NCBI GenBank assembly: GCA_017991515.1
Contig: JAGOQI010000003.1
Coordinates: 5,921-69,920, forward strand
Source: Minisyncoccota bacterium
Lineage (GTDB): Bacteria; Patescibacteriota; Minisyncoccia; Phycocordibacterales; UBA9973
DNA length: 64,000 bases
Direction: 5' to 3'
Positions within the stretch are counted from its first letter, which is position 1. Each line of letters begins with the position of its first letter. The notes below the pieces were generated by a model. That model worked only from the letters and a program-made list of their open reading frames with translations. It made no database searches and had not been told where the DNA came from. Below are positions 1 to 64,000 of this stretch, piece by piece. Made by a program: the position numbers and the translations under genes.

Positions 1-75
1 GATATCTTTGGATAGCGGCTATTATTAGTCTTTTAGTATTAGAGAAGCTCAGTCGTATCCCCAAGGAAAAAGAAC

Positions 76-104
76 TGCACACTGATTAAAATTAATGCTA
101 CAAT
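76..104 (+). promoter_or_regulatory. candidate sigma70-like promoter for the Hsp20 gene (-35 TGCACA 76-81, 17-bp spacer, -10 TACAAT 99-104); the ATG at 111 is only ~7 nt downstream, so the mRNA would be leaderless
   Basis: hexamers read directly from the sequence; no Shine-Dalgarno between the -10 and the start codon. Confidence 0.3.
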
Positions 105-110
105 ATATTT

Positions 111-620
111 ATGAAAAAGAGATCATTTTTTGAAAGATTAGCAGGTAACCTTAGGTTTGATGATAATGAAGAAGAAGAGGTACAAATATCTAAAAAAGAT
201 ATGTCTGTACAAGGAGGAGAATCTAAAAATGGAATTTTAGAAGTTGAACATTTAGACAAGAAAATAGTATCTGAAGAACAAAAAGAAGAAGTCGGTGAGC
301 TACCTGTAGATGTTTATGAAACTCAAAATGAAATAATTATTCAAACTCTTATTGCGGGTGTTCTGCCTGATAACCTGTCTATTTCAATCACTCGTGATAT
401 GGTTACTATCAAAGGTAAAAGAGAAGAAAACAAATCTATATCTTCTGACCAATATGTTATTAAAGAGCTTTATTGGGGTAGCTTTGCTCGTACTGTACAA
501 CTTCCTGAAGAAGTAGAGATAGACACTTCAGAAGCTATAGAGCGACACGGTATGTTAATGATCAAACTTCCAAAGACTGACCGTGGACGAAAAACTGTTT
601 TAAAAATAAAGTCTATATAA
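111..620 (+). CDS. small heat-shock protein, Hsp20/alpha-crystallin family
   Basis: 169 aa; alpha-crystallin domain signature (..VDVYETQNEIIIQTLIAGV..ISITRDMVTIKGKRE..YVIKELYWGSFARTVQLPEEVE..); followed by a hairpin terminator. Confidence 0.85.
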   Translation: MKKRSFFERLAGNLRFDDNEEEEVQISKKDMSVQGGESKNGILEVEHLDKKIVSEEQKEEVGELPVDVYETQNEIIIQTLIAGVLPDNLSISITRDMVTIKGKREENKSISSDQYVIKELYWGSFARTVQLPEEVEIDTSEAIERHGMLMIKLPKTDRGRKTVLKIKSI

Positions 621-625
621 ATCAA

Positions 626-657
626 AAATACCACCTACTAAATTGGTGGTATTTTTG
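626..657 (+). terminator. intrinsic terminator after the hsp20 gene (ataccacc-loop-ggtggtat + T-run)
   Basis: perfect 8-bp stem followed by TTTTTG. Confidence 0.6.
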
Positions 658-664
658 TATATTG

Positions 665-737
665 TGCTCAGGACCAGACTTGAACTGGTGACATCTCCCT
701 CTTCAGGGGAGCGCTCTACCAACTGAGCTACCTGAGC
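665..737 (-). tRNA. tRNA-Phe (anticodon GAA)
   Basis: 73-nt cloverleaf GCTCAGGTAGCTCAGTTGGTAGAGCGCTCCCCTGAAGAGGGAGATGTCACCAGTTCAAGTCTGGTCCTGAGCA with all four stems perfectly paired and anticodon loop CTGAAGA. Confidence 0.9.
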
Positions 738-787
738 ATTTGTTTTTATGCTAGTTTTTATATTTGGTAATGATATTCGAATTGTGA

Positions 788-967
788 GGACGCTACAACT
801 GAGCTACCTGAGCAAGTGAGGAGTAATTGCAAACTTGTTTGCATATTATCCGAACGCAGCTCAGGAAAGCTTGCTTACCTGAGCAAACATTCTATTGTTT
901 GCTTACTATTTATTTATGTGACTCAGGAAAGATTTTCTTACTTGAGCAACACTCTACTTGGTTTTTT
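788..967. repeat. decayed tRNA-Phe 5'-half copy (788-814) plus two ~43-nt direct repeats (858-900, 921-967), each containing an acceptor-stem-derived palindrome (gctcagg...cctgagc)
   Basis: ggacgctacaactgagctacctgagca matches the genuine tRNA region 709-739; the motif acctgagca/acttgagca recurs 4 times within 730-945. Confidence 0.6.
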
Positions 968-968
968 T

Positions 969-1268
969 CTACTGACTCTCCTGCCCCTTCAACTGACTGA
1001 TAATATCATTGATACTACCAAAGTCAGCAAATGAACTTTTTATTTGCTCTTGGCTGTTTTGAACACCAGTATATGTTTCAACCAATTGATTTAAATATGG
1101 TTGGATATAATAAAAAGCACCAAAAGTAGCTAAGAGAATTATGGTCCAATAAAAGATTTTAAAGAGTTGACTGTTCTTTTGAACACGCCTTATTCTAGTT
1201 AGAATCTCAGTGTTCTTTTCTAGCTTCTCCTCAATACTCTTTAAACGAGCGTCTATGTTTGGATCCAT
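969..1268 (-). CDS. hypothetical small membrane protein (one predicted TM helix, coiled-coil N-terminus)
   Basis: 99-aa ORF with hydrophobic segment FYWTIILLATFGAFYYI; no recognisable family. Confidence 0.45.
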   Translation of the reverse strand: MDPNIDARLKSIEEKLEKNTEILTRIRRVQKNSQLFKIFYWTIILLATFGAFYYIQPYLNQLVETYTGVQNSQEQIKSSFADFGSINDIISQLKGQESQ

Positions 1269-1299
1269 GAAGTTATAATATCACAAATAGCTATAAAAT

Positions 1300-1893
1300 C
1301 TAGCTCTTTTTAATAAACTTTTTTGATAAGAAAACAGCCAAAGGGGTAAGTACTGAAGCACTAATCATAAGCCCAAAACCGATATATTCTATATGGGCAA
1401 CATCAATATATTTCGCCAAAAAATATCCCAAGGTCGTTACAATAGATCCCCAAAGCATAGCTCCGAGTAAAGAAAAAGCTACAAATTTTTTATAGTTCAT
1501 CCGACTTGCTCCTGCTAAAAAAGGAGCAATGGTTCTCACTATAGGTACAAATCTAGACAAAACAACCGTTAAAGACCCAAATTTTTTATAAAAATTTTCT
1601 GTTCTTACAACATATTTATCAGGTATCCTTTTTAATAGTTCTACAGAATGACGCTTATCTCTAACTAATTTTCCAAGGTGGTAACCTAAAAGATTTCCAA
1701 AAAATCCAGCGATTATTATTACAGGGACAATAAATCCCAATGATATTATTCCTTGAAAAGACATTAACCCTAATGTAAAAAGCAGAGTATCTCCTGGTAA
1801 AAAGAAAAAAGCAACAACACCTGTCTCAGCAAAAACTATACCAAATGTTATTAGGTAAATAATAGATTCAGAATATGAGGTAAGTGCTTGCAT
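1300..1893 (-). CDS. DedA/SNARE-associated family inner-membrane protein
   Basis: 197 aa; multi-TM; DedA-type motifs (GYHLGK..., RFVPIVRTIAPFLAGASRMNYKKF). Confidence 0.75.
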   Translation of the reverse strand: MQALTSYSESIIYLITFGIVFAETGVVAFFFLPGDTLLFTLGLMSFQGIISLGFIVPVIIIAGFFGNLLGYHLGKLVRDKRHSVELLKRIPDKYVVRTENFYKKFGSLTVVLSRFVPIVRTIAPFLAGASRMNYKKFVAFSLLGAMLWGSIVTTLGYFLAKYIDVAHIEYIGFGLMISASVLTPLAVFLSKKFIKKS

Positions 1894-1902
1894 ATATTTT
1901 TG

Positions 1903-1974
1903 TGCCCTCAGTAGGAATCGAACTTACATCTTACCCTTAGGACGGGTCTGCTCTATCCATTGAGCTATGGGGGC
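1903..1974 (-). tRNA. tRNA-Arg (anticodon CCT); three non-Watson-Crick pairs (C5.A68, G27.A43, A52.C62), so possibly a weak-scoring or pseudo tRNA
   Basis: GCCCCCATAGCTCAATGGATAGAGCAGACCCGTCCTAAGGGTAAGATGTAAGTTCGATTCCTACTGAGGGCA; D-arm and T-loop (TTCGATT) canonical. Confidence 0.55.
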
Positions 1975-1978
1975 TATT

Positions 1979-2218
1979 TTATGCAGCCTTAGAAAGTAAT
2001 TCTTCTAACATTTTTTCTTGGAAACCAACCAAAACAGTGTCGTCAACACGAATAACAGGAACACCTAGTTGGCCAGAGAGCTCAATCATTTCCTTTCTTT
2101 TTTCAGCGTCAGCACCAACGTTGTGTTCTGTATAAGCAATATTATGCTCTTTAAAATACTGCTTTGCTAATTGGCAGTAATGACATGACTCTGTACTATA
2201 AATTGTAACTTCTTTCAT
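1979..2218 (-). CDS. glutaredoxin-like / NrdH-type small thiol-disulfide oxidoreductase
   Basis: 79 aa; N-terminal CHYC (CxxC) redox motif in thioredoxin-fold context (VTIYSTESCHYCQLAKQYF...GVPVIRVDD). Confidence 0.8.
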   Translation of the reverse strand: MKEVTIYSTESCHYCQLAKQYFKEHNIAYTEHNVGADAEKRKEMIELSGQLGVPVIRVDDTVLVGFQEKMLEELLSKAA

Positions 2219-2261
2219 ATTGTATTCTCAGCTATCTTAATATGTCTTTATTATAACACGA

Positions 2262-2660
2262 CTACTTTAAACCTAAACCTCTTTTAATACTATCCCAAAA
2301 CCTTCTTAAAGCCGGCTTTTTTGTTGGTAAAGGCTCAGCTTCTTCCTTTTTTGTAACCACTATGATTCCTTCGCCTGGTTTGACCAGTCTATATTTATCT
2401 CGGAATATATACTCTTGTCCTTCTGGAGTTTCTATATATTCATTTACTTCACTAAGAGTTTGTTTTTTTTGTTTTAAACTTACCTCTTCCTCTTTTAGTT
2501 CTTTTATTTGTTCTCTTATTTTCTTATGCTTAGAAAAAAGCCCTATAACAGAAGACAGTATAAGCGCGAAAATAACCACTGAAACAATCCATTTCAATAT
2601 TAACTTAGGTCCTATTAACCTACTTTTATCGGTTTTTTTTGATGGTTGTATTTCGGGCAT
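2262..2660 (-). CDS. septum formation initiator, FtsB/DivIC-like
   Basis: 132 aa; single N-terminal TM, then coiled coil (IREQIKELKEEEVSLKQKKQTL) and the conserved C-terminal EYIE..AR.....KPGE motif. Confidence 0.65.
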   Translation of the reverse strand: MPEIQPSKKTDKSRLIGPKLILKWIVSVVIFALILSSVIGLFSKHKKIREQIKELKEEEVSLKQKKQTLSEVNEYIETPEGQEYIFRDKYRLVKPGEGIIVVTKKEEAEPLPTKKPALRRFWDSIKRGLGLK

Positions 2661-2782
2661 AGCTTATGATAGGATAACTATATGTTTAATAATAACAGAA
2701 AAAAAGCCTCTTTGGGATCTAAAATCTTCGCTATCATAATGATTATCCTGCTAGTGATAATGTTTACTCCTGGAATCTTTAG

Positions 2783-4576
2783 TTAGGCCCTATCTCTCAT
2801 CACTTTGATGAATACTTCATGAGGAACATTTACAGATGCATGTTCTCGCATCTTTTTCTTACCTTTCTTTTGTTTATCTAAAAGTTTGTTTTTACGACTA
2901 ACATCACCTCCATATAAATGACCTGTAACATCTTTTCGAAAGGCTTTTAGAGTTCTTGAGGCAATAATCCTTCCTAAAGCTTTGGCCTGTATCTTCATTA
3001 CCACTTGCTGTCTTGGCATAATAGCTTCAAGTTTATCAACAAACTTCTCTGCTTCTTCTTGCATTCTTCGACGGGATATTATTCGAGTGAAGGCATGCAT
3101 TGGTTCGTCCCCCATTACTATATCCATTCGGATAACATCAGCATCTTTGAGTTCGCTACCGTCATAAGAAACAGAAGCGTATCCTGAAGTTATACTTTTT
3201 AATTCATCAAAAAATCCTCTCATAAGTTCTCTAAGCGGAACAGTGAAGTGTATTCTAGAGCGACTATCTCCAAATTGCTCTATTTCTCCAAGCTCGGCTT
3301 CATGCTCGTATAAAAATGGCATAAGTGCACCTACAAACTCTAGTGGAGTAATGATTGCAGCATTAACCCATGGCTCAGAAACTTTTATTACTGTCCCATC
3401 GTCTGGAAATAAGTGTGGAGAATAAACAGTTTTTTTCTCACCATTTTTTAGAAAAACTTCATAAGTAATAGATGGTAAAGTTACAATAAGTTCAATATTA
3501 AACTCCCGACGAAGTCTCTCGGTAATTATTTCTAAGTGAAGCATTCCCAAAAAACCGCAACGATACCCTCTTCCTAGGGCGCCAGAGACTTCTTCTTCAT
3601 AAGAAAAAGCGCTGTCTGAAAGTCGCAGTCTAGCTAAAGCCATACGGAGTTCATCAAAGTCGTCCTGACTCTCTGGATAAACAGATGCCCAAACTACTGG
3701 GCTAGGTTGTTGATACCCCAAAAGGTTTTTTGTTGCCTTTTTTGGATCAATAATAGTATCTCCAACAGAAGCCACACCTGGCTGTTTAATACCAGTGACA
3801 ATATAGCCAATTTGTCCAGATTCAAGATTTGGAGTTGCCATTTCATGAGGCATAAAAACTCCAACATCAAGTACTTGGAATGATTGTTTGGCCGCAGCAA
3901 AAGCTAATGTATCTCCTTTTTTAATACTACCTGAGAACATTCGAACAAAAACAATAACACCTTTGTGATTAGAATAACTAAAATCAAAAACAAGAGCTTG
4001 CGGATCTTTATCTATACTTTCTTTTGGATTTGGAATTTTTTCAATGATTGTATTTAAAAGTTCTGGTACACCTTCACCTGTTTTACCAGAAACTTTTATA
4101 ACTTCATTTTCATCACAACCAAGCAATGAGCATATTTCAAGTGTTGTTTCTTCGACGCGAGACAAAGGAGAATCTACTTTTGTTAAAACTGGAATAATAA
4201 CAAGACCAGACTCTTTCGCCATACCAAGGGTTGTTAAAGTTTGAGCCTGAACACCTTGAGTTGAGTCTACTAGTAAAAGTGAGCCTTCTACAGCTTTGAG
4301 GGCTCTTGAGACCTCATAGGAGAAGTCTATGTGTCCAGGAGTGTCGATAAGGTTAAGTATATATTCTTGCCCTGAAACATTATATTTCATCCGTACAGGC
4401 TGCATTTTGATAGTAATACCTCGTTCTCTTTCAAGCTCCATAGAATCCAGCACTTGATCCTTCATTTTACGAGCTTCTATAGTGCCTGTTACTTCAAGCA
4501 TTCGGTCAGCCAAAGTACTTTTACCGTGATCAATATGGGCAATAATAGAGAAATTTCTTATATGTTTTAGTTCCAT
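2783..4576 (-). CDS. lepA: elongation factor 4 (LepA), translational GTPase
   Basis: 597 aa; G1 AHIDHGKST, DTPGHIDF, LepA-specific C-terminal domain. Confidence 0.95.
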   Translation of the reverse strand: MELKHIRNFSIIAHIDHGKSTLADRMLEVTGTIEARKMKDQVLDSMELERERGITIKMQPVRMKYNVSGQEYILNLIDTPGHIDFSYEVSRALKAVEGSLLLVDSTQGVQAQTLTTLGMAKESGLVIIPVLTKVDSPLSRVEETTLEICSLLGCDENEVIKVSGKTGEGVPELLNTIIEKIPNPKESIDKDPQALVFDFSYSNHKGVIVFVRMFSGSIKKGDTLAFAAAKQSFQVLDVGVFMPHEMATPNLESGQIGYIVTGIKQPGVASVGDTIIDPKKATKNLLGYQQPSPVVWASVYPESQDDFDELRMALARLRLSDSAFSYEEEVSGALGRGYRCGFLGMLHLEIITERLRREFNIELIVTLPSITYEVFLKNGEKKTVYSPHLFPDDGTVIKVSEPWVNAAIITPLEFVGALMPFLYEHEAELGEIEQFGDSRSRIHFTVPLRELMRGFFDELKSITSGYASVSYDGSELKDADVIRMDIVMGDEPMHAFTRIISRRRMQEEAEKFVDKLEAIMPRQQVVMKIQAKALGRIIASRTLKAFRKDVTGHLYGGDVSRKNKLLDKQKKGKKKMREHASVNVPHEVFIKVMRDRA

Positions 4577-4620
4577 AAATGTGACAAAACTATACCATAT
4601 AAAGGGTTTTTTGAGAAAAA

Positions 4621-6306
4621 TTACAAATCAGATTGTTCAGGAACTATCACTTTTTGTTTCCAGAATTTTGATTTTACAGTTTCAATAAATAGCCAGATAT
4701 CTTCATTTTTAAGACCTATTAAAACTATAGCGTAAATAAATAATCCGAAAAGTCCGGCTATTAAACCTTGAAGGAAAACTCCTAAAAATCTAGCTTGATC
4801 AACACCAATACTTATAAATGACAACAATATATAAATACCTGTAGCGGCTATAATACTAGCACTAAGTGTTTGAAATAATGTTTTTTTAATATCATGCTTA
4901 TTTGGTAAATCTGAATTATCTTTATGGAATCTTTTCCAAAGCATTAAAGCATTAGTGATTTGTCCTATTGAAAAACCAAGAGGGAGAAGTAGAACAGAAA
5001 CTCCAGCAACCCCATCAACACGAAGCAATGTTATTATAAACTCTTGAAATGAAGGATTCCATTTAAATAAGGCTAGTAATCCCCCTGTTGAAAATATTGT
5101 TACAAGCATTCCAATAAGATTTATCTTTACTGGTGTTTTAGTATTTCCTTGTGCATAAAATCCTCGAACTAAAAGAAGTATCATACTTTGAGCTGCAATA
5201 GATATAGAAAAAAGCGCTAAGGCTCCTGCAACCAATCTCGTATCATTCCAAGAAAAAACTCCTCCACCTAATAAAACTCTGACTATCTGAGCTCGCAAAA
5301 CTATAAAAAATAATGTACACGGTATAGCAAAAAATAAAATATTTCTTGTAGCTCTATGAATAAGAGATAAAAATTCCTCTCTCTTTTTTTCTTCAAAAAG
5401 TCTTGTGAGTGTTGGGAATGCAGCTACAGCATAAGATATACCAACTATCATTAGTGGTGTTGTCTGGATGTTGTAAGAAAGTTGAAAAACTGATATAGAC
5501 CCAACTACCAATAAAGAAGCTATAGCGCTCATTGCTAAAAACATAAAATTATTTATAGACAAACCTAATGTTCTAGGGAGCGATTGTTTTATGACTTTTT
5601 TTATCATACCCCAATCAATATTTGAAATAAATTTTGGAAAATGACTAACTGAAAGCAAAGAAGGTATTTGTATCAAAACATGCATAAATGCACCAAAGAT
5701 AACCCCAAATATTATTCCGAGTATTCCCATTTTAGGATAAAGAAACACTATACCTAAAACTATACCTATATTGTAAAGAAGTGGAGCTATAGCAAAAGAC
5801 AAAAACTTTCTTTTTACTTGAGTAAAAGCACTAAACAAGCTCGATAAGCCAAAAAGTATTGGGGAGAGTAACATTACTCTGGTGTATAAAACCAAATCAG
5901 TATGTTGAGAAACTGAGAACCCTGGAGAAATTAAGTGTGACAAAAATGGCATTAATATAAATGCTATAGCTGAAATTATAAACATCCCCAAAAAATAAGC
6001 AGATAAAAGTGAATTAGAAAATCTTTCTGTTTCATCTTTGTCTCCTTTTTTTATATAAGAAGTTATAAACGGTATAAGAACTGTAACAGAGAAAAGTGAA
6101 GCTACAGCATTGTACAAAAAATCAGGAACGCGAAAGGCTGCATAATAGACATCCAGTGGAGCTGACGGTCCAACAACAGAAGCCAAAAAACGATCACGAA
6201 AAAGACCTACTAATTGTGATAAAACAGAGAAAACAGCAAGAACCAGGGCTGCCTGGTTCATGTTGGTTATATCTTTATTTAAAAACTTTAGTATCTTTGA
6301 AACCAT
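4621..6306 (-). CDS. murJ: lipid II flippase MurJ (MviN family)
   Basis: 561 aa; ~14 TM segments; MurJ N-terminal region (..RDRFLASVVGPSAPLDVYYAAFRVPDFLYN..). Confidence 0.8.
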   Translation of the reverse strand: MVSKILKFLNKDITNMNQAALVLAVFSVLSQLVGLFRDRFLASVVGPSAPLDVYYAAFRVPDFLYNAVASLFSVTVLIPFITSYIKKGDKDETERFSNSLLSAYFLGMFIISAIAFILMPFLSHLISPGFSVSQHTDLVLYTRVMLLSPILFGLSSLFSAFTQVKRKFLSFAIAPLLYNIGIVLGIVFLYPKMGILGIIFGVIFGAFMHVLIQIPSLLSVSHFPKFISNIDWGMIKKVIKQSLPRTLGLSINNFMFLAMSAIASLLVVGSISVFQLSYNIQTTPLMIVGISYAVAAFPTLTRLFEEKKREEFLSLIHRATRNILFFAIPCTLFFIVLRAQIVRVLLGGGVFSWNDTRLVAGALALFSISIAAQSMILLLVRGFYAQGNTKTPVKINLIGMLVTIFSTGGLLALFKWNPSFQEFIITLLRVDGVAGVSVLLLPLGFSIGQITNALMLWKRFHKDNSDLPNKHDIKKTLFQTLSASIIAATGIYILLSFISIGVDQARFLGVFLQGLIAGLFGLFIYAIVLIGLKNEDIWLFIETVKSKFWKQKVIVPEQSDL

Positions 6307-6312
6307 AGATTT

Positions 6313-8628
6313 CTATTGTTTTTCTTCTGTGGATGTTTGAACTACCGGAGTCGTAGTTGTCTGAATCCGTTTTATCTGATCTTCTATTCCTTCTAGTTTA
6401 GGAAAACGAGCTTGTAAAGATTTTAATTCTTCAATAGCTTTAGCACGATCACCAGAAGCTTCTAGTGTCTGAATATAAGGTATATAACTATTAGGATCGT
6501 TTGGTGCTAGTATTTTGAGTCTAGCAAATGCTTCTAGCGCTAACGAATAATTTTTAGCTTCCAGATACACATTTCCAAGAAGAATAAAACCTTGACTATC
6601 AAAAGGAGCGATTGTTGTATATTTTACAAGTTCATTTTTTATAGCTTGAGATTCACCTTGAGATTGTTTAATTTGACCTCGTAATATAAACGCTTCTAGA
6701 TAATCAGGTTTCAATACAATAGCTTTCTCTATTTCTTCCAAAGCTAAGGTTGTATTTTTTTCTATCAAAGCTATTCGGGCGTTATTGATTGCATATAGAG
6801 GGTTATTTGGATTTCTCTTCTGCGCTTCAAAAGCAGAATCTTTAATATTCTTAATAGCTTCTGCGTTGGTTGAATCAGCTATAAGCTGGTAAACCTGACT
6901 TAAGGCGAGCCAATTATCTGCACTACTTTTATCTAATGCTACAGCTGCTTGAGCACTTTGTTCTGCTTGAGTAAATAATGTCTGAAGCTCTGTTTTATCT
7001 GGACTTTCTTTTGATGCAAGAGTGTTAAATTGATTAACAAATAAAGATGTACGGGCTCTAAAGTAAATATCATTTTGTGATAAACCTATAGCTTTATCTA
7101 TATTTACTTGTGCTGAAGGAAAGTCAGCAGAAGTTAGTGCTTTATTATAATAAATAATACTAGCAAATTTATTACCTGTGAAATAAACAGCTGAGAATCC
7201 CACCATACTTGAAACAACTAATATCAAAATGGCAAAGAAGCTCATCCTAGGATCTTTTAGATAATCAATTGAGACTACTCTAGTTTTACCAAGCAAAGAC
7301 GAAACTCCAAACAAAAGACCTATATAGATAAAACCAAACATCACTAAAACTATTCCCGGAGAGGCAAAGAAAAATAGTATGGTCAATGCGAGTGTCATTA
7401 TTAATGATGACACAGCGATAAATCTAGTAAATCTATCTGGAAATTTATAATTAAATAGTTTAAATCCATGGATAAGAGAGAATACTAGGACAGCAATAAG
7501 AGCAAGTACCGGCAGAATTCCATTTGTTGTTACTAATGATTGAATCAGATTTGAACCTGAATCAAAAGGAGAATTCCAAAATACTGTGCTGTTTATAGCG
7601 GTTGGGTGGTATTGATTCCACATACTCGAGTAACCTCCTGCTCCACTACCTAGTATTGGATCTTTATACAAAGCTTGGCGCATAACAGTTGTTGTAGTAG
7701 AGAAAGAAGGTCTGACATCAGAAAACGAAACACCAACTGATCTAGAGATAAAGGCACCTATAGTAGCACTACTTAAGAAGAAGAATAATCCTACCAAAAG
7801 AGAAATTAATGACATCAAAGGAAACTGACTCTTCTCTTCCTTCAGTGGTTCTGACTCTGGTATTTCTACTAATCTTGAATTTAGAGATCTCTCTACTGAA
7901 GACTTGTAGACAAAAACAACGAGAGAAGAAATTATAGTCACAATCCAAGCTGTTTTAAAGTTAAGAAATACAAGTGCTACTAAACTTATAACCATAGTAG
8001 TAAAAGATAATACTTTAAAGATACCTTTAGGTATTAATACTTCATACATAAGAAGAGCTAGTAAAAATACAAAAGTAACAAAATAAGTAAAGTCTACCCA
8101 AGAACCAACAAGTGTTCCTTGATTTGCAACATGTCCTAAGTATTTTGAGACAAAAGGTACTCTTTGAGAAACATAAAGTATAAATTGTAAAAATACAGTA
8201 ATAGCTGCTCCTGAAAAAGTAACTAAAAACAACTTCACCAGTCTTTTTTGGTCACGGGCAAATGTCGCTACCATAAAAACAAACAATGATAAAACTAATG
8301 TTGTAGAGAATGAATCAAAAACAAATCCTTTACCCCAAAGAGATATAGCGGGATTTACAGCTGTAAAAGCACTGATCAGAGAAAGTACTGACCAAACACC
8401 AAGAGCAAGTAATGCTGGAGATTTTGGAAACTTAACAGACCCTACAATAAATTGACCTATAAGCCAGATAGAAACTGCTACAAAAACTCCGATATATAAA
8501 ATAAAACCCTTTACCATTGCTCCTCCTCCTATGGTTGCAGGTAAAAAGATAATTGGTAAAAGAGCACAAAGTCCGGCCACAATAGCGAAAGAAATATTAT
8601 TAAACTTAGTTACAATTTTTTGATACAT
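6313..8628 (-). CDS. O-antigen ligase-like (Wzy_C) polytopic membrane protein with C-terminal TPR repeats
   Basis: 771 aa; ~12 TM N-terminal half with a Wzy_C-type loop (..ALYKDPILGSGAGGYSSMW..); C-terminal ~300 aa of TPR-like repeats (..LALEAFARLKILAPNDPNSYIPYIQTLEASGDRAKAIEELK..). Confidence 0.7.
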   Translation of the reverse strand: MYQKIVTKFNNISFAIVAGLCALLPIIFLPATIGGGAMVKGFILYIGVFVAVSIWLIGQFIVGSVKFPKSPALLALGVWSVLSLISAFTAVNPAISLWGKGFVFDSFSTTLVLSLFVFMVATFARDQKRLVKLFLVTFSGAAITVFLQFILYVSQRVPFVSKYLGHVANQGTLVGSWVDFTYFVTFVFLLALLMYEVLIPKGIFKVLSFTTMVISLVALVFLNFKTAWIVTIISSLVVFVYKSSVERSLNSRLVEIPESEPLKEEKSQFPLMSLISLLVGLFFFLSSATIGAFISRSVGVSFSDVRPSFSTTTTVMRQALYKDPILGSGAGGYSSMWNQYHPTAINSTVFWNSPFDSGSNLIQSLVTTNGILPVLALIAVLVFSLIHGFKLFNYKFPDRFTRFIAVSSLIMTLALTILFFFASPGIVLVMFGFIYIGLLFGVSSLLGKTRVVSIDYLKDPRMSFFAILILVVSSMVGFSAVYFTGNKFASIIYYNKALTSADFPSAQVNIDKAIGLSQNDIYFRARTSLFVNQFNTLASKESPDKTELQTLFTQAEQSAQAAVALDKSSADNWLALSQVYQLIADSTNAEAIKNIKDSAFEAQKRNPNNPLYAINNARIALIEKNTTLALEEIEKAIVLKPDYLEAFILRGQIKQSQGESQAIKNELVKYTTIAPFDSQGFILLGNVYLEAKNYSLALEAFARLKILAPNDPNSYIPYIQTLEASGDRAKAIEELKSLQARFPKLEGIEDQIKRIQTTTTPVVQTSTEEKQ

Positions 8629-8650
8629 ATACTTTTTATTATAACGCTTT

Positions 8651-11521
8651 TTAAGCCTTAATTACAATGTTAATAATTCTATTAGGAACAATCACTACTT
8701 TTAGTATTTCCTTGCCCTCTGTGTGCTCTTTTATTTTTGGTAACTCTAGCGCCATCTTCTCTACTGCTTCTTCGCTCTCATCTTTTGAAATAGTTATTTC
8801 TCCACGAAGTTTACCATTTATTTGAACCCCTATAGTCACTTCTTCATCAACAACAAGCGCCTCGTCATACTTGGGCCAAGCAGAAAGATGGATACTTTCT
8901 TTCTCTCCGAGCTCATACCACAACTCTTCGGTAATATGTGGAGCAAATGGAGATAAGAGTTGAAGGAAAGTTTTATACTCTTCTTTAGAAATATTTTCTT
9001 GTTTATCCCATTCATTAAGAAGTGTCATCATCTGAGCAATAGAGGTATTGTATTTATGGTCTTCTATATCCTCAGTCATTTTTTTAATAACCTTGTGAAG
9101 AGTTTTTGATGTTTCAGTTTTTTCAGAAATTTTTTCTTTGACTTTCCAAACTCTTTCTAAAAATCTTCGCACACCTACAACACCATTTGGATCCCATGGA
9201 TAGTTCGTAGTCACTCCATACGGACCCATAAAGGCTAGGTACATTCGAACAGTATCCGTTCCTAATCTTTCCACTATTTCGTCCGGATCAATTACATTAC
9301 CTTTGGACTTACTCATTTTGTTGCCATCTGGCCCAAGTATCAATCCCCTATTTCGCCTTATTTTATAAGCCTCATTTTCCTTTACAAAACCTAAATCGTT
9401 CAGGGCTTTCACCCAAAAACGAGAGTATAGTAAGTGCATAGTAGTATGTTCTGCTCCACCCATATACAAATCTATCGGCATCCAAGAAGCCATTTTTTCT
9501 GCACTAGCAAAAGTATCTTTGTTTTTTTTATCTAGATATCGATAAAAATACCAAGAAGAGTCTACGAAAGTATCCATAGTTTCAACTTCCGGTTTCCATC
9601 CTTTGCCAAATATTTTTTCTGTTCTTTCAAAAAGTTCCTTACTACGAGCAAGTGGTGATGTGCCATCTGGTGTGTGGTCAACATCAGCAGGTAGAGTCCA
9701 AGGCAAATGTTCGTCTGGCACAGGATGTGCTTTGCCTTCAGGATCGTAAACTATAGGAATAGGTGTGCCCCAATATCTCTGACGCGAAATTCCCCAATCT
9801 CGAAGTTTATAAGTCTTAGTCATTTTCCCCCCAACAAATTCTACAATTTTTTCTTTCGCTTCCTCAGAATTTAATCCATCAAATTTATCTGAGTTTATCA
9901 AAAGTCCATTTTCAGTAAATATTTCCTTTTTATAAATGTACCTTTCAACGAGCTCTGCTTCTCCTACGGGCGCTGGATTATTTCTCATTAACTCAATTGC
10001 TTTTTTAGGATCAATCCATTCATAACTGAAACCAGCATCAGCCTCATCTTTAGTTAAAGATAGTTCACTTTTTGTTGACTCATCAATTTCAACAACAAAG
10101 CCATACGCTCTTCTTTCGTACATTCTATTATTATCTATAAGTTTTTTATATTGAACATGAAGACTACCTAAAGATTTAATCACATTAGATTTATAACCGG
10201 TTTCTTCTAAAACTTCTCTAAAAACCCCTTCTTCTGGTGTTTCATCTTTTTCAATAGAACCTCCTGGTAATCTCCATTGATTATGTTTATTTTCAAGCTG
10301 TAATAATATTTTATTATCCTCTTTTCTTGTTATAACAGCTAAAGCGCCTATATTACTTTTTACAATTTTATGATTTCCTTCTGGAATAATAGATTGTAAG
10401 ACTACTTCTTTAATTGGTAAATCAAACTTTTTAGCAAAATCAAAATCTCTTTCGTCATGTGCGGGTACAGCCATAATAGCTCCAGTACCAATATCACTTA
10501 ATACATAGTTTGTTATCCAAATAGGTATCTCTTTCTTTGTAGCAGGATTGATAGCATTAAAACCAGCGAAGATACCTGTCTTTTCTTTTTCTTTAAAATC
10601 CCTGACTGCTTGCTCTTTCAGGGTCACTTCCACATAGTCTTTTATTTCATTTGACGCAGACCAACCCATATCTATCCATTTCTTTGCAAGTCCAGCAGAA
10701 ACACCAATAAATGTCGCTCCAAAAATAGTATCTGGTCGAGTAGTAAAAACTTTTATAGGATGTTCTGGTTGTCCTTCTATAGGAAAGTCTATTTCTGCTC
10801 CCTCACTTCTACCTATCCAGTTCTTTTGTGCTTCTTTGATAGAGTTTGGCCAATCAAGAGGTTCCAAATCATCAATGAGTCTATCTGCATACTTTGTAAT
10901 ACGAAGCATCCATTGGTCTTGATCTTTTTGTACTACTTCTGTACCACAACGCTCACATTTACCATCTACTACTTGTTCGTTGGCAAGTATTGTTTGATCT
11001 TTTGGGCACCAATTTACTTTGGTATTTGCTCTATAAACCAAATCTTTTTCTAAAAATTTATTGAACATCCACTGAGTCCATTTATAATATTCTGGATCAC
11101 AAGAAACTATTTCTTTATCCCAGTCAAACATAGCTCCCATGCTTCGAAGCTGAACACGCATTTTGTCCATCTGTTCGTAAGTCCAAGTTTTTGGATCTGC
11201 ACCAAGCTTGATAGCTGCATTTTCAGCAGGAAGACCGAAGGCGTCAAAACCTATAGGATATAAAACATTTAGACCTTGCATTCTCTTATAGCGAGCAAAA
11301 ATATCTGGCACTGCATATGCATACCAGTGGCCCACATGGAGGTTGCCGGAAGGATAGGTAAACTCTACCAGCTCAAAATAGTTCTCTTTACCCCTTACTT
11401 CGTCTTGAGTTTTATAAATACCATCGTTCTCCCATTTCTGTTGCCATTTAGACTCTATGGTCTTGTGGTAGTATTTTTTATTTTCTGTAGGGACTTGCCC
11501 TGAGCCTGCCGAAGGGGTCAT
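8651..11521 (-). CDS. leuS: leucyl-tRNA synthetase with an inserted NUDIX hydrolase domain
   Basis: 956 aa; class I HIGH (HVGHWYAY) and KMSKS; CP1 editing domain (TTRPDT...GTGAIMAVPAHDERD); anticodon-binding and C-terminal domains; NUDIX box at aa ~419-441. Confidence 0.95.
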   Translation of the reverse strand: MTPSAGSGQVPTENKKYYHKTIESKWQQKWENDGIYKTQDEVRGKENYFELVEFTYPSGNLHVGHWYAYAVPDIFARYKRMQGLNVLYPIGFDAFGLPAENAAIKLGADPKTWTYEQMDKMRVQLRSMGAMFDWDKEIVSCDPEYYKWTQWMFNKFLEKDLVYRANTKVNWCPKDQTILANEQVVDGKCERCGTEVVQKDQDQWMLRITKYADRLIDDLEPLDWPNSIKEAQKNWIGRSEGAEIDFPIEGQPEHPIKVFTTRPDTIFGATFIGVSAGLAKKWIDMGWSASNEIKDYVEVTLKEQAVRDFKEKEKTGIFAGFNAINPATKKEIPIWITNYVLSDIGTGAIMAVPAHDERDFDFAKKFDLPIKEVVLQSIIPEGNHKIVKSNIGALAVITRKEDNKILLQLENKHNQWRLPGGSIEKDETPEEGVFREVLEETGYKSNVIKSLGSLHVQYKKLIDNNRMYERRAYGFVVEIDESTKSELSLTKDEADAGFSYEWIDPKKAIELMRNNPAPVGEAELVERYIYKKEIFTENGLLINSDKFDGLNSEEAKEKIVEFVGGKMTKTYKLRDWGISRQRYWGTPIPIVYDPEGKAHPVPDEHLPWTLPADVDHTPDGTSPLARSKELFERTEKIFGKGWKPEVETMDTFVDSSWYFYRYLDKKNKDTFASAEKMASWMPIDLYMGGAEHTTMHLLYSRFWVKALNDLGFVKENEAYKIRRNRGLILGPDGNKMSKSKGNVIDPDEIVERLGTDTVRMYLAFMGPYGVTTNYPWDPNGVVGVRRFLERVWKVKEKISEKTETSKTLHKVIKKMTEDIEDHKYNTSIAQMMTLLNEWDKQENISKEEYKTFLQLLSPFAPHITEELWYELGEKESIHLSAWPKYDEALVVDEEVTIGVQINGKLRGEITISKDESEEAVEKMALELPKIKEHTEGKEILKVVIVPNRIINIVIKA
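9917..10369 (-). other. NUDIX hydrolase domain (aa ~385-535 of LeuRS) inserted between the CP1 editing domain and the second half of the catalytic core
   Basis: NUDIX box GGSIEKDETPEEGVFREVLEETG (Gx5Ex7REUxEExGU pattern); flanked by LeuRS sequence DFDFAKKFDLPIKEVV upstream and ENGLLINSDKFDGLNSEEA...YKLRDWGISRQRYWG downstream. Confidence 0.8.
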
Positions 11522-11540
11522 ATAAGGCTTATTTTAGCAT

Positions 11541-11588
11541 AAAAAAAGCAGCCCCCGCTACGGCTGGCGGGGGTCAAAAGGTTTTTTG
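11541..11588. terminator. bidirectional intrinsic terminator hairpin (gcccccgc-loop-gcggggg) flanked by an A-run and a T-run, between the two minus-strand genes
   Basis: 8-bp GC-rich stem with aaaaaaa upstream and gtttttt downstream. Confidence 0.65.
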
Positions 11589-11690
11589 TCTTGCTTACCG
11601 TTTTGCTGATAAACGGTGCATAAATTTTTTCATTTATTAAGTTTTAGTACTTGTTATATAATATCATGTTTATACTATTTTGTCAAGTGC

Positions 11691-12698
11691 CTATTGTTTT
11701 AGAGGTTTTGGGTATGGAGGGTAAAGATCAGGGTCTATTTCCCTTTCAAAACATGTTCGTCCACCTTGGTGGTCCCAAGATTCATTCATTCCGCCTCCAA
11801 AAGAAGGTTCTGTCATGGCCATATCTTTCGTTGGCATAATTCCTCCTCCGTATCTTCCATTTTCTACAAACCCTTGTGGAGCAGGAAGAGAAAATGTAGC
11901 ACAAAGTTCAAATTTCATATCTGAAATTTTATTGTACTCATAAGTCAAACCTTTTTGAAATTCTGGATCCTGAGGAAGCATAAAGCTTGATATGGGATTT
12001 TTAAATTCATCTAAAGATTCAGGAAGGCGCTCTTTTTGTTGCCAGAAATTTATAACCTGCCATTGTATAGATTGTAAATCATCAGTGCGTCTTTGGTCTA
12101 AACGAAGATTTCTTTGTGAACCAGGTCCACCCATAACAGTAAATCCATAAACAATACCGAACAGTACTAATACTGAGGAGACCCAAACAAACATTTTACT
12201 TTTATTTTTGGGCATCATCGGGACTTTTACTCCTAACTCTGAAAGATAATAAAGTCCTACTATTTTTGCAGTAATCAAAACAGCCAAAACTTTGAGTATA
12301 AATCGTATAGTTATTTCTCCTGAAACAAAGTATCTAACGAGTGTTACAAGATCTATAATCACCATTAAACTAGCCAAGAAAACGACAAGATAAATAACCC
12401 ATTTTTTCATTACTTCGTCCCAATGAGAAAGATGTCCCTTAACAGCCTTTGACCAGTAACGAGCAATGACAAGGAATACTGGGAACATAATAATAAGTAA
12501 CGCAATAGATGAACGCATCTGATCAAAACTATAAGAAGCGTAACCGTATTGATATGTAGAAGTTAAAACATCTGGAAAAACATGATCCAATGTTGCAAAT
12601 AACAAAGACAAGAAAGCCGATGCCGATGCAATAAGTGAGATAACTAGACCTAATGACAAAAAGAAAAATTTTGGTGAAAGTTTGCGTGATTGTTCCAT
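11691..12698 (-). CDS. hypothetical membrane protein (N-terminal ~5 TM segments, C-terminal soluble domain)
   Basis: 335-aa ORF; hydrophobic N-terminal half; no recognisable motifs. Confidence 0.5.
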   Translation of the reverse strand: MEQSRKLSPKFFFLSLGLVISLIASASAFLSLLFATLDHVFPDVLTSTYQYGYASYSFDQMRSSIALLIIMFPVFLVIARYWSKAVKGHLSHWDEVMKKWVIYLVVFLASLMVIIDLVTLVRYFVSGEITIRFILKVLAVLITAKIVGLYYLSELGVKVPMMPKNKSKMFVWVSSVLVLFGIVYGFTVMGGPGSQRNLRLDQRRTDDLQSIQWQVINFWQQKERLPESLDEFKNPISSFMLPQDPEFQKGLTYEYNKISDMKFELCATFSLPAPQGFVENGRYGGGIMPTKDMAMTEPSFGGGMNESWDHQGGRTCFEREIDPDLYPPYPKPLKQ

Positions 12699-12714
12699 AT
12701 GTTTATATTATACC

Positions 12715-12978
12715 CTATTTTAAAATAGCGCCTTCTTTGACTAATAAAGCTCGCTTGGCTTTCTCCCCACCTCTGTTATATTCCCCTATTTTTCCATCAC
12801 TTCTTATCACTCTGTGACATGGAACCTTGGGGTCATAATTTGCTGACATAATGCTCCCTACAGCCCGTGCTGCACCTGCTGAGCCTGCTTTCTTCGCAAC
12901 TGTGGCATATGTCATAGTCGAGCCTTTTGGTATCTTCCTCACGACATTTCGAACTCTCTCTACAAAGTCTTTTTTCAT
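12715..12978 (-). CDS. ogt: methylated-DNA-[protein]-cysteine S-methyltransferase (MGMT/Ogt), minimal single-domain form
   Basis: active-site PCHRV motif and HTH region (TYATVAKKAGSAGAARAVGSIMSANYDPKVPCHRVIRSDG); start placed at MKKDF (87 aa) rather than the longer ORF-track start. Confidence 0.75.
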   Translation of the reverse strand: MKKDFVERVRNVVRKIPKGSTMTYATVAKKAGSAGAARAVGSIMSANYDPKVPCHRVIRSDGKIGEYNRGGEKAKRALLVKEGAILK

Positions 12979-13161
12979 GATTTTATTATAACAAAAAAGT
13001 AAAAGGTTTTTGTGGTCACAAATCACTAAGTATTTTATTTCGCTTTGCTTATAAAATACAAAGTGTTCGCGACCCCGTCTCGTCTGTTTCGTTTTACTCA
13101 ACATGACTGTGACTTCCATAAGCAACAAAAAATCCCCAGAAGTGGGGATATTTTTGGCTTG

Positions 13162-13234
13162 TGGACCCTACAGGACTCGAACCTGCCACCCCCTCATTGC
13201 AAATGAGGTGCTCTACCAGATGAGCTAAGGGCCC
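13162..13234 (-). tRNA. tRNA-Ala (anticodon TGC)
   Basis: GGGCCCTTAGCTCATCTGGTAGAGCACCTCATTTGCAATGAGGGGGTGGCAGGTTCGAGTCCTGTAGGGTCCA; G3.U70 identity pair present. Confidence 0.9.
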
Positions 13235-13290
13235 GTATAAAACGAGTATTTGTATTTTAGACTAAAACTGTATTTTTGCAATAGTTCCTG

Positions 13291-13324
13291 TAAAATAAAA
13301 ACCCTCCAAAAAAGAAGGGTTTGT
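13291..13324 (-). terminator. intrinsic terminator downstream of the 13344-13883 gene
   Basis: aaaaccct-loop-agggtttt hairpin with A/T runs on both sides. Confidence 0.5.
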
Positions 13325-13343
13325 GGTATTACTGAAACATAAT

Positions 13344-13883
13344 TTAAAAACAAGATTGCCCTGTAGTAACACTATAGCCATTGGCTGAAGAGCATCCATC
13401 TGGAAACCTTGAGCGAATTATTGTAAAAGGTTTATTTGAAACGCTTTCAATAATTCCATGTTCGACATTCCAAACTCCGGAAGTAGTTATTTTACCGACA
13501 TTTAACTGTAAGGTAAATGTTTTTGTTCCGATAGTGTCGTTATACAGCATTCTACCTTCTTGACTATAGCGCCAAGGAATTTGATAAACTTCTTCGCCAT
13601 CATTTTTGGTAACACTACCGATAGATGACATTACTGGATTTGCTGGCTCAAGTCTTACTCCAACAGTTGAATGACCTGGTGAAGTATTAACTAAAGTTAC
13701 AGAAACAAAATCATCTGCTGAAATATTTTTTGAATTCCATTTAACAGAGATAGTTTGTCCAGCTTCAAATGTTTCTTCTCCATTAGGAGAGGTAATTTTG
13801 ATACTCGGAGTAGAATCTACATCCTTTTTACAAGATAAATTTACTATTGTGGCAGTGCAAAACAAGAAAAAAATCTTTTTCAT
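13344..13883 (-). CDS. hypothetical secreted protein (N-terminal signal peptide)
   Basis: 179 aa; MKKIFFLFCTATIVNLSC signal-like N-terminus; beta-rich, Ser/Thr-rich mature part. Confidence 0.55.
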   Translation of the reverse strand: MKKIFFLFCTATIVNLSCKKDVDSTPSIKITSPNGEETFEAGQTISVKWNSKNISADDFVSVTLVNTSPGHSTVGVRLEPANPVMSSIGSVTKNDGEEVYQIPWRYSQEGRMLYNDTIGTKTFTLQLNVGKITTSGVWNVEHGIIESVSNKPFTIIRSRFPDGCSSANGYSVTTGQSCF

Positions 13884-13954
13884 TTAATTAATTTTAATTT
13901 TGAATATTTTTGAAGAACTTTATGAATACTAACATAAATTACAGAATTTGTCAA

Positions 13955-13990
13955 ACTAAAACCGCCCTATATGAGAAGGCGGTTTTATTG
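13955..13990 (-). terminator. intrinsic terminator downstream of the 14011-14502 gene
   Basis: aaaccgcc-loop-ggcggttt hairpin flanked by A/T runs. Confidence 0.55.
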
Positions 13991-14010
13991 TTAGAAAGAG
14001 ATATTTAATT

Positions 14011-14502
14011 TTATTTCGCCATACCGTGTCCACCTGGACCGACAAGCATCATGAGATCTTTGTGATTTTCCCCAAAAGCCTGTGCGGCAGTTTGGGCTTG
14101 TTTTTGAAGACCATGAACATTTACAAGTTCTGCAAATGTTGCTTGATCTACTTTCCCTTCAGCTGGTGTCCCCGAGATGGCTGTAGTGAAAGTAGCGTAG
14201 TCACCTGCTTCAATAGCAGTTCTTATAGCTTTCATAGATGCTATTTCCGCGTCTGTAGCTTTTGGTCTTCGCTTGAAGCCTTTGTCTAGTCCATTAGCTT
14301 CTGCAAGAGCTGTAGCTTCTATGTCCTTACCTTGGTCTTTAAGAGTTTTAATTTGTTCAAGAATTTGTTTTTGTGCGTCTGTCAATTGTGCTCGCATTGA
14401 AGTCTTTTCTGTTGATGTAGCTGCTGATGCAGTATAAGCTCCTCCGCCGACAATTGCCGCAATGGCTAATGCCCCAATTATTTTTTTCATATTTATATTC
14501 AA
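14011..14502 (-). CDS. hypothetical secreted helical protein, possibly a Spy/CpxP-like periplasmic stress protein
   Basis: 163 aa; signal peptide (KKIIGALAIAAIVGGGAYTASA); LTDAQKQILEQIKTL-type motif reminiscent of the CpxP/Spy LTxxQ motif; the last gene after an ECF sigma and its membrane partner. Confidence 0.4.
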   Translation of the reverse strand: MNINMKKIIGALAIAAIVGGGAYTASAATSTEKTSMRAQLTDAQKQILEQIKTLKDQGKDIEATALAEANGLDKGFKRRPKATDAEIASMKAIRTAIEAGDYATFTTAISGTPAEGKVDQATFAELVNVHGLQKQAQTAAQAFGENHKDLMMLVGPGGHGMAK

Positions 14503-14505
14503 TTA

Positions 14506-15354
14506 TTAATTTGTAATCAGTATTTCTTTATACCGCTGGTAAGGTCGTACGCCCTCACATGTATTAATACGGTCCTTATTTATTTTTCTTTCAACAATAT
14601 TTTTAGGGGGTAAAGGTTTTGGCATAGGTTGACGAATTTCTTTTTCTGTATCCCAAGGCAAAACAGCACAGGCTATAAAAACATTACTATCTTGCGCAAC
14701 AGGACTTCCAATAATTCGAATTTTTTTACCTTCTTCCAAAATCTCTAAATTTTCTTCTGAGAGCTCCACAGTAGAAACATTTTTTTCTTCTCCTGAAAAA
14801 AGTTTAACTTTAAAAACTGATTCTTTTTCATCAAAAGATACAACTTCTCCAGCCAAAAGTCCTACCTCTGGATTATTCCAACTACCCTCTTTAACAGACA
14901 TAATAGGTCGAGAGAAAGGTAATGGCCGCCTTATATTATCAATATTTCTAGCAATACCAGCTGCATAAATAAGAGTTCCACCAATAAAACTAATGACGAC
15001 ACTAAGAAGGACAACTAAATAAAAAGAAAATCTATAACCTCTTTTAGTATGTCTAATATTAAAATACCCAAAAGCAATCATTGCCACTAAAGATACAATC
15101 CAGAAAAACGGTATTACATCTAAAATAAATTTAAATAATGAATTATGGGTTACCGCACGATAAGTCCAACCAGAGTTTAGAAAAACAAATATAGTAGCTG
15201 CAGTTGCACAAGCTCCTAATATTATAGACAGTCCCCACAGTGTCCAAAAACCACTATTGCGCAAAGTAAAATGCCACCTTGCAATAGGTACAAGTTTGTC
15301 TTGATCAATTTTTTGAATTACTTTTTCTGCTGTTGTGTTTTGTTCTTTTTCCAT
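14506..15354 (-). CDS. hypothetical polytopic membrane protein immediately downstream of the ECF sigma (candidate anti-sigma or regulatory partner)
   Basis: 282 aa; 4 predicted TM segments; 1-nt gap from the sigma gene, same strand. Confidence 0.5.
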   Translation of the reverse strand: MEKEQNTTAEKVIQKIDQDKLVPIARWHFTLRNSGFWTLWGLSIILGACATAATIFVFLNSGWTYRAVTHNSLFKFILDVIPFFWIVSLVAMIAFGYFNIRHTKRGYRFSFYLVVLLSVVISFIGGTLIYAAGIARNIDNIRRPLPFSRPIMSVKEGSWNNPEVGLLAGEVVSFDEKESVFKVKLFSGEEKNVSTVELSEENLEILEEGKKIRIIGSPVAQDSNVFIACAVLPWDTEKEIRQPMPKPLPPKNIVERKINKDRINTCEGVRPYQRYKEILITN

Positions 15355-15355
15355 A

Positions 15356-15928
15356 TTATTTCTCTTTAGTTAAAACTTTCTTCAATTCTTTTTTTCCTCT
15401 ATGTATAAGCGTGGCAACTGTTCCGTTTGGTATTTGCAAGATATCTGATATTTGCTGATAATCCTTGTCTTCACCGTACCGCAGAAGTAAAACATCTTTA
15501 TATTTTTTATCCAAACTATCTAAGGCTTTAGCTAGTAGTTGTTTATCTACATCTTTATCAAAAATCTGCTCTGGTCCTTCATGTTCTGACTCTATGTTTA
15601 AAAAAGTTTGCTGTGAATCGTCATCCAAAGTAATCTCTGGTCGCCTTTTTTTTGACCGAAAAAAATCATAAGTTTCATTATGAACTATACGATATATCCA
15701 AGAAGAAAAAGAGAATGAGTTGTCAAAACTTTGTAAATATCGGTAAACCTTAATAAAACTGTTTTGCAAGAGATCTTCCATGTCCCTAGGATCACGAACT
15801 CCAAGCCTATTTATATAACGCCGTAGTGGTGCTTCATAACGAGTGATAATCACGGAAAAAGCGTCCTTGTTTAAAAGAACAGTAGCTACCAACTCTTTGT
15901 CAGAAAGGTCTTCATAAGGTGAATCCAT
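15356..15928 (-). CDS. RNA polymerase sigma factor, sigma-70 ECF subfamily
   Basis: 190 aa; region 2 (..FIKVYRYLQSFDNSFSFSSWIYRIVHNETYDFFR..) and region 4 HTH (..LLLRYGEDKDYQQISDILQIPNGTVATLIHRGKKELKK..). Confidence 0.85.
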   Translation of the reverse strand: MDSPYEDLSDKELVATVLLNKDAFSVIITRYEAPLRRYINRLGVRDPRDMEDLLQNSFIKVYRYLQSFDNSFSFSSWIYRIVHNETYDFFRSKKRRPEITLDDDSQQTFLNIESEHEGPEQIFDKDVDKQLLAKALDSLDKKYKDVLLLRYGEDKDYQQISDILQIPNGTVATLIHRGKKELKKVLTKEK

Positions 15929-15985
15929 AATATCTTCTCATTATTATATACGCTAAATCAGTAAAAACCTTTCAAATAAATGATT

Positions 15986-18589
15986 CTAAGTACTATTGTG
16001 GTGTCTTCGGAAAAAATACTTGGCTCCTTCAACCAATCCAATATTAAGCACTAGCCAACCAACCACGAACCAAAGCCAAACAAAAGGTAATGGGGCTAAG
16101 TTAAACAATTTTAAACTAGCAGGTATTGTCATAGTCAAAGTAAGCATAGCTATAGCAAAAATAATACTATAATTTAATCTTTTGTTTGAAAAAACAGGAT
16201 AAGAAAACAATGGTTTTTTAATACTTCTAAATGAATAAGCAACAAAGAGTGTGTAAGAAGCAAATGAGACAAAGAGTACTGACCTAGCTAGTGACTCTTC
16301 AATACCTGACTTGATTAAAAGATAATACATAATAAATAGTAATAAAGAACTAGCTATACCTATCCCAAATGTCAAAACTTTTACCGGACCAGAAAATAAG
16401 GATTTGTTAACATCTTTACTACTATAACTTCGATCAAAATCTTCATCATAGGCAAAAGCTAAAGCTGGTAAACTGCCAGTAAAAAGATTGACCCATATTA
16501 TTTGTAATGCTGTTAAAGGCAGTGGTAATACAAACAAAAGACTTCCACCAATAATAAACACTTCATCCAACGAATTTGACATCAAATAAACAAAAGCTTT
16601 TCTAACACTAGAGAGCATTCTTCTTCCTTCAATAATTGCGGCACTGATAATCTGAAAATTATCATCTAATAAAACCAACCCTGAGGCACTCTTAGCAACA
16701 TCACTACCTGAACCAATAGCGACCCCTATATCCATGGCCTTAAGTGCTGGAGCATCGTTGACTCCATCACCTGTCATAGCAACCACTTCGCCTAAAGATC
16801 GATAAAGCATACCTACTCGAAGCTTATCTTCTGGTGTTACTCGAGCAAATATTTTTATTATTGGTAATAATTGTAATAATTGCTCATCAGAGAGTTGTTT
16901 TAAATCAGCCCCTGTTAAAATATTTTGATCTGCTATTTCCCAACCAATAGATTTTGCCACAGAAATAGCGGTGCCTTTCAAATCTCCTGTAATCATAACC
17001 ACTTTTACCCCTAAAGACTCTATTTTTTTAATAGACTTAGGAACTTCTTTTCTGATAGGATCATAGAAAGCTAAGATCCCTAAAAATTCACAATCAGAAA
17101 TATCTTCTGCAGAAACCTTTTTATTAATAGGAAGTGTGGCTACTGCGATAAGTCTTTTGCCTTCGCTACTAGTTTTTGTAATCCATGTTTCTATCTTTTG
17201 ATATTCTTCTTTTGATAGCGCAGCTGCGGATAATAAAATATCTGGAGCTCCCATAATAATATATTTGTCATCTTGAATTGAAACAGAAAATTTATGAACA
17301 GAACTAAACGGAACAACTAAGCTAGAAACATTCCTATTTTTAAGTGATTCAATATTAACCCCTAAATCTCTAGCTGTCTTTGCAATATTAACTTCAAAAG
17401 GTTTTCCCTTGAAAGACCAAGAAAAAATTTCTTCTTCAGGATTTTCAACTAAAACATCTACATTTAAAATTGCTATTTCCAAAAGTTTTTTGTCGTCTTT
17501 ATCTATTGAATCTTCAACTATTAAATCCTCCTCAATTTCATCAGTTCTATATACTCCTACAAGCTTCATATTTGCTTCAGTTAAAGTACCTGTTTTATCA
17601 GTCATAATTAAACTAGTCGAACCTAGTGTCTCTGCCGCCATCAAAGTCCTAGTAATACCTTTTTTCTTAGCTATTCTCTCAGCTCCAATAGAAAGAATAA
17701 CTGTCAAAGCAATAGGGAGTGCTTCAGGTACTGCTCCGACAGATACAGCGACTGACAAGATCAACATTTCTAATATTGGTTCTCCACGAAAAATCCCAAG
17801 CAAAAATATACCAATGACAATAAAAATAACTATAATAAAAATAAGCCAAGCTAATCTTGAAAACCCTTTTTGAATTGGAGTTTTAGCTCTTTTAGTGCTT
17901 GAAACAAGTGAAGCAATAGTACCTATTTGTGTAGTATTTCCAGTAGCCACAACTACTGCAGTAGCAAAACCTTCAGTAACAAGAGTTCCGGCATGAATCA
18001 TATTTTTTCTGTCAGCCACAGGCACTGTAACCGAAACAATATCTATATTTTTTTCTATAGGAATAGCCTCACCAGTTAAAAGAGATTCATCGACACGGAG
18101 ATTGCTAATATTTATAAGTCTCGCATCTGCTGGCACCCTATTGCCATATGATAATTTTATAATGTCTCCTGGAACAATAAGTTCTGAATCTATTTCTTGC
18201 TCAACACCACCACGAATTACCCTAGTTCTATCTTTGATAAATGTTTCCAATTTCTCTAAGGTATTTTCAGCATGATATTCACGATAAAACCCCAATCCTG
18301 CATTAACCAACACGGCTAAACTTATAACTATCACCTCTACCCATTCTTGTAAAAAAGTAGTTATTATAACTGCACCTATAAGTATAAAAATAAGTGGACT
18401 AGTAAGTTGTTCAAGAAATATTTTGAACGCAGTCTTTTTTTCTTTATTTTTAAAAATATTTCTACCGAATTCTAATATTCTTTTTTCACTTTCTTCATTT
18501 GAAATTCCAGACTGACTTGTTTCAAGAATTTCAAATATTTCATCCTGTTCCTTACCCCAAAACATTTCGTTTGTTTTATACTCTTTCAT
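15986..18589 (-). CDS. P-type cation-transporting ATPase (type II, Ca2+/cation pump-like)
   Basis: 867 aa; phosphorylation motif DKTGTLT, hinge TGDGVNDAPALK, ~10 TM segments. Confidence 0.9.
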   Translation of the reverse strand: MKEYKTNEMFWGKEQDEIFEILETSQSGISNEESEKRILEFGRNIFKNKEKKTAFKIFLEQLTSPLIFILIGAVIITTFLQEWVEVIVISLAVLVNAGLGFYREYHAENTLEKLETFIKDRTRVIRGGVEQEIDSELIVPGDIIKLSYGNRVPADARLINISNLRVDESLLTGEAIPIEKNIDIVSVTVPVADRKNMIHAGTLVTEGFATAVVVATGNTTQIGTIASLVSSTKRAKTPIQKGFSRLAWLIFIIVIFIVIGIFLLGIFRGEPILEMLILSVAVSVGAVPEALPIALTVILSIGAERIAKKKGITRTLMAAETLGSTSLIMTDKTGTLTEANMKLVGVYRTDEIEEDLIVEDSIDKDDKKLLEIAILNVDVLVENPEEEIFSWSFKGKPFEVNIAKTARDLGVNIESLKNRNVSSLVVPFSSVHKFSVSIQDDKYIIMGAPDILLSAAALSKEEYQKIETWITKTSSEGKRLIAVATLPINKKVSAEDISDCEFLGILAFYDPIRKEVPKSIKKIESLGVKVVMITGDLKGTAISVAKSIGWEIADQNILTGADLKQLSDEQLLQLLPIIKIFARVTPEDKLRVGMLYRSLGEVVAMTGDGVNDAPALKAMDIGVAIGSGSDVAKSASGLVLLDDNFQIISAAIIEGRRMLSSVRKAFVYLMSNSLDEVFIIGGSLLFVLPLPLTALQIIWVNLFTGSLPALAFAYDEDFDRSYSSKDVNKSLFSGPVKVLTFGIGIASSLLLFIMYYLLIKSGIEESLARSVLFVSFASYTLFVAYSFRSIKKPLFSYPVFSNKRLNYSIIFAIAMLTLTMTIPASLKLFNLAPLPFVWLWFVVGWLVLNIGLVEGAKYFFRRHHNST

Positions 18590-19728
18590 TATTCTGTAAC
18601 AAATGTAAATTTATATTTTGAAAAAGGAATAGTCTCTTGTGTCTTTTCTGGCAAAACCTCAGTAAGGGTAACTTTTACTCCACCAATGTCTTGTTTTTCA
18701 TCTAAAGTTAAAGTTCCTCTATTATTTTTTCCATAATTATTAGTAACCTGAACTTTAACCTTTACTGTTCCAGCCCAAATACACTGAACACTCTTTGGGC
18801 AACGACTATCTTCTACAAGTTCAAGAGCTGTAACAGATGTAATGTCTTTAGTACTAGAAACAACTTTCTCGTTAAATAAAGTGAAACTTTTAACCATAGA
18901 ATCTAAAACAGAAACTACTGCTTGTGTATCAAATTCCTTAATACCTGAATCCTTTGGATAATTAGCAAAATTTGTAGAATGAATTGTATGTTCTACTGCA
19001 TAACACTGACTATTTCTGACTATTCTATAACTAGTAGTATCGTAGTAGTTTCCGGCAGCACCTTCACTTAAGGTTATTTTAGTGTAAATTAAACCATTTA
19101 TATCTAAAGTCCCCTTTTCTCTTTCACCGTTTCTAGGAACTAAACAATTTTTGACTTCTTCTGGATCACTACTTGTTCCTACAGAGAATGTGGCTTCACT
19201 AAAATTTGTATTAGGTTGAAATTCTTTTGGTATTACTAACTTTGCTAACACAATACCTAAAGACTGTGTATTTGTACGCCAAGATGGTGTATACCCTATA
19301 TCTCCACCAGAAATATGTAAATTACTAGGATACGAAAAAGAAATAGTTTTTCCTTGATCAGTAAATTTTGATATACCATTTACATCTGTATCATTTGAGC
19401 TGTTAGCTACACAATTCTCATAAGTCGTAGCACCTCCTTCTTGCAACATAGCATCACTACCTTTACCTATAAAAACTACATTATCTTTCTCATAGCGAAT
19501 ACCTGAACCTGACATAACTTGATCAAGATCAAAACTCCTACCATCTGAAAGTACTAACTTAAGAGTTTCTGTTCCAAAATAAGCGTCCATACTCCCATTT
19601 GTACAAAAGAAATGTACAACTTCCTTTTGGTTCAAATCTTGCTTAGTATTTTTGAAGAGAAAATAAGCACCAAGTAAAACCAGTGTGATAGCTAATAAAC
19701 TAACAAATTTATTGTGTGTTTTCATCAT
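18589..19728 (-). CDS. hypothetical secreted or membrane-anchored protein
   Basis: ~380 aa from MMKTHNKFVSLLAITLVLLGAYF (signal/anchor); start moved to the internal Met to remove a 41-nt overlap with the upstream helicase. Confidence 0.5.
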   Translation of the reverse strand: MMKTHNKFVSLLAITLVLLGAYFLFKNTKQDLNQKEVVHFFCTNGSMDAYFGTETLKLVLSDGRSFDLDQVMSGSGIRYEKDNVVFIGKGSDAMLQEGGATTYENCVANSSNDTDVNGISKFTDQGKTISFSYPSNLHISGGDIGYTPSWRTNTQSLGIVLAKLVIPKEFQPNTNFSEATFSVGTSSDPEEVKNCLVPRNGEREKGTLDINGLIYTKITLSEGAAGNYYDTTSYRIVRNSQCYAVEHTIHSTNFANYPKDSGIKEFDTQAVVSVLDSMVKSFTLFNEKVVSSTKDITSVTALELVEDSRCPKSVQCIWAGTVKVKVQVTNNYGKNNRGTLTLDEKQDIGGVKVTLTEVLPEKTQETIPFSKYKFTFVTE

Positions 19729-19747
19729 TACTTTATTATACAGCAAA

Positions 19748-21403
19748 CTAAGATAGTAAAAGTAGAACCTTGGCGAGCTTAAGTTCATCGAAGCTATATC
19801 TTTGTCCTAGAGCTTTCCAAGCTGGAGATAACTTATCACTACCTTTTTTATCAAAAGCTTTTATGATTTCTGGAAGACCATTTAAAATATGGCTATCGCA
19901 AAGTCCATAAACTTGGTCATAAGAGAGTTTATTTGTAGCTTGCAAAGAAACAAGGTGGTCAACCACAGTACCAAGTGTTAAACCTCGTGCTTTCACTATT
20001 TCTTCCAAAGAGCATCCTTCTTTTATTAAAGCTAATGTCTTTTCGACTGTTGTAAGTTTTACTACTTTTTTTCCTTTTACTAGATTTCCTCCAAAAGCTT
20101 TTATCATATTACTATGCATTACTTCTAGATCTTTTGTGTCGAGCGCTTCAAAAGAACCTTCTGCTTGCAAAGAATTGTCTCTAAAATTTCTATCCATCAA
20201 TAAAACTTCTGGATGAACTTCAAGTGCTCTTTTGTTATAACCAGATAGGCTTATCCCAGAAAAAGTTCTGACTCTGGAAAGTGCTACATAACCTTGTCCA
20301 TATTCAAAAACATCAGAGAGATCCATTTTAGCTGCATCTAAACTCATTCCTTGGCTTTTGTGCACTGTAATAGCCCAAGCCAAGCGAAGTGGGATTTGCG
20401 AAAGACGAGCCTTAACCTTACCATCTTCTTCTACTACCCATTCCATATGAGGAATACTTATTTTTCTACCATCACGAAGTTCTATTATTGGATAACGAGT
20501 ACCAGCTTCAAAAGAAACAACTGTTCCAAGGGTACCATTCGCAAAACCTACTTGAGGATTATTTTTTGTACACATGACTATTGCTCCAACCTTAAGTTTG
20601 AGTTCTTCAGGTGAAAGACATCCTTTTTTAAGTCCTTCTACTAATGACTTACTGCCTTTTGTATCCATCAAGAAAAGTTCCTGCTTTTGAGAAAGTGATG
20701 CCAATCGTTCTTCATTTAGCGCATCAACAGCAATATTTTTTGTAAAAAGTTGTGTCGTATCATCCAAAGATTCTTTTTTGTTTTGTGTTCTAGACTGCAA
20801 TTCTTCATGATGAAAATCTTCAACCGAATTACTTCGTATGGCTGAGAGCAGTGAGAGCAAAGACTGATCTTCTTGTCTGTGTTGCTCTGTTAAGTAACAA
20901 GTGATGAGTTTTAAATTTTTCCAAGATGGACTTTGATAAGCAAAGTGTGCAGGAGAACCGAGCTTTGATATTGGTGGAAGTTGAAAAAAGTCTCCGACAA
21001 GTATCACCTGTAAACCTCCAAAAGGTTCAGGGTGTCCGCGAAGTGTACGACAAACAACATCTACCATAGAGAGAGTTTGAGCGCTTAACATTGAAACTTC
21101 ATCTATTATTAAAACCTTTGCATTATTTATACGCCTAACTAAATACTCTTTAGTAGAGAGTGCATCAAGATCATAAGCATCTAAAGAATTCTTGATTCCG
21201 AGCCCACTCCAAGCATGTATTGTCATGCCGTGAATATGCGTAGCAGCGATACCAGTTGAAGCAGTGATAGCAGGTTCAATACCGTGATCTCGAAGATACG
21301 AAATAAAAGTTCGAGTTACATGAGTCTTGCCGCTCCCAGGTTCACCTGTTAGAAAGACATTCGCTCCAGTCTTCAAAATAGTTAATGCCTGTTTTTGAGT
21401 CAT
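19748..21403 (-). CDS. pif1: Pif1/RecD-family 5'-3' DNA helicase with a C-terminal helical (HTH-like) extension
   Basis: 551 aa; Walker A GEPGSGKT; Pif1 motifs (..IIDEVSMLS.., ..LQVILVGDFFQLPPI..). Confidence 0.8.
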   Translation of the reverse strand: MTQKQALTILKTGANVFLTGEPGSGKTHVTRTFISYLRDHGIEPAITASTGIAATHIHGMTIHAWSGLGIKNSLDAYDLDALSTKEYLVRRINNAKVLIIDEVSMLSAQTLSMVDVVCRTLRGHPEPFGGLQVILVGDFFQLPPISKLGSPAHFAYQSPSWKNLKLITCYLTEQHRQEDQSLLSLLSAIRSNSVEDFHHEELQSRTQNKKESLDDTTQLFTKNIAVDALNEERLASLSQKQELFLMDTKGSKSLVEGLKKGCLSPEELKLKVGAIVMCTKNNPQVGFANGTLGTVVSFEAGTRYPIIELRDGRKISIPHMEWVVEEDGKVKARLSQIPLRLAWAITVHKSQGMSLDAAKMDLSDVFEYGQGYVALSRVRTFSGISLSGYNKRALEVHPEVLLMDRNFRDNSLQAEGSFEALDTKDLEVMHSNMIKAFGGNLVKGKKVVKLTTVEKTLALIKEGCSLEEIVKARGLTLGTVVDHLVSLQATNKLSYDQVYGLCDSHILNGLPEIIKAFDKKGSDKLSPAWKALGQRYSFDELKLAKVLLLLS

Positions 21404-21423
21404 AAGTACTTTATTATAACACC

Positions 21424-21657
21424 TCAGAATAAATCTACTTTTTGAATTTTATTTAATTTTTTTATCTCTGATTCCCTTTTCAAAGCTTCACCTTTTGTTT
21501 CAAAAGCTTCGTTGTATTTGAGTTTTACTGGCAACCGTCCACGAGTATATTTTGCCCCTTTTCCAAGATTGTGAGTCTCTAAACGCTTTTCTATATCATT
21601 TGTCGATCCGGTATACAAAGTCTTATCTTTACACTCTAAAATATAAACAAAATACAT
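21424..21657 (-). CDS. GIY-YIG nuclease-domain protein (UPF0213/YhbQ-like)
   Basis: 77 aa; [30 protein letters not shown] matches the GIY-YIG core. Confidence 0.75.
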
Positions 21658-21700
21658 GTATTAATTATACTAGCTAGAACCGTTCTAGCTAACTTCTTGC

Positions 21701-22243
21701 TTACTTTTTCTTTGAGACTGCTTTTTTCTTAGTTACTTTCTTAGTTGAAACTTTTTTAACTACAACCTTCTTCATTTCACTTTTTGGAGCAACAACTGGA
21801 GCAGGCTTTGGTGCACTAAATGGTTGAGACATTTTCTCTATTGCACTTATAAGTTTATCTAACTTGAAACTAATATCAGAGAATTGCTTCTTTGTATCGT
21901 CGTTCGAATTATTTGGTTTATATGCGGGGCGAGTATCTGCTGGGCGAGAATATTCTGGTCTTGGTGAATGCCTATCATTAAACTCTCTTTTGCCTCCTCT
22001 GGTATCACTTGGGTCTCGTTTTTTATTAAAACAGTCACTACAGAAAACAGGCTTCTCTCCTGTCGGTCGAAATGGTACTTCACAGTTTTTATTACATTCA
22101 CTACAAACTGCCTTATACATAGGCTTATCTCGATCTCCTCCATAAGACTGACCTCTGTCTACACCCCAACTCTTATTTTGAAATACTGGTTTATCTCTTT
22201 TACTTCCTCCAAACCCACCTTTATTGTCTCGGAAATTTTTCAT
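21701..22243 (-). CDS. zinc-ribbon (CxxC-x17-CxxC) protein with Gly/Arg-rich N-terminus and Lys-rich tail; probable nucleic-acid binding
   Basis: 180 aa; CSECNKNCEVPFRPTGEKPVFCSDCF zinc ribbon; RGG-like FGGSKRDKP/GGDRDKP repeats; C-terminal KKVVVKKVSTKKVTKKKAVSKKK. Confidence 0.6.
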   Translation of the reverse strand: MKNFRDNKGGFGGSKRDKPVFQNKSWGVDRGQSYGGDRDKPMYKAVCSECNKNCEVPFRPTGEKPVFCSDCFNKKRDPSDTRGGKREFNDRHSPRPEYSRPADTRPAYKPNNSNDDTKKQFSDISFKLDKLISAIEKMSQPFSAPKPAPVVAPKSEMKKVVVKKVSTKKVTKKKAVSKKK

Positions 22244-22280
22244 ACCTAAAGTCTATGCTTTTTGAAGCTAATTAGCAATT

Positions 22281-23540
22281 TTAAGCGTGTGTTCCTGCGA
22301 CAAAACCAGTTGTCCAACAAAGTTGTAGTGAGAAACCTCCAGAAGGCCTATTTACATGCAACAAGTCTCCGGTAATAAATAAATTATCTAATATTTTGGA
22401 ACGCATAGTTTTAGTGTCCATTTCTAACAATGGCACACCTCCATCAGCAACTACTGCTCGGTCATAACCCATCAACCCACTAATGGTTAACGGTAAAGCT
22501 TTCAATTTTTCAACCAATAGTTTGCGTTGCTCTTTAGTAATACTGTGGACTTTAGTATTAGGGTCGATACTTGGGAATAATAACCACATAGCACTTGTCA
22601 TACCTGCAGGCACTATTTCACCAACAATATTTTTTATAATTTTATTTTTATTAGCATCAAATACAGAAATTATTTTTTCTTCTAAAATCTTAGAATTAAT
22701 CCCTGCAAAAACATCAATCTGCGCAGTGACTATCCCATCATGCAACAAATCTGCTACCTTTTTAGCACTGTTTAAAATAAGAGGTCCTGAAATACCAAAA
22801 TGAGTAAATAAAATGCTACCTGTTTTTGAAAAAACTTTTTGTTTTAAACCATTTCTTTCAACAAAAAAATTAATTTTCATAGAATCAAGAGAAACTCCAG
22901 ATATCAAGTGTCCCCAGGACTCTTTGGTCGCCAATGGCACAATAGTAGGAGTAGGTGTATTTATACTGTGCCCAAGAGCTTTAAGCCAATTAAAACCATC
23001 TCCTGTTGAACCTGTCTCTGGATGAGATAATCCTCCTGTAGCTAAGATATAAGAAGTCGCAGTATAAGTAACATCACCAGAGATAACACCCACAACAAGT
23101 TTATCTTCTTTGAGAATACGAGAGACTTTTGAATTAGATCTTACAACAACACTACCATCCTTTAAATATCTTTCTAGTATTGTAAATACATCAAAAGCTT
23201 TTTCTGTATGAGGAAAAACGCGTTTATGTGCTTGTACAACTAATGGTAAATTTAATTTTTCAAAAAAATTAAATGTATCTTTATTGTTGAACTGGGCAAA
23301 AGTAGAATATAAAAACTGTGCAGAATTTCCATAATATTTCAGTAGTGCGTGCATATCCTCTTCAGCGTTAGTGATATTACATCGACCACCTCCACTAATC
23401 TTCAACTTTTTACCAAGAGTTGTATTTTTCTCAAGTAGTAAAACCTTTTTACCCAACTGTGCTGCACGGCCCGCGGCCATCATTCCTGATGCCCCACCAC
23501 CAATCACGATTACATCATAAGTTGTTTTATTTTCTATCAC
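22281..23540 (-). CDS. FAD-dependent flavoprotein, HI0933/BaiN family
   Basis: 419 aa; N-terminal Rossmann YDVIVIGGGASGMMAAGRAAQLGKKVLLLEKN...GGGRCNITN. Confidence 0.8.
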   Translation of the reverse strand: MIENKTTYDVIVIGGGASGMMAAGRAAQLGKKVLLLEKNTTLGKKLKISGGGRCNITNAEEDMHALLKYYGNSAQFLYSTFAQFNNKDTFNFFEKLNLPLVVQAHKRVFPHTEKAFDVFTILERYLKDGSVVVRSNSKVSRILKEDKLVVGVISGDVTYTATSYILATGGLSHPETGSTGDGFNWLKALGHSINTPTPTIVPLATKESWGHLISGVSLDSMKINFFVERNGLKQKVFSKTGSILFTHFGISGPLILNSAKKVADLLHDGIVTAQIDVFAGINSKILEEKIISVFDANKNKIIKNIVGEIVPAGMTSAMWLLFPSIDPNTKVHSITKEQRKLLVEKLKALPLTISGLMGYDRAVVADGGVPLLEMDTKTMRSKILDNLFITGDLLHVNRPSGGFSLQLCWTTGFVAGTHA

Positions 23541-23543
23541 AAA

Positions 23544-25058
23544 TTATTTTGATCTTAATTCTCCAATAATCTCTTCCAAATCTTTATGTCGTTCTTTTAT
23601 ACTTTGGCTTTTTATAAGCCAAAAGGTTTTATTCTTAAATTCATTTATAAATTCATAATCGTGAGTTACTAGGAGTATCGTACTTTTTGAAACATTACAA
23701 GCATCAAGCAATATTTGCCAAGTGACTTCGTCTAAATGGTTTGTTGGTTCATCTAAAACTATGAAGTCTGGACTGGTTCCAAACACGAGAGCAAAACGTA
23801 TACGCATGCGCTCTCCACCAGAGAGTGTCGAGATAGGTACATCCATTTTGTCACTATCAAATCGCATAGCTCCGAGTGCCGCGCGACCTTTTTCGTCTAT
23901 AAGCCTAAGTCTTTCTGTGACAACTTCAAGAGCACTTTTTGTCCCATCAAACTCTGCGTGTTGATCAAAATAACTAGTAGTTAAGTCCTCAGCCCAAGTA
24001 ACACTCCCGCTTGTAAAAGGTTCATTCCCTGTCAGACATTTTAAAAATGTAGACTTACCTGAACCATTTCTTCCTAAAAGCACTATATGTTTTCCTGTAC
24101 GAAGTTCTAAGTTTATATCTTTGAAAATATCACCCTTGTTGCCTTTGTAACGAAACCTAGCATCTTCTACACGACAAAGAAGCTTGCCTCCGTGAAAATC
24201 TGCGCCCCCATGTCGTAATCTTATAGCAGATCTTTTGTCGCTAGCTCTAGGAGCTTCTTTTTGTTTTTCTTTAAGCTCTTGTAGCTCAGCTTTTCTTTTC
24301 AAATAAGCAGAAACTTCTTTCCCTCGAAAGGCTTTTGATTCTAAAATAGGCATCATCGCCATTAACTGTTTTATACGTCTAGAATCTTTATCAAAATCTC
24401 TTTGCATACCAGCAATACGAGTGAGCCTGTTGTCTATATAATCCTGATAACCTCCTTCAGAAATATAAACTTTTTTATTTACTACCTCTGCCACCTTTGT
24501 TGCGACTGCATCTATCATCAACCTATCATGAGAAACAAATAAAACTCCACCTCGATAATCAGCTAAGAGTTTAGTTAGTTCTAGACGACTAACAATATCT
24601 AAATGGTTCTCAGGTTCATCAAGAAGTAGAAAGTCTGGAGAAACAGCCAAACCTACACTCAAAGCCAAAATTTTTTGTTGACCTCCAGAAAGGAATCGGC
24701 AACCCTTGGAAATATTTTTTTCTAAATTAAAACCAAGAACAAAACCACTAGCGAATACTTTTTTATATAAAGATATACCGGCATATTTATTTATATATTC
24801 TTCTATGGTTAATTCTAAATTTTCATCCCCAAACTCTTGCGGAACATAGTGAGTACGAATGTGACCATTTTTCTCTATTGTTCCTGAAGTTTGTTCAATT
24901 GATCCTGTTATTATTTTCAAAAGTGTAGACTTACCTGTACCATTATCCCCAACAATACAAATTCGTTCATCATCTGTAAACTTAAAAGAAACACCCTCTA
25001 AAATGGATTTTTCAAAAAAAGATTGAGTTATATTTTTTACAGATATAGTTTTTGACAT
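23544..25058 (-). CDS. ABC-F family ATPase (two tandem ABC domains, no TM domain)
   Basis: 504 aa; two Walker A (GDNGTGKST, GRNGSGKST), two signature LSGG motifs and two Walker B (LLLDEP, IVLDEP). Confidence 0.85.
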   Translation of the reverse strand: MSKTISVKNITQSFFEKSILEGVSFKFTDDERICIVGDNGTGKSTLLKIITGSIEQTSGTIEKNGHIRTHYVPQEFGDENLELTIEEYINKYAGISLYKKVFASGFVLGFNLEKNISKGCRFLSGGQQKILALSVGLAVSPDFLLLDEPENHLDIVSRLELTKLLADYRGGVLFVSHDRLMIDAVATKVAEVVNKKVYISEGGYQDYIDNRLTRIAGMQRDFDKDSRRIKQLMAMMPILESKAFRGKEVSAYLKRKAELQELKEKQKEAPRASDKRSAIRLRHGGADFHGGKLLCRVEDARFRYKGNKGDIFKDINLELRTGKHIVLLGRNGSGKSTFLKCLTGNEPFTSGSVTWAEDLTTSYFDQHAEFDGTKSALEVVTERLRLIDEKGRAALGAMRFDSDKMDVPISTLSGGERMRIRFALVFGTSPDFIVLDEPTNHLDEVTWQILLDACNVSKSTILLVTHDYEFINEFKNKTFWLIKSQSIKERHKDLEEIIGELRSK

Positions 25059-25177
25059 AGAAATACAAGGTCTTCGAGTTTACACTAGTACTGTGTACTT
25101 GCCTTGCAATCTGAAGCCCTTACTATATAAGGGTTATAATATCATTATTATACTACAAAAAAATATAAAAACAATTT

Positions 25178-26263
25178 TTATATTTTTTCACTCTTTCCTC
25201 TATTATGCGGAGAAAAAATTCTATTCCACCAAGGCTTTACTATTCTGTGATGTTTAAACAAAACATGATCTAGAGTAAAGACTTCTGGTTGAACAAGAAG
25301 ATTGAAAGAAATACCATAAAGTAAAAGATGTGGCCAGACTAACTCTCTAAAATAAAATAGTGACAAGGTTATATAAAACAAGCTAACTAAAACAGTTAAC
25401 CTTATTTCAAAACCTAAAATAATAAACAAGCCTATTATTATTTCAACTATACCAGCTCCGAGTGTCACAAGAAGTGGGTCTGACGGGAAAAGCCAGTGAA
25501 AATTTGTTAAATGCCAAGTATTAACTACATCTATTGTAAGTTCTGGGTGTAAAAGCTTGACTGTTAGTCCTGCGTATAAAAGAGCAAAGCCATACATAAT
25601 ACGAACGATAACAGTTTCATATTTTTCAAATTTTTTAAATTTTCTGAGGGGTCCAAAAAGATATTTATCAACAGAGAAAACTCTCATCCCAAACAAAAGT
25701 AGAACTATTAATTCTCCTAAGTAGTTAAAATAAGTAAAAATATAAGAACCAAATAGACTAAAGCTAAATAAGAAAATAATAATCCCTAAAAATGCAGCCA
25801 ACTCAGTCATAAAACCTATAGCAATCATAGCGCTTATAAAATAAAGAGATATCTTAAATACTTGTTGAATAGGAAAAGAAGACAAATAAAGCTCTGGTCC
25901 TAAGAAAGAATTACTATAAGCAGAGAAGAAAAGAGCTATAGCAACAGTAAAACGAACAAAGTGAGGACCGAAATGAGCATACTTTTCAAAAAACTTGTCT
26001 ATCCCCTTACCTACACCATGTCTTCTGAGATAATAGTTTATAGCTAGAACTGATATTATCGACAACCCTATAATAATAGTTAGCCTTATATTATTACTAT
26101 TTTTTAGAGCATCAAAAGCATGTGAGCTCAGAGGGCCTTTTATACTAGACCAGAAAGTATCATGAGGTAGAACATACGCCTCATGAGCAAATGTTTTTCT
26201 AAAAAGAATTAAGAAACTCAGAGTAGAAAGAGTTATTATTTTAAACATATGTATATTGTACAC
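25178..26263 (-). CDS. hypothetical polytopic membrane protein with N-terminal signal-like segment
   Basis: 361 aa; ~8 hydrophobic helices; no family recognised. Confidence 0.5.
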   Translation of the reverse strand: MYNIHMFKIITLSTLSFLILFRKTFAHEAYVLPHDTFWSSIKGPLSSHAFDALKNSNNIRLTIIIGLSIISVLAINYYLRRHGVGKGIDKFFEKYAHFGPHFVRFTVAIALFFSAYSNSFLGPELYLSSFPIQQVFKISLYFISAMIAIGFMTELAAFLGIIIFLFSFSLFGSYIFTYFNYLGELIVLLLFGMRVFSVDKYLFGPLRKFKKFEKYETVIVRIMYGFALLYAGLTVKLLHPELTIDVVNTWHLTNFHWLFPSDPLLVTLGAGIVEIIIGLFIILGFEIRLTVLVSLFYITLSLFYFRELVWPHLLLYGISFNLLVQPEVFTLDHVLFKHHRIVKPWWNRIFSPHNRGKSEKI

Positions 26264-26342
26264 CTATCAAAAACCTTAACAAAGCTCGCTTGTTTACTTA
26301 TTCTAAAGTATAATAGCTTCATAATTAGATTAATATAAAAAT

Positions 26343-26501
26343 ATGGGAAAAAGAACAACATCACTAAGAGGGGGCGTAAAGTCAAAACGATCACATAAAA
26401 CAAAGAAAAGACTTGAGGTAAAGCACACTATGCTAAAAGCAAAAGCTGCAAAGAAAAAAGTATCAAAAAGAAAAGTTACTAAAAAGGTAGTAAAGAAATA
26501 A
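26343..26501 (+). CDS. unannotated small highly basic protein (52 aa), possibly ribosomal protein bL32-like
   Basis: ORF not in the supplied track; MGKRTTSLRGGVKSKRSHKTKKRLEV... resembles the bL32 N-terminal K/R-RTSKS+R..RR.H pattern; perfect TATAAT at 26308-26313 upstream and a hairpin terminator right after the stop. Confidence 0.35.
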   Translation: MGKRTTSLRGGVKSKRSHKTKKRLEVKHTMLKAKAAKKKVSKRKVTKKVVKK

Positions 26502-26502
26502 T

Positions 26503-26533
26503 AAAAAAAATCCCCAAATGGGGATTTTTTTAT
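26503..26533. terminator. bidirectional intrinsic terminator (tcccca-aat-tgggga flanked by A8 and T7)
   Basis: hairpin with flanking homopolymer runs, shared by the convergent small ORF and the antiporter gene. Confidence 0.65.
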
Positions 26534-28221
26534 TTAAGGTTTAATAAATGTTCTACTCTTTCTTTTGAGATACCTTCAGAATCAAAACCGTGTTTTGAAA
26601 TCATGGAAGCAGCATACTTTGCGCCCAAGTGGTGTGGCATGATGACATAAGAAGCTCCAGCATCATATAGCTCTTTTGCGTCTATATTATTATTAGCTAT
26701 TACAACAACAATACCTTGATCATTTGTTTTACGATAATATTTAACGAGTAGTATATTTGTCTTATGTTCTGGAATAGTTGAAATAATTAATCTAGAAGTA
26801 GAAAAATCTATTTCTTGCAAAAATTCTATATCTTCTGCATCTCCATATCTAAACGGAATATTTTCTTTTTGGAGTTTTTTTATAGAAGTTGGATTATAGT
26901 CCACGACAATAAAGTTACTACTTATCCCTGAGGTACTTTTTACAAATTCATGACCCACTCTATCATAACCAAAGATTACTATATCAGGACCATTTTCAGC
27001 CGTTTCATTTTCTATGTGTGTTTTTTTATAAATAGAAATAAACTTAAGGAATCTATATAATTTCTTGTAAATATTGTCAGCGTAAAGTATCAAATAAGTA
27101 GATCCTGCAATAGTAATAATACCTACCAATGTCACCAAAGAAACAGTTTGTTCATTTATATGACCTAGACTAAAACCAAGAGCAACTAATATCAAAGAAA
27201 ACTCACTTATTTGTGCAACAGTAAGCCCTGCCATAAATGAAGTTTTAGTTCGATACTTCAATGTATTCATCAATATAAATACTATTAAAGGATTTCCAAT
27301 AAGAACAAAAGCGGAGAGAATAAGTGCCGGAATTAAAATAACAGAAAGCTGACTGAGTACCATTTGAGCTCCAAGCAGTATGAAAAATATTAAAATAAAG
27401 AAATCACGAAGAGGTTTCATTCGAGCCCCTATTTCATAAGCAAATGGAGAAACAGCTAACATCACACCGGCAACCAAAGCCCCTATTTCAATAGAGAAAC
27501 CTATAACATGAAAGAGTGATGAAAGACCCAACCCCCAAGCAATAGAAAAAATAAATAAAACTTCTTGATTTCCTCCGACAAAAGATATAACTTTTGGCAA
27601 AATATATTTACTAATAAAGTAAAGTATTACAGAGATAGCTCCTCCTAAAACAAACAGCCGCAATAACTCTCCTCCAACAGCAAAGCTTTCTCCTCCTGTT
27701 GAGGCAACAGAAGAAACAGCTGTGACTGCCAACAAAATAAGTGTTGCTACTAAATCTTGGACTAAAAGAAAACCTATAGAAACTTTTCCATAAAGCTTAT
27801 TCATATCTCCCCTGTCGGTCAGAAGTTTTAAAATAATAATAGTACTACTAAATGTCAGGGCGACAGCAATATACAAAGAAGCAGAAATATCAAAGCCTAA
27901 ACTCTTCACCAGGAAAAATCCAAACACAGAAGTAAATAATATCTGACCTATACCAGTGACCAAAGATGTCTTCCCCACCTCTTTTACAATAGATGGATTG
28001 AGAGTCAGTCCTACAATAAAAAGAAGTATAGAAATACCTATTTTAGAAAAAAGCTCCATTTCTTCTTTTGAGTGCAACAAATCCAGTGCATAAGGTCCAA
28101 CTAAAATACCAGTTGCGATGTATCCTACAATAAGTGGTTGTTTTAAAACCCTCATAAACAAAGCGATCAAAGTAGCTATAACTAATATAATAGAAAGTTC
28201 CAAAAATATTGGCATGTGCAA
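26530..28221 (-). CDS. monovalent cation:proton antiporter-2 (CPA2, Kef-type) with C-terminal RCK/TrkA-N domain
   Basis: 563 aa; ~12 TM Na+/H+-exchanger-type domain followed by a Rossmann-like IVIFGYDRVGHEF region. Confidence 0.8.
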   Translation of the reverse strand: MHMPIFLELSIILVIATLIALFMRVLKQPLIVGYIATGILVGPYALDLLHSKEEMELFSKIGISILLFIVGLTLNPSIVKEVGKTSLVTGIGQILFTSVFGFFLVKSLGFDISASLYIAVALTFSSTIIILKLLTDRGDMNKLYGKVSIGFLLVQDLVATLILLAVTAVSSVASTGGESFAVGGELLRLFVLGGAISVILYFISKYILPKVISFVGGNQEVLFIFSIAWGLGLSSLFHVIGFSIEIGALVAGVMLAVSPFAYEIGARMKPLRDFFILIFFILLGAQMVLSQLSVILIPALILSAFVLIGNPLIVFILMNTLKYRTKTSFMAGLTVAQISEFSLILVALGFSLGHINEQTVSLVTLVGIITIAGSTYLILYADNIYKKLYRFLKFISIYKKTHIENETAENGPDIVIFGYDRVGHEFVKSTSGISSNFIVVDYNPTSIKKLQKENIPFRYGDAEDIEFLQEIDFSTSRLIISTIPEHKTNILLVKYYRKTNDQGIVVVIANNNIDAKELYDAGASYVIMPHHLGAKYAASMISKHGFDSEGISKERVEHLLNLK

Positions 28222-28261
28222 GTATTATATCAGGAAATTTTCCTATGATATAATTTTAATT

Positions 28262-28801
28262 ATGAAATATGGTCTGAAGAAAGGCTTTACCTTGATAGAA
28301 CTATTAGTTGTAATAGCTATCATAGGAATACTCGCATCTGTAATAATGGTTTCTATAAATTCAGCCAGAAGAAAAGCTAGAAATTCGAAAAGATCTTCGG
28401 ATATTGTCCAACTAAGAAGCGCTTTTAATCTTGGTATTAATTCAGGTTCAATAATAGATAGCTACACAGTTCCAACACCAATACCAGACAATAAAGGCTG
28501 GGTGTGCGTTAGTACTACATGCTATGGAGGCTGGCAAGGGTATCCTCATAAAGACACAGTGGATGCTTATTTAGCAGCATTTTTACCAATCAAACCAACA
28601 GACCCGGATGATACCTCAAGACTATACGGGGGTTATATTTATAACAGTAACTATGGAAAAACCGGGAGCACAGGGGTTGTGGTACCCGTAGGCCCAACTA
28701 TTTTATGGTTATTAGAAGTACCTGCAACTTATAGTCAGTGCGCTCCTGGTGTTCCTTTTTGGACATCTTCATCATACCTAGAGTGTGCTTTGAGTCTTTA
28801 A
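28262..28801 (+). CDS. type IV pilin / pseudopilin (prepilin-type N-terminal cleavage-methylation domain)
   Basis: start moved to MKYGLKKGFTLIELLVVIAIIGILASVIMV (class III signal G/FTLIE and hydrophobic helix); the ORF-track start upstream overlaps the antiporter gene. Confidence 0.8.
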   Translation: MKYGLKKGFTLIELLVVIAIIGILASVIMVSINSARRKARNSKRSSDIVQLRSAFNLGINSGSIIDSYTVPTPIPDNKGWVCVSTTCYGGWQGYPHKDTVDAYLAAFLPIKPTDPDDTSRLYGGYIYNSNYGKTGSTGVVVPVGPTILWLLEVPATYSQCAPGVPFWTSSSYLECALSL

Positions 28802-28955
28802 AATACACTATGTTACAATAAAAATATATGCCGCCCGAAGAAAATCACATAGAAACAGCGCTTGAGTCTGCAGAGAAAAAAATTGAGCAAGTGGCTACAG
28901 AGATGGAGGTTAAACTACCAAAAGGAACACTACCTTTACTATAAGAATAATCACC

Positions 28956-29312
28956 TTGATATTTATTGTCGGAGGATTAAGTATTCTCGGAAGCGTTTTT
29001 ACCGACTTCTCTGTACCTAAAGGTGGTGGTTTTACCTTGCATACATATAGACTTATAACAGGAGTAGTTTTTCTGGGAGTAGCCTATGGTATGTACACCC
29101 ATCAGAGATGGTCGCTGTGGTTATATGGAATAATAGTGTTTATCGGCTTTTTCCTAAACTTCACCCTCGCTATTGCTCCCGCACTTTTAGTTATTTATCT
29201 TTATACCCAAAGAAAGATGTTCACCCCAGGGATACTCGACGAAATTTCAAATAAATTTTTTGACAAAGTTCAAACTAAATACAATTCTATATTTTACTCA
29301 AAACAACCTTAA
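28956..29312 (+). CDS. hypothetical small membrane protein (3 TM)
   Basis: 118-aa ORF, strongly hydrophobic. Confidence 0.45.
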   Translation: MIFIVGGLSILGSVFTDFSVPKGGGFTLHTYRLITGVVFLGVAYGMYTHQRWSLWLYGIIVFIGFFLNFTLAIAPALLVIYLYTQRKMFTPGILDEISNKFFDKVQTKYNSIFYSKQP

Positions 29313-29365
29313 TTTGACATTACACGATTAAAATATTAGATTAGTGTAAACTAAAACTCATTAAT

Positions 29366-29698
29366 ATGATTGTAAATGCTATTTACTGGGAAGACTTAAT
29401 TAAGGCTGAAAAAAGGATAGTCGAATCTGCTATAAGATTCTTAAACAAACCAAGTAGTAATCAACTACGCGCCTGTATGGAATGCGAATTAGAAGATTAC
29501 TCTGATTTATTAAAGGAAGACATCAAAGAATTCAGAATAAGAGAGGAGGCTATTTTAAAACTTGAATCCGGAGACCTAAAAGCATGGAACGAATTTGGCC
29601 AAGGATCGAAAGATTTGTTTCATCAATATCCTGATCTAAAAAAAGATTTTTTAGAAGCTGCACTGGAAAGAGGTATTGAGTTCTCTGTAGAAAATTAA
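29366..29698 (+). CDS. hypothetical cytoplasmic protein
   Basis: 110-aa ORF followed by a clear terminator hairpin. Confidence 0.5.
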   Translation: MIVNAIYWEDLIKAEKRIVESAIRFLNKPSSNQLRACMECELEDYSDLLKEDIKEFRIREEAILKLESGDLKAWNEFGQGSKDLFHQYPDLKKDFLEAALERGIEFSVEN

Positions 29699-29705
29699 AT
29701 TATTT

Positions 29706-29735
29706 AAAAAGTCTAAAATTTTAGACTTTTTTTAT
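29706..29735 (+). terminator. intrinsic terminator (gtctaaaa/ttttagac + T7)
   Basis: perfect 8-bp palindrome followed by a T-run. Confidence 0.7.
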
Positions 29736-29750
29736 TTCCAAAAATTACTG

Positions 29751-29821
29751 CTGGGGTGCAAGGACTCGAACCTCAATAAACGGAACCAAAATCCGTTGTC
29801 CTACCATTAGACGACACCCCA
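29751..29821 (-). tRNA. tRNA-Gln (anticodon TTG)
   Basis: TGGGGTGTCGTCTAATGGTAGGACAACGGATTTTGGTTCCGTTTATTGAGGTTCGAGTCCTTGCACCCCAG; U1-A72 pair as in bacterial tRNA-Gln. Confidence 0.85.
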
Positions 29822-29858
29822 ATATTTAAACTTGCCAGCAATTTATAACATAAATTGC

Positions 29859-30923
29859 TTATGATTTCAATTCTGTACCAGTCATTTCTAAAAATGCTAA
29901 TTCTAGAGGAAGTACCGGTATAGCAGCGTAAGCTATACGCTCTACAGCAGTAATCATAGCGACGATACTATTAGAGGAAATAACTTCTGCGCCTTCAACT
30001 GCCCCCTTCTTGATGATCTCAATATACTTTTCATTATGCTTAGCTTCTATTTCTTCTCGAAGTTTTGGAGCATAGCGATACATCAAACTCATACGCATAG
30101 TGTCGAGCATTAGCTCAGCGAGCAACATCATATCTGTGTGGTGATCATTACTTTTTGATAAAACAGTATAAGCACTATCCATATCTTTATTTATCAAAGC
30201 ATCATAAAGATCGTGAATAACAGAGAGTGATGGAGCGCCGGTAACTCTTTCAACAAGTTCACGATTTATATTTCTATCCGTGGAAGCAGAAATAGTTTTT
30301 TGCAAAAGTCCATAAGTATCTCGGAAAGATCCGTCTCCAAGAAAACCTATCAAAGCCGCAGCTTCGTTGTCTATCTTTACTTTTTCTCTCTTGGCAATGT
30401 CTTCAACTATAGTTGTCAAAATTTTCTCTGTAGGCTTACGAAAAGAAAATACCTGGCAACGAGATAGTATTGTCTCTGGAACCTTATCAAACTCTGTTGT
30501 TGCTAGTATAAAGACTACATGAGTTGGAGGTTCTTCGAGAGTTTTAAGAAGTGCATTAAATGCTTCTTTTGTAAGCATGTGGACCTCGTCAATAATGTAA
30601 ACCTTAAACCTTGAAGAGAATGGGAAAGACCGAACAGCTTCACGAAGTGCTCTAATATCGTCTATACCTCGATTTGAAGCGGCATCTATCTCAATAATGT
30701 CTTCTGGGCTAGTACCAATAGACTTAGCAAAAATACGAGCCACAGAAGTCTTACCAGTCCCCCGGCTACCAGTGAAAAGATAGGCTTGGGCAAAAGAGTT
30801 GTTAGTTATGGATTGCTTTAAAACAGAGACTATATGTTCTTGGCCTACTACTTCTTCCCAATCAGAAGGTCGGTATTTGCGGTATAACACTTGGCTATTA
30901 GTCTCTTTTATCATGATGACCAT
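29859..30923 (-). CDS. dnaX: DNA polymerase III subunit gamma/tau, short form
   Basis: 354 aa; clamp-loader AAA+ motifs (LFTGSRGTGKTS, IIDEVHMLTKEAFNALLKTLEEPP, SRC sensor). Confidence 0.8.
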   Translation of the reverse strand: MVIMIKETNSQVLYRKYRPSDWEEVVGQEHIVSVLKQSITNNSFAQAYLFTGSRGTGKTSVARIFAKSIGTSPEDIIEIDAASNRGIDDIRALREAVRSFPFSSRFKVYIIDEVHMLTKEAFNALLKTLEEPPTHVVFILATTEFDKVPETILSRCQVFSFRKPTEKILTTIVEDIAKREKVKIDNEAAALIGFLGDGSFRDTYGLLQKTISASTDRNINRELVERVTGAPSLSVIHDLYDALINKDMDSAYTVLSKSNDHHTDMMLLAELMLDTMRMSLMYRYAPKLREEIEAKHNEKYIEIIKKGAVEGAEVISSNSIVAMITAVERIAYAAIPVLPLELAFLEMTGTELKS

Positions 30924-30978
30924 TGTACCAAAAAAGTAAAAACCCCGCTAAATAATAACGGGGCTAGTAAGTTTTCTA

Positions 30979-31407
30979 CTAATTAATCTGATGAATTTTT
31001 AAATTAAAACAAAATCCATTACCATTTTTTGCAATTTTTAAAATAGCTAAGCCTTCAAAAATATCACCCTTAGAAGATTGTATTTTGTTAATAATTTCTA
31101 AATTATCATGCAAACAAAGAGATGAGCAACAAAAAGATGCTTGGTCACCAATCTTTCCTTTTTCGTCTACAAGATTATTAACTAACTCAGCTAAAATACT
31201 TTTTTTGTTTTGACCTTCACATTTTAATAAATTTAAAATTTTTGGGTCCAAAACTTTTTTTATAATTTCTTTGTGAATATGATCTCTAATGCGTTGGACA
31301 TTAGAATCAAAATCAGACTGGGCTTTTAAAAGTCTTAACTCTGACTGATTTAAAGCGGATTTTTCTGCTGCTGCCACTAAGATGAGCGGTTTAGTTTGGA
31401 TTACCAT
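30979..31407 (-). CDS. hypothetical protein
   Basis: 142-aa ORF upstream of dnaX; no motif recognised. Confidence 0.45.
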   Translation of the reverse strand: MVIQTKPLILVAAAEKSALNQSELRLLKAQSDFDSNVQRIRDHIHKEIIKKVLDPKILNLLKCEGQNKKSILAELVNNLVDEKGKIGDQASFCCSSLCLHDNLEIINKIQSSKGDIFEGLAILKIAKNGNGFCFNLKIHQIN

Positions 31408-31439
31408 AAAGAATAGTTTTTCTTTAAGGTTATCACCTC

Positions 31440-32522
31440 TTAACCTTTTGTCAAAAATTCTTCCACTATAGCATTTACTTCTCCTGAATTATTAGCTCTT
31501 TCCATAAGCGCTATACGAAGCTCTTTAGCACCTGCAAAACCCGTGACATAAGCTTTCATATGCTTCTTTATGATATTGAAACTTTTTATATCTCCCAACA
31601 TTTTTTCATAAAGCTGACAGTGCTCCACCATAACAGTAAGTCTCTCTTGTATAGTTATCGGTTTTATATTTGAAACAGAAGCTCCTCTTTTGGTATCAAA
31701 AAACTTTTTGATAAATGGAAGCTTGCGCAATATCCACGGAGCACGCTTTGGTAAGGTTGCGACGACACCTCTACTCTCATCAAAAAACCAAGGATTTCCA
31801 AAAAGTGCCCTGCCTACCATCACCCCATCAGCACCACTTTGCTCTGCTTTCTCTCTACCATCTGCCAGAGAAACAACATCGCCGTTCCCTATGATAAGAG
31901 TGTTTGGAGCTATTTCATCACGGAGTTTTACAATCTCTTTTATATAATCCCAATTTGCTGGAACCTTGGACATGTCTTTGCGAGTTCGAGCATGCACACT
32001 AAGGACTGCAATATCTTGTTTCAACAGAAATCCTATCCAGCTTTTTATTTCAACACTGTTATAACCTACACGAGTTTTTACTGAAATTGGAATATCCTTA
32101 CCTGAACTTTCTACTCCCTTTTTTGCAGCTGCTATAACACTACTGGCAACTTCTGGAGTTTTGATCATACCCGCACCAGAGCCTTGTTTTTCAATAGACT
32201 TATCAGGACAACCCATATTTATATCTATGCCATCAAAACCAAGCTCAGCACATAACTTGGCAGCTGCTTCCATATTTACAGGATCTGCACTGAAGAGCTG
32301 AGCTACTATAGGACGCTCAACTTCACTAAAGGCTAGATCTCTTTTAAGCATTTCTCTGCCGGCACTATTTAGACCATTAGCAGAAACGAATTCTGTCCAC
32401 ATAACATCTGGTTTTCCATACTTGGAGATAAGGAGTCTAAATGCCGGATCGGTAACATCTGCCATTGGCGCAACAGCAAAAAAAGGTTTCTTATTATTTT
32501 TTAATTCTGACCAAAAGTTCAT
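31440..32522 (-). CDS. tRNA-dihydrouridine synthase (Dus family)
   Basis: 360 aa; Dus N-terminal signature FFAVAPMADVTDPAFRLL and TIM-barrel FMN-binding region. Confidence 0.85.
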   Translation of the reverse strand: MNFWSELKNNKKPFFAVAPMADVTDPAFRLLISKYGKPDVMWTEFVSANGLNSAGREMLKRDLAFSEVERPIVAQLFSADPVNMEAAAKLCAELGFDGIDINMGCPDKSIEKQGSGAGMIKTPEVASSVIAAAKKGVESSGKDIPISVKTRVGYNSVEIKSWIGFLLKQDIAVLSVHARTRKDMSKVPANWDYIKEIVKLRDEIAPNTLIIGNGDVVSLADGREKAEQSGADGVMVGRALFGNPWFFDESRGVVATLPKRAPWILRKLPFIKKFFDTKRGASVSNIKPITIQERLTVMVEHCQLYEKMLGDIKSFNIIKKHMKAYVTGFAGAKELRIALMERANNSGEVNAIVEEFLTKG

Positions 32523-33382
32523 TGTTCTTCTTCTACGGTTTTTATACCTTCATCAAATTTATAAATTATTTTGCTTGGGAAACGGACATCTATATAAAGG
32601 AGCTTTTTATTTGGATTATGGAACTTTGACGAAAGTGGTTCAGTTCGAATACCAGAGAAAACATATTCCAAAGAAGTTTCGACATTATTTCTCGGATCAA
32701 TTATTATTTTAGATATTGATTTATTGTGCAGAAAATCAATATCAAGTTGTCGCTCTGAAACATAGTCAAAAGTAGTAGGTATTATGTTTATAGCCAACAA
32801 TCTTTCTGAAATTTCAGTAACATCTTTTATATTATCAACACTTAAAGCTGAAAAAGGAAGTTCCTTAACAACTAAGTCTACAAATATTTTTGAATAAGCT
32901 GTTCCAGAAAAAACCGGGGCTTTACTATAAACAAATCCTTGTTTATCCATAAAATAACAATCTTCCTGATTTTTCCCACACCAAAGAAATTCTGCTTGAA
33001 ACTCTTTTATATCTACTTTTATAGAATGAAAATCTGCTCTTTTAATATTTATAGTTTCTATTCTAGAAAAATTATTTTTTACTTTTTCTTTTATAGATCT
33101 TTCATTGATTAGAAAAATACTACTCTTAGGAAATATCCATAAATACTTCCCTACTAATTGTTCTTTAATATTGTCCTCTATGTCAATCTTGCTTATAACC
33201 TCTGTTCCTAAAACTTCAATATTAAAAACTTGAAACTTTGGATGTCTCAATAAAAATCCAATGCCGAACAAAAATAAAAGTGTTAAAAATATCTTAAAAA
33301 ATCTTTTCCAAGAAAATTTCTTTTTTTCAGTCTTTACAGACTTTTCTTTGAGAACAGAAGCTTGATAGTTTCTTTCATACAT
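32519..33382 (-). CDS. ftsQ: cell division protein FtsQ/DivIB (TM + POTRA)
   Basis: 287 aa; N-terminal TM (FLTLLFLFGIGFLL) then POTRA-like region (FNIEVLGTEVISKIDIEDNIKEQLVGKYLWIF). Confidence 0.65.
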   Translation of the reverse strand: MYERNYQASVLKEKSVKTEKKKFSWKRFFKIFLTLLFLFGIGFLLRHPKFQVFNIEVLGTEVISKIDIEDNIKEQLVGKYLWIFPKSSIFLINERSIKEKVKNNFSRIETINIKRADFHSIKVDIKEFQAEFLWCGKNQEDCYFMDKQGFVYSKAPVFSGTAYSKIFVDLVVKELPFSALSVDNIKDVTEISERLLAINIIPTTFDYVSERQLDIDFLHNKSISKIIIDPRNNVETSLEYVFSGIRTEPLSSKFHNPNKKLLYIDVRFPSKIIYKFDEGIKTVEEEQ

Positions 33383-33388
33383 AAGGAT

Positions 33389-34651
33389 TTATTTACCAAG
33401 CACATCTTTGCCTATATATGGTCGAAGTACTTCTGGAACCAAGATTGTGCCATCTGCTTGTTGATAGTTCTCTATGATAGACGCCAAAATTCTTGGAGTG
33501 GCCACAAGGGTATTGTTGAGTGAGTGGGCATAGCGAAGTTTTCCTTCTTTGTCTTTATATCTGATATTTAAACGGCGAGTTTGGAAATCATGAAAGTAAG
33601 AAGAGGAATGAGTTTCTCTAAACTTTTCTTGTGAAGGAACCCAGACCTCTATATCGTATTTCTTAACCTGGCCCAGACCCAAATCTCCTCCGCAGTTTGT
33701 AACAACATGATAGTGAAGACCAAGTTCTTGCAAAAGAGTTTCTACATTTTGAGTTATTTCTTCATGCAAAGATACAGATGTCTCATGAAGAGCTTCACAC
33801 AAAACTACTTGTTCTAATTTGAAAAATTCATGCACTCTGATTAGGCCCTTTACATCTTTACCATGACTTCCTGCCTCTCTACGAAAACATGGAGAGAAAG
33901 CTATATACTTTTTAGGTAAATCTTCCAAAGACAATACTTCATCACTGTGATAACTCATCATTGCTACCTCACCAGTACCAGCCAAATAACTATCGTCTTG
34001 AGTTTTATACAAATCATCTTCACCTTGAGGTAAATATCCGGAACCAAAAAGAGTTTGTTTGTTTACAAGAGATGGAACAGAAAGTGGGCTATAACCTTTT
34101 TTAACTAAAGCATTTAAAAAATATTGCCAAAGTGCAAATTGCAAAAGCACTCCATCATTTTTCAAAAAGTAACCACGGAAACCAGAGACCTTTGCACCTC
34201 TTTCAAAATCCACCATATCAAGTGCTTCCATAAGCTCTGTATGATCTTTTGGTTTAAAATCAAAAGCAGGTTTTTCTCCAAAGACATGGTGCTCAACATT
34301 ATCCGCATCATCTTTACCTTCTGGTACAGACATATCTGGGATATTTGGTACTTGAAGCATAAGCTCTTGCCAAACCTTTGTGACTTCACGAACAGTCTCT
34401 TCAGCTTTTTGGACCTTCTCTTTAATAGGCTTCAAAGCCTCTATCATATTTGCTCTTTCATCAGGAGAAGCTTTTGCCACAGCGTCTGAGAGTTCATTTT
34501 GTTCAGCTCGGAGATTTTCAAAGATATTTAGAGCTTCTTTTCTTCTCTCTTCAGCTACCAAAAGTTCATCTACATTAAAAGATAAGTGCTTCTTTTTTAC
34601 AGCCTCTTTGATAAGTTCTGGGTTTTCCCGAATGAATTTAATATCTAACAT
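33389..34651 (-). CDS. serS: seryl-tRNA synthetase
   Basis: start placed at MLDIKFIRENPELIKEAVKKK (AAGGA 9 nt upstream); coiled-coil tRNA-binding arm and class II motifs. Confidence 0.9.
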   Translation of the reverse strand: MLDIKFIRENPELIKEAVKKKHLSFNVDELLVAEERRKEALNIFENLRAEQNELSDAVAKASPDERANMIEALKPIKEKVQKAEETVREVTKVWQELMLQVPNIPDMSVPEGKDDADNVEHHVFGEKPAFDFKPKDHTELMEALDMVDFERGAKVSGFRGYFLKNDGVLLQFALWQYFLNALVKKGYSPLSVPSLVNKQTLFGSGYLPQGEDDLYKTQDDSYLAGTGEVAMMSYHSDEVLSLEDLPKKYIAFSPCFRREAGSHGKDVKGLIRVHEFFKLEQVVLCEALHETSVSLHEEITQNVETLLQELGLHYHVVTNCGGDLGLGQVKKYDIEVWVPSQEKFRETHSSSYFHDFQTRRLNIRYKDKEGKLRYAHSLNNTLVATPRILASIIENYQQADGTILVPEVLRPYIGKDVLGK

Positions 34652-34688
34652 TCCTTCATAGTACCAAAGTTGGTACAATTATTCCAAC

Positions 34689-35552
34689 ATGGAAGACTTT
34701 CCCATAGAAGAAATTGACCCATTTATATCTTTTCCCTCTCTTGCCGAAATACCCCAAAAACCAAAGCGGTTATATATCCGAGGTTCCTTAGAGCAAATTA
34801 AAAATAAAAAAGTTATCGCTATTGTTGGTTCTCGAGCTTGTACTAGTTATGGGACAAATGCTTGCCGAACTCTGATAGAAGGTCTCCGTGGATACAATGT
34901 TGTAATAGTCTCAGGTCTGGCTATGGGGATAGATGCTGTCGCTCATAAAGTTGCTCTTGAAAATAATCTCACCACTATTGCTTTCCCTGGTTCGGGATTG
35001 TCTTGGAAAACTATTTATCCTGCTATTAACAAAGGCTTAGCTAAAGAAATATTAAACCACGGTGGCGCACTTATTTCAGAATATGAAGCAGAAACAAAAG
35101 GTGCTATTTGGACATTTCCACAAAGAAACAGATTGGTCGCAGGTATTGCCGATATTGTGATAGTGATAGAAGCTCAAGAAAAGTCAGGAGCGCTTATTAC
35201 CGCTAGACTTGGAACTGAATACAACAAAATAGTCGGTGCGCTTCCGGGAAGTATTTATAATGATTCTTCCAAAGGTGCAAATTGGCTACTGCGACTTGGT
35301 GCTGTGCCTATCACAAGTAGTGCGGATATTTTGCAGGAGTTAGGGCTACAAGCCAAAGATGTACCTATAGAAGCGCTACTTTTAAATGAAAAAGAAAGTA
35401 AAGTCTTAGAAGCTTTGAATGAGCCAAAAACTAAAGACGCTATTATAGAAGAAGTTGGTATAACTAGCGCCGAAGCTAATGTCGTCTTCTCAACTTTAGA
35501 AATAAAAGGATTAATAAAAGAAACTTACGGACTAGTAGAGAGAATTGCATAA
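34689..35552 (+). CDS. dprA: DNA processing protein DprA (Smf)
   Basis: 287 aa; Rossmann-like DprA core (..VIAIVGSRACTSYG..VVIVSGLAMGIDAVAHKVALE..TIAFPGSGL..). Confidence 0.85.
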   Translation: MEDFPIEEIDPFISFPSLAEIPQKPKRLYIRGSLEQIKNKKVIAIVGSRACTSYGTNACRTLIEGLRGYNVVIVSGLAMGIDAVAHKVALENNLTTIAFPGSGLSWKTIYPAINKGLAKEILNHGGALISEYEAETKGAIWTFPQRNRLVAGIADIVIVIEAQEKSGALITARLGTEYNKIVGALPGSIYNDSSKGANWLLRLGAVPITSSADILQELGLQAKDVPIEALLLNEKESKVLEALNEPKTKDAIIEEVGITSAEANVVFSTLEIKGLIKETYGLVERIA

Positions 35553-35696
35553 TTTTCAAAAAAATGTAGGATTAATAAAAACCCATAGTGAATGCCGATA
35601 AATAAAAATTATTGTTCCAAACCAAAAGGATCTCCTTCATACTTTTTGAGAAAGATCCAAAACCGCAAGAAAAATTAGTATAAAAAATTAAAGAAA

Positions 35697-35722
35697 GGCC
35701 ACCTGATGAGGTGGTTTTTTGT
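35697..35722 (+). terminator. intrinsic terminator after dprA (ccacct-gatg-aggtgg + T6)
   Basis: hairpin followed by a T-run. Confidence 0.6.
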
Positions 35723-35775
35723 CGAGTGAAATTTGCCATTTTTTTTCTGGCATGGTACTACTGCATGCACAAGCT

Positions 35776-38040
35776 ATGAATTTACTTATCGTTGAATCGC
35801 CATCAAAAGCGAAAACTATAGAGAAATATTTAGACGGCGCATACACCGTGCGTGCTTCTGTTGGTCATGTTCGCGACCTTCCAAAGTCCAACAAAAAAGC
35901 TATAGATATAGAAGCTGGTTTTGTTCCTCATTATGAGATTAGTAAAGGTAAAGACAAAGTAGTTGCCGAACTCCAAGACCTTGCAAAAAAAGCCAAAAGT
36001 ATTGTCTTAGCAACCGACCCGGACCGTGAAGGAGAAGCTATTTCTTGGCATATAGAAGAGATATTAAAGGCTGACAAAAAGGTTAAAGCTCCTATTACTC
36101 GTGTAGCCTTTAATGAAATTACAAAAGAAGCAATTCTTGAAGCTTTGAAACACCCTAGAGCTATTGATACAAATCTACGCAAAGCTCAAGAAGCTCGACG
36201 AGTACTCGACAGACTTGTTGGTTATGATCTCTCTGGAATTATCTGGCAAAAAGTTCGCTATGGTTTATCTGCTGGTAGAGTTCAGTCTCCTGCTCTTCGC
36301 ATCTTGGTTGAGAGAGAGCGAGAAATCAAAGCTTTTATCCCAGAGACATATTGGACACTATCTGCTCTATGTAATACTGATAAAAAGACTGCAATAACTT
36401 TCTCTTGTACAGAAGAACCTAGAGATAGAAAAGTTGTCGAACAAATACTCTCTGACGGAAAATCAAAAACTTGGTATGTAAAAGAAGTAAAAGAAAGTGA
36501 ACAAAAGAGATCTCCTCGTGCACCCTTTACTACTTCAACACTTCAACAAACTGCCTCATCAAGACTAGGATTTTCTCCAAGTCGCACTATGCAGGTCGCA
36601 CAAAAACTTTATGAAGCGGGACACATCTCGTATATGCGTACTGACTCGACAACACTTTCAAAACAAGCTCTTGTTTCTATTTCTTCATTGATAGAGAAAA
36701 AGTACGGAAAAGAATATTTGGAAACTCGAGAATATAAAACTAAATCAAAAAATGCCCAAGAAGCTCACGAAGCTATCCGACCAACTCATGTTGAAAAATT
36801 GAGCGCTGGAAATAATGAAGAACAAAAAAGACTTTATGCGCTTATTTGGGAAAGAACAGTTTCCTCACAAATGGTAGATGCTAAACTTTTGAAAACTCGT
36901 ATCTTAGCAAATGTTAAAGACAATAGTATCCCAGACTTTTCTGTAAATGGTAGTCAGTTACTTTTCGCTGGATGGCTTTCAGTAGACCAAGGCGCTCGTG
37001 GAGAAGATGTAGAATTGCCACCAGTTAAAAACGGGGACGCTTTAGAACTAGTTGAACTAACTGATTTAGAAAAACAAACAGAACCACCAAATAGATATTC
37101 AGAAGCTGGGCTTGTTAAAGAACTAGAATCTCGAGGTATTGGCCGACCTTCTACTTATGCAGCCACTATTAGTACTCTTGAGATCCGTGGATATATAGAA
37201 AAAATAAATCGCTCACTAAAACCAACAGATACAGGTGAAGTTGTTTCAACTTTCTTGGAACAAAACTTCATGGAATATATTTCCGATACATTTACTGCTG
37301 ATATGGAAGACCGACTAGATGATATTGCTTCTGGAGAGCGAGACTATGTGAAAACTTTGAAAGAGTTTTATACTCCATTTAAAAAAGAAGTTAAAGAAAA
37401 AGAAAAGCTGGACAAAGCAACAACTCTGGAAGTAGCTGATGCAAAATATAAATGCCCTAAGTGTGGTAGCGGTATGATAGTCAAACTTGGCCGTGGTGGT
37501 AAATTCCTCTCTTGTGATAAGTATCCTGATTGTGATGGAGCTCTAATGATAGATGGTACAGAAATAAAAAAGGATGAACCTATTGGTATTGATCCGGAAA
37601 CAAAACTTCCTATTTTTGTTCTTATTGGAAGATTTGGTCCATATGTTCAACTAGGACTTAAACCTGAAAAAGTAACAAAGCCAAAAAAGGATCCAAATGC
37701 TCCTAAAGCGCCTCGAAGAAAAAAAGGTGATCCGAAACCTGAAAAAGTAGTTCCTATAAAACCAAAAATGGCTTCTATTCCTAAAACTATAGATCCAAGT
37801 ACTGTAACTGTAGAGATGGCGCTTAAATACTTGTCCCTACCTAGGACTCTAGGGCTTCATCCTGAGAGCGAAAAAGAAGTCACTGCTAACAATGGTCGCT
37901 TTGGTCCATATGTTGCCCATGATGGCAATTTCCGCTCTATAAAAGCACCACTGGATGTTTATACTATTACCCTAGAAGAAGCTTTAGTGCTTTTAGCAAT
38001 ACCCAAGAAACCTAGAGGTTTTCAAAAGAAGCAGAAATAA
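35776..38040 (+). CDS. topA: DNA topoisomerase I
   Basis: start placed at MNLLIVESPSKAKTIEKYL (Toprim); active-site region and C-terminal Zn-ribbon (CPKCGSGM...CDKYPDC). Confidence 0.9.
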   Translation: MNLLIVESPSKAKTIEKYLDGAYTVRASVGHVRDLPKSNKKAIDIEAGFVPHYEISKGKDKVVAELQDLAKKAKSIVLATDPDREGEAISWHIEEILKADKKVKAPITRVAFNEITKEAILEALKHPRAIDTNLRKAQEARRVLDRLVGYDLSGIIWQKVRYGLSAGRVQSPALRILVEREREIKAFIPETYWTLSALCNTDKKTAITFSCTEEPRDRKVVEQILSDGKSKTWYVKEVKESEQKRSPRAPFTTSTLQQTASSRLGFSPSRTMQVAQKLYEAGHISYMRTDSTTLSKQALVSISSLIEKKYGKEYLETREYKTKSKNAQEAHEAIRPTHVEKLSAGNNEEQKRLYALIWERTVSSQMVDAKLLKTRILANVKDNSIPDFSVNGSQLLFAGWLSVDQGARGEDVELPPVKNGDALELVELTDLEKQTEPPNRYSEAGLVKELESRGIGRPSTYAATISTLEIRGYIEKINRSLKPTDTGEVVSTFLEQNFMEYISDTFTADMEDRLDDIASGERDYVKTLKEFYTPFKKEVKEKEKLDKATTLEVADAKYKCPKCGSGMIVKLGRGGKFLSCDKYPDCDGALMIDGTEIKKDEPIGIDPETKLPIFVLIGRFGPYVQLGLKPEKVTKPKKDPNAPKAPRRKKGDPKPEKVVPIKPKMASIPKTIDPSTVTVEMALKYLSLPRTLGLHPESEKEVTANNGRFGPYVAHDGNFRSIKAPLDVYTITLEEALVLLAIPKKPRGFQKKQK

Positions 38041-38160
38041 AAAAAGCGCCCTTCTGTAGAAACAGATTGACGCAGACATTGTATGTATCCAAAGTTAAGT
38101 AAAGTAAATAATAGATAACTATTACTGACTAAACTAACAAAATTAGTATAATTATATATC

Positions 38161-39630
38161 ATGAAAAGTAAAGAGTCCCAGCTAAATACCATATTTGAGG
38201 CTAGCCAAAAGACTTTTGAAGCTATTGAAAAAGAGCTAGTAGAAAAGGCATATCATTTTACTGAGAAATACCATACAGATCAGAAAAGAAACAGTGGTGA
38301 GCCTTACTTTTACCACGCCATAGAGGTTGCTAAAAACTGCGCCTCTTTAGGAGCTGATGCCACCACTATTGCTGGTGCTCTTTTGCATGACACACTCGAA
38401 GATACAGAAGCGACAGAAGAAGAGATACTAGAAAACTTTGGTGAAGAAGTTTTATTTTTGGTTTCAGGAGTTACAAAACTTGGTAAGTTGAAATATCAAG
38501 GAGTAGAAAGACATGTGGAGAGTATGCGAAAATTTTTTATTGCACTAGCTGAAGATGTTCGAGTACTACTTATCAAGCTCGCTGACAGACTTCACAATGT
38601 TCAAACACTTGAGCATGTTCGCCCTGAAAAACAAAAAAGAATAGCTATCGAAACTATAGAAGTTTATGCTCCGCTTGCTGGACGCCTCGGTATGGGCAAG
38701 CTCAAAGGTCTACTTGAAAACTACGCCTTCCCTTTCGCCTATCCAGAAGAATATAAAGAAACAAAAAAATTCTTGGACGAAACTGTACCGGAAGCCATCG
38801 GTGTTGTTGAAATTGTAAAAAAAGAAGTAGAAGAAATTTTAATTTCTTTTGGAGTAGATGCCTTAGTAGAGGCTCGGGTAAAACATACTTATAGTCTTTA
38901 TAGAAAACTTGTGAAATACAATATGGAAAAAGAAAAAATCCATGACATTGTAGCTCTGCGAATATTGGTAAAAAATGTAGCGGATTGTTACCAAGTCTTT
39001 GGTCTTATGCATATGCAATGGAAACCTATACCAAATAGAGTAAAAGACTGGATAGCGGTACCAAAGCCAAATGGTTATAAATCACTTCATACAACAGTCA
39101 TCACTCCAGGCGGCGTAGTCGAAATACAGATAAGAACAGAGGAGATGCACTCTGATGCCGAACTAGGCATAGCTTCACACTTAGTTTATAAAGAAGTAAC
39201 AACAGGTGAAAAAGTTCCACAAAAACAACAAAGAGCTTGGTTGGCCCAACTAAAAGAACTTTCTAATTTAGTAGAAAGTGTTGATGATATGAATGAGCTC
39301 AAACTCGACTTTTTCAACCATCGTATCTTCGTATTCACACCCAAAGGAGATGTGGTAGACCTTCCAGAGGATTCTGGTCCTATAGATTTTGCTTATGCTA
39401 TTCACTCAGACATCGGAGACACACTGAGCTCTGTAAAAATAAATAGAAAAATGTCGAGCATAGAGACAGTATTAAAAAATGGAGATATCGTAGAGATAAC
39501 TACTAGCAAAAATGCACATCCAAGTAGTAAATGGTTAGAATATACAAAAACAAGTTTTGCTAGACGCAAAATTAGACACTATATAGAAGAGCACGGAGGA
39601 TTGGCGGAAAAATTTTTAGCAAAAGAATAA
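38161..39630 (+). CDS. rel: bifunctional (p)ppGpp synthetase/hydrolase, short RelA/SpoT homologue (HD + synthetase + TGS, no ACT domain)
   Basis: 489 aa; HD hydrolase motif (HDTLED), synthetase region (..ALRILVKNVADCYQVFGLMH..) and TGS-like end (FVFTPKGDVVDLPEDSGPIDFAYAIHSDIGD). Confidence 0.8.
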   Translation: MKSKESQLNTIFEASQKTFEAIEKELVEKAYHFTEKYHTDQKRNSGEPYFYHAIEVAKNCASLGADATTIAGALLHDTLEDTEATEEEILENFGEEVLFLVSGVTKLGKLKYQGVERHVESMRKFFIALAEDVRVLLIKLADRLHNVQTLEHVRPEKQKRIAIETIEVYAPLAGRLGMGKLKGLLENYAFPFAYPEEYKETKKFLDETVPEAIGVVEIVKKEVEEILISFGVDALVEARVKHTYSLYRKLVKYNMEKEKIHDIVALRILVKNVADCYQVFGLMHMQWKPIPNRVKDWIAVPKPNGYKSLHTTVITPGGVVEIQIRTEEMHSDAELGIASHLVYKEVTTGEKVPQKQQRAWLAQLKELSNLVESVDDMNELKLDFFNHRIFVFTPKGDVVDLPEDSGPIDFAYAIHSDIGDTLSSVKINRKMSSIETVLKNGDIVEITTSKNAHPSSKWLEYTKTSFARRKIRHYIEEHGGLAEKFLAKE

Positions 39631-39631
39631 T

Positions 39632-40672
39632 TTATAGAGAAAAGTTTTTGATATTATACAAATCATCCACCTCTTTTTCATCCTCTACTACTTCTTCTTT
39701 ACTTCTATCATCTAATAGTCCTACCTCTTCTTTTTCTGAAGTTATTTCCTCTGGAGCGTCCTTTGCTACCTGCTCACCTTCTTTACTCGCAATAAAAGCC
39801 TTGAAGTTTTCTTCGGTACTTCCTCGTGCTTGTGCCTTTCCAAGAACATCAACTATCACATCTAAATCTTCATTGGAGAAATAATCAATAGTTATCTTGC
39901 CTCCTTCTCCGGCTTGTTGAATATGCACTCTGGTACCGAGTTTATCCTGTAAATGCTTTTCTATTTCTAGAAGTTCAGGTGTTGGTAAAAGCTCCTTTTT
40001 ACGAGCCTTATCTGTCGCTATACGACGAGCTATACGCTCTGCCTCTCGCACTGATATCTTGCGATAAACTATTTCTTTGAAAAGAGTCATTTGTTCTTCT
40101 GGTCGGCTTGAGAGCATCAGAAGTGGTCGAGTATGTCCTTCATTTATTTTTCCAGCAGAAAGCGCATCCAAAAATTCTTGTGGCATCAAAAGTAATCTCA
40201 TAGAGTTTGAAACATGTTCGCGACTCTTTCCAACTTTTTGTCCTATTTGAGCATGTGTGAATTTAAATTCTTCTGCAAGTCTAGAATAAGCTCTAGCTCT
40301 TTCAACAGCATTCAAATCTTCTCTTTGAACATTTTCAATGATTGCAAGCTCAAGCTTCATCATTGGATCGTCTCCAACTCGTATAATCACAGGCACTTGT
40401 GAAATACCAGCGAGCTTTGAAGCCCGAAGTCGTCGCTCTCCAGCAATGAGTTCATACTCTGTTACCAGTCCTCCATCTGGAGTTTCTTTTTCAATCCGAG
40501 AAACAGTAAGTGGTTGTAAGACTCCGTACTGACGAATAGAGTCAGCCAAATCATTAAGTGGACCTTCTTCAAATTCACGACGAGGTTGGTATGGATTCGG
40601 GAAAATTTTATCGGTGTCGATAAAGAAAATTGAATTTGAATAAAGGTTAGACATGATCATATAATAACACAA
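39632..40672 (-). CDS. parB: chromosome partitioning protein ParB/Spo0J
   Basis: ParB box (..VLQPLTVSRIEK..YELIAGERRLRASKLAG..); start uncertain, alternative Met codons at 40660 and 40654. Confidence 0.8.
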   Translation of the reverse strand: MCYYMIMSNLYSNSIFFIDTDKIFPNPYQPRREFEEGPLNDLADSIRQYGVLQPLTVSRIEKETPDGGLVTEYELIAGERRLRASKLAGISQVPVIIRVGDDPMMKLELAIIENVQREDLNAVERARAYSRLAEEFKFTHAQIGQKVGKSREHVSNSMRLLLMPQEFLDALSAGKINEGHTRPLLMLSSRPEEQMTLFKEIVYRKISVREAERIARRIATDKARKKELLPTPELLEIEKHLQDKLGTRVHIQQAGEGGKITIDYFSNEDLDVIVDVLGKAQARGSTEENFKAFIASKEGEQVAKDAPEEITSEKEEVGLLDDRSKEEVVEDEKEVDDLYNIKNFSL

Positions 40673-40701
40673 AAATTTTTTGGAATAAAAAATAGACTCT
40701 T

Positions 40702-40730
40702 ATTTACTTCCCTGTTAAACCATGTAAAAT
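40702..40730 (+). promoter_or_regulatory. candidate promoter for tRNA-Leu/miaA with extended -10 (TGTAAAAT, 40723-40730)
   Basis: TGn-TAAAAT ~20 nt upstream of the tRNA 5' end; -35 weak. Confidence 0.3.
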
Positions 40731-40749
40731 AAGCTTTGTTACAAAAATT

Positions 40750-40833
40750 GCCCGAGTGGCGGAATGGTAGACGCGCTCGACTCAAAATCGAGTCTCGTAA
40801 GGGGTGGGAGTTCAAGTCTCCCCTCGGGCACCA
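40750..40833 (+). tRNA. tRNA-Leu (anticodon CAA), long variable arm, CCA encoded
   Basis: GCCCGAGTGGCGGAATGGTAGACGCGCTCGACTCAAAATCGAGTCTCGTAAGGGGTGGGAGTTCAAGTCTCCCCTCGGGCACCA. Confidence 0.9.
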
Positions 40834-40834
40834 T

Positions 40835-41653
40835 ATGGAAAAGATAATAGTAGTTTGTGGGCCGACAGCTACAGGTAAAAGTGATTATGCAGTAGAGCTT
40901 GCCAAGAAAGTTGGTGGTGAGGTTGTTTCTGCAGACTCACGACAGATATACAAAGGTTTAGATATTGGTAGTGGCAAAATTACCAAAAGAGAAATGAAAG
41001 GTGTTCCCCATCACTTACTAGATGTCGCAAATCCAAAAAGAGTATTTTCTGTAACACAATATAAAAAACTTGCTGACAAAGCAATCAAAGATATTTTGTC
41101 TCGTGGCAAAACTCCTATCATAGCTGGTGGAACAGGCTTTTATATTGATGCTATTATTTGCGACATTGTATTTCCTGCTGTACCTCCAAACAAAACCTTA
41201 CGAAAAGAATTAGAAAAACTATCTCTTGAAAAATTACAAGAAAAATTAGAAAATCTTGATCCGAGACGTTTCAATCTAGTAGACCAGAAAAACAAAGTTA
41301 GACTTATCAGAGCAATAGAAATAGCGACAGTACTGGGATCTGTACCTGAATTAAAGAAAACAAACTCTTACGATGTAGAGTGGATATGCTTGGACTTCTC
41401 TGATGACATACTGAAAGAGCGAATTCATATTCGTCTATTCGCGCGAATAAGGGGTATAGTTACAGAGGTAAAAAGATTGCACACTGAGGGTGTCTCTTGG
41501 AAAAGATTAGAGTCTTTAGGATTAGAATATAAGTATATGGCTCTTTATTTACAAAAGAAAATCTCAAGAGAAGAAATGGTAAGTGGGATTGAAAAAGATA
41601 GTTGGCAATATGCAAAACGCCAAAGAACTTGGTTTAAAAAATACGCAAAATAA
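40835..41653 (+). CDS. miaA: tRNA dimethylallyltransferase (MiaA)
   Basis: start placed at MEKIIVVCGPTATGKSDYAVELAKK (P-loop) ...DSRQIYKGLDIGSGK; the ORF-track start upstream overlaps the tRNA. Confidence 0.85.
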   Translation: MEKIIVVCGPTATGKSDYAVELAKKVGGEVVSADSRQIYKGLDIGSGKITKREMKGVPHHLLDVANPKRVFSVTQYKKLADKAIKDILSRGKTPIIAGGTGFYIDAIICDIVFPAVPPNKTLRKELEKLSLEKLQEKLENLDPRRFNLVDQKNKVRLIRAIEIATVLGSVPELKKTNSYDVEWICLDFSDDILKERIHIRLFARIRGIVTEVKRLHTEGVSWKRLESLGLEYKYMALYLQKKISREEMVSGIEKDSWQYAKRQRTWFKKYAK

Positions 41654-41680
41654 AAAATACCTAATTTAGGTATTTTTTAT
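41652..41680. terminator. bidirectional terminator between convergent miaA and tRNA-Trp
   Basis: acctaa/ttaggt hairpin flanked by A6 and T6. Confidence 0.6.
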
Positions 41681-41684
41681 TTTG

Positions 41685-41756
41685 CGGGCCCACCAGGACT
41701 CGAACCTGGAACTGCGGTTTTGGAGACCGATATTTTACCATTGAAACTATAAGCCC
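41685..41756 (-). tRNA. tRNA-Trp (anticodon CCA)
   Basis: GGGCTTATAGTTTCAATGGTAAAATATCGGTCTCCAAAACCGCAGTTCCAGGTTCGAGTCCTGGTGGGCCCG. Confidence 0.85.
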
Positions 41757-41773
41757 GTAACGAAAAGACTATA

Positions 41774-41804
41774 CCAAAAAAGTAGCTCTTGAGCTACTTT
41801 TTTG
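41774..41804 (-). terminator. hairpin (gtagctc/gagctac) with flanking A/T runs between rpmG and tRNA-Trp; terminator or processing/attenuation site
   Basis: palindrome read directly; A5 upstream, T6 downstream. Confidence 0.4.
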
Positions 41805-41838
41805 ACTTTACAACTTTATGAACTTTTAACTTGATAAC

Positions 41839-41997
41839 TTACTTTTTTGATTCTTTGAAAGTTATAACTTTTCGAAGCTTTTTAGAGTATTTTTTGAACT
41901 CAAGTTTGATACCTGCAAGTTTCTTGCGGTTTTTAGTAGACCAGTAAGTCTCGCCTGTTTCTTTATTTACTAATTTCACTAGATTTTGTTGTGGCAT
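41839..41997 (-). CDS. rpmG: 50S ribosomal protein bL33 (non-zinc form); not in the ORF track
   Basis: 52 aa MPQQNLVKLVNKETGETYWSTKNRKKLAGIKLEFKKYSKKLRKVITFKESKK matches the bL33 pattern Y.TTKNK+N.....ELKKY.P.L++H..HKE.K; classic rpmG-tRNA-Trp linkage. Confidence 0.7.
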   Translation of the reverse strand: MPQQNLVKLVNKETGETYWSTKNRKKLAGIKLEFKKYSKKLRKVITFKESKK

Positions 41998-42113
41998 AGT
42001 GGCAAAACTATATCAGAAAAGCCTATTTTGAGCAAATGTCTTAAGCTTGACTTTTTATAATTAAAGTGTTATTATAATAAAAATTTTAACTCACCAAACC
42101 CAAGTTCTTTATT

Positions 42114-42539
42114 ATGACAAATAATATCCCCTACTCACCTCAACATGGTGACAGCTTATCAACAAAAAAAGGCAATCTTTTAATTTGTGTTAAAAAACCA
42201 AACAACCCAGGAAAACATTATTTCTATATGGATTCTAAGGGAAACTATTTAGTTTGTGAATATACAAAAAAAACAGGTTTACTGCCTAATAAAACAGAGT
42301 GGAATTTCTTGTTTAGCCAAACAAATAAAGTTACTCAACTAACCAATGAACAACTAAGTGTAGCCGAGGATCTTATTGCTTATATAATCCAGGATCATAT
42401 ATATCCGTGGAAAATTACAGAAGTAAGAGAAAATATGGCTCAACTTGCTAAATTTGAACCAGGCCGTAATGTTGGTACTTTCGCTAATATTCCAGGCTTG
42501 GCAAAGGTGGCAGAAAAATTTGCAAAAACTGGCTCTTAA
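42114..42539 (+). CDS. hypothetical protein
   Basis: 141-aa ORF followed by a strong terminator; no motif recognised. Confidence 0.5.
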   Translation: MTNNIPYSPQHGDSLSTKKGNLLICVKKPNNPGKHYFYMDSKGNYLVCEYTKKTGLLPNKTEWNFLFSQTNKVTQLTNEQLSVAEDLIAYIIQDHIYPWKITEVRENMAQLAKFEPGRNVGTFANIPGLAKVAEKFAKTGS

Positions 42540-42557
42540 AAACTGTTAAAAATTTAT

Positions 42558-42596
42558 AAATCCTATAACTTATTCAAGTTATAGGATTTTTTTTCT
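42558..42596 (+). terminator. intrinsic terminator (atcctataac-loop-gttataggat + T9)
   Basis: 10-bp perfect stem followed by a T-run. Confidence 0.7.
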
Positions 42597-42625
42597 TGCA
42601 TAATTTTTGTATTCTGTGGTACAAC

Positions 42626-43087
42626 ATGTCTATTATGACTAGACTTGAACGAAACAAAGTAAGACTAGAGAAAGGTGCGGACAAAGCCACCAAGTGGATA
42701 GGTTCTACATCTTCTCTTATTTTTCACACAATAGTTTTTGTGACAGCTTTTGCACTACCTACTATAGGTGTTATATCTTTCGATAGAATGCTTTTGGGTA
42801 TTACTACTATAGTTTCTTTGGAGGCTATTTATTTGGCTATTTTTATACAAATGTCGGTTAATAAAAACACTGAAGATATCGAGGATATTCAGGAAGATGT
42901 GGAAGAGATTCAAGAAGACATTGAGGAGATTGAAAAAGATGTTGATGAGATTCAGGAGGACATTGAAGAGATAGAAGAAGATAGCGAGGAGGACCAAAGA
43001 ATAGAAGCTAAAGAAGCTCAGGCTATTACTGCTATTCAAACTATCCTGACGCAGTTACAAAAAGAAATTGAGCAATTGAAGAAATAA
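42626..43087 (+). CDS. DUF1003-like membrane protein with C-terminal acidic tandem repeats
   Basis: 2 TM segments with a ..SLEAIYLAIFIQMSVNK.. core resembling the DUF1003 motif, then ~7 tandem repeats EDIEDIQEDVEEIQEDIEEIEKDVDEIQEDIEEIEED; start placed at MSIMTR. Confidence 0.55.
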   Translation: MSIMTRLERNKVRLEKGADKATKWIGSTSSLIFHTIVFVTAFALPTIGVISFDRMLLGITTIVSLEAIYLAIFIQMSVNKNTEDIEDIQEDVEEIQEDIEEIEKDVDEIQEDIEEIEEDSEEDQRIEAKEAQAITAIQTILTQLQKEIEQLKK

Positions 43088-43089
43088 AT

Positions 43090-43124
43090 AAAGCCTGAAT
43101 ATTAATTAAAATATTCAGGCTTTA
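43090..43124. terminator. bidirectional terminator between convergent genes (aagcctgaatatt / aatattcaggctt)
   Basis: 13-bp palindrome. Confidence 0.6.
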
Positions 43125-43126
43125 AT

Positions 43127-43357
43127 TTAATCTTTTTCAAACGGAGTAATCGGCATATCTTCAATAGCTTTTTTGAAGAATCTTAAACCGCTAATCAAAT
43201 AGCAGAAAGCGATTATAAATATAACCATAGCAACAACCGCTAGTAAGCTAGTGAAGCTACGACTAAGATCGCCATTAAAATATGTAAATCCATCCGTTTT
43301 TAAATATGTAAAGAAAATTAAACCAACAACCATAAGAAAAATTATAAACTTTTTCAT
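43127..43357 (-). CDS. hypothetical small membrane protein (2 TM)
   Basis: 76-aa hydrophobic ORF. Confidence 0.4.
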   Translation of the reverse strand: MKKFIIFLMVVGLIFFTYLKTDGFTYFNGDLSRSFTSLLAVVAMVIFIIAFCYLISGLRFFKKAIEDMPITPFEKD

Positions 43358-43479
43358 AATATTTTGATTTTTTGTTTAGATAATTATAGCACCTTTTGTG
43401 TATAAAGTCAATAGCACAATATTAGCTATAAATGTCAACTAAATCATGTGTATTCGCAAGGACTGTCCTTGCGAGGGTT

Positions 43480-44481
43480 TTAGATCATAAATTCTATAAC
43501 ATCACCGTCTTTCACAACATATTCCTTCCCTTCTGTCCTCACAAGGCCTTTGGTACGGGCTTCGGCATAACTTCCAGAGTTTAATAAATCTTGCCAGAAA
43601 ATGACTTGGGCACGGATAAATTTGTCTTTAAAATCAGTATGTATAGCCATACCTGCAACAGGTGCCGTAGAACCTATTTTGATAGTCCAAGCGCGAGTTT
43701 CAGCTACGCCTGTGGTGAAATATGTTTCAAGATTTAGAAGCTTGTAACACTGTTTTATCATTTCATCAAAACCTGTTTCAAAAACTGGGTCTAGCTCTAC
43801 ATATGGGCCGTCTAATCCAGATATAACCTCACTAATTTTATTTTCATTAGCGGCTGAAGTGTTCAGTGCATAAAGCATAGGCTTCATAGTAAGTAAGTTC
43901 AGCTGAGCAACTAAAGGTTTTTCAAATTCATCAAAAGATAAAGTATTTGCCATGACTTCATTTTCAAGAGCAGATTTTAATTTCTCAAGTGCTTCGTGCA
44001 AGATAACAGCTTCTTTACCTCCCCTTTTTTGATCTTTACTATTTGATTCAAGCCTTTTATTTACTGTTTCTAAGTCAGATAAAATAAGTTCTAGATTTAT
44101 AACTCCAATATCAAAAAGTGGGTCTACCTTATTTGCAACATGAATAACATCTTTGTCTTCAAAAACTCGTACCATATGAAGTATGGCATCAGTCTCGCGA
44201 ATATTTGCTAAGAATTTATTGCCTAAGCCTTCCCCTTTCGATGCTCCTGCAACAAGTCCGGCAATATCTACGAATTCTATAGCTGCTGGTATAGTGCGCT
44301 CTGTTTTAGAAAAATCTGCAAGCTTATAAAGCCTCTCATCAGGAACAGCAACTATGCCGACTGACGGATCGATAGTACAAAATGGGTAGTTTTCAGCAGG
44401 TACGCCTTTTTTGGTGAGCGCATTAAATAGAGTTGATTTGCCGACATTAGGTAGTCCGACTATACCGATAGATAGTGACAT
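43480..44481 (-). CDS. ychF: ribosome-binding ATPase YchF (Obg-family GTPase fold with TGS domain)
   Basis: 333 aa; G1 GLPNVGKST, ..NYPFCTIDP.., C-terminal TGS ..[10 protein letters not shown]. Confidence 0.85.
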
Positions 44482-44519
44482 ATGCGAAACAATATAACAA
44501 AATACTAGTTAAAAGTCAC

Positions 44520-46238
44520 CTATAAAAGCTTTTTGAGTTTCTTCTGAATAAATTTATCAACATCATCAATATCTTTTTGAATATCTTTAAATATTATTTC
44601 TTCATTTTTACTTAAATCTCTACCTACACTTATTTTTTGAAGTTCAACAAGTTGATCGTTAAGCTCCTCTTTCAAAAGACTTACCGCTCTATGAGCATCT
44701 TCTGTCGCCCTTTGAAGAGCTGATCTGTTTCTTTTCTTTAAAGATAGGAACTTATACCAACCAACATATAAAAAGATTATTAATAGTAATACTAAGATAA
44801 TTGCCGAAATAATCCAGAAAATTGTTATAGTTATTTTAGCAATATCAACCTTAAGGACATTTAATTGTACTTTTTCTGAGGGTTGACTTTTAACTGACTC
44901 TGATAAAATGTTTCTTGCTGAAACATTAATAAGTCCAACTTTTCTAATATTGTCAGCTGTTAGAGAAAAAGATCCATCAGAAGAAATTGTTGTTATATAT
45001 TTTTTTATTTCAACTCCAGATAGTTCTAACACTATCTCTGCCTGTTTGTTTGGGTAGTCACTTTTTCCAAAAATAACTACTGATTCTCCTTTTTTTATTT
45101 CAGAAGAACTCAAAGAAATAACAGGTGTGGTGATAGAAGAACTAATAAAACTGGTGTCAGATTGTGTAGAGTTACCAGCACCATCATAAGCTATTACAGA
45201 AATACTGTGATCACCCTGAATTAATATTGGAAGAACATATTCAGAATCTTTTAGATCACTTTTTTTAACAGTTAATACCTGACTGTCATCTATTTTAAGA
45301 GTGTAATAATCTATACCAGATGTTGAGTCCTCAGCATTTAAATTAATAATACTTTGATTGTTCTCTGTTCTGATTGTTGGAATAAAAGGCTCTGGAGCTT
45401 TTGTATCAACTTTTATTTTAAAATTGGTTATAGGACCAAAACCATTGGAGTTAGCATATCTAATATGAAAATAAAATGTACCATCAGGAAGCTCCGTAAG
45501 TGTTTTTTGGGTAACAGAGTTGTCGTAAGAAGTTGTAGGAATTGAATCTGGAATTCTATTAGTAAAAGCTTGAATTGATGTCACCCCTGTTGGAGTTTTC
45601 CAACTAAAAGAGGCGGTGTTATCAGAGTACCAAAGGTTTTGATCTGGATGAGTGACAGAAGTTACAATTGGTTTAGGGGGTGTATTGGTCTTTACAGTTG
45701 CAGGTGGTGGCGTAGGTTGAGGTTCTTCTTTAGTGTCTACAATTTGTATAACACTTGTACCTCTTCCTGATAAAATATCAGTGCCTAAACCGTCATTTTC
45801 GCGTATAGCAGCATCAGAGAAAAGAAGTGAGGCAGTTCCCTGTTTTTTAGCCCTAAAGGTAACAGAAGCAACCGTACCAGTACTACCATTATAGCCAGGA
45901 TTTGCCACTCCTCCATTAAAAGAAACTGTGCCTTTTGTATTTGAATACTCAGGATTTTCTACCCATAATGAAAAAATAGAAGGGCTTTTTGTTATAGATA
46001 TTACTTCTAAGAGATCCACTGGGAACTGAAGTATCGCTTCAGCATTATTAATATACTTACCTTGTGTATTTATATTAATTTTTACAGATACTATATTACC
46101 AACATTAATATTAGAAGTACTCGGTGTTAAGGATAGTGTAGCTGCATTTACTAATGTTGGGGTAAGAACAAATAGTAATACCAGTGTTAGTATTTTTATA
46201 TTTCTACTTATTTTAAAAATAATTAATTTACTTATCAT
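44520..46238 (-). CDS. membrane-anchored surface protein with N-terminal cohesin-like domain, Pro/Thr linker, Ig/FN3-like domains, C-terminal TM and coiled-coil tail
   Basis: 572 aa; signal peptide; cohesin-like block (..NVGNIVSVKININTQG..GTVSFNGGVANPGYNGSTGTVASVTFRAKKQGTASL..); PTPPPATVKTNTPPKP linker; TM ITITIFWIISAIILVLLLIIFLYVGW. Confidence 0.6.
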   Translation of the reverse strand: MISKLIIFKISRNIKILTLVLLFVLTPTLVNAATLSLTPSTSNINVGNIVSVKININTQGKYINNAEAILQFPVDLLEVISITKSPSIFSLWVENPEYSNTKGTVSFNGGVANPGYNGSTGTVASVTFRAKKQGTASLLFSDAAIRENDGLGTDILSGRGTSVIQIVDTKEEPQPTPPPATVKTNTPPKPIVTSVTHPDQNLWYSDNTASFSWKTPTGVTSIQAFTNRIPDSIPTTSYDNSVTQKTLTELPDGTFYFHIRYANSNGFGPITNFKIKVDTKAPEPFIPTIRTENNQSIINLNAEDSTSGIDYYTLKIDDSQVLTVKKSDLKDSEYVLPILIQGDHSISVIAYDGAGNSTQSDTSFISSSITTPVISLSSSEIKKGESVVIFGKSDYPNKQAEIVLELSGVEIKKYITTISSDGSFSLTADNIRKVGLINVSARNILSESVKSQPSEKVQLNVLKVDIAKITITIFWIISAIILVLLLIIFLYVGWYKFLSLKKRNRSALQRATEDAHRAVSLLKEELNDQLVELQKISVGRDLSKNEEIIFKDIQKDIDDVDKFIQKKLKKLL

Positions 46239-47142
46239 TTTTCTTTTTATTCTTACGGAACTTTTTTACAATTTTAAAGATCATAATAATAAACAGAACT
46301 GTAATAATAACTGATAGCCAGCGGATTGGTTCTTTGGCTTTTAAGACTGAGACTTGAAAGTTTCCAGCTTTATCATAAGCAGTTACTATGACATCAACAT
46401 TTTTATTTTGATTAATTAATATATAACTAGTACCTGTGCGCACTGCTAGATATGCACCTTCTCTAACTTCATAGTAACTAATACCAGATTGGCTATCTGT
46501 AGTTTCAAAAGAGAGAAACTTTTTTCCATCAAATAAACTACTATCTTGTACTATTTTTATAATAAAAGGTTCAGGAGCAACATTATCATTTGAAACAATC
46601 TCTTGCCATTTGTTTTGCGGATTAACACTTGCCTTTCCAATAGAAATAACAGAAGTGTCTTTTGCAATATCTAAAGCTGTACCAAGACCATCATTTAAAT
46701 AGACAGCTACTTTAGTTGGTATTATGGAGAATTTTCCAGAATCGTTGATTTTAACAATAATCTTAAAAAGTAAAATACGATCACCATTTATCCCGTTTGG
46801 AATTCCTCCAACAAAAGAGATCTTACCTCCTTCTTCAAGGGAAGGTTTACGAGGCCATATATTAAAAACAGAATTAACAAGACTGAGCTCCTTAACTTCA
46901 AAGTTTCCATTGTGCTCATCTTTGAGAGTGATTAATCCTTCAATAGAGTTTATTGTTTGACCTTCTGTATTTAAATAAACATTGATAATACTAGTATCAC
47001 CAGAAGAAATTGTACTTTCAGCAGAAGAATTAATTGTGGCAGCAAGAGTTTTACTAGGCACAATAAATAATATAAATATTGGTATTAAGAAGATTATTGA
47101 TTTGTATTTTATTTGTTTTTTCATATAGGTTTTTTGCCCCAT
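46228..47142 (-). CDS. cohesin-like domain surface protein with C-terminal TM anchor (paralogue of the preceding gene)
   Basis: 304 aa; signal peptide; cohesin-like block (..GDTSIINVYLNTEGQ..GKISFVGGIPNGINGDRILLFKIIVKINDSGKFSI..) alignable to the 572-aa protein; C-terminal TM + KKFRKNKKKNDK. Confidence 0.6.
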   Translation of the reverse strand: MGQKTYMKKQIKYKSIIFLIPIFILFIVPSKTLAATINSSAESTISSGDTSIINVYLNTEGQTINSIEGLITLKDEHNGNFEVKELSLVNSVFNIWPRKPSLEEGGKISFVGGIPNGINGDRILLFKIIVKINDSGKFSIIPTKVAVYLNDGLGTALDIAKDTSVISIGKASVNPQNKWQEIVSNDNVAPEPFIIKIVQDSSLFDGKKFLSFETTDSQSGISYYEVREGAYLAVRTGTSYILINQNKNVDVIVTAYDKAGNFQVSVLKAKEPIRWLSVIITVLFIIMIFKIVKKFRKNKKKNDK

Positions 47143-49574
47143 TGATAAAGCATAATGGAGAAGTCAACTGAGTCTGCCTTACTATCGCTGTTTATATCTA
47201 CACATGGATTTTTGAAAGGAGGAGATGTCTTCCAGAAGTAAAGCAATATGGAAAAATCAACAGAATCAACTACCCCGCTTTTATTAAAATCAGCTCCATT
47301 ACAAGAACCTGTTGGGGTTGGTGGTAAAGTAGTATTACCTCCACCCCCGCCTCCACCACCTCCTCCTCCTCCACTACTTCCAGAAACAGTAAACACTCTT
47401 GATGCGCCAGAACTCTCAGTTCCAAAATACACTATTAATTTAAAATAATATGTGCCAGCTGTTGAGACTGCTGCGGAAAGGTTTGTATTCCAGTCTTCAC
47501 CTGGGTTTATAAATTTTGCCGCTGAGGCATAGTAAGCATCATCGTTGCCACCACATTCATTGGCCAGCGAAGACACGACACACCATTCATATTGATATTC
47601 ATATCCAGTAAGACCTTCATTTGTGATTGTAGTATTACCAATAACAGAACTTACAGATGCAGCTGTTACAGAGTTAATCAATACTTGAGCTGGAGAACCT
47701 GCTACTTCCCAATAATCATTTGTTAATACTGTTTTACCACTTTCTACTTGAGTTGAGGCAACTGTCTCCCAGAGACCTTGAGCTGCTCCACTATTTACAG
47801 TATAGGTATACTCATATACACCAGTACTAACCAAGTTCATAGCCACACCAGAGACAACAACATTGCGACTTACATCATAAAGAGTAATTGTTGGAGCTGC
47901 AAATGGCGCTGTTGGTGCAGAACTGCCATCTAAAATAAATATCTTAGTTCTATACATCTGACCTGTTTGAACGCGTTCAATGTTACCCATTTTTACGATC
48001 CAGCTACCAGAAACAGAAGTAGCCCTAGAAGAAACCGTAGCATCAAGGTTTGTTTTAACCTGCTCTCCTATTGAGTCCACAGTAGTAATAGAAGATGAAA
48101 GAACATTCCAAACATCGGCAGCAGTTATATCATTGCCATAACTAGAGAGAGTTCTTGTAGCATTTGCCCAGACTGCAGTAGCTACAGCAGAAGTTGAGTA
48201 ATCAGTGAGAGTACGGGTAGCTGATGTCCAAACATCAGCAGCAGACAGGTTGCTTGTGCCACGAGTAGAAACTTGTGTGTCTAAATTGTCGACAATAAGT
48301 TTTCCAACACTTCCTGAGGTAGTAAGTGCTGAAGTTGCTTTGTCCCAAATCGCACTAACTGAAGTTCCTGAAATATCTACACCCGAAGTTAGTGTTCGAG
48401 TTCCGGCTGACCAAACATCAGTTGCAGAAATATTATTGAGGTCATTTATTAATGTAGCGTTTGCTTGAGTTTGAGTAAGAATATCTGAAGCTTTTGCATC
48501 TACATTTGTTTTAACTTGTTCTCCAATCGAACCAACAGTCGTGAGTGTGGATGAAAGAACATTCCAAACATCAGCAGCAGTTATATCATTGCCATAACTA
48601 GATAGAGTACGAGTACTAGCTGCCCAAACACCAGTAGATACAGCATCTACTCCTGAGCTAGATAGAGTTCTTGTAGCATTTGCCCAGACATCACCTGCAG
48701 TTAAGTTACTTGTACCTCTACTTGAAACTTGAGCATCAAGATTATCTAAAATAAGTTTACCTACACTCCCAGAAGTAGTGAGCCCAGAAGTTGCCTTATC
48801 CCAAATGGAAGTAACTGAAGCACTGTCTATATTTACAGTCCCAGAATTAGTAGAACGAGTACCATAAGTCCAAATATCAGCGGCAGAAATATTGTTCAAA
48901 GAGTTTATAAGTGTTCTATTTGTTTGAATTTCAGTAACAATAGTTGCTTGAGACGAGTCTACATATGTTTCTGTTGCAAGTGAACCTCCTCCGGCGATAT
49001 CTTTTGTTGTCAGTTGACGAGTTGGGGCAAAGGTATTATTCCAAACATCGGCAGCAAGTGAGCCGAAGGCTGTAAGTGTTCGAGTTCCATTACTCCAAAC
49101 GCTAGTTGCTATATCAGAGACAAGTGAGCCAAACGATGTAAGAGTTCTAGTTCCCGCTGACCAAACTGAGGACGCAATAGAAGAATCTGTTACAACAGGA
49201 GCCTTAAGAATAAAAGACTTATCTAATTTTAATAAATCCCCACCAATAAGAGTGCCACAACTTATAAAAGCAGGGTACTTCCCTTCTGTTGCTGGTGTTG
49301 CATAAGAATAATAGTGCCAACCTGTAGCATCATCAGTCATTGTCGCACTACTTACCAAGGGTGTTCCAGACGGAGAGTATATAGAGATAGTACAATCATC
49401 AGTAGTTGGGGTGTAGTCGTCGTTGTATATAAATTCCCCGATTGTAATAGTCTCTAGTGGTATATATATGTCGGAAGCGTAAACATTTACCGGCAAGAAT
49501 AATACAAGCCAAAGAAAAAAACTTGCTTGAATATAAAAATAAAATATTGTATTTTTAAAATAAATAATTTTCAC
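47121..49574 (-). CDS. large secreted repeat protein with C-terminal dockerin domain (two Ca-binding-loop repeats) preceded by a poly-Gly linker
   Basis: 817 aa; signal peptide; two ~152-aa tandem repeats; GGGGGGGGGGGG linker; C-terminal DFNKSGVVDSVDFSILLYFW ... DINSDSKADSVDFSIMLYQW = duplicated dockerin F-hand segments. Confidence 0.7.
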   Translation of the reverse strand: MKIIYFKNTIFYFYIQASFFLWLVLFLPVNVYASDIYIPLETITIGEFIYNDDYTPTTDDCTISIYSPSGTPLVSSATMTDDATGWHYYSYATPATEGKYPAFISCGTLIGGDLLKLDKSFILKAPVVTDSSIASSVWSAGTRTLTSFGSLVSDIATSVWSNGTRTLTAFGSLAADVWNNTFAPTRQLTTKDIAGGGSLATETYVDSSQATIVTEIQTNRTLINSLNNISAADIWTYGTRSTNSGTVNIDSASVTSIWDKATSGLTTSGSVGKLILDNLDAQVSSRGTSNLTAGDVWANATRTLSSSGVDAVSTGVWAASTRTLSSYGNDITAADVWNVLSSTLTTVGSIGEQVKTNVDAKASDILTQTQANATLINDLNNISATDVWSAGTRTLTSGVDISGTSVSAIWDKATSALTTSGSVGKLIVDNLDTQVSTRGTSNLSAADVWTSATRTLTDYSTSAVATAVWANATRTLSSYGNDITAADVWNVLSSSITTVDSIGEQVKTNLDATVSSRATSVSGSWIVKMGNIERVQTGQMYRTKIFILDGSSAPTAPFAAPTITLYDVSRNVVVSGVAMNLVSTGVYEYTYTVNSGAAQGLWETVASTQVESGKTVLTNDYWEVAGSPAQVLINSVTAASVSSVIGNTTITNEGLTGYEYQYEWCVVSSLANECGGNDDAYYASAAKFINPGEDWNTNLSAAVSTAGTYYFKLIVYFGTESSGASRVFTVSGSSGGGGGGGGGGGGNTTLPPTPTGSCNGADFNKSGVVDSVDFSILLYFWKTSPPFKNPCVDINSDSKADSVDFSIMLYQWGKKPI
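48045..48965 (-). repeat. internal in-frame tandem duplication (~460 nt x 2) inside the dockerin protein gene
   Basis: near-identical stretches, e.g. gaaagaacattccaaacatc(g/a)gcagcagttatatcattgccataactaga occurring at ~48095 and ~48560; protein units ...LIN(S/D)LNNISA.D.W..GTR...DKATS.LTTSGSVGKLI.DNLD.QVS.RGTSNL.A.DVW...TRTL... Confidence 0.8.
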
Positions 49575-49643
49575 AAATCGCCTCTAAAAACAAAGTCGCA
49601 TAGATAGTTGCGCTAAAAATATCTCTTGGAGAAAATAAGAATA

Positions 49644-49817
49644 TTATTTTTTATTATCCCCTTCAACAACATCACTATCTGAACCTTTAAAAACACCTGT
49701 TAGGTTTTTAAAAGCTTGAACAAGATTCTTTGCAAGCTCTGGTATCTTCTTTGACCCAAAAAGAAGAACGATAACAACGGCAATTATAATGATTTCTTTT
49801 GTTCCTAATCCAAACAT
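49644..49817 (-). CDS. tatA: twin-arginine translocase subunit TatA (copy 1, 57 aa); not in the ORF track
   Basis: MFGLGTKEIIIIAVVIVLLFGSKKIPELAKNLVQAFKNL... matches the TatA TM helix - FG hinge - amphipathic helix pattern. Confidence 0.75.
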   Translation of the reverse strand: MFGLGTKEIIIIAVVIVLLFGSKKIPELAKNLVQAFKNLTGVFKGSDSDVVEGDNKK

Positions 49818-50012
49818 AAATATTAAACAAGTTAATTAATAAACCCTATATTACTACTTTTTACTAACATCACTATCTTTAAATGCCCCAAAAATATGTC
49901 GAATAGCATCAGCTATTGATTTTGTAAGCTCTGGTATCTTCTTTGACCCAAAAAGAAGAACGATAACAACGGCAATTATAATGATTTCTTTTGTTCCTAA
50001 TCCAAACATAAA
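49734..50012 (-). repeat. two identical 87-nt direct repeats (49734-49820 and 49926-50012) = 5' ends of the tandem tatA paralogues
   Basis: aagctctggtatcttctttgacccaaaaagaagaacgataacaacggcaattataatgatttcttttgttcctaatccaaacataaa occurs twice verbatim. Confidence 0.9.
49854..50009 (-). CDS. tatA: twin-arginine translocase subunit TatA (copy 2, 51 aa); not in the ORF track
   Basis: MFGLGTKEIIIIAVVIVLLFGSKKIPELTKSIADAIRHIFGAFKD...; first 28 codons identical at DNA level to copy 1. Confidence 0.75.
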   Translation of the reverse strand: MFGLGTKEIIIIAVVIVLLFGSKKIPELTKSIADAIRHIFGAFKDSDVSKK

Positions 50013-50024
50013 ATAAATTTATTT

Positions 50025-50756
50025 TTATACTTCTAAACTGCGACCACGACTACCTATACGATTAAACAAAACTGTAAGCTCAAAAATTAATATCAACGGC
50101 AACGCCATTAATATCAATGATAAACCATCAGTTGGGGGAAGTAAAGAGACAATTATAAAAATAGTGACTATAGCATGCTTCCTTTTAGATCTTAAGAATC
50201 TTACGCTAATAATACGTAAACGAATAAGAAAAGTAATGACTAATGGAAATATAAATAAAAGACCTAAAAGAGTTGAAGTTAGTATAATCTGATAAATATA
50301 TGAACTAATATCCCAATAATTAACAACTCCTAAGTTCACATTTATTAAAGCAATTAATCTAATTGCGTAGTAGAGCATCACTGAGCTATATAAAAACCCT
50401 ACTATAAATAACAGTAGCCCTAGTGGCAAAGATAGTAAAAAAAACTTTCGCTCTTTAGGAAGTAATGCTGATTTTAAAAATGAATAAAGAAAATAAATAA
50501 GTATAGGAACAGTCACTATAGAAGCCATAAAGAAGCCTATACTCATTCCAAGATCAACCAACTGAAAAGGTGAGGTAGTAGCAATAGTAACTCCATCTAT
50601 TACTAAGTATTTTAACATCAACTTTATGATAGGACCTATATTAAGAAAACTTATAGCAAATACAATAGCAAATATTTTTACAAGTAGAACTAATCTTCCT
50701 CTTAACTCTTCAAAGTAAGTAGCGTATTTAGCTAAATTTGTTTGGAAATTACTCAT
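50025..50756 (-). CDS. tatC: twin-arginine translocase subunit TatC
   Basis: 243 aa; 6 TM; N-terminal ..YFEELRGRLVLLVKIFAIVFAISF.. resembles the TatC HLxELRxRL motif; immediately upstream of tatA-tatA. Confidence 0.6.
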   Translation of the reverse strand: MSNFQTNLAKYATYFEELRGRLVLLVKIFAIVFAISFLNIGPIIKLMLKYLVIDGVTIATTSPFQLVDLGMSIGFFMASIVTVPILIYFLYSFLKSALLPKERKFFLLSLPLGLLLFIVGFLYSSVMLYYAIRLIALINVNLGVVNYWDISSYIYQIILTSTLLGLLFIFPLVITFLIRLRIISVRFLRSKRKHAIVTIFIIVSLLPPTDGLSLILMALPLILIFELTVLFNRIGSRGRSLEV

Positions 50757-50768
50757 AAAAATTTTAGG

Positions 50769-50951
50769 CTACTCTGACATTATAAAAATATTTCCACCAC
50801 CAGTTTTCTCTGGTGCTTCTAAAAGTAAATATTGAGTACCATTAGCCTCTACCAAGATATCATTAACTGATCCAACGTAAGCAATAAAAGGAAACTCAGT
50901 AATAAAATCCTGCCCTTCCCCTTCTTGAAAATTAATGTCAGTTAGTGCCAT
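50769..50951 (-). CDS. hypothetical small protein (60 aa) in the tat-linked operon
   Basis: ORF 12 nt upstream of tatC, same strand. Confidence 0.4.
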   Translation of the reverse strand: MALTDINFQEGEGQDFITEFPFIAYVGSVNDILVEANGTQYLLLEAPEKTGGGNIFIMSE

Positions 50952-50957
50952 AAAATT

Positions 50958-51563
50958 TTACCCAAATTTTCTTTTAGTTTTTCTATTTAACATACTTACA
51001 GCTTGCTCTTCTGGTATTACCTCTGGGACAATTTCTTCAACAGGTGTTAGAAAAACTTCTTGTTCTGGTTGTATACCTTCTGTAGGTACTTCTTCTTCAG
51101 GTAACACTTCCTCTTTAATTGTTTCTTCTGGAATATTTTCTTCTTCCTCAGCGGCTTCTTCTATGGTTTCCTCAATTTCTTCTTTTTGTTCATCTGGATT
51201 TATTTTTTTCTCTTCCATTTTTTCTTGTTCAGTAACTATAGCTTCATCTAAAGAACCAGGTTCAAGCTCTCCATTATCCATCTGTGCCAAAAGTTCGTTT
51301 GTCATCCTGACATATGAAGCTGCTGTATGGGTGGATGTCGGATCAATTTTTAAGATTTCTTCCCCAAGTTCTTTGTGTCCACTAAATTTATAAACAAGTC
51401 CTCCGTACTTTATATATTGAGCTTGAAATGTACCAGAAATTATATTAGGACTATCTACATCATAAAATTCAATAAGAGTACCATCTTCATAATCACCCGT
51501 AAGTGTAGCCACTTTTAGATTTTCACTTTCAAATACATTTTGGTCTTGAGTAATGTGAATCAT
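50958..51563 (-). CDS. hypothetical protein with Glu-rich low-complexity C-terminal tail
   Basis: 201 aa; C-terminus EEKKINPDEQKEEIEETIEEAAEEEENIPEETIKEEVLPEEEVPTEG. Confidence 0.5.
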   Translation of the reverse strand: MIHITQDQNVFESENLKVATLTGDYEDGTLIEFYDVDSPNIISGTFQAQYIKYGGLVYKFSGHKELGEEILKIDPTSTHTAASYVRMTNELLAQMDNGELEPGSLDEAIVTEQEKMEEKKINPDEQKEEIEETIEEAAEEEENIPEETIKEEVLPEEEVPTEGIQPEQEVFLTPVEEIVPEVIPEEQAVSMLNRKTKRKFG

Positions 51564-53696
51564 TTAATTTTGGGTGAGTAATGCTCTCACTTTTATGTTA
51601 TCTGCTAAAGACGTTGGAGTGTACCTTATATAGGTTGTCTCATTCCCTTTATCAGTAGTATCATATGCGCCCCAAGCACTACCATCGTTAGTAGATTTTT
51701 CAAAAACTCCAGAAGATTCTGCAGTAGTTGTGTCATCTAAAAGCAATCCGCCTGTTTCCGCATTATAAAGTCTAATTCGTAAGTTCGGTACTGTACTACT
51801 AAACGCAGTAGAGAATCTCCAAGCAAATATTTTGTTTATTGTCGAAGATTGTCCAACTGATGGTTGATAGTGTGAGTCAGTAGTATTATCTTCGTACACT
51901 AGAGTCATGCTATATATTCGTGCAGGAATACAATTCTCTCCTAAGATTTTAAATTCAAACATAAACTGGATAGCCGCTCCAGGTATGACACCAGTAAAAT
52001 CATGTGTGTCATCGAGCGCATTCCAAGCACCAGAATCGTCAGAAATTCCAGAAGTACGATAAAACATACGGTACGGTTCAGGTTGTAATCCGAGAGTACC
52101 AGAACCTAATTGCAAAGCATTATTTACATAAACACGATATAAAGTAGAAGCATCAGTAGTATCAAGAGATGGAGTTATGAGTCGCTGATATGGAGCTTGT
52201 CCTGCGTAAGCCCAGTGGACACCCGTCGGTACTGCATACAACTGGTTTAAGGTGACAGACGCAGTTACTCTGGCCATATAAGAGATACCACCTTCCGACC
52301 ACACTGAGAAAGGTAGTGCTGATATGGCCGGGTGTGGAGTAGCTCCCGAGTCCGTGGTGCTCTGATCGTACTGCTTATCATCAGAAAGAAATATGTGATC
52401 AAAAGGATCACCAGTTGTATTATATTTTGTCACATAGCTTCTAGCACCAGCTGTCCCAGAACTCATAACAATAAGCCTATCCATACTGTCAGCAATCTCA
52501 ACAGAACTTAAAGCAGAGTTAAGTGGGTATGTCACAGAACCACCAGGAGGAACCTCTATCATTGCATCACTTTGCCATGCAGGGTTACCACTAGTGATAT
52601 TACTAAGAGCCGCTCTATAAACTCTTGTTGTCGTCACAAAATACAATGATTCTACACCACTAGCAGGTCCATGGGTAAGTACCCCAATTCTTCCATTGTT
52701 TAACTGTGAACAAGTTCCAGTAGGTGTTTGGGCGGCAGTCACTAAAACAAATGCGGAGACAGATTTGCCAGAAGAAAGCCCAGCAAGAGGTGCTCGTATA
52801 TTGTATTTATACACCCTATTTGTAGTTGTTGTACCATCTATAACATAAATATAGTGCTGTAAAAAAGAGTCTCTGTCTTCAATAGCAGATCCGCAGGCGA
52901 TAGTGTTCGTAACAGTAGAAGCATCTGCCAACCAGTAACATGCTCGGATATTGTCAGTGGTAGTAGCTGCTGGTATTGTGGTTCCACCATTTGAAAATAC
53001 CGAGTCTCTTAAACCTTTTACTACAAACAATCCTCCGTTAGCCGGTGTAGCATTTGTTGTTGCTATTACTGCACGCAATTCCTCAACTACATATGCTCCA
53101 TTGGTAATAGTCCCAGCACTAGCAGTCAGTGTGATACTCGTGTCCGAAACAATAGAAGCAACTTCATACCATGTAGTAATTGATCCAGGGACAGTAGAAC
53201 CAAATCCTATACGAGAACCAACAGCAACTCCATCTGTAAGCCATGTCGTACCACTACCAGTAACTGTTGTGCCACTCACTGATGCTGTACCAGTAATGTG
53301 AAAGTCTCTCGTCATACGAAAACCTCTTACTGTATGAACTGTAGCTGTAGGAAAAGTAACGGTAATAAATCCATCCCAATTAAAAACCCCGGTTGAAATT
53401 GTATGTTGATATTTTATTATTCTTCTTGTAGCAGCTGCTGTTCCATTATCGATAAGAAATACCCAATTAACATCTGGATTAGACGTAGTGACAACATATG
53501 GAAAAACAGCAGCAATAGCAGTGCTGGCTTCCATTGGTCGAGCGAGCCCGATAGGCATGGGGCCCACAAATTTATCCAAACTGGTTGCACCAGTCCTCTG
53601 TTGAATTAAAACACCTAGATTAGTTTTACTGGGATCATAACTTGTGTATGGAGTAACAGCTCCAGTAAAAACATGTTCTATCGCTCGTTTTGCCAT
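51564..53696 (-). CDS. hypothetical large Thr/Gly/Ser/Ala-rich protein (710 aa), no signal peptide; composition atypical for this genome (structural/beta-rich?)
   Basis: long uninterrupted ORF; visibly GC-richer coding DNA than neighbours; abuts flanking genes with 0-8 nt spacers. Confidence 0.6.
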   Translation of the reverse strand: MAKRAIEHVFTGAVTPYTSYDPSKTNLGVLIQQRTGATSLDKFVGPMPIGLARPMEASTAIAAVFPYVVTTSNPDVNWVFLIDNGTAAATRRIIKYQHTISTGVFNWDGFITVTFPTATVHTVRGFRMTRDFHITGTASVSGTTVTGSGTTWLTDGVAVGSRIGFGSTVPGSITTWYEVASIVSDTSITLTASAGTITNGAYVVEELRAVIATTNATPANGGLFVVKGLRDSVFSNGGTTIPAATTTDNIRACYWLADASTVTNTIACGSAIEDRDSFLQHYIYVIDGTTTTNRVYKYNIRAPLAGLSSGKSVSAFVLVTAAQTPTGTCSQLNNGRIGVLTHGPASGVESLYFVTTTRVYRAALSNITSGNPAWQSDAMIEVPPGGSVTYPLNSALSSVEIADSMDRLIVMSSGTAGARSYVTKYNTTGDPFDHIFLSDDKQYDQSTTDSGATPHPAISALPFSVWSEGGISYMARVTASVTLNQLYAVPTGVHWAYAGQAPYQRLITPSLDTTDASTLYRVYVNNALQLGSGTLGLQPEPYRMFYRTSGISDDSGAWNALDDTHDFTGVIPGAAIQFMFEFKILGENCIPARIYSMTLVYEDNTTDSHYQPSVGQSSTINKIFAWRFSTAFSSTVPNLRIRLYNAETGGLLLDDTTTAESSGVFEKSTNDGSAWGAYDTTDKGNETTYIRYTPTSLADNIKVRALLTQN

Positions 53697-53703
53697 AAAT
53701 ATT

Positions 53704-54342
53704 TTATACTTCTAAATAATCAATGTTAATTTGCACTGTAGTTGTGCCAACTATAAAACAGTATAACACTTCATCGACTCCTCCTTCAATATAATTTGGA
53801 TGATTGTTTGCACCATAAAGCCCACCAGTCTTTGGGGAAACATATTTTTCATGATCAGTACCACCGGAAGTAAAACGAAATGATACAGAGGTCGCATCTG
53901 TTGTCAAAGAAAACCTCGAAGCATATACTCTTATTTTTTTTCCAGAAGCTGGAGTCCTAACATTTCCAGAAGCAGATAAATTTATAGATAACTTAGTAAC
54001 TCCTTGACCAGAAATTAAAGAAGCTAATGTCTCTTCAGTAGCAGGATTAATTCTATTGTTTGCATCATCCTTTAATCCAACGATATTTGAAGTAGGAGTA
54101 CTACCAGCTACATAAGCTTCTGCAGATTTTGGAAATAATGCCCCTGCAGCAAGCCCAAGACCTGCAACACCGGCAATTTTTAAAAATAGTCTCTTATTAT
54201 CATCAATAGATGAGTCAGGTGTTTCTACTAAAGAAATTGTTTCTTCTTTTTTTACCGGCAAAACAACATCTGGACGCAAAGTAATACTTTGATTTAAAGT
54301 ATTACTTTTTTTAACATCAAAATATTTTTTGGAATTAGACAT
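53704..54342 (-). CDS. hypothetical exported protein with twin-arginine-like (KR variant) signal peptide
   Basis: 212 aa; ..DDNKRLFLKIAGVAGLGLAAGALFPKSAEA-YV: consensus S/T-R-R-x-F-L-K with K-R, hydrophobic core, AxA cleavage site; a 48-aa extension precedes the motif, so the start may be further downstream. Confidence 0.55.
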   Translation of the reverse strand: MSNSKKYFDVKKSNTLNQSITLRPDVVLPVKKEETISLVETPDSSIDDNKRLFLKIAGVAGLGLAAGALFPKSAEAYVAGSTPTSNIVGLKDDANNRINPATEETLASLISGQGVTKLSINLSASGNVRTPASGKKIRVYASRFSLTTDATSVSFRFTSGGTDHEKYVSPKTGGLYGANNHPNYIEGGVDEVLYCFIVGTTTVQINIDYLEV

Positions 54343-54398
54343 GCACTTTCTTCTATAAGCTATATCTTACTACACTTAAACACTGGTGCAAATAAATA

Positions 54399-54430
54399 TT
54401 AAAAACAGTACCTAGTGGTACTGTTTTTAG
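54399..54430. terminator. intrinsic terminator hairpin (aaaaacagtacc-tagt-ggtactgttttt)
   Basis: 12-bp palindrome with built-in A/T runs, downstream of the 78-aa gene and upstream of the tat-linked block. Confidence 0.65.
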
Positions 54431-54444
54431 ACAATATTTATAAA

Positions 54445-54681
54445 TTACTTCCCCATCATTAGTTTTTGGAGTTCACCTTGATGTTTTCGCATTATTTCCA
54501 TAGAAGCAGCCATTTCACTCTTGCCTGACTTTTTAGCATCTTCTATTTCTTTAGAAAGCATCTTGAAAAAATCAGGATTAGCTTCGACGGCTTTCATAAT
54601 GGCATCACGCTGAGCTGGAGGCAAATTTTTCAACTGCTTCTCCATAAGCTTATTTGTTATCATCTTTTTTAATCCAAACAT
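54445..54681 (-). CDS. hypothetical small helical protein
   Basis: 78-aa ORF, Lys/Glu/Met-rich. Confidence 0.45.
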   Translation of the reverse strand: MFGLKKMITNKLMEKQLKNLPPAQRDAIMKAVEANPDFFKMLSKEIEDAKKSGKSEMAASMEIMRKHQGELQKLMMGK

Positions 54682-54719
54682 GACTTTATATTATCACAAA
54701 AAAATAGTTGAATCTACTT

Positions 54720-55472
54720 TTAAAACTTCCTTAATTCTAAAGCTAAAAACATTGGGAATTCTTTGCGGGCTGTATCTTCTGCCTTTTGGCGAGGGCCTGC
54801 TTGACTCTTTTTGTGAGAAATCCATTCTTCTATGGTCGTAATAGCAAAACCTTGTTTCTTGAAAGCTTTCATATACCACTGTAATGATCGATGAAAAGTA
54901 GTTGTTATTCTGCCTTTATTTTTATAAGGGTTTTGTTCTATATCTATTTTTATTTCTGATAAATATTTATCTGTACGACGATATTGTAAATCTTTCTTAC
55001 TATCGAAACCCCAGTCGCTATACTGTGGTATGCGAAAAACTGGATGAAGTAATACTAATGTAAAAGTTCCATCATTTTTCAGAACTCTTTTTATTTCAAA
55101 CATTACTTCATCTACATTTTTGATATTTTCAAAAGCTAATACTGTAAAAACTTTATCGAAAGATTCTTTTTTGAGTTTTATGTCATGGGCTGGTGCAACA
55201 ATATAAGAAATATCTGTCGACTTTTCTTCAGCTATTTTTATAAGATCTTTTGATAAATCTACTCCCGTAACACTAGCTCCAAGATTTTTTATCAATCTAG
55301 AGAAATATCCTTGGCCACAAGCAAGATCTAAAACACTTTCTCCTTTTTTTATTTCAAGAATTCTTAATAAATTAGGAGCTATAACTTTCTCTTGAAAAGA
55401 ATCATTACTCTTTTCTAAATATGAGTCATACCACGGAGCTACATTATCCCAATCTGTTTTTTGTATTTTCAT
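54720..55472 (-). CDS. class I SAM-dependent methyltransferase
   Basis: motif I VLDLACGQGYFS and post-I VDLS; start placed at MKIQKTDWDNVAPWYDSY (4 nt after the upstream stop) instead of the longer overlapping ORF-track start. Confidence 0.8.
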   Translation of the reverse strand: MKIQKTDWDNVAPWYDSYLEKSNDSFQEKVIAPNLLRILEIKKGESVLDLACGQGYFSRLIKNLGASVTGVDLSKDLIKIAEEKSTDISYIVAPAHDIKLKKESFDKVFTVLAFENIKNVDEVMFEIKRVLKNDGTFTLVLLHPVFRIPQYSDWGFDSKKDLQYRRTDKYLSEIKIDIEQNPYKNKGRITTTFHRSLQWYMKAFKKQGFAITTIEEWISHKKSQAGPRQKAEDTARKEFPMFLALELRKF

Positions 55473-55476
55473 TTTT

Positions 55477-56679
55477 TTAACACTCTCCTCTTCGGTATTT
55501 TGCTCCTTGCTTAAAGACTTCAAAAACATACTTTGGAGAAACAAGGCTTGTAAAATATTTAAAATCAATAAAACTGCGCAATATCCAAGGAATAAAACCA
55601 GTTATGACAAATTTTTTATATGTAAAAACTGCCCAATTGTGGCCAATAGGCACAACATAAGCTATAGTTTTCCCCTTAAAAGGTTTTATTGCTAAACCTC
55701 TAACACGATTTGAAATAACATTACCAACATATTTACCATGAACAATGGCGCCCTGAGCAAGCCCTGTTCCCATGGCACTAGCACCATCTCCTATAACAAA
55801 TACATTTTTGTCTTCAGGAATAGAAAAATCTGTAGAAACAACAACTCTTTTTCTTATATCTAACGGTAGGCTTTCAAATGATTCATTTATTTTAGTCCCC
55901 GCAGTCCAAATAACTGTTCCGGAGCTTAGTGTCATTCCACTAGCTGTTATATTATCTAAGTCTTGAGCTTTTAAAGTTCTGTTTGTATATAGATTTACTT
56001 TTAGTTTTCGAAGTCTTGCCTCAGCCTTGTCTGAAACTTTCTCTGGCATCATAGCTAATACCCTAGGACTAGACTCAAACAAATCCACAGTTACAAGACT
56101 AGGATCAATATGATATCTCTTGGTCATTTTGCGGAGATAAGTAGTTATGTCACCTGCGAGCTCCACTCCTGATGGTCCTCCACCGACAACACTCACATGA
56201 AAACGATTAACAAGCTCATCTTTTGGAACATCTTTTGATTTTTGTAAGAGTTCTAGAAAATGCTGCTTTAATGCCAAAGCCTCTTTAGCGGATTTGAATG
56301 AAAAAGCAAATTCTTTAATGCCTGGAATATTAAAATAATTTGTCTCACTTCCCATAGCTAGTACAAGATAGTCATAAGAAAATGTTTGACCATCATAAAG
56401 AGTTACTTCTTTTTTATCTTTATCATAAGAGTGATACTGACCTTGGATTACAGTGATTCTACTACTATGACCACGAAATATTTTATTATACGGGACACAA
56501 ACTTCAATGGCTAAAGCCCCTGTCACGATCTTATAAAGTGCTGGATAATATTCAAAAAATGGGTTCTTTGTTATAAGAGTAATATCAATATTTTTATTTT
56601 TTAAGAGTTTTTTTGCTGTTTCTATACCGGCAAAACCCCCTCCAACAATAACCACTTTTTTCTGTTTTCCTGACTGCAT
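55477..56679 (-). CDS. type II NADH dehydrogenase-like / pyridine nucleotide-disulfide family FAD oxidoreductase
   Basis: 400 aa; two dinucleotide-binding motifs (KVVIVGGGFAGIETAKKL; HVSVVGGGPSGVELAGD). Confidence 0.8.
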   Translation of the reverse strand: MQSGKQKKVVIVGGGFAGIETAKKLLKNKNIDITLITKNPFFEYYPALYKIVTGALAIEVCVPYNKIFRGHSSRITVIQGQYHSYDKDKKEVTLYDGQTFSYDYLVLAMGSETNYFNIPGIKEFAFSFKSAKEALALKQHFLELLQKSKDVPKDELVNRFHVSVVGGGPSGVELAGDITTYLRKMTKRYHIDPSLVTVDLFESSPRVLAMMPEKVSDKAEARLRKLKVNLYTNRTLKAQDLDNITASGMTLSSGTVIWTAGTKINESFESLPLDIRKRVVVSTDFSIPEDKNVFVIGDGASAMGTGLAQGAIVHGKYVGNVISNRVRGLAIKPFKGKTIAYVVPIGHNWAVFTYKKFVITGFIPWILRSFIDFKYFTSLVSPKYVFEVFKQGAKYRRGEC

Positions 56680-56764
56680 AACAGGTATTATAACACCTAT
56701 ATAGAATAAGCCTTATTTTTGATGTATACTGTGTAATATAAGGTGATTTGACTCGTCACTATAA

Positions 56765-57295
56765 ATGAAAGGTTCCATGAATACCGAAAACGAAAAACAA
56801 GCCTTATTTTCTAAGCTATTTGAAGAGTATCAAGATGCCATATTTAGGTTCACATTCTTTAGAGTGGGTAACAGACATATAGCCCTTGATATTACTCAAG
56901 ATACATTTGTAAGGCTTTGGAGGCATATATCCAAAGGTAAAACTATAGACCACGAAAGTGCCTTTGTTTACCGTATAGCAAAAAATGCTGTTATAGACTA
57001 CTACAAGAAGTCAAAAACTTTTTCATTAGACAGTATGCTTGAAAATGGATTCGATCCAGAAACTAATGTTCATACTGATGAAATATTCAAAAATGATGAC
57101 ATTAAAACAGTTCAGGATTTACTTGAAGACTTAGATGAGGAAAGTAAACAAATAATCTTCTTACGGTATACAGAAGAAAAACCTATAGAAGAGATAGCTG
57201 ATTTGTATGGCAAGACTACAAATGCTATGACAGTGCGTATTCATAGAATAGTCCAAAAACTCAAAGGTCGTTACAACGAAACACAATATGATTGA
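56765..57295 (+). CDS. RNA polymerase sigma factor, sigma-70 ECF subfamily
   Basis: 176 aa; region 2 (..DAIFRFTFFRVGNRHIALDITQDTFVRLW..) and region 4 HTH (..IIFLRYTEEKPIEEIADLYGKTTNAMTVRIHRIVQKLK). Confidence 0.85.
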   Translation: MKGSMNTENEKQALFSKLFEEYQDAIFRFTFFRVGNRHIALDITQDTFVRLWRHISKGKTIDHESAFVYRIAKNAVIDYYKKSKTFSLDSMLENGFDPETNVHTDEIFKNDDIKTVQDLLEDLDEESKQIIFLRYTEEKPIEEIADLYGKTTNAMTVRIHRIVQKLKGRYNETQYD

Positions 57296-58061
57296 TAAAA
57301 AAATTGAACAATTAAAAATGTTAAAAGATATCACTCTTTCTGAAAAAGAACGGGGTATTCTTCGTACCAAGATTGCTAGAAGTATTCAAACACTAGAATC
57401 TACACCAAAAATATCTTATTTTTACAGTGGAGTCAGTCATGGTCTTCGTATTGGCTTATCAACATTTCTATTTATAGTTTTCGTTGGCGGGAGTGTTTCT
57501 GTTGTAGCTGATAATTCCCTTCCTGGAGATCCTTTGTACTCATTTAAAATAAATGTAAACGAAGAAGTTAAAGGTGCTTTTATAAAAAGCCCTGCAGACA
57601 AACTCTCATATCAAACAACTCTAATAGATAATCGTTTAACAGAAATCAAAACTCTTGCTGCTTCAAAAACACTAACAAAAGCTAAACAAGAAACAGCTCA
57701 AAAAGCATTGGATACTCACATAGAGTCACTTTCAAAACAACTCTCTACACTCTCTGATGCGAAGCCTGCAGAAGCTTTAAAAGTAACAGCAACTCTTGAA
57801 GAGAGCTTGAAAGTACAAAAAGAAGACCTAGAAAAAATTATTGTAAAAGAAAATAGTGATACAACAGATACTGCTTTGAAAGCCGTAGATGATACTATAA
57901 AAAAAGTATCTGCCCAAGAAGTAAAAATAATCTCAAAAGAAATTGATCAACTTGTTTTAGATATAAAAGAAGTTCCAGAAACTAAAGTTACAGGAGAAAC
58001 AGAAGTAAAATCTACTACTGAAGTTAAGGCTCCTGCTCTACCTTCTTCTCCATTAAGATAA
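57288..58061 (+). CDS. DUF5667-type membrane protein, candidate anti-sigma factor partner
   Basis: 257 aa; overlaps the sigma gene by 8 nt; single TM then LPGDPLYSFK hallmark motif and extended helical region. Confidence 0.65.
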   Translation: MIDKKIEQLKMLKDITLSEKERGILRTKIARSIQTLESTPKISYFYSGVSHGLRIGLSTFLFIVFVGGSVSVVADNSLPGDPLYSFKINVNEEVKGAFIKSPADKLSYQTTLIDNRLTEIKTLAASKTLTKAKQETAQKALDTHIESLSKQLSTLSDAKPAEALKVTATLEESLKVQKEDLEKIIVKENSDTTDTALKAVDDTIKKVSAQEVKIISKEIDQLVLDIKEVPETKVTGETEVKSTTEVKAPALPSSPLR

Positions 58062-59352
58062 AAAGAATTATCACCACCAATAAAACTCCGCCAAAAATTA
58101 ACTTTTTTGATTGCGGATTTTTATTTTTCTCCGGTTCTATTTTAAAATCTTGAATATTAAGAACATTTTGATCTTCTAGTGTGTTTTCATTATAAATACC
58201 AAGAACCTTTGGTGCACTTACTTGAGAAGACGACTTTACTTCTGTATTGTTTTTCTCCTGAACTACACTGTTAACTATATCAACTCTTTGAGATGTTTGA
58301 AGAACAGCATTTGTATATTTATTATCAGAGATACCAAAAGAACTAAATGGCATCAAAACACTCTTTTTAGATGCAATAATAGTAAATGCTGGTAATTCGA
58401 TTAATTTATTATCAGGTAATTCAATAAACCAACCAGAGATATCTATGGGTACTACATCAGAGTTCGTGAACTCAAAACCTTTTTCAGAGATAACCCTGAA
58501 ACTAATTTGATTATTAATAACCGTTTTTTCAATAGAACTATAGAGAAAAGGTTTCTTTTCATAAGGTGCTCTAAAATAAGCAAATGAAATAGTGTAAAGA
58601 CCAGGATAATTATAAGTATGATTTATAATTTCATTTTTATTAGACTTGTAAACTGTTCCATCGCCCATATTCCAAAGAAATAATCCTTCGTAAGCTTGCC
58701 CAAACTCTAAAAATGTTTTAGCACTATACTCTGCACTAACTTTAATATAAACATTTTTTGGTATTGATATTTCTATATGAGGTTCAGATTTAGGGGCTGA
58801 CCAAGCTACTCCTGTATTATTTTTTGGAGGATCTCCTGGTGTATCTTCTGCACCTTTTGGAGTCGCAGACTTAGGAGTTGGATTTGTGGTAATCCATTTT
58901 GAACCATCCCATTGCATAGTTTGTTTTGTAGTTGCATCTCCTGCTGGCCAACCAGAAGAAAAATCTAAACTTTGCTCTATTGTTCCTACTGAATTTTTTA
59001 ATACTAAATACTCTCCAGTATTTGCAAAACCGCTACCACTAAATGGTCCTGACTCATCATTTATACCTGGAACTGGGTCGGGACTACTAGCTGTCGTTCT
59101 TTCTACTAATAAATACCCTTCTGAAGAAATAGTTTTTGTTAGAGTAAAAACAAGTTGATCTCCTCCACCTTCATAAAGTTTCCAACCAGACAAGGAAACA
59201 TTTTCCGCACTATCATTGTACAATTCAATCCATTCTCCAAACTGACTTTCTGCCGTACCCATCCAGGCAATCTCTGTAATACGAACACTAGCAAAAGCAT
59301 AGTTTGTTATCAATAACACCGTGCATATGAACAATGTTGCAAAACGAATCAT
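58024..59352 (-). CDS. lamin-tail-domain (LTD) secreted protein with C-terminal TM anchor
   Basis: 442 aa; signal peptide; LTD-like block RITEIAWMGTAESQFGEWIELYNDSAENVSLSGWKL..GYLLVE and a second degenerate copy (ISGWFIELPDNKLIELPAFTIIA); C-terminal TM LIFGGVLLVVIILFILM. Confidence 0.6.
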   Translation of the reverse strand: MIRFATLFICTVLLITNYAFASVRITEIAWMGTAESQFGEWIELYNDSAENVSLSGWKLYEGGGDQLVFTLTKTISSEGYLLVERTTASSPDPVPGINDESGPFSGSGFANTGEYLVLKNSVGTIEQSLDFSSGWPAGDATTKQTMQWDGSKWITTNPTPKSATPKGAEDTPGDPPKNNTGVAWSAPKSEPHIEISIPKNVYIKVSAEYSAKTFLEFGQAYEGLFLWNMGDGTVYKSNKNEIINHTYNYPGLYTISFAYFRAPYEKKPFLYSSIEKTVINNQISFRVISEKGFEFTNSDVVPIDISGWFIELPDNKLIELPAFTIIASKKSVLMPFSSFGISDNKYTNAVLQTSQRVDIVNSVVQEKNNTEVKSSSQVSAPKVLGIYNENTLEDQNVLNIQDFKIEPEKNKNPQSKKLIFGGVLLVVIILFILMEKKVEQEP

Positions 59353-59361
59353 GTTAAAAAA

Positions 59362-61221
59362 TTATTCTAAAATCTTTTTCAAATCTTTATGAGAAATTTC
59401 TTGAGGATTTGTATTTTCTTTTTCTTGTATAAGATCTTCTTGTTTTTGTTTTAATGGAATTTCTACAATATTTTCCTCTGATGTTTTATTTCCAGAAGTT
59501 GCTTTTAAAAGAGCTTCTTTTAAAAGATTTCTGTGAGCTTCTGTTGGGCCCCTTTCTGCATGCTTAACAGGTGGAACAGTTTCAGAAAGAGTTTTTTCTC
59601 CAGTAAAAGGTGCTTTTTGTTGAGGAACTGGTTTGAAAGATTTTTCTTTTTTCTCAGAAGAACTATCAATCGAGTCTAGTAGTTTAGAGAGTTCAGGACT
59701 TGGCTTTATTACAGAACCTTCTTCTGGTTTCAAATCAGTTTTTTCAAATATTTTTTTAAAAGGATTATGAGTTTTTGGCTGTATAGGCTTTTGTGTTTCT
59801 ACTTCAATAACTTTTTCTACTGAAGTATTAGTTGACTGTAGTTTCTTTTCATAAACATCTTTATTTACAGGAACATATGGCTTCTTTTCTGTTGGCTTAG
59901 CAGGTTTATTATTTTGAATATCAGACTCATCAGTTTTAAACCAAGCGGCAATATTTTCTTCAACCCTATCTTTTGGTTTTGCAAAATTTGCTCGAGTCCA
60001 TTCAATAACATCATTCCGATATGTTATAGCTGGTTTTTGTATTGGAAATAAGGTTTTGGCAGAAAATGGAGGTGAACCAATATCATTAATCATAAGGGAC
60101 AAATAAATCTGCGCCATGCCTAAATTTATCAGGTCTGTGGCGGTAAACTGTGGGGCGTAAACTTTCTCTAAAAGCTCAGCATCAAGTGGTCCTACACGAA
60201 ATGAAATACTAGTTCCAACGTTACCAAAAACAGCGTCTCTTACAGATTCTTCCATTTGGGCTATGTATTGGTGAGCAATGATAAGAGCAAGTTTATACTT
60301 ACGAGCTTCTGACAAAATATTAGCAAAAGATTCGTTGGCAAAAGACTGGAATTCATCGACATAGAAATAAAAAGGCGGAAGATCTGCCATGCGAGAATAA
60401 GAAACATCTGCACGACTCATGGCTGCAATATAAATCTTAGTAATAATCATAGAACCAAGAAGACTAGTATTTTGTTCGCCAATACGGCCTTTTGAGAGGT
60501 TAACAATAAGAATTTTCTTATTGTCCATAATGTCTCGAACATCAAAACTAGACTTCGGTTGTCCGATAATATTTCTTATCAAAGGGTTGGCTGTAAACTG
60601 ACCGATTTTGTTTTGAATTGCCGCACCTGCTTCTTGCATATATCTCTCACCATATTTTTCAAATTCATCAGTCCAAAAAGCTTTTACAGATGGGTCTGTA
60701 ATACTTGCAACCACCTTTTTTCTAAAAGCTTTATCAGAGAGCATTCTGTTCACCCCGAGAAGTGTTGCGTCAGGATATTCTAAAAGTGCCAAAAGAATAT
60801 TATTCAAAATATATTCCATACGAGCACTCCAAGCATCTACCCAAATTTTCTTGAAGGTACTCATAAGACCAGAGGCTACAAAGTGTCTCTTATCTTCCCC
60901 TATGTCTTCCAGCATGTTAAAAGACACAGGATGCTCGAGGTCAAAAGGAGCAAAGTAGACCACATCTTTTATGCGGTGCTCAGGTATGTAGTCGAGCATT
61001 TTTTCAGCAAAAGAGCCGTGAGGATCAAGAACAGCTACACCTTCTCCATTTTGGATATCTTGGATAGCCATATTTTCAAGAAGTGTAGACTTACCTACAC
61101 CCGACTTTCCCACTACATACATGTGTCGAGTACGGTCGCGAGTTTTTATACCAAAACGAGTTTGTTGATTACGAAAATTTGTCTCGCCAAAATAAGTTAT
61201 TCGCTCACCTTCATTTTGCAT
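59362..61221 (-). CDS. soluble FtsK/HerA-superfamily ATPase resembling type IV secretion coupling proteins (TraD/TraG/VirD4-like), with low-complexity C-terminal tail
   Basis: 619 aa; Walker A VVGKSGVGKST; ..YFYVDEFQSFANESFANILSEARKYKLALIIAHQYIAQM.. resembling the Walker B / TraG-D C-terminal region; no N-terminal TM. Confidence 0.5.
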   Translation of the reverse strand: MQNEGERITYFGETNFRNQQTRFGIKTRDRTRHMYVVGKSGVGKSTLLENMAIQDIQNGEGVAVLDPHGSFAEKMLDYIPEHRIKDVVYFAPFDLEHPVSFNMLEDIGEDKRHFVASGLMSTFKKIWVDAWSARMEYILNNILLALLEYPDATLLGVNRMLSDKAFRKKVVASITDPSVKAFWTDEFEKYGERYMQEAGAAIQNKIGQFTANPLIRNIIGQPKSSFDVRDIMDNKKILIVNLSKGRIGEQNTSLLGSMIITKIYIAAMSRADVSYSRMADLPPFYFYVDEFQSFANESFANILSEARKYKLALIIAHQYIAQMEESVRDAVFGNVGTSISFRVGPLDAELLEKVYAPQFTATDLINLGMAQIYLSLMINDIGSPPFSAKTLFPIQKPAITYRNDVIEWTRANFAKPKDRVEENIAAWFKTDESDIQNNKPAKPTEKKPYVPVNKDVYEKKLQSTNTSVEKVIEVETQKPIQPKTHNPFKKIFEKTDLKPEEGSVIKPSPELSKLLDSIDSSSEKKEKSFKPVPQQKAPFTGEKTLSETVPPVKHAERGPTEAHRNLLKEALLKATSGNKTSEENIVEIPLKQKQEDLIQEKENTNPQEISHKDLKKILE

Positions 61222-61251
61222 TGTCTATATTATAGCAGGAATTTTGTATGA

Positions 61252-61995
61252 CTATAGTCCTAAATTTGTTCTACTATATTCATAAAGTACTACAGAGGTT
61301 GCAGTAGCAGCATTTAAGGACTCACACTTTGGATCCATGGGTATAGAAAGTGGTATGTCACAAAGCTCCAAAGTCTTCTCTCTTATCCCTACTGATTCGT
61401 TACCTACTATAAATAGTGTTGGAGTATCAAACTTGGCTTTTGAAAGTTCGGTCGAACCGTTCATTACAAGTCCATAAGACCAATATCCTTTTGTCTTTAG
61501 ATCTCTTATTGTCTGATTTACATTACCAATGAGAACTATTGGGATACGAAAAACCATTCCAACAGAAGTTTTAATAACTACCCCGGTGACTGGAGACTGG
61601 TTATGCTTGGGCATAAGTATTGCACTAGCGCCAAAAGCAACCGCCGAACGGATAATAGCTCCAACATTGTGCGGGTCATGAAGTTCATCCAAAAGCACTA
61701 TGCAAGGATTTTTCTTTTTACTTGCATTTTCTAGTGCAATATCCATTGATGAGTAAAGTTTGTCAGAATTTAAGACAGCAATAACACCTTGGTGAACCGC
61801 ATCGCTCCCAACATCTTTTTTAACATCGCCTTTCATACTACTGACACCTATAGAGTGTTTTTTCAACAGAGAAGCCAGATCTTTATCACCATCATTTTCT
61901 TTACTAAGAAAAACTTTAGAAATAACTTCTGGGCGCGCCAAAAGAGCTTCTATTAGAGCATGTTTACCGTATAGATACATCTTATCTGTTGCCAT
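61252..61995 (-). CDS. SpoU/TrmH-family RNA 2'-O-methyltransferase (RlmB-like)
   Basis: 247 aa; substrate-binding N-domain (LYGKHALIEALL) and SPOUT motifs (LLDELHDPHNVGAIIRSAVAFGA; LNAATATSVVLYE). Confidence 0.8.
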   Translation of the reverse strand: MATDKMYLYGKHALIEALLARPEVISKVFLSKENDGDKDLASLLKKHSIGVSSMKGDVKKDVGSDAVHQGVIAVLNSDKLYSSMDIALENASKKKNPCIVLLDELHDPHNVGAIIRSAVAFGASAILMPKHNQSPVTGVVIKTSVGMVFRIPIVLIGNVNQTIRDLKTKGYWSYGLVMNGSTELSKAKFDTPTLFIVGNESVGIREKTLELCDIPLSIPMDPKCESLNAATATSVVLYEYSRTNLGL

Positions 61996-62005
61996 AAGAG
62001 ATATA

Positions 62006-63250
62006 TTACACGAATGCTTTTTTTCGTCGAGCTTTGTGGAAAGTTATAGCGTATCTGTGAGCTTCGCTATTGGCCAGTAAAATAGCGTATTTATGTGTCT
62101 CTACAATGCCCTTTGGACCATTTATAGCCTTGGGTCTATGTCGTTCATCTTTAGTAACTGAGATTATGGGTATCTTTAAAGACAGAGAGTTTAAGACTTT
62201 TTTAGCAACATTTTCCTGAATAATATTTCCATCTACTACTATAGCTTGAGGGAATGACCATTCTAGATGATTAAAGCGTCTTGTTAGTATTTCTTCCAAA
62301 GCCCCAGCATCATTTGCCTTTTCGAAACCTTTTATTATAAATTTTCTATAATCATTTTTTTGACTATTTGCATTTGTCACCACAGTCATAACTCCAACCA
62401 TCTGCTTACCAGAGATGTGCGCCACATCATAAGCTTCGATACGAAACTCTTCCCCGTCTATACTTTTTATCAAATCTCTTTTTATAAGTGAAATATCTTG
62501 TATATGTTCAAGTGCAAAAACTTTTTGTTTTAACTCCCCTGCTAATTCAAACTTTTGCTGGTTGGCAGCCGTCATCATTTCTTTTTTCAAGTCTTTTAAA
62601 AGAGTTTGAAACTTGCCATTGAAAATCATTTTAAGTCTTGAGATAGTTTTCTTGTATTTTATTTGCGCCTCTTTATTACTAGTATCTGGAGAGAGTCCTA
62701 TTTGTCGATAAAAGACACTATTGTCTGACTTCGATGACGCCATATCTAAAAATGGGAAAATAGGACGGAGTAATTTCAAGGCATCTCTTATAGCACTACC
62801 ATTGGGATATGGTCCAAAAATAACATCATAAGAGATAGCTTTCGGATTTCTGAGAACTTTTACAGTCTTAGTTTTTGTATCTATGTCTTTCTGACGAACC
62901 AATAAAACCTTCGGGAAATCTTCGCGTGTTATAGCAACACAATTAAAACTCTTATCATCTTTTTCTTTTGTGTTGTAGTACGGCTTATATTTCTTTATCA
63001 AATTTGCTTCCAAAATAAGTGCTTCCAAAGCATTCATTGTCTCTTGGTAAGTTACGGTCTTTGCCTTAAAAACCATATCTACAATATGAGCTCCACGGGT
63101 CTTGATAACATCTGGAGAAAAATAACTCCGTACTCGGTCGCGCAAACTAGTAGCCTTACCAATATAAAGAATCTTGGCATTTGCATCACGCCACACATAA
63201 ACACCCGAAGTTTCAGGAAATTTTAATTTATCAAAATCTTGACGAATCAT
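62006..63250 (-). CDS. uvrC: excinuclease ABC subunit C, short form (GIY-YIG + UvrB-interaction region; C-terminal HhH region apparently absent)
   Basis: 414 aa; GIY-YIG (..SGVYVWRDANAKILYIGKATSLRDRVRSYF..); sits directly next to uvrA. Confidence 0.7.
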   Translation of the reverse strand: MIRQDFDKLKFPETSGVYVWRDANAKILYIGKATSLRDRVRSYFSPDVIKTRGAHIVDMVFKAKTVTYQETMNALEALILEANLIKKYKPYYNTKEKDDKSFNCVAITREDFPKVLLVRQKDIDTKTKTVKVLRNPKAISYDVIFGPYPNGSAIRDALKLLRPIFPFLDMASSKSDNSVFYRQIGLSPDTSNKEAQIKYKKTISRLKMIFNGKFQTLLKDLKKEMMTAANQQKFELAGELKQKVFALEHIQDISLIKRDLIKSIDGEEFRIEAYDVAHISGKQMVGVMTVVTNANSQKNDYRKFIIKGFEKANDAGALEEILTRRFNHLEWSFPQAIVVDGNIIQENVAKKVLNSLSLKIPIISVTKDERHRPKAINGPKGIVETHKYAILLANSEAHRYAITFHKARRKKAFV

Positions 63251-63254
63251 AAAG

Positions 63255-64000
63255 TTACAAAATTTTCTTCAAGTATTCTCCAGTAAATGAGTGCTTGTTA
63301 TTTGCGACTTCTTCAGGGGTTCCTTTTGCAATGATTTTACCTCCCTGCACTCCGCCTTGTGGACCAAAGTCTATAAGGTGATCTGCACATTTTATAATAT
63401 CTAAGTTGTGCTCAATAACTACAACAGTGTTACCTTTTGCAACTAAGCGATTCAAAACTCCAATCAAATTTTTAACATCATCATAGTGAAGCCCAACAGT
63501 TGGTTCGTCTAGTAGATAAATAGTCTTTTCTAAATATGGACGATAAAGTTCAGAAGCAATTTTTACTCTTTGTGCTTCCCCACCTGAGAGCGTAGTAGCG
63601 CTTTGACCAAGCTTCACATAATTTAAACCAACATCAGAGAGTGTTTTTAGTCTATCTGAAATAGCAGGTATGTCTTGGAAAAATTCTAAACCTTCTTCGA
63701 CTGACATTTGCAAAACATCATAAATACTCTTTCTCTTATATTTTACTGTTAGAGTTTCTTTATCAAATCTTTTTCCATTACAAACATCGCAAGTTACATA
63801 AACTGTCGGCAAGAAGTGCATTTCTACAGCTATTTGACCATTCCCTTCACATGCTTCACACCTGCCCCCTTTAACATTAAAAGAGAAACGATTGAGCTTC
63901 CATCCACGAAGCCGAGCTTCTTCAGTCGAAGCAAATATTTCTCGGATATGAGTAAAAGCTCCTGTGTAAGTCGCGATATTACTTCTTGGAGTTCTACCTA
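63255..64000 (-). CDS. uvrA: excinuclease ABC subunit A, C-terminal part (gene continues beyond the window edge)
   Basis: open frame to position 64000; ..[41 protein letters not shown].. (Zn finger) and C-terminal ABC signature [24 protein letters not shown]. Confidence 0.9.

Follow-up and report, generated by a model that had tools for sequence, protein, structure and literature searches.

The window, i.e., the 64,000-nucleotide stretch of DNA analyzed here, contains a leuS gene on the reverse strand (positions 8651-11521) with an uninterrupted reading frame of 956 aa. Its product is identical to the NCBI protein P0121, recorded as 'class I tRNA ligase family protein' from a Candidatus Pacebacteria MAG, and scores 924.7 bits against TIGR00396, the equivalog of bacterial leucyl-tRNA synthetase (LeuRS), which is above the cut-off of 548.4. 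Judged by its sequence, the gene is best explained as encoding a working bacterial-type LeuRS of a Paceibacteria (Patescibacteria/CPR) genome. The protein aligns colinearly over its full length with the LeuRS of T. thermophilus (1h3n) and E. coli (4aq7) (E 1e-211), and it shares with them the HIGH and KMSKS motifs, the T-rich motif and the editing Asp.

All parts of the gene described below lie on the reverse strand. According to profile and structure alignment, the N-terminal half of the catalytic Rossmann core (aa 1-232) occupies positions 10826-11521, with the HIGH motif present as HVGH (aa 62-65; 11327-11338). It is followed by the first part of the CP1 editing domain (aa 233-375; 10397-10825), which includes GTGAIMAVP, the T-rich motif TTRPDT (aa 260-265; 10727-10744) and AHDERD (aa 354-359; 10445-10462), and which corresponds to positions 1-142 of the 185 positions in PF13603. 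The last part of CP1 (IFTENGLLINSDKFDGLNSEEAKEKIVEFVGGKMTKTYKLRD, aa 534-575) is found at 9797-9922, and the second half of the catalytic core together with the anticodon-binding and C-terminal domains at 8654-9796, with KMSKS at aa 735-739 (9305-9319). The editing domain scores 196 bits with PF13603. TTRPDT and AHDERD are invariant in 70 relatives, some relatives have Q/M/E-HDERD at the AHDxRD position, i.e., the motif is kept, and the post-transfer editing motifs are fully retained in relatives with and without an insert.

Unlike the T. thermophilus and E. coli enzymes, the LeuRS in the window is missing the leucine-specific domain (T. thermophilus 577-634): T. thermophilus residues 582-636 have no counterpart, and the query jumps from aa 732 to 735. 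Since this domain is not universal in bacterial LeuRS, its absence does not alter the assignment of the host enzyme.

A NUDIX domain within the CP1 editing domain

Between the two parts of CP1 lies a NUDIX cargo cassette of type T3 (aa 376-533; 9923-10396). In the alignment to T. thermophilus LeuRS, this 158-aa enzyme domain stands in place of residues 364-375, a loop of only 12 residues. The preliminary description placed the NUDIX domain at 9917-10369, corresponding to aa 385-535, and took it to replace a linker following CP1. A NUDIX domain is indeed found there, but the full insert has the borders given above and lies inside CP1, after roughly three quarters of the editing domain. The Pfam editing-domain model is broken at position 142 of 185, and the isolated CP1 crystal constructs 4k47 (192 aa) and 2ajg (196 aa) run approximately 50 residues past the insertion point. 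A peripheral loop on the surface of CP1, between ...LPIKEVV and ...GLLINSDKF, accommodates the complete NUDIX domain.

PF00293 matches aa 392-514; the score is 57.1 bits for the full-length protein and 63.1 bits for the excised insert, compared to a gathering score of 21.1. The Nudix box GSIEKDETPEEGVFREVLEETGY (aa 421-443; 10193-10261) fits GX5EX7REUXEEXGU exactly (G-SIEKD-E-TPEEGVF-RE-V-L-EE-T-G-Y), in line with the canonical box reported earlier, and the insert has the alpha/beta/alpha sandwich of the NUDIX fold, in which a loop-helix-loop carries the box. The box includes the catalytic residues R435, E436, E439 and E440; the glutamates, whose degeneration would indicate a dead domain, are all present. 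From its sequence, the NUDIX hydrolase in LeuRS is apparently active. The GC3 of the insert is low.

Could the nested architecture be an artefact, either of a chimeric contig or of two separate genes annotated as a single one? This would be compatible with the fact that the exact protein P0121 has been recorded from one contig. Against it, the frame is continuous, the LeuRS halves around the insert are colinear with solved structures, and the AF2 model is confident both for the host and for the insert. Moreover, the same architecture is seen in dozens of independent assemblies (JGI, ENA, Logan, NCBI), e.g., in the related proteins P0122 on 3 contigs and P0123 on 12. Because these assemblies of relatives share the continuous architecture, the gene is not an assembly chimera, and we regard the chance of any artefact as negligible. 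The insert is a true fusion, as first proposed.

The literature searched holds no description of a LeuRS-NUDIX architecture, which agrees with the preliminary assessment, and PF13603 is listed as never hosting insertions in a 2026 survey (PMC13114784). A parallel among aminoacyl-tRNA synthetases (aaRS) is IleRS with a GNAT domain (NF040702, ileS_w_GNAT), according to NCBI also a class Ia aaRS with an extra enzyme domain, but with another host, another cargo and presumably another site.

Variable cargo at the CP1 loop

A survey of relatives, as the preliminary description had suggested, showed a NUDIX domain at exactly the same CP1 loop in at least 63 of the 120 nearest LeuRS sequences, mostly from Paceibacteria. 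These NUDIX domains belong to at least two unrelated lineages. An unrelated cargo occupies the loop in 8 of the 120 and no cargo is found in 49; a HAD domain is present in one GTDB representative. At this position, syntenic leuS orthologues are either empty or have a NUDIX from a different lineage or an unrelated domain (HAD, nucleotidyltransferase-like, unknown). Cargo enzymes are found at two hot spots in CP1, where NUDIX domains have been captured repeatedly, and they comprise NUDIX, HAD phosphatase, serine hydrolase, ASCH, nucleotidyltransferase-like and Ham1 domains. In one relative, site 1 is occupied by a DUF559 endonuclease. The last part of CP1 is wholly missing in some relatives.

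The syntenic orthologues differ only in the cargo block. In comparison with the NUDIX-less orthologue L001, a block of 508 nt in the window (9920-10427), made up of the cassette and its diverged junctions, has no counterpart; L001 has 121 nt instead. In the relative P0125, the loop measures 32 aa. Further orthologue comparisons show analogous variable blocks. In one leuS pair whose first 960 nt are 100% identical, one member has a NUDIX where the other has an unrelated domain, and the breakpoints fall on conserved motifs. Presence and absence are patchy among near-identical strains, and the junction positions of the cargo are mosaic. Identities in the insert region were taken from segment-wise BLAST, as the 120-sequence MAFFT alignment is unreliable there. 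The NUDIX is one allele of a strain-variable cargo cassette at an insertion hot spot, and strains probably trade the block through homologous recombination, with the flanking motifs GTGAIMAVPAHDERD and RDW..SRQRYWG as anchors. A candidate recombination-anchor motif, LRDWGISRQRYWG (9767-9805), belongs to the second half of the catalytic core and overlaps the last part of CP1. This cassette pattern within LeuRS is described nowhere in the literature searched; the wider picture is new.

The variation in cargo also bears on the model put forward in the preliminary description, in which the NUDIX could serve LeuRS as a built-in module for pre-transfer editing by hydrolysing mis-activated aminoacyl-adenylates. 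The position inside the editing domain and the intact catalytic box are consistent with such a role. However, orthologues with 86-98% identical cores have no NUDIX or an unrelated cargo, the canonical motifs for post-transfer editing are conserved in full with cargo or without it, and related NUDIX proteins exist free-standing. In addition, NUDIX chemistry acts on pyrophosphate linkages and not on acyl-phosphate anhydrides. We therefore find this model very unlikely; the NUDIX is probably not an integral step of LeuRS proofreading. Overall, the interpretation given in the preliminary description finds partial support.

Inteins and homing endonucleases resemble the cassette in their patchy presence among close relatives, their use of conserved sites in essential genes, their spread by recombination through conserved flanks and their compositionally distinct inserts. 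Unlike them, the cassette has no splicing residues, no endonuclease in the NUDIX cargo, and a catalytic motif of its own under purifying selection, and it is retained in the mature protein. The insert starts with QSIIP..., ends with ...YIYKKE and is followed by IFTENG; there is no intein/Hint Pfam match, and the N-terminal Cys/Ser, C-terminal His-Asn and +1 Cys/Ser/Thr of an intein are absent, so intein identity was rejected. A transposon-like origin was rejected because only short, low-identity AT-rich repeats came up when the surroundings of the insert were searched for target-site duplications and terminal inverted repeats. In a search of a viral structure library, phage NUDIX proteins were no closer than cellular ones.

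Selection and relatives of the cargo

The cargo is under purifying selection, with a dN/dS of about 0.11, and its dN matches the value for the host gene. The Nudix-box residues of the insert in the window are conserved in 62 related inserts, and 61-62 of the 62 retain the catalytic Glu triad. About 10% of the cargos deviate at box residue E7 or R15. The idea that many cargos are dead was rejected, as the deviations mostly affect E7 or R15 and leave the metal-binding Glu triad intact.

These results weigh on the view of the cassette as a selfish or near-neutral passenger, where domains hitch-hike in a permissive CP1 loop and spread between alleles in an intein-like manner with little or no benefit. 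Such a passenger might account for the patchy distribution, the mosaic junctions, the low GC3, the deletable surrounding region, the DUF559 endonuclease in one relative and the altered E7 or R15 residues. Nevertheless, the strong purifying selection, the conserved Glu triad, and the lack of a mobility function, target-site duplications, terminal repeats and intein splice residues argue against it, and we consider it unlikely.

By three methods, the nearest characterized neighbors of the insert are ApnA/DIPP-type hydrolases, with small margins. This set includes the Aquifex Ap4A hydrolase 3i7u, the T. thermophilus Ap6A hydrolase Ndx1 (1vc8), M. tuberculosis Rv2985 (9cxx), DIPP1/NUDT3 and yeast DDP1. 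Their identity to the insert is only 18-26%, with a small margin over MutT- and ADPR-type NUDIX proteins, and they are free-standing, unlike the NUDIX of the window, which is nested in a domain of another enzyme. A marker of the ApnA/DIPP subfamily is an aromatic residue some 16-18 positions after the box. In the insert, 15 residues separate the Nudix box from Y458, a position at which other cargos have F/Y.

The excised insert scores below the curated NCBIfam cut-offs for TIGR00586 (35.5 vs 97.9 bits), PRK10776 (36.8 vs 148), RppH (PRK00714.1-4; 34.7 vs 139) and YtkD (34.5 vs 154.4). The identities of MutT 8-oxo-dGTPase, RppH and YtkD were rejected on these scores, and no NUDIX subfamily is assigned because no NCBIfam equivalog reaches its cut-off. 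Among the PADLOC defence models, only PDC-S07 matched the insert (39 bits), confined to the Nudix-box region (aa 19-86 of the domain), and the other cargos gave no match; an anti-phage defence identity was rejected, as this is generic Nudix-box similarity and not a full-length match.

Among 1.84 billion representatives, no close free-standing donor of the T3 NUDIX was found, i.e., none closer than approximately 40% identity; the best free-standing match has 72.6 bits, and the top matches are about 35-44% identical. Free-standing Patescibacteria NUDIX proteins of about 160 aa (e.g., P0402, P0396, P0247, P0282) are 33-47% identical to the LeuRS cargos over nearly their full length. They are encoded by separate genes, one beside gmk-adk-ndk and one after argS, and by sequence they are plausible donors and functional equivalents of the cargo.

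Possible functions of the nested hydrolase

We favor, with a probability of roughly 0.6, that the insert is an autonomous nucleotide-polyphosphate hydrolase nested in LeuRS, carried as a dispensable, recombining cassette and not integral to proofreading. The NUDIX domain would fold independently on flexible tethers, and the REx2EE glutamates with Mg2+ would hydrolyse a nucleoside-polyphosphate compound. As substrate, a dinucleoside polyphosphate (Ap4A-Ap6A, side products of aaRS) or a related nucleotide would be most likely. Placed inside an essential, constitutively expressed translation enzyme, the cargo would be guaranteed expression.

The CP1 domain captures the 3' CCA end of tRNALeu, and the cargos might instead repair acceptor ends or counter toxins by acting on damaged or toxin-modified tRNA ends, with turnover driven by an arms race. 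The role of the NUDIX would then be to remove the 3'-pyrophosphate that toxSAS-type toxins attach. Variability and swapping between strains look arms-race-like, NUDIX domains have been captured repeatedly at two sites of this tRNA-end-binding domain, and the cargo is kept under purifying selection. toxSAS toxins pyrophosphorylate the tRNA CCA end, which hydrolases can reverse (10.1101/2021.04.30.441581), MenT nucleotidyltransferase toxins extend tRNA acceptor stems (PMC10435456), and the NUDIX proteins MutT and NudG hydrolyse 3'/5' polyphosphates of (p)ppGpp (PMC5845004). On the other hand, this explanation is entirely inferential, the PADLOC match is generic, the free-standing NUDIX relatives are found in nucleotide-kinase contexts, Ham1 and HAD cargos are better explained by nucleotide-pool cleaning, and the value of such repair would be limited if restricted to tRNALeu. 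We regard it as rather improbable. The same holds for a broader version, where the two CP1 hot spots of Patescibacteria form a 'cargo display' of interchangeable domains beside the tRNA 3'-end pocket that repair or detoxify modified tRNA acceptor ends, or aminoacyl-adenylate-mimicking toxins. Hydrolase and transferase domains would in that case be traded between strains by recombination under arms-race selection, and an essential gene would contain a novel type of variable locus for immunity or repair.

The LeuRS described here is doubly nested, with an enzyme in an editing domain in a Rossmann fold, and its host domain has been reported never to host insertions. The CP1 loop naturally tolerates inserts of 0-450 aa and provides a ready place to build engineered LeuRS fusions. 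Should ApnA or the tRNA end be what the NUDIX acts on, aminoacylation would be physically linked to the clearance of nucleotides or alarmones, or to the repair of tRNA. Collectively, an essential housekeeping enzyme holds a strain-variable, recombining cassette locus with different small-molecule hydrolases, and such gene-content variation is unusual for genome-reduced CPR bacteria.

Position of the NUDIX domain in LeuRS

The leuS gene (8651-11521, minus strand) encodes 956 aa in one unbroken ORF, and the preliminary description was right to read it as one continuous LeuRS-NUDIX frame and a true fusion. Its product scores 924.7 bits against the NCBIfam model TIGR00396 (cut-off 548.4), i.e., it is a bacterial-type leucyl-tRNA synthetase, and aligns colinearly with the T. 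thermophilus LeuRS 1h3n (E 1e-211). The motifs HVGH (aa 62-65), TTRPDT (the T-rich editing motif, aa 260-265), AHDERD (aa 354-359) and KMSKS (aa 735-739) are present, and the catalytic and editing motifs of LeuRS itself are invariant in relatives with or without an inserted domain, hereafter cargo. The leucine-specific domain is absent: T. thermophilus residues 582-636 are unmatched, and aa 732 runs directly into KMSKS (window 9305-9330, aa 732-739). NCBI holds the unchanged protein (P0121) as 'class I tRNA ligase family protein [Candidatus Pacebacteria bacterium]'.

The Pfam NUDIX model PF00293 matches aa 392-514 with 57.1 bits (gathering score 21.1), and the Nudix box GSIEKDETPEEGVFREVLEETGY (aa 421-443, nt 10193-10261, minus strand) fits GX5EX7REUXEEXGU exactly, which confirms a complete NUDIX domain with a canonical box. 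None of the six reading frames of the window contains another Nudix box. Elsewhere, the window has a gene for a TrwB/VirD4-like type IV coupling protein (59362-61221, minus strand) and an ORF of 710 aa that matches nothing in Pfam (51564-53696, minus strand). It also encodes a short Rel/SpoT homologue (38161-39630, plus strand; 489 aa; HD_4, RelA_SpoT and TGS domains), so (p)ppGpp metabolism is present in this genome.

In the 1h3n alignment, residues 15-375 pair with T. thermophilus 2-363 and residues 534-732 with 376-581, and the 158-residue insert (aa 376-533, nt 9923-10396, minus strand) stands for a 12-residue loop. The preliminary description, in which the domain takes the place of a linker joining CP1 to the catalytic core, is wrong in this detail. 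Because the insert breaks the Pfam editing-domain model at position 142/185, and the isolated CP1 crystal constructs 4k47 (192 aa) and 2ajg (196 aa) reach about 50 residues past the insertion point, the insertion loop is within the CP1 editing domain and not downstream of it. The nesting is double, with NUDIX in CP1 and CP1 in the Rossmann fold. LeuRS relatives of 759-789 aa (P0132, P0144, P0191-P0199 and others) keep the HDERD editing motif and lack a CP1 segment of about 35 aa (NSGxFxGL..EA..KI) after the insertion site (counterpart, window 9797-9922); with an AHD-to-RDW spacing of 42 aa they are minimal CP1 variants. The insertion region is peripheral enough for this whole segment to be deleted in some relatives.

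A second insertion hot spot lies near the CP1 start, at about position 20 of PF13603 (approximately window 10760-10790, aa 245-255), and is empty in the window's protein. Its cargos in relatives are DUF559 endonuclease, ASCH, alpha/beta or serine hydrolase, Ham1 and tandem NUDIX domains (P0151, P0156, P0186, P0196, P0212, P0217, P0267, P0306). P0212 (1376 aa) combines Ham1, NUDIX and HAD in one protein, and P0306 has three NUDIX stretches.

Distribution and exchange of the cargo

The preliminary description had called for a survey of related LeuRS sequences. Among the 120 closest full-length relatives, counted from the best-scoring LeuRS matches returned, at least 63 carry NUDIX at exactly the same loop, 8 have unrelated inserts of 87-172 aa (one weakly nucleotidyltransferase-like), and 49 have no cargo, with merely 0-36 residues at the loop. 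The same junctions recur in 20 further LeuRS fragments. In GTDB species representatives, the site holds a canonical box in 18 loci, an altered box in two, HAD_2 in one and a domain of unknown type in one. The HAD_2 phosphatase (locus L025, 3001-3975; 41 bits, DFDGV motif) occupies the loop alone, with no NUDIX. Carriers are labelled, as deposited, Paceibacteria, Nomurabacteria, Magasanikbacteria, Saccharibacteria and a few low-GC Bacillota MAGs. A T1-like NUDIX, T1 being one of the cargo types, occurs at this loop in the MAG loci L016, L022, L023 and L027 (GC 28-32%), whose labels are Bacilli, Clostridia or Bacillota, pointing to spread outside Patescibacteria or to bins with wrong labels.

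The cargo behaves like a cassette that can be exchanged. Over a 735-column core alignment, the closest relative is the insert-free P0125 (86.3% identity), followed by P0126 (81%), whose NUDIX is just 27% identical to the window's, whereas the four proteins with the window's NUDIX type (68-71% identity) have cores merely 55-76% identical. On neighbour-joining trees built from identities the cargo states are scrambled, and the cargo differs between sisters whose cores are 94-98% identical. The window and the P0125 locus are fully syntenic (MGMT-like gene, DUF5671, leuS, TPR membrane protein, MurJ), and window 9920-10427 is the sole part without a counterpart at the DNA level. The tRNA gene adjoining the MGMT-like gene (window 13183-13234) is 100% identical over 52 nt to positions 1-52 of L001, a syntenic orthologue locus without NUDIX; its orientation is opposite relative to leuS. 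Another syntenic pair, L004 and L006 (about 89% DNA identity), has 558 nt vs 123 nt at the same place.

The clearest case is the pair of loci L088 and L089, which are 98.9% identical across 3.6 kb upstream and match 60/60 in every window of the first 960 nt of leuS. Identity collapses solely at leuS nt ~1020-1680, where NUDIX is swapped for an unrelated 114-aa domain, and returns to 100% from nt 1681. The breakpoints fall on the conserved GTG...AHDERD and RDW..SRQRYWG motifs. Compared segment by segment with the window's protein, relatives are also mosaic: P0229 is 70-73% identical in CP1a and NUDIX and 45-52% in the synthetic core, while P0123 and P0124 are 68-69% identical in NUDIX and 49-50% in CP1a. 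The insert also differs in composition, with a GC3 of 0.152 vs 0.281 in the remaining leuS, below every other 158-codon stretch of the gene. The insert has neither target-site duplications nor terminal repeats, and it carries no mobility gene or intein motif; homologous recombination via the conserved flanks would therefore be the simplest mechanism of exchange.

Constraint, origin and possible function

Compared with the gene of P0122, a relative of the same architecture, the insert has a dN/dS of about 0.11, with dN 0.198 vs 0.180 in the remaining leuS. Degenerate catalytic glutamates would have marked a dead domain; the window's box is intact, and across 62 NUDIX cargos the metal-binding glutamates are retained in 62, 61 and 62, the Arg in 58, and deviations mostly affect the first Glu. 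The cargo enzyme is under constraint and is probably active.

No close donor for the window's NUDIX emerged from exhaustive HMMER searching of 1.84 billion representatives (best match 72.6 bits). When all are scored on one BLAST scale, T3, the window's type, matches small free-standing NUDIX proteins at 70-80 bits and the nearest other LeuRS cargo, T9, at 78 bits, but the large T1/T2/T4/T6 group, whose members are closest to one another, at 49 bits or less. This pattern points to two or more independent captures, with the caveat that the free-standing set was chosen by similarity to T3. T1 has free-standing Patescibacteria relatives of about 160 aa (42-47% identity), which evidently work by themselves. 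Free-standing cargo relatives directly follow secY-gmk-adk-map-ndk (L090, 6001-6489) and the arginyl-tRNA synthetase gene argS (L092, 4001-4444).

The nearest characterised NUDIX enzymes include the Aquifex Ap4A hydrolase, T. thermophilus Ndx1 (Ap6A hydrolase), M. tuberculosis Rv2985 (diadenosine polyphosphatase) and the DIPP/DDP1 enzymes. None of the NCBIfam equivalogs tested was above cut-off. The earlier suggestion of Ap4A survives as the leading substrate guess. ApnA/DIPP-type neighbours lead other NUDIX classes by small margins, so a dinucleoside-polyphosphate-type substrate is the strongest candidate but should be treated only as a lead.

A built-in pre-transfer editing module, as also proposed, is disfavoured because orthologues without the domain exist and because of NUDIX chemistry. 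In the best-supported reading, the NUDIX would be an autonomous pyrophosphohydrolase, carried as dispensable, recombining cargo in a permissive peripheral CP1 loop. However, this does not account for the repeated capture of NUDIX domains from several lineages, at two sites and in every case in the domain holding the tRNA 3'-end, or for strain-level turnover alongside purifying selection. That recurrence would fit a more adventurous and, in our judgement, improbable explanation in which the cargos have modified tRNA acceptor ends as substrates, e.g., the 3'-pyrophosphate added by toxSAS. This modification is removable by other hydrolases (10.1101/2021.04.30.441581), and the related (p)ppGpp is cleavable by NUDIX enzymes (PMC5845004).

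Known parallels and significance

Consistent with the preliminary description, the literature searched contained no account of a LeuRS with an embedded NUDIX. Aminoacyl-tRNA synthetase hosts go unmentioned in a 2017 Nudix-clan review, and a 2026 domain-insertion survey classes the editing domain of LeuRS as an insertion-exclusive module, with zero events in which it is the host (PMC13114784). Many examples sit in public databases under generic names. The curated NCBIfam exception model NF040702, 'isoleucine--tRNA ligase, N-acetyltransferase domain-containing', means that LeuRS is not alone among class Ia synthetases in having an embedded enzyme domain. Each of the two component families is well known; what is added is an apparently undescribed phenomenon, a strain-variable cassette locus within an essential synthetase.

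Follow-up and report, generated by a model that had tools for sequence, protein, structure and literature searches.

What would a cohesin and a dockerin, the plug-and-socket pair of cellulosomes, be doing together in a member of the Patescibacteria (CPR), an ultra-small bacterium of the Paceibacteria type with a reduced genome? The question is raised by a three-gene module on the minus strand of the window, which is the whole 64,000-nucleotide stretch of DNA that was analysed. The genes are called A, B and C here:

44520..46238 (-), gene A, an ORF of 572 aa
46228..47142 (-), gene B, an ORF of 304 aa, with an ATG at 47124 as probable true start
47121..49574 (-), gene C, an ORF of 817 aa

The favoured reading, to which we assign a probability of about 0.72, is that these genes specify a non-cellulosomal cohesin–dockerin surface assembly, a fibre hung on the cell membrane. 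The three overlapping reading frames, the run of 12 glycines in C and both dockerin segments lie exactly at the positions given in the initial annotation. As first called, the ORFs overlap by 11 nt (A/B) and 22 nt (B/C). That the three genes overlap stands, but the 22-nt figure probably does not: B more likely starts at its second ATG (47124), which gives a protein of 298 aa and a B/C overlap of 4 nt, because this start forms an ATGA overlap with the stop codon of C and the orthologues begin with MK. C starts with GTG, with AGAGG 6–7 nt on its 5' side. Judging by its homologues, more than 350 for A and more than 370 for C (many of these with precomputed PF00404 and PF01835 assignments), the module is not a chance product, and its chromosomal core context also counts in support of the surface-assembly reading.

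Gene C encodes the protein that carries the dockerin, and it divides as follows:

49473..49574 (-), signal peptide, residues 1-34 (..VNVYA, then S), by hydropathy
49200..49472 (-), N-terminal beta-sandwich domain, residues 35-125, AlphaFold pLDDT ~90
48000..49187 (-), repeat stalk, residues 130-525, with eight (D)VWxxxTRTLT motifs and a ~150-aa internal duplication
47382..47999 (-), tandem macroglobulin/FN3-like beta-sandwich domains, residues 526-731, Pfam MG2, pLDDT 88-90
47337..47372 (-), Gly12 linker, residues 735-746
47130..47297 (-), type I-like dockerin, residues 760-815, Dockerin_1 with two Ca-loop segments

The dockerin consists of two tandem EF-hand-like segments of about 22 residues, each with Asp/Asn at positions 1, 3, 5, 9 and 12 and followed by a helix. 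The segments (residues 762-781 and 793-812) share 12 of 20 positions and the loop pattern D-x-N-x-(S/D)-x3-D-x2-D, read from the sequence as D762, N764, S766, D770 and D773 in the first and D793, N795, D797, D801 and D804 in the second, and a Cys758/Cys791 pair accompanies them. Most of these loop positions are invariant or nearly so across orthologues. Taken alone, the 74-aa tail reaches 30.8 bits with Pfam Dockerin_1 (PF00404; cut-off 22.9), full-length C 20.7 bits, which is under that cut-off. Dockerin_1 was found in all 26 orthologue tails scanned (best 7.5e-17), EF-hand models match nine of the 26, and the same motif closes the protein in 66 of 66 C orthologues, most of which also have a poly-Gly run ahead of it. 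A profile built from the orthologous dockerins matches solved type I dockerins (2mte, 6e-12). The canonical duplicated dockerin claimed at the outset is thereby borne out, and by motif and profile the tail of C is a type I-like dockerin, whose binding would presumably depend on Ca2+. It has low confidence in the full-length model of C, and it is the most conserved part of the protein (0.68 across 27 sequence sets, the window plus 26 loci).

The remainder of C has the look of a fibre. Hydropathy reveals a single hydrophobic segment, the N-terminal signal, and AxA-like cleavage sites also occur in the orthologues; this signal peptide has no twin-arginine motif, from which export by Sec is inferred. 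The N-terminal domain (mean pairwise identity 0.49) has an invariant Cys61 and a nearly invariant Cys106 and, as modelled, would be the membrane-distal tip if the dockerin were docked. The stalk has a pLDDT of ~40 in the monomer model, and a search of it for a DNA tandem repeat found none. Its length differs greatly among species, the proteins of the C family and other dockerin cargos ranging from 361 to 2555 aa. Closer to the linker, MG2 is matched with 34.4 bits (cut-off 32.8), Cys665 and Cys674 are invariant, and Foldseek relates these tandem domains to TEP1, alpha2-macroglobulin, C3, RbmA and the Lap adhesin at ~5e-8. C contains no enzyme domain: Pfam finds only MG2 and Dockerin, and the folded domains match sandwiches of the MG/FN3 type. 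Nor was a glycoside hydrolase found among the approximately 40 ORFs scanned out of 56 in the window (>=120 aa), in agreement with the initial annotation. A cellulosome was considered and rejected, since C consists of nothing but beta-sandwich domains, macroglobulin-like domains and a repeat stalk of variable length, with no enzymes.

The protein encoded by A has the layout of a long type I membrane anchor, with a signal, a cohesin domain, a Pro/Thr linker, three Ig-like domains, a transmembrane (TM) helix and a 77-aa cytoplasmic tail:

45735..46142 (-), cohesin domain, residues 33-168, by AlphaFold and Foldseek
44853..45668 (-), stalk of three Ig/FN3-like domains, residues 191-462, by Big_13 and family profile
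44523..44837 (-), TM helix (~468-494) and cytoplasmic tail (495-572), by hydropathy and charge

The AlphaFold model of its N-terminal domain (pLDDT 89.7, pTM 0.84) is a nine-stranded flattened beta-sandwich of the jelly-roll type, as in cohesins, and the top 47 PDB matches retrieved with it by Foldseek are all cohesins, with no other fold among them. The best match is of type I (E 4e-10, TM 0.76-0.82, rmsd 2.1-2.8 Å). On the model, therefore, the domain is a type I-like cohesin fold, in line with the cohesin-like block of the initial annotation, and no other part of A is as conserved (0.58 in the same 27 sequence sets). Of the HMM scan suggested beforehand, Dockerin_1 came out on the C tail and Cohesin on some orthologues of A and B, but not on A and B themselves: neither reaches the gathering score of Pfam Cohesin (PF00963), with no match even at E<=1. 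Among orthologues it matches five of the 34 scanned for A (best 6.1e-9) and five of the 32 scanned for B (best 3.2e-7), so that membership by sequence rests on transitive homology; profiles of the A and B families did not find the solved cohesins in the PDB by sequence. NCBI labels some A orthologues 'cohesin domain-containing protein'. The predicted Ig/FN3-like stalk is supported by Big_13, found in 30 of 34 A orthologues, and the family profile matches Ig-like repeats in 6xi3, the Lap adhesin (3.9e-8), and in 2yn3. Hydropathy gives A an N-terminal signal and a single TM segment, and it recovers the membrane anchors foreseen for both A and B. The cytoplasmic tail of A is charged and has conserved columns; as the coiled coil it was taken for, it is merely weakly heptad-like.

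B is a shorter type I anchor, with a signal, a cohesin domain (~35-170), one Ig-like domain (~189-265), a TM helix (270-296) and a Lys-rich tail:

46633..47040 (-), cohesin domain of B, by homology to the A cohesin

Its N-terminal domain shares 27% identity with that of A over 188 aa (E 6e-15), and one Ig-like domain shares 34% over 85 aa. The two cohesins have the motifs LW..P, F.GG.P.G and NDGLGT in common, and a weak NCBIfam match to an OmpL47-type domain is also present in B. An HMM made from the cohesins of A orthologues finds B with 68 bits (E 2e-20), which upholds the description of B as a paralogue of A with a cohesin-like domain; on these alignments, A and B are paralogues.

The module has parts in common with the cellulosome anchoring systems of Clostridia, such as the type I systems of Acetivibrio thermocellus (OlpA/OlpC) and Ruminiclostridium cellulolyticum (CipC). 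The cohesin fold of A best matches the type I cohesins 2vn5, 1g1k, 3ul4 and 4dh2. The dockerin has the same duplicated 22-residue Ca-loop/helix build, is internally symmetric and matches the CelS type, and here too the dockerin sits at the C-terminus of the cargo and the cohesin on a cell-bound protein. The module differs in its host, a reduced-genome Patescibacterium, and in several further respects. The dockerin is not borne by a glycoside hydrolase or other carbohydrate-active enzyme, C having no enzyme domain, and the ORFs scanned include no glycoside hydrolase. There is no multi-cohesin scaffoldin with a carbohydrate-binding module, as A and B have one cohesin each and no CBM hit is significant (CBM77 at E 0.47). 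Attachment is not by SLH domains or sortase, A and B ending in a TM helix and a basic tail, and the domain searches gave no SLH hit. A further parallel is offered by cohesin and dockerin modules outside plant cell-wall degradation (Peer et al. 2009, FEMS Microbiol Lett 291:1, as cited in PMC10066038). The Archaeoglobus fulgidus cohesin 2xdh and the Clostridium perfringens toxin-complex structures 2jh2, 2vo8 and 2w1n are among the fold matches of the A cohesin (ranks 21, 22, 29 and 35). Those modules have a hydrolase or toxin as cargo, whereas C is a non-enzymatic fibre in a fixed, syntenic three-gene module with membrane anchors, kept across a whole class. The Ruminococcus bromii amylosome and the ScaE-type system of Ruminococcus flavefaciens likewise use few cohesin anchors to display dockerin proteins on a Gram-positive-type surface, and the R. 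bromii Amy12 dockerin (9qfa) is among the sequence matches of the C dockerin profile; their cargos, however, are enzymes and their anchors sortase-linked, neither of which is found in the module.

Whether the plug and the sockets actually meet is addressed by gene order. C-B-A is repeated throughout the Paceibacteria, in 238 species representatives. Where related loci contain a dockerin ORF, the cohesin ORF that comes next starts -64 to +68 nt from it (69 of 69 loci, median 7 nt), and a dockerin gene is present in 53 of the 59 loci with enough upstream DNA, the other six having an A-like gene without a local dockerin. It is very unlikely that the two domain types do not bind each other and that three independent surface proteins are simply co-transcribed, with a Ca2+-stabilised dockerin that binds glycans or a host and with cohesin-like sandwiches that are generic adhesin tips. 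For dockerins outside cellulosomes an adhesin function of their own has been proposed (PMC10066038; PMC10633639), and in a simple analysis dockerin columns covary with cohesin columns no more strongly than with a control domain. Nevertheless, the succession of one dockerin gene and then a cohesin gene is near-invariant across hundreds of species and several cargo types, and such a pairing in the genomes is hard to explain without an interaction. Moreover, a C-terminal dockerin behind a flexible linker is the docking position of known systems, and constraint is strongest on the dockerin within C and on the cohesin within A. The 'one cargo, two anchors' arrangement described initially holds for the window, with exactly one dockerin ORF and two cohesin ORFs, and likewise for most related loci. 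The dockerin profile nevertheless retrieves 687 representative proteins at E<=1e-10, and the closest of these include architectures other than C, namely short MG-only proteins, FN3-repeat proteins and a family with the N-terminus A-x-LTFVSDT. Since relatives carry this dockerin type on other cargos, A and B may form a platform for display in general, a minimal scaffold with one socket that would hold several dockerin proteins encoded elsewhere in the genome, in the manner of cellulosome or amylosome anchors, with C as the neighbouring one; the complex need not have a fixed 1:1:1 make-up. Cohesins placed at two heights could each take a different cargo, and a dockerin protein is reported to be essential in a Saccharibacterium (PMC10633639). 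A platform of this kind is nonetheless unlikely: none of the 70 related neighbourhoods with a dockerin ORF has a second one, the alternative cargos examined stand in place of C beside their own cohesin anchor instead of being added to it (in four such loci the anchor is still immediately downstream), and none of the cargos seen has an enzyme domain.

The module comes last in a conserved, operon-like row of genes that extends upstream of C, opens with a Tat-signal protein and contains tatC and tatA, an observation absent from the initial annotation:

53704..54342 (-), u212, uncharacterised, with the twin-arginine-type signal KRLFLK
51564..53696 (-), u710, uncharacterised, by synteny
50958..51563 (-), u201, uncharacterised, by synteny
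50769..50951 (-), u60, uncharacterised, by synteny
49644..50756 (-), tatC, tatA, tatA, directly upstream of C, with gaps of 15, 36 and 69 nt

The four genes at the head of the row (50769..54342, minus strand) are conserved by synteny, and sequence searches of Pfam and the PDB gave no match to any of them; the homologues of u710 number more than 1500, none of them named. The tat genes are identified by Pfam (TatC 117 bits, TatA_B_E 42.8 and 44.8 bits); the neighbourhood has both TatC and TatA-family components and a substrate signal of the S/T-R-R-x-F-L-K kind. In u212, KRLFLK precedes a hydrophobic stretch with an AxA site after it. Among its 23 relatives identified by phmmer, all have a (K/R)(K/R)-x-hydrophobic motif and 21 have (K/R)R-x-F-(L/I/F)-K in a signal-peptide context, with RR in four orthologues and KR in most others.

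The triad could be just the far end of a more extensive envelope apparatus, to which all genes of the row (u212-u710-u201-u60-tatC-tatA-tatA-C-B-A) contribute. In that case folded u212 would be exported by a Tat translocon dedicated to it, possibly with signal-less hitchhikers such as u710, and the cohesin anchors would be where the Tat cargos and the Sec-exported dockerin fibre come together as a single lineage-specific structure on the surface. Such an apparatus is favoured by the way in which eleven genes, with ychF next, succeed one another on the same strand, no gap exceeding 69 nt and no convincing terminator lying within the row, and also by the same gene order in many Paceibacteria, the conserved (K/R)R-x-F-L-K signal of u212 and, by hydropathy, the lack of a signal or TM segment in u710, u201 and u60. 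The tat genes lie directly upstream of C in 26 of the 38 loci with enough upstream DNA, and in five more, without tat there, u212 divergently adjoins C. This leaves about a third of the informative loci with no tat beside C, and linkage is not interaction: u212, u710, u201 and u60 contain no dockerin or cohesin and match no fold or family, and the signals of C, B and A are of the Sec type, with no Tat-type motif. An apparatus of this extent is distinctly less than an even bet.

For C, B and A, the analysis shows what the domains are, how the proteins are oriented in or exported across the membrane by hydropathy, that A and B are paralogues, that the genes are strictly adjacent and that they are broadly conserved. 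In the proposed mechanism, A and B would be exported by Sec, lose their signal peptides and be held in the cytoplasmic membrane by the single C-terminal helix, each presenting one type I-like cohesin at its outer tip. The cohesins would stand at different heights, that of A on a long stalk made of the Pro/Thr linker and three Ig-like domains and that of B on a short one with a single Ig-like domain. C, exported by Sec and then released, would plug its internally symmetric dockerin, behind the flexible Gly12 linker, into the cohesin of A, of B or of both, and its macroglobulin-like domains, variable stalk and beta-sandwich tip would project outward as a fibre; we infer binding to both cohesins, together with its Ca2+ dependence, orientation and stoichiometry and a role in attachment. 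Fibrillar Ig-repeat adhesins of the Lap/SiiE type and the biofilm matrix scaffold RbmA have Ig/FN3/MG repeats that resemble the stalks of A and C, and a variable stalk length is typical of such adhesins. Each of them is a single polypeptide attached by way of T1SS retention modules or matrix contacts, whereas in the module fibre and anchor are separate proteins, which the cohesin–dockerin contact would join. Lacking a catalytic domain, the fibre most likely plays a structural or adhesive part and would touch a host cell, some surface or the layers of the cell's own envelope. The plug-and-socket pair of the cellulosome thus appears to serve in this organism to hang a surface fibre on the membrane.

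The three minus-strand open reading frames that the initial annotation described as a cohesin/cohesin/dockerin surface module, with two membrane anchors and one cargo, are present at the claimed positions and are preceded, on their upstream side, by a compact row of Tat-linked genes. In this row, u212, u710, u201 and u60 are uncharacterised genes named by the length of their products in amino acids.

44520..46238, minus strand: gene A, long cohesin membrane anchor, 572 aa
46228..47142, minus strand: gene B, short cohesin membrane anchor, 304 aa
47121..49574, minus strand: gene C, dockerin-ended cargo protein, 817 aa, with a GTG start preceded by AGAGG
49644..54342, minus strand: Tat-linked row u212/u710/u201/u60/tatC/two tatA, tight head-to-tail
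51564..53696, minus strand: u710, 710 aa, highly conserved, without a Pfam domain

Hydropathy agrees with the topologies proposed for the three proteins. A harbors a signal peptide, a single transmembrane helix near residues 468-494 and a charged 77-residue tail; in B, the signal peptide is joined by a helix at 270-296 and a short tail rich in Lys; and C carries an N-terminal signal only. The cytoplasmic tail proposed for A is supported; the coiled coil attributed to it shows a weak heptad pattern. The second ATG, at 47124, is the more probable start codon of B, because it overlaps the stop of C as ATGA and the orthologues begin with MK.

The dockerin at the end of C is well defined. Its two duplicated segments lie at residues 762-781 and 793-812, with 12 of 20 positions identical, behind the Gly12 run at residues 735-746. 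The Pfam Dockerin_1 score obtained with the whole of C is 20.7 bits, just below the 22.9-bit cut-off, and the isolated 74-residue tail passes it with 30.8 bits. The same model matches every orthologue tail scanned (26/26, best 7.5e-17), and a profile of these tails retrieves type I dockerins of solved structure, among them CelS (2mte) at 6e-12. The two Ca2+-loop patterns are complete and vary little, and the dockerin is the most conserved stretch of C (0.68 across 27 sequence sets, the window plus 26 loci). It is found at or near the C-terminus in all 66 C orthologues located upstream of a B gene, most of which also have a poly-Gly run ahead of it. Clostridial type I dockerins are able to bind in either orientation, and the dockerin of C could do the same, as the near-identical helices of its two segments suggest by analogy. 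Two Cys patterns are found among these dockerins (window 47130..47297, minus strand, and orthologues in loci L003-L082): one has a Cys before each segment, as in C758/C791 of the window, and the other has one before segment 1 and another within the first Ca loop (FNCD). These patterns suggest alternative disulfide clasps.

The cohesin domains of A and B are supported by fold, by paralogy and by matches of their orthologues, but not by Pfam on the two proteins themselves, as the Cohesin model gives no score for either of them. It matches 5 of 34 A orthologues and 5 of 32 B orthologues, some orthologues being labelled 'cohesin domain-containing protein' at NCBI. Queried singly against the PDB, the sequences of A, B and C yielded no informative match, those of C being Gly-linkers of scFv constructs, and no cohesin was recovered among the PDB sequences by a profile of A or by one restricted to its cohesin domain. 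Because sequence profiles missed the solved cohesins, a fold search was needed. AlphaFold gave a confident model for residues 30-172 of A (pLDDT 89.7, pTM 0.84), and the top 47 Foldseek matches to it in the PDB are cohesins only, the best being type I cohesins (E about 4e-10, TM 0.76-0.82, rmsd 2.1-2.8 Å). This domain is the most conserved stretch of A (0.58 in the same 27 sets). B is paralogous to A in the cohesin domain (27% over 188 aa, E 6e-15; 68 bits by HMM) and also within one Ig-like domain. The rest of the A ectodomain consists of Ig-like repeats, as had been proposed: Big_13 matches 30 of 34 A orthologues, and the family profile matches Lap adhesin repeats at 3.9e-8. Judged by fold and motif, the domains of A, B and C belong to the cohesin and dockerin families and come nearest to type I.

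Outside the dockerin, no catalytic domain was found in C. Its full-length AlphaFold model is confident in three beta-sandwich domains only, one N-terminal (residues 35-125) and two macroglobulin/FN3-like (526-731), and low in confidence for the repeat stalk, modelled as a monomer, and the dockerin. The two macroglobulin/FN3-like sandwiches match TEP1, alpha2-macroglobulin, C3, RbmA and Lap repeats, and every folded domain has its own Cys pair, as expected for an extracellular location. The 400 residues between the confident parts contain eight (D)VWxxxTRTLT motifs, and a stretch of about 150 residues is duplicated within them. These repeats are seen at the protein level only, Tandem Repeats Finder reporting no DNA repeat in C. 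Across species, the length of the dockerin-cargo proteins varies from 361 to 2555 aa.

A phage tail-fibre origin of C was also considered. Foldseek against BFVD aligned about 750 columns of the C model with two uncharacterised Caudovirales proteins (E 1.6e-15 and 3.5e-13), alignments that rest on the low-confidence region of the model; a tblastn search of 50,697 phage records/genomes with the repeat region returned nothing, and such an origin is therefore not claimed. PHROGs gave no match for A, B or C. One relative (L086, 11545..16266) has a C-B-A module whose cargo is short, at 361 aa, and next after it a protein of 1573 aa that contains Peptidase_S74, a domain that serves phage tail fibres and endosialidases as a self-cleaving chaperone.

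The family occurs in Patescibacteria only, mainly in Paceibacteria lineages, and a relative of A is present in 238 species (pattern-limited scan, one genome per species). Among the 81 distinct loci retrieved, B precedes A in 75 and the order C-B-A is kept in 65, and a dockerin gene is present in 53 of the 59 loci with sufficient upstream sequence. Six loci with an A-like cohesin anchor (L026, L057, L063, L065, L075 and L078, L065 also having a B-like one) lack a dockerin gene within the 1.5-10 kb that precede it. According to dockerin and cohesin HMMs, the window holds a single dockerin ORF and just two ORFs with a cohesin, which bears out the proposed set of two anchors and one cargo; each of 70 loci has one dockerin ORF, and 69 loci have two cohesin ORFs.

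Directly upstream of C, on the same strand and with gaps of at most 69 nt, lie tatA, tatA and tatC, and past them u60, u201, u710 and u212. The order u212-u710-u201-u60-tatC-tatA(-tatA)-C-B-A is repeated in many Paceibacteria genomes, tat being immediately upstream of C in 26 of 38 informative loci and u212 divergently adjacent to C in five further ones. The signal of u212 is of the twin-arginine type, with KRLFLK ahead of a hydrophobic stretch and AxA, and 21 of 23 relatives have the motif in a signal-peptide context, some with RR. u710, u201, which is acidic-tailed, and u60 are devoid of signal or membrane segment. u710 is more conserved than C, B or A, with more than 1500 homologues at 50-80% identity, all unnamed or 'hypothetical', and occurs as two to three tandem paralogues in L021, L031, L033 and L035. 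Its PHROG match, to a tail fibre, is weak (2.6e-4) and covers residues 135-203 only; profiles of u710 and u212 found nothing significant in the PDB.

The evidence fits best with a surface assembly of two anchors and one fibre. A and B, as type I membrane proteins, would each present a cohesin, at two different heights; C would be secreted and held through its dockerin, with its conserved N-terminal domain directed outward. Binding of the C dockerin to the A and B cohesins, its Ca2+ dependence, the stoichiometry and an adhesive role are inferences. That the proteins are non-interacting adhesins is the least likely explanation: the next cohesin ORF starts -64 to +68 nt from the dockerin ORF (median 7 nt) in 69/69 loci, a count covering all loci with a dockerin ORF, one duplicate excluded. 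On the other side, mutual information between dockerin and cohesin columns in 69 genomes is not above that of a control domain. A and B as a general display platform for several cargos remains an alternative to this single-fibre assembly. A dockerin profile against 1.84 billion representative proteins finds 687 at E<=1e-10, the closest being mostly C-family, next to other architectures (MG-only, FN3-repeat and a family with an A-x-LTFVSDT N-terminus). In the four non-C cargo contexts examined, a B-like cohesin anchor gene lies directly downstream (4/4); therefore, the rule of a dockerin gene followed by a cohesin anchor gene spans cargo types.

A larger Tat-linked apparatus also remains as an alternative. 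In its fullest form, the whole row from u212 to A (44520..54342) would be a hitherto undescribed, class-wide surface organelle of Paceibacteria, in which a dedicated Tat translocon exports folded u212, perhaps with u710 hitchhiking, a Sec-delivered dockerin fibre sits on two cohesin anchors of unequal height, and the conserved cytoplasmic tail of A couples the structure to the cell interior, and through which these ultra-small cells would contact hosts or surfaces; we regard this as unlikely. A cellulosome is rejected, as a check of the A-B-C system for its three defining features found neither enzymes, nor a scaffoldin with several cohesins or a CBM, nor anchoring by SLH domains or a sortase. 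The closest concept is the non-cellulosomal cohesin-dockerin pair of Peer et al. 2009, as that work is cited in PMC10066038.

The remaining window is housekeeping chromosome. Its leucyl-tRNA synthetase (8651..11521, minus strand) is an unusual fusion, with a NUDIX hydrolase domain (392-514, 57 bits) inserted after the editing domain. The miaA (IPP transferase) ORF (40736..41653, plus strand) has a listed TTG start that overlaps a tRNA (40750..40830, plus strand), and its real start lies further downstream because the Pfam match begins at residue 37. At 56765..58061 (plus strand), an ECF-type sigma factor gene overlaps that of a DUF5667 membrane protein, its probable anti-sigma partner. Two neighbouring genes may be part of a Patescibacteria type IV secretion or conjugation-like machinery (58024..61221):

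58024..59352, minus strand: secreted protein carrying lamin-tail and PKD domains
59362..61221, minus strand: VirD4/TraG-type coupling ATPase

Cohesin and dockerin labels on some orthologues were already known from automated annotation. No description of the syntenic three-gene module, its transmembrane anchoring, class-wide conservation or Tat linkage was found in the literature searched on cohesins and dockerins in Patescibacteria or Parcubacteria. A Saccharibacterium dockerin protein has been reported as essential (PMC10633639), and Tat genes have been noted in Paceibacteria (PMC9166423); the literature searched mentions neither Tat substrates in this group nor a Tat link to cohesin-dockerin genes. 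As a lead, the larger gene row is more novel than the triad.

Patescibacteria account for a sizeable part of bacterial diversity, and a life attached to other cells is presumed for many of them. To our knowledge, the surface molecules mediating this attachment are almost unknown beyond a few Saccharibacteria. The module, simple and conserved, provides a concrete handle, since it yields predictions on the identity of the displayed protein, its mode of attachment and its distance from the membrane. Cohesin-dockerin binding is well-understood biochemistry that is easily tested with recombinant domains, and the module offers tags to label or pull down cells and their partners. It would extend the cohesin-dockerin principle to an enzyme-free, transmembrane-anchored fibre in a reduced genome, linked genomically to a Tat system.

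Follow-up and report, generated by a model that had tools for sequence, protein, structure and literature searches.

A phage-related four-gene cassette beside a minimal Tat translocase in Patescibacteria, a candidate for export in folded form

Layout of the tat-linked module

On the minus strand of the 64,000 nt stretch of DNA analysed here (the window), the ORF list gives a block of four open reading frames, for proteins of 212, 710, 201 and 60 amino acids (aa), that precedes tatC-tatA-tatA. All four reading frames and the tat genes of the original prediction were found, but the full conserved module is larger than the block first flagged. It spans about 44520-54342 and also comprises the genes for three Sec-exported proteins (817, 304 and 572 aa), one with a dockerin and two cohesin-like. 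The features are, along the minus strand:

54400..54429, minus strand: terminator-like hairpin (13-bp stem and T-run; hairpin scan), downstream of the 78-aa gene preceding the block
53704..54342, minus strand: 212-aa protein, predicted Tat substrate by sequence comparison; variable N-region, Tat signal, highly conserved beta-domain of ~135 aa
54115..54204, minus strand: core of this Tat signal (residues 47-76); D-D-N-K-R-L-F-L-K, Gly/Ala-rich h-region, Pro-Lys c-region, A-E-A and then Tyr77
51564..53696, minus strand: 710-aa all-beta protein; six-bladed beta-propeller core, inserted 70-aa domain, C-terminal beta-sandwich, no signal peptide
53085..53294, minus strand: the inserted small beta-domain (residues 135-204 of the 710-aa protein); weak PHROG tail-fibre match (phrog_1980, E=2.6e-4)
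50958..51563, minus strand: 201-aa protein; conserved N-domain of ~100 aa, Glu-rich tail; its start codon abuts the stop of the 710-aa gene (TAAATG)
50769..50951, minus strand: 60-aa acidic protein, conserved in the cluster; viral counterparts with E down to 4e-20 (locus L091)
50025..50756, minus strand: tatC; full-length match to Pfam TatC, E=1.1e-33
49854..50009, minus strand: tatA copy 1; Pfam TatA_B_E, E=3e-11
49644..49817, minus strand: tatA copy 2, first 84 nt identical to copy 1; Pfam TatA_B_E, E=7e-12
47121..49574, minus strand: 817-aa Sec-signal protein; 'DVW..TRTLT' repeats, MG2 Ig-like domain (E=2.9e-8), poly-Gly linker, C-terminal dockerin
46228..47142, minus strand: 304-aa protein; Sec signal, cohesin-like N-domain (family profile search), Ig-like domain, C-terminal membrane anchor
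44520..46238, minus strand: 572-aa paralogue of the 304-aa protein; Sec signal, cohesin-like N-domain, Ig-like domain, hydrophobic hairpin

The intergenic gaps from the 212-aa gene down to tatC are 7, 0, 6 and 12 nt; the first had been given as 8 nt, while the other three values were correct. Between positions 55000 and 49600 of the minus strand, the scan revealed no strong terminator-like site besides the hairpin at 54429-54400, which is the likely 5' limit of the transcription unit. No strong hairpin was detected in the gaps from the 212-aa gene to tatA, and the proposed single transcript of these genes with tat is plausible. Promoter-like matches occurred at chance frequency (36 observed, 31.8 +/- 5.7 expected) and are therefore uninformative.

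The six-bladed beta-propeller of the 710-aa protein was confidently modelled by structure prediction. Its relatives carry one to three copies of the inserted 70-aa domain, and this difference in repeat number accounts for the length classes of 704, 800 and 886 aa within the family. Thr, Gly, Ser and Ala together make up 40.8% of the protein, in line with the richness reported before. An N-terminal hydrophobic segment was not found, as had also been stated, and neither a signal peptide nor a TM segment was present in ~270 relatives. The GC content of the gene is indeed elevated (0.41 versus roughly 0.29-0.39 in the other measured genes), but the GC comparison does not support a foreign origin. 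It is codon position 2 that is enriched (0.52), while GC3 is 0.25 and thus genome-typical (0.20-0.28 for housekeeping genes), which points to an effect of amino-acid composition. In relatives, the 710-type domain is fused to PKD, BNR and ConA-like lectin/LamG domains, suggesting an extracellular character of the family. Foldseek-type searches returned generic propellers, or multi-domain matches with TM-scores of 0.2-0.3, so that a role in glycan binding or processing is only an analogy. Within the same operon, a single 212-aa gene can have one, two or three 710 paralogues with it.

No Pfam or NCBIfam match was obtained for the 212-, 710-, 201- and 60-aa proteins, in agreement with the view that they belong to no recognisable family. 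The C-terminal half of the 201-aa protein is Glu-rich (D and E account for 50 of the 201 residues of the protein), although not a strict poly-Glu tail as described originally. Its gene accompanies the 710-type gene in CPR and in phages, and its product is a candidate assembly factor or subunit. As for the downstream dockerin and cohesin genes that had been proposed, Dockerin_1 scores 20.7 bits in the 817-aa protein of the window, under the Pfam cut-off of 22.9, and 33.2 bits in the L003 orthologue. The cohesin assignment is weak. A profile of the 304-aa family matches Ruminococcus scaffoldin cohesins with E ~5e-4, none of 40 family members matches Pfam Cohesin, and seven of the 40 match Big_13. 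The 572-aa gene comes after the 304-aa gene in most loci, and a PHROG search of the 817/304/572 trio gave no match.

Tat signal of the 212-aa protein and linkage to tat

Residues 50-77 of the 212-aa protein contain a KRLFLK motif, a hydrophobic core and an AEA-Y site, as the original prediction had recognised. The complete signal pattern ([KR]R-x-F-L-K, Gly/Ala-rich core, Pro-Lys c-region, A-x-A) is present in 167 of 175 relatives. Among these 167, the motif is KR in 142 and RR in 25, a basic c-region residue occurs in 149, and A-x-A stands ahead of Y or L in 146. These properties agree with the Tat signal consensus and the Sec-avoidance feature described in PMC7317946. The same source notes that an Arg-to-Lys substitution is poorly tolerated in model Tat systems (PMC7317946). 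KR replaces RR in 85% of the 212-aa family, an observation that counts against the Tat-export reading.

No other ORF of at least 100 aa in the window carries a Tat motif, and the 212-aa family is essentially the only consistent Tat-motif candidate in 1.07 Mb of related CPR sequence. All of its 638 relatives are unannotated. Its members from Patescibacteria share ~80% identity in the mature domain; AF2 modelled the protein poorly (pLDDT 55). From its sequence, the 212-aa protein is a very good candidate for a Tat substrate, as had been suggested, and it is predicted to act as carrier or adaptor for the 710-aa protein. The h-region of the signal is conserved to the same degree as the mature domain, which is unusual for a cleaved signal, and it may therefore serve as a membrane anchor. 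The L021/L022 variant of the 212-like protein begins with several TM helices, after which come a Tat-type motif and the final helix.

The conservation of the block beside tatC was followed in a census of loci with at least 3 kb on each flank, covering ~18 kb of sequence per genome. TatC was encoded in all 42 Patescibacterial loci, the 212-, 201- and 60-aa genes occurred together with tatC in 38, and the 817+304 pair was present in 35 of the 42. The linkage to tat outlasts changes in gene order, with a downstream position in L001, an upstream position in L003 and a divergent arrangement in L026, L021 and L022. Repetition of the cassette-tat arrangement in dozens of divergent genomes is far beyond chance and fits the proposal that the Tat system is reserved for the cargo set encoded with it. 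As judged from these loci, the module is chromosomal and widespread in Patescibacteria of the Paceibacteria/Parcubacteria type.

Phage relatives of the cassette

By sequence comparison all four cassette genes have phage counterparts, the main point that was missed originally. Full-length relatives of the 710-aa protein lie in virion modules of prophages and viral contigs (39-59% identity; 39-50% for prophages), and 170 matches to the family were retrieved from IMG/VR. In a Roseomonas prophage (L076) the homologue follows genes for baseplate hub, wedge, tail fibre and fibre assembly; in a Polaromonas prophage (L046) it has portal on one side and protease-MCP on the other. In 39 of 80 viral loci, the gene directly upstream codes for a tail-fibre-like or virion-structural protein. 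Terminase, portal, capsid or baseplate genes are clearly recognisable in several of the prophage and viral-contig loci. No homologue was found among 50,697 deposited phage genomes, and the viral evidence thus rests on prophages and uncultured viral contigs.

Downstream of the viral 710 homologues come 60- and 201-like genes, and in some cases a 212-like gene lies upstream of the homologue. A 60-like gene is located directly after the homologue in about 20 viral loci. The 201-like genes beside it match with E=6e-6 in the Roseomonas and Opitutia prophages and down to 1e-21 in viral contigs. Directly upstream of the viral 710 gene, L115, L118 and L120 harbour 212-like genes, whose products share the C-terminal domain and a 'VG-x-K..RINPAT' segment with the cellular protein. 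An RR motif or hydrophobic core is absent from these three viral proteins, and tatC was not present within 8 kb in any of the 80 viral loci. Viral relatives of the 212-aa protein do not share its candidate ligand residues H164 and C195. In a NJ tree the CPR and viral copies of the 710 family are interleaved, which suggests exchange between CPR cells and phages in one direction or the other.

Proposed function, alternatives and known systems

We consider it somewhat probable that the chromosome has adopted a phage host-recognition-type cassette whose products are exported in folded form via a dedicated TatAC. The position of phage-shared genes beside tat, together with the acquired Tat signal, suggests that these ultra-small cells probably display a phage-type complex for host recognition on their surface. 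The four-gene cassette shared with phages would be combined with a minimal Tat translocase of its own (TatC and one or two TatA), and a single transcript would extend from the 212-aa gene as far as tatA or beyond. The 212-, 710- and probably the 201- and 60-aa proteins would reach their folded, assembled state in the cytoplasm, a requirement that also holds for their phage relatives. The acquired [KR]R-x-F-L-K signal of the cellular 212-aa protein would then guide the complex, already folded, to TatAC, and the 710-aa protein, which has no signal itself, would be a putative passenger; piggy-back (hitch-hiker) cargo is probably the best reading for the latter. The signal of the 212-aa protein would be cleaved at A-x-A or retained as a membrane anchor. 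Outside, the complex may cooperate with the dockerin-bearing 817-aa protein and the membrane-anchored, cohesin-like 304- and 572-aa proteins, and the surface structure built from them would recognise or process glycans of cell surfaces. If true, this would be a cellular counterpart of a phage receptor-binding device, suiting bacteria that are attached to other cells. An earlier description of such a phage-shared cassette with a Tat exporter was not found in the searchable literature.

Two alternatives concern the fate and the activity of the 710-aa protein. Tat might serve the 212-aa protein only, as exported protein or Tat-dependent anchor, while the other three cassette proteins (710, 201 and 60 aa) remain cytoplasmic and owe their linkage with it only to inheritance as a unit; they could then interfere with phages that use related virion proteins, or include an enzyme for a cytoplasmic substrate. 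The missing export signal throughout the 710 family, the conservation of the 212-aa h-region like that of a functional TM helix, and the multi-TM N-terminus before the Tat motif in L021/L022, which recalls Sec/Tat dual-targeted Rieske proteins, are in agreement with this. We nevertheless regard it as unlikely, considering that 212-like and 710 genes are neighbours in phages too, pointing to a physical partnership, that PKD, BNR and LamG are extracellular-type fusion partners, that Sec-exported surface proteins belong to the module, and that up to three 710 paralogues share one 212-aa gene. A propeller exported in folded form by Tat could also be chiefly a glycan hydrolase or lyase (depolymerase-like) that breaks down polysaccharide of the host or the environment for nutrients, and not an adhesin or receptor-binding device. 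This is possible, if doubtful: the 710-aa protein lacks a CAZy-type as well as a Pfam or NCBIfam match, no known catalytic motif was found in it, and its TM-scores are low. The enzyme differs from the host-recognition complex in final function alone, and the export mechanism is the same.

Other readings assign the proteins to known structural classes. It appears very unlikely that the 212-aa and 710-aa proteins go back to the tail adaptor and nozzle of a podovirus (T7 gp11/gp12 type) and now form an envelope channel, e.g., for DNA or macromolecule transfer between episymbiont and host. In the PDB, Foldseek ranked chains of ~790 aa from the tail complexes of Kp7 (E=1e-10) and T7 (E=2e-6) best, P22 gp10-like proteins are among the BFVD matches, and the order major head protein, 212-like, 710 in L118 and L120 resembles T7 genes 10-11-12. 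However, hhalign against T7 gp12 and gp11 gave no relationship (probability ~1%), TM-scores are ~0.2, the commonest viral neighbour is a tail-fibre-like protein, and the family also follows tail-fibre genes in a myovirus-type prophage; its movement between cells and different types of phage is unlike that of a core tail-channel protein. An S-layer protein, or another envelope protein that forms a lattice, is quite improbable as well. The Thr/Gly/Ser/Ala-rich composition and a widespread family adjoining surface-protein genes would suit it, but the propeller architecture, the relatives in virion modules and the high sequence conservation, which is atypical of S-layer proteins, stand against it. 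No anchoring domain was found in the 710-aa protein, and the S-layer-like export system suggested originally received no specific support. It had also been argued that a match to a phage family would indicate a prophage remnant. Such matches exist for all four genes, but a decaying remnant beside tat by accident is scarcely credible and was rejected: the module is intact, strongly conserved at the amino-acid level in dozens of divergent genomes and always beside tat, GC3 is genome-typical, and the Tat signal is a cell-specific gain. The window locus is flanked by housekeeping genes (topA, relA/spoT, parB, miaA, ychF, uvrC); these flanks showed no terminase, portal or capsid genes, and none of the flanking genes tested had a match to a phage family.

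The proposed export of a host-recognition complex resembles several known systems. Gram-positive minimal TatAC systems such as Bacillus subtilis phoD-tatAd-tatCd have a TatB-less translocase in the operon of the cargo it seemingly serves. TatA and TatC without TatB likewise share an operon with a candidate cargo here, but in place of one enzyme this cargo comprises four unannotated phage-related genes, KR prevails in the signal, and a large signal-less partner and Sec-exported dockerin and cohesin-like proteins are co-encoded. In Tat hitch-hiker export, e.g., of the small and large subunits of [NiFe] hydrogenase or of DmsAB, hetero-oligomers fold and assemble before export. A small protein with a twin-arginine signal is also encoded beside a larger signal-less partner in our locus; unlike in hitch-hikers, no cofactor is evident, the partners are related to a phage virion module, and the pairing is putative. 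Actinobacterial Rieske proteins are dual-targeted by Sec and Tat (PMC7317946). The L021/L022 212-like protein is similar to them in its several N-terminal TM helices, Tat-type motif and last helix, while the 212-aa protein of the window has a soluble N-region and no Fe-S domain.

With the phage endosialidase tailspikes of K1F and phi92 the 710-aa protein shares a six-bladed propeller, an inserted small beta-domain and a place in the virion tail-fibre region. It differs by low similarity (9-11% identity, TM 0.26-0.30), lacks an N-terminal capsid-binding domain, a triple beta-helix stalk and any known catalytic residues, and gave no Pfam or PHROG sialidase match. Haloarchaea, in which Tat serves most secretion (PMC6525301), build Tat-fimbriae ('tafi') as a surface structure from Tat-dependent subunits of a dedicated gene cluster, assembled by donor-strand exchange (PMC11821415). 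Compared by description, a Tat-linked surface structure (here predicted) from a dedicated cluster is common to both; the tafi cluster is not known to have a dedicated translocase or a phage link. Tailocins, pyocins and the PblA/PblB adhesins of Streptococcus mitis phage SM1 are phage tail or virion-surface proteins used by the cell; they exit by lysis or holin action, and many phage genes are kept. Virion-type proteins would be used by the cell toward other cells in our case as well, but here only a four-gene cassette is found, together with a gained signal peptide and a private exporter for folded proteins.

Organization and conservation of the tat-linked cluster

Ten genes on the minus strand, the four-gene cassette, the tat genes and three genes for Sec-exported proteins, follow a strong terminator-like structure:

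54429-54400: strong hairpin with T-run, 3′ of an upstream 78-aa gene
54342-53704, minus: 212-aa gene (ORF)
53696-51564, minus: 710-aa gene (ORF)
51563-50958, minus: 201-aa gene (ORF)
50951-50769, minus: 60-aa gene (ORF)
50756-50025, minus: tatC (Pfam TatC PF00902, E=1.1e-33, profile positions 3-208 of 208)
50009-49854, minus: tatA copy 1 (TatA_B_E PF02416, E=3e-11)
49817-49644, minus: tatA copy 2 (TatA_B_E PF02416, E=7e-12)
49574-47121, minus: 817-aa gene, Sec-type signal peptide
47142-46228, minus: 304-aa gene, Sec-type signal peptide
46238-44520, minus: 572-aa gene, Sec-type signal peptide

The seven genes from the 212-aa gene to the second tatA are separated by 7, 0, 6, 12, 15 and 36 nt. 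The tight spacing reported in the original prediction (8, 0, 6 and 12 nt) thus holds, although its first gap has to be corrected to 7 nt. A gap of 69 nt lies between the second tatA and the 817-aa gene, and the 817-, 304- and 572-aa genes overlap one another. A terminator scan revealed no comparable hairpin with T-run in the intergenic gaps from the 212-aa gene to tatA, and a promoter scan gave matches at chance level. The sequence TTGCAC...TAAGAT upstream of the 212-aa gene was not used as a promoter, since its -35 hexamer matches in only 3 of 6 positions. An ORF of 152 aa on the plus strand (50935-51393), antisense to the 201-aa gene, was attributed to the GAA-rich codons of the Glu-rich region and discarded as a gene. 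The two tatA genes (49644-50009) are identical over their first 84 nt and divergent thereafter, which suggests that a tandem duplication or a gene conversion took place recently; in many related loci there is a single tatA. Beyond the terminator, the 78-aa gene (54445-54681) is also present upstream of the cluster in the homologue loci L006, L012, L049 and L065. About 4 kb upstream of the cluster (58024-61221), a TrwB/VirD4-like type IV coupling ATPase (619 aa) adjoins a protein with a Lamin-tail domain (442 aa).

All window proteins were mapped onto 79 loci from species-representative genomes; linkage was counted in the 42 Patescibacterial loci whose flanks extend over 3 kb or more on either side. 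As expected if the block is kept beside tatC in related genomes, tatC was present in all 42. The 212-, 201- and 60-aa genes together with tatC were found in 38 of the 42, and the 817- and 304-aa genes in 35. These loci range in GC from 0.31 to 0.57 and carry labels such as Paceibacteria, Nomurabacteria, Magasanikbacteria, Adlerbacteria, Zambryskiibacteria and others. The occurrence of Tat genes in Paceibacteria, Microgenomatia and Saccharimonadia has been described (PMC9166423). The recurring set consists of the 212-aa gene, one to three tandem 710 paralogues, the 201- and 60-aa genes, tatC, one or two tatA genes and homologues of the 817-, 304- and 572-aa genes. Rearranged loci stay linked to tat: tatC-tatA lies upstream of the cassette in L003 and is divergently oriented in L026, L021 and L022, and the 817/304/572 trio is frequently inverted and placed upstream of the cluster. 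Because the trio recurs in the set and linkage outlasts rearrangement, the four-gene block with tat, as proposed originally, is present but is part of a larger functional unit that spans about 44520-54342. Three tandem 710-type genes behind a single 212-aa gene were seen in L045, L047, L050, L052, L060, L067, L068 and L072, and also in L040. These three copies form three orthologous groups on a neighbour-joining (NJ) tree, so that the triplication is old.

The 817-aa protein contains many repeats of the type S/A-x-x-D-V-W-x-x-x-T-R-T-L-T (47121-49574) and a run of 13 Gly before a putative type I dockerin. The window protein scores 20.7 bits for this domain, short of the cut-off of 22.9, and the orthologue of L003 scores 33.2 bits. 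Orthologues reach 2,305 aa (L003). Matches of the 817-aa protein in the PDB were dismissed, as they were only poly-Gly linker artefacts (scFv linkers). An essential dockerin-domain protein has been described in a Saccharibacterium (PMC10633639). None of 40 members of the 304/572 family matched Pfam Cohesin; a family profile aligned with Ruminococcus scaffoldin cohesin chains at E=5e-4 over only about 60 residues, and we consider the family weakly cohesin-like on this sequence similarity.

The 212-aa protein and its predicted twin-arginine signal

The 212-aa protein was originally suggested to carry a twin-arginine signal of the KR variant, a candidate signal that recurs in its relatives. The full pattern, [KR]R-x-F-L-K, a Gly/Ala-rich core, Pro-[Lys/Arg], and small-x-Ala before Tyr or Leu, was found in 167 of 175 distinct family members. 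The window protein reads N-K-R-L-F-L-K, the Lys at the first position departing from the consensus S/T-R-R-x-F-L-K. Among the 167 proteins the pair is KR in 142 and RR in 25, x-F-L-K is nearly invariant, 149 have Pro-[K/R], and 146 an A-x-A that is followed by Y or L. The family has a weakly hydrophobic h-region rich in Gly and Ala, a basic residue in the c-region and an A-x-A site; the motif starts at a median residue of 53 and is preceded by a variable N-region. Among window ORFs of at least 100 aa only the 212-aa protein has it, and in 1.07 Mb of related CPR (Patescibacterial) sequence it was found in all 61 ORFs of the family; the remaining matches comprise helices inside TatC, one spurious ORF and the signal peptides of two 817/304 homologues. 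The signal agrees with the Tat consensus and the basic 'Sec-avoidance' residue of the c-region, although Lys substitution in the twin-Arg pair is badly tolerated in model Tat systems (PMC7317946), a caveat for the KR majority. From these features the 212-aa protein is predicted to be a Tat substrate. In one locus (L016, 12043-15318) an 817-aa homologue has a signal peptide with 'RRNRRFLL', and the Sec-type 817 partner might use Tat itself in some lineages.

The AlphaFold2 model of the 212-aa protein was poor (pLDDT 55) and was not used for searches, and a family profile gave nothing meaningful against PDB sequences. Genes for 212-like proteins lie directly upstream of the 710 homologue in the viral contigs L115, L118 and L120 (E=1e-38 to 1e-44). 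The viral and the cellular proteins have in common a C-terminal beta-domain and a preceding 'VG-x-K...RINPAT-E' segment, which in the window protein reads 'GSTPTSNVVGLKD..RINPATEE'. The viral proteins have neither a twin-arginine motif nor a hydrophobic core; the N-terminal part is either missing or a long extension of unrelated sequence. Since they represent the shared domain without the signal, the cellular version would be a phage-type domain to which a Tat signal was added. A metal or cofactor site as the cause of Tat dependence was rejected, as H164 and C195 of the 212-aa protein are not conserved in the viral relatives.

In the variant clusters L021 and L022 the 212-like protein is encoded on the opposite strand (10360-11200, minus strand). 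It has an N-terminus with several TM segments, KR/RR-x-F-F-K, a hydrophobic core and A-x-A, followed by a different C-terminal domain, a layout that recalls the Sec/Tat dual-targeted Rieske proteins. As the RINPAT-type segment persists, together with the Tat motif, core and A-x-A, despite the changed C-domain, the segment 'VG-x-K...RINPAT-E' is suggested to be the functional link of the 212-aa protein to the 710-aa protein. In both loci a gene for a 138-aa phage 'virion structural' protein (phrog_35197/10330) precedes the 710 homologue.

The 710-aa protein and its relatives in phages

In line with the original statement that the block belongs to no recognised family, none of the four cassette proteins matched Pfam or NCBIfam. 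PHROGs returned nothing for them except a weak tail-fibre match (E=2.6e-4) at residues 135-203 of the 710-aa protein, in an inserted domain of 70 aa (residues 135-204). Longer relatives have this domain in one to three copies, which explains size classes of 704, 800 and 886 aa. Major head proteins of the viral contigs L118 (1950-3053) and L120 (4054-5199) contain a segment 'GTVTVT..GAVTGVGTTFT..MVG.PFKA.GH' that resembles it and may be a mobile small beta-domain common to capsid and fibre proteins. Clustered sequences include more than 1,500 relatives of the 710-aa and more than 600 of the 212-aa protein; among the matches listed all named relatives are "hypothetical", with identities of about 50% to more than 90%, and a 'Candidatus Pacebacteria' MAG encodes a hypothetical protein with 100% identity to a window protein. 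An exhaustive search with the 710-aa protein gave 440 clusters (50% identity), nearly all of which have a length of about 700 aa and match end to end. A context for the two families, if assigned, would improve the annotation of thousands of genomes.

AlphaFold2, run with a 48-sequence alignment, predicted the 710-aa protein confidently as all-beta (pLDDT 87, pTM 0.79). The best Foldseek matches in the PDB were chains of about 790 aa from the tail complexes of Klebsiella phage Kp7 and T7 (E=1e-10, 2e-6). Phage endosialidases, an endo-arabinanase and PL24 lyases came next, and TM-scores were only 0.2-0.3 throughout; matches in BFVD were uncharacterised Caudovirales proteins, P22 gp10-like proteins and endosialidase tailspikes. 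No signal peptide and no TM segment is present in any of about 270 relatives, which fits a virion protein, and the N-terminal extensions of some homologues are inserted beta-domains and not export signals. The GC excess of the gene noticed originally is real but sits at codon position 2 (0.52), reflecting the Thr/Gly/Ala/Ser-rich composition, while GC3 (0.25) is typical of the genome; a foreign origin as its cause was ruled out by this codon-position analysis.

Full-length 710 homologues are found inside phage structural gene modules. In eight loci of the genome search, labelled Roseomonas (four), Opitutia, Polaromonas, Lysinibacter and Dependentiae and in seven cases high in GC, neither tat nor the rest of the cassette is present, and all four that were examined (L076, L046, L031, L033) have phage context. 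In Roseomonas (L076) genes for baseplate hub, baseplate wedge, tail fibre and fibre assembly precede the homologue, which matches over its full length at about 41% identity; in Polaromonas (L046) terminase lies upstream, and portal and protease/major-head genes flank the homologue; L031 and L033 have virion-structural or tailspike-like neighbours. A tblastn search of 50,697 GenBank phage records gave no match to the 710 family, and IMG/VR gave 170 matches with 39-59% identity. Terminase, portal, major head and head-decoration genes surround the homologue in the viral contig L114, and others have major head (L118, L120), tail fibre (L091) or endolysin-domain (L115) genes nearby. The commonest viral neighbour resembles a tail fibre, varies in length, is rich in repeats and has a 'virion structural' C-domain (phrog_35197/phrog_10330); it lies directly upstream of the 710 homologue in 39 of 80 viral loci. 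The smaller cassette members also occur with phages: the homologue has 201-like proteins beside it in the prophages labelled Roseomonas and Opitutia (E=6e-6) and in 15 viral loci (down to 1e-21), and 60-like proteins follow it in about 20 (down to 4e-20). tatC was found within 8 kb in none of the 80 viral loci examined.

On an NJ tree of 182 sequences, a crude midpoint-rooted distance tree whose details are provisional, the tat-linked 710 copies are not monophyletic but interleaved with viral and prophage copies, which suggests repeated exchange of 710 genes between cells and phages. The viral clade nearest to the window protein (IMG/VR contigs L084-L100, 53-59% identity) has GC of 0.24-0.52, mostly about 0.3 and thus low like that of Patescibacteria, with a tail-fibre-like gene upstream and no tat. 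These contigs may be phages of Patescibacteria, and some of 370-520 kb could be misclassified cellular DNA.

Proposed export of the cassette and alternative explanations

Since the cytoplasm is where virion proteins fold and assemble, and folded proteins are exported by the Tat pathway, an added twin-arginine signal would be a logical solution for bringing such proteins to the outside. Given a phage cassette, a twin-Arg signal gained by one member and the invariable linkage to TatAC, the simplest account is that the cell exports the assembled cassette by TatAC, with the signal on the 212-aa protein and the signal-less 710-aa protein riding on it. The Sec-exported 817-, 304- and 572-aa proteins would be a plausible surface scaffold. 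By analogy to the usual place of the 710 gene beside tail-fibre genes in phages, the function could be recognition or processing of another cell's surface, which would suit episymbiotic bacteria. We infer export, piggy-backing, location and function alike, and regard this account as a whole as slightly more probable than not. Piggy-backing itself is less certain: it has indirect support from the adjacency of the 212- and 710-type genes in cells and phages and from the 710 family, in which about 270 members all lack a signal. That only the 212-aa protein is exported or anchored appears rather unlikely to us.

What the cargo does is a separate matter. It could be chiefly a glycan-degrading enzyme, a tentative idea that is compatible with the same export mechanism. 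Rare fusions of 710 proteins with PKD, BNR/sialidase-like and ConA-like lectin domains are of extracellular, carbohydrate-binding module types, and the polar residues R162, D258, H342, R358, E381, D406, R547 and Q577, each conserved in 97% or more of the sequences, could mark a binding or catalytic site; no sialidase or endosialidase family HMM match or catalytic residues were detected in the 710-aa protein. Comparably tentative is the reading as a host-attachment device of Patescibacteria, in which a phage receptor-binding cassette would be prefolded, exported by a private TatAC and displayed on a cohesin-dockerin scaffold. In this complex the 212-aa protein would be the carrier, joined by between one and three beta-propeller proteins of the 710-aa type and by the 201- and 60-aa proteins as partners, and the signal peptide grafted onto the carrier would drive the complex through TatAC. 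If true, swapping of propeller genes with phages would let an episymbiont shift the cell surfaces it recognises, as phages shift their host range. An S-layer protein is improbable. Still less credible is a channel derived from the podovirus nozzle/adaptor (T7 gp12/gp11, P22 gp10), for which the sole argument, the Foldseek matches to the tail complexes at TM 0.2, is opposed by hhalign probabilities of 1.2% and 0.5% against T7 gp12/gp11 and by the lack of a PHROG or Pfam match. The original prediction had taken a match to phage proteins as the sign of a prophage remnant. Homologues in phage modules do exist, but the flanks of the window are housekeeping genes (ychF, methyltransferase, NDH-2-like oxidoreductase, sigma factor, topA, relA/spoT, parB, miaA, uvrC, SpoU methylase), GC3 is genome-typical, the 817-, 304- and 572-aa proteins have no match in PHROGs, and neither neighbouring terminase, portal, capsid or integrase genes nor atypical composition were seen at the locus, which makes a remnant the least credible explanation of all.

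To our knowledge, host recognition and attachment by the ultra-small, host-dependent Patescibacteria are largely unknown outside a few cultivated Saccharibacteria, and we know of no explanation for the retention of Tat in such reduced genomes. The module is a concrete candidate for both, as its translocase appears to exist for one conserved cargo set, related to phage virion genes that usually lie beside tail-fibre genes. A search of the full-text literature found no description of the tat-linked cluster, and as far as we found it would be the first virion protein cassette adapted to cellular use by an added twin-arginine signal. The module would work in the manner of Gram-positive TatAC operons dedicated to their substrate and of Tat hitch-hiker pairs; it also recalls the haloarchaeal Tat-fimbriae (PMC11821415) and phage tail proteins adopted by cells. 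In contrast to these four systems, its cargo is an unannotated four-gene cassette shared with phages, with a grafted signal and conserved in a major Patescibacterial group.
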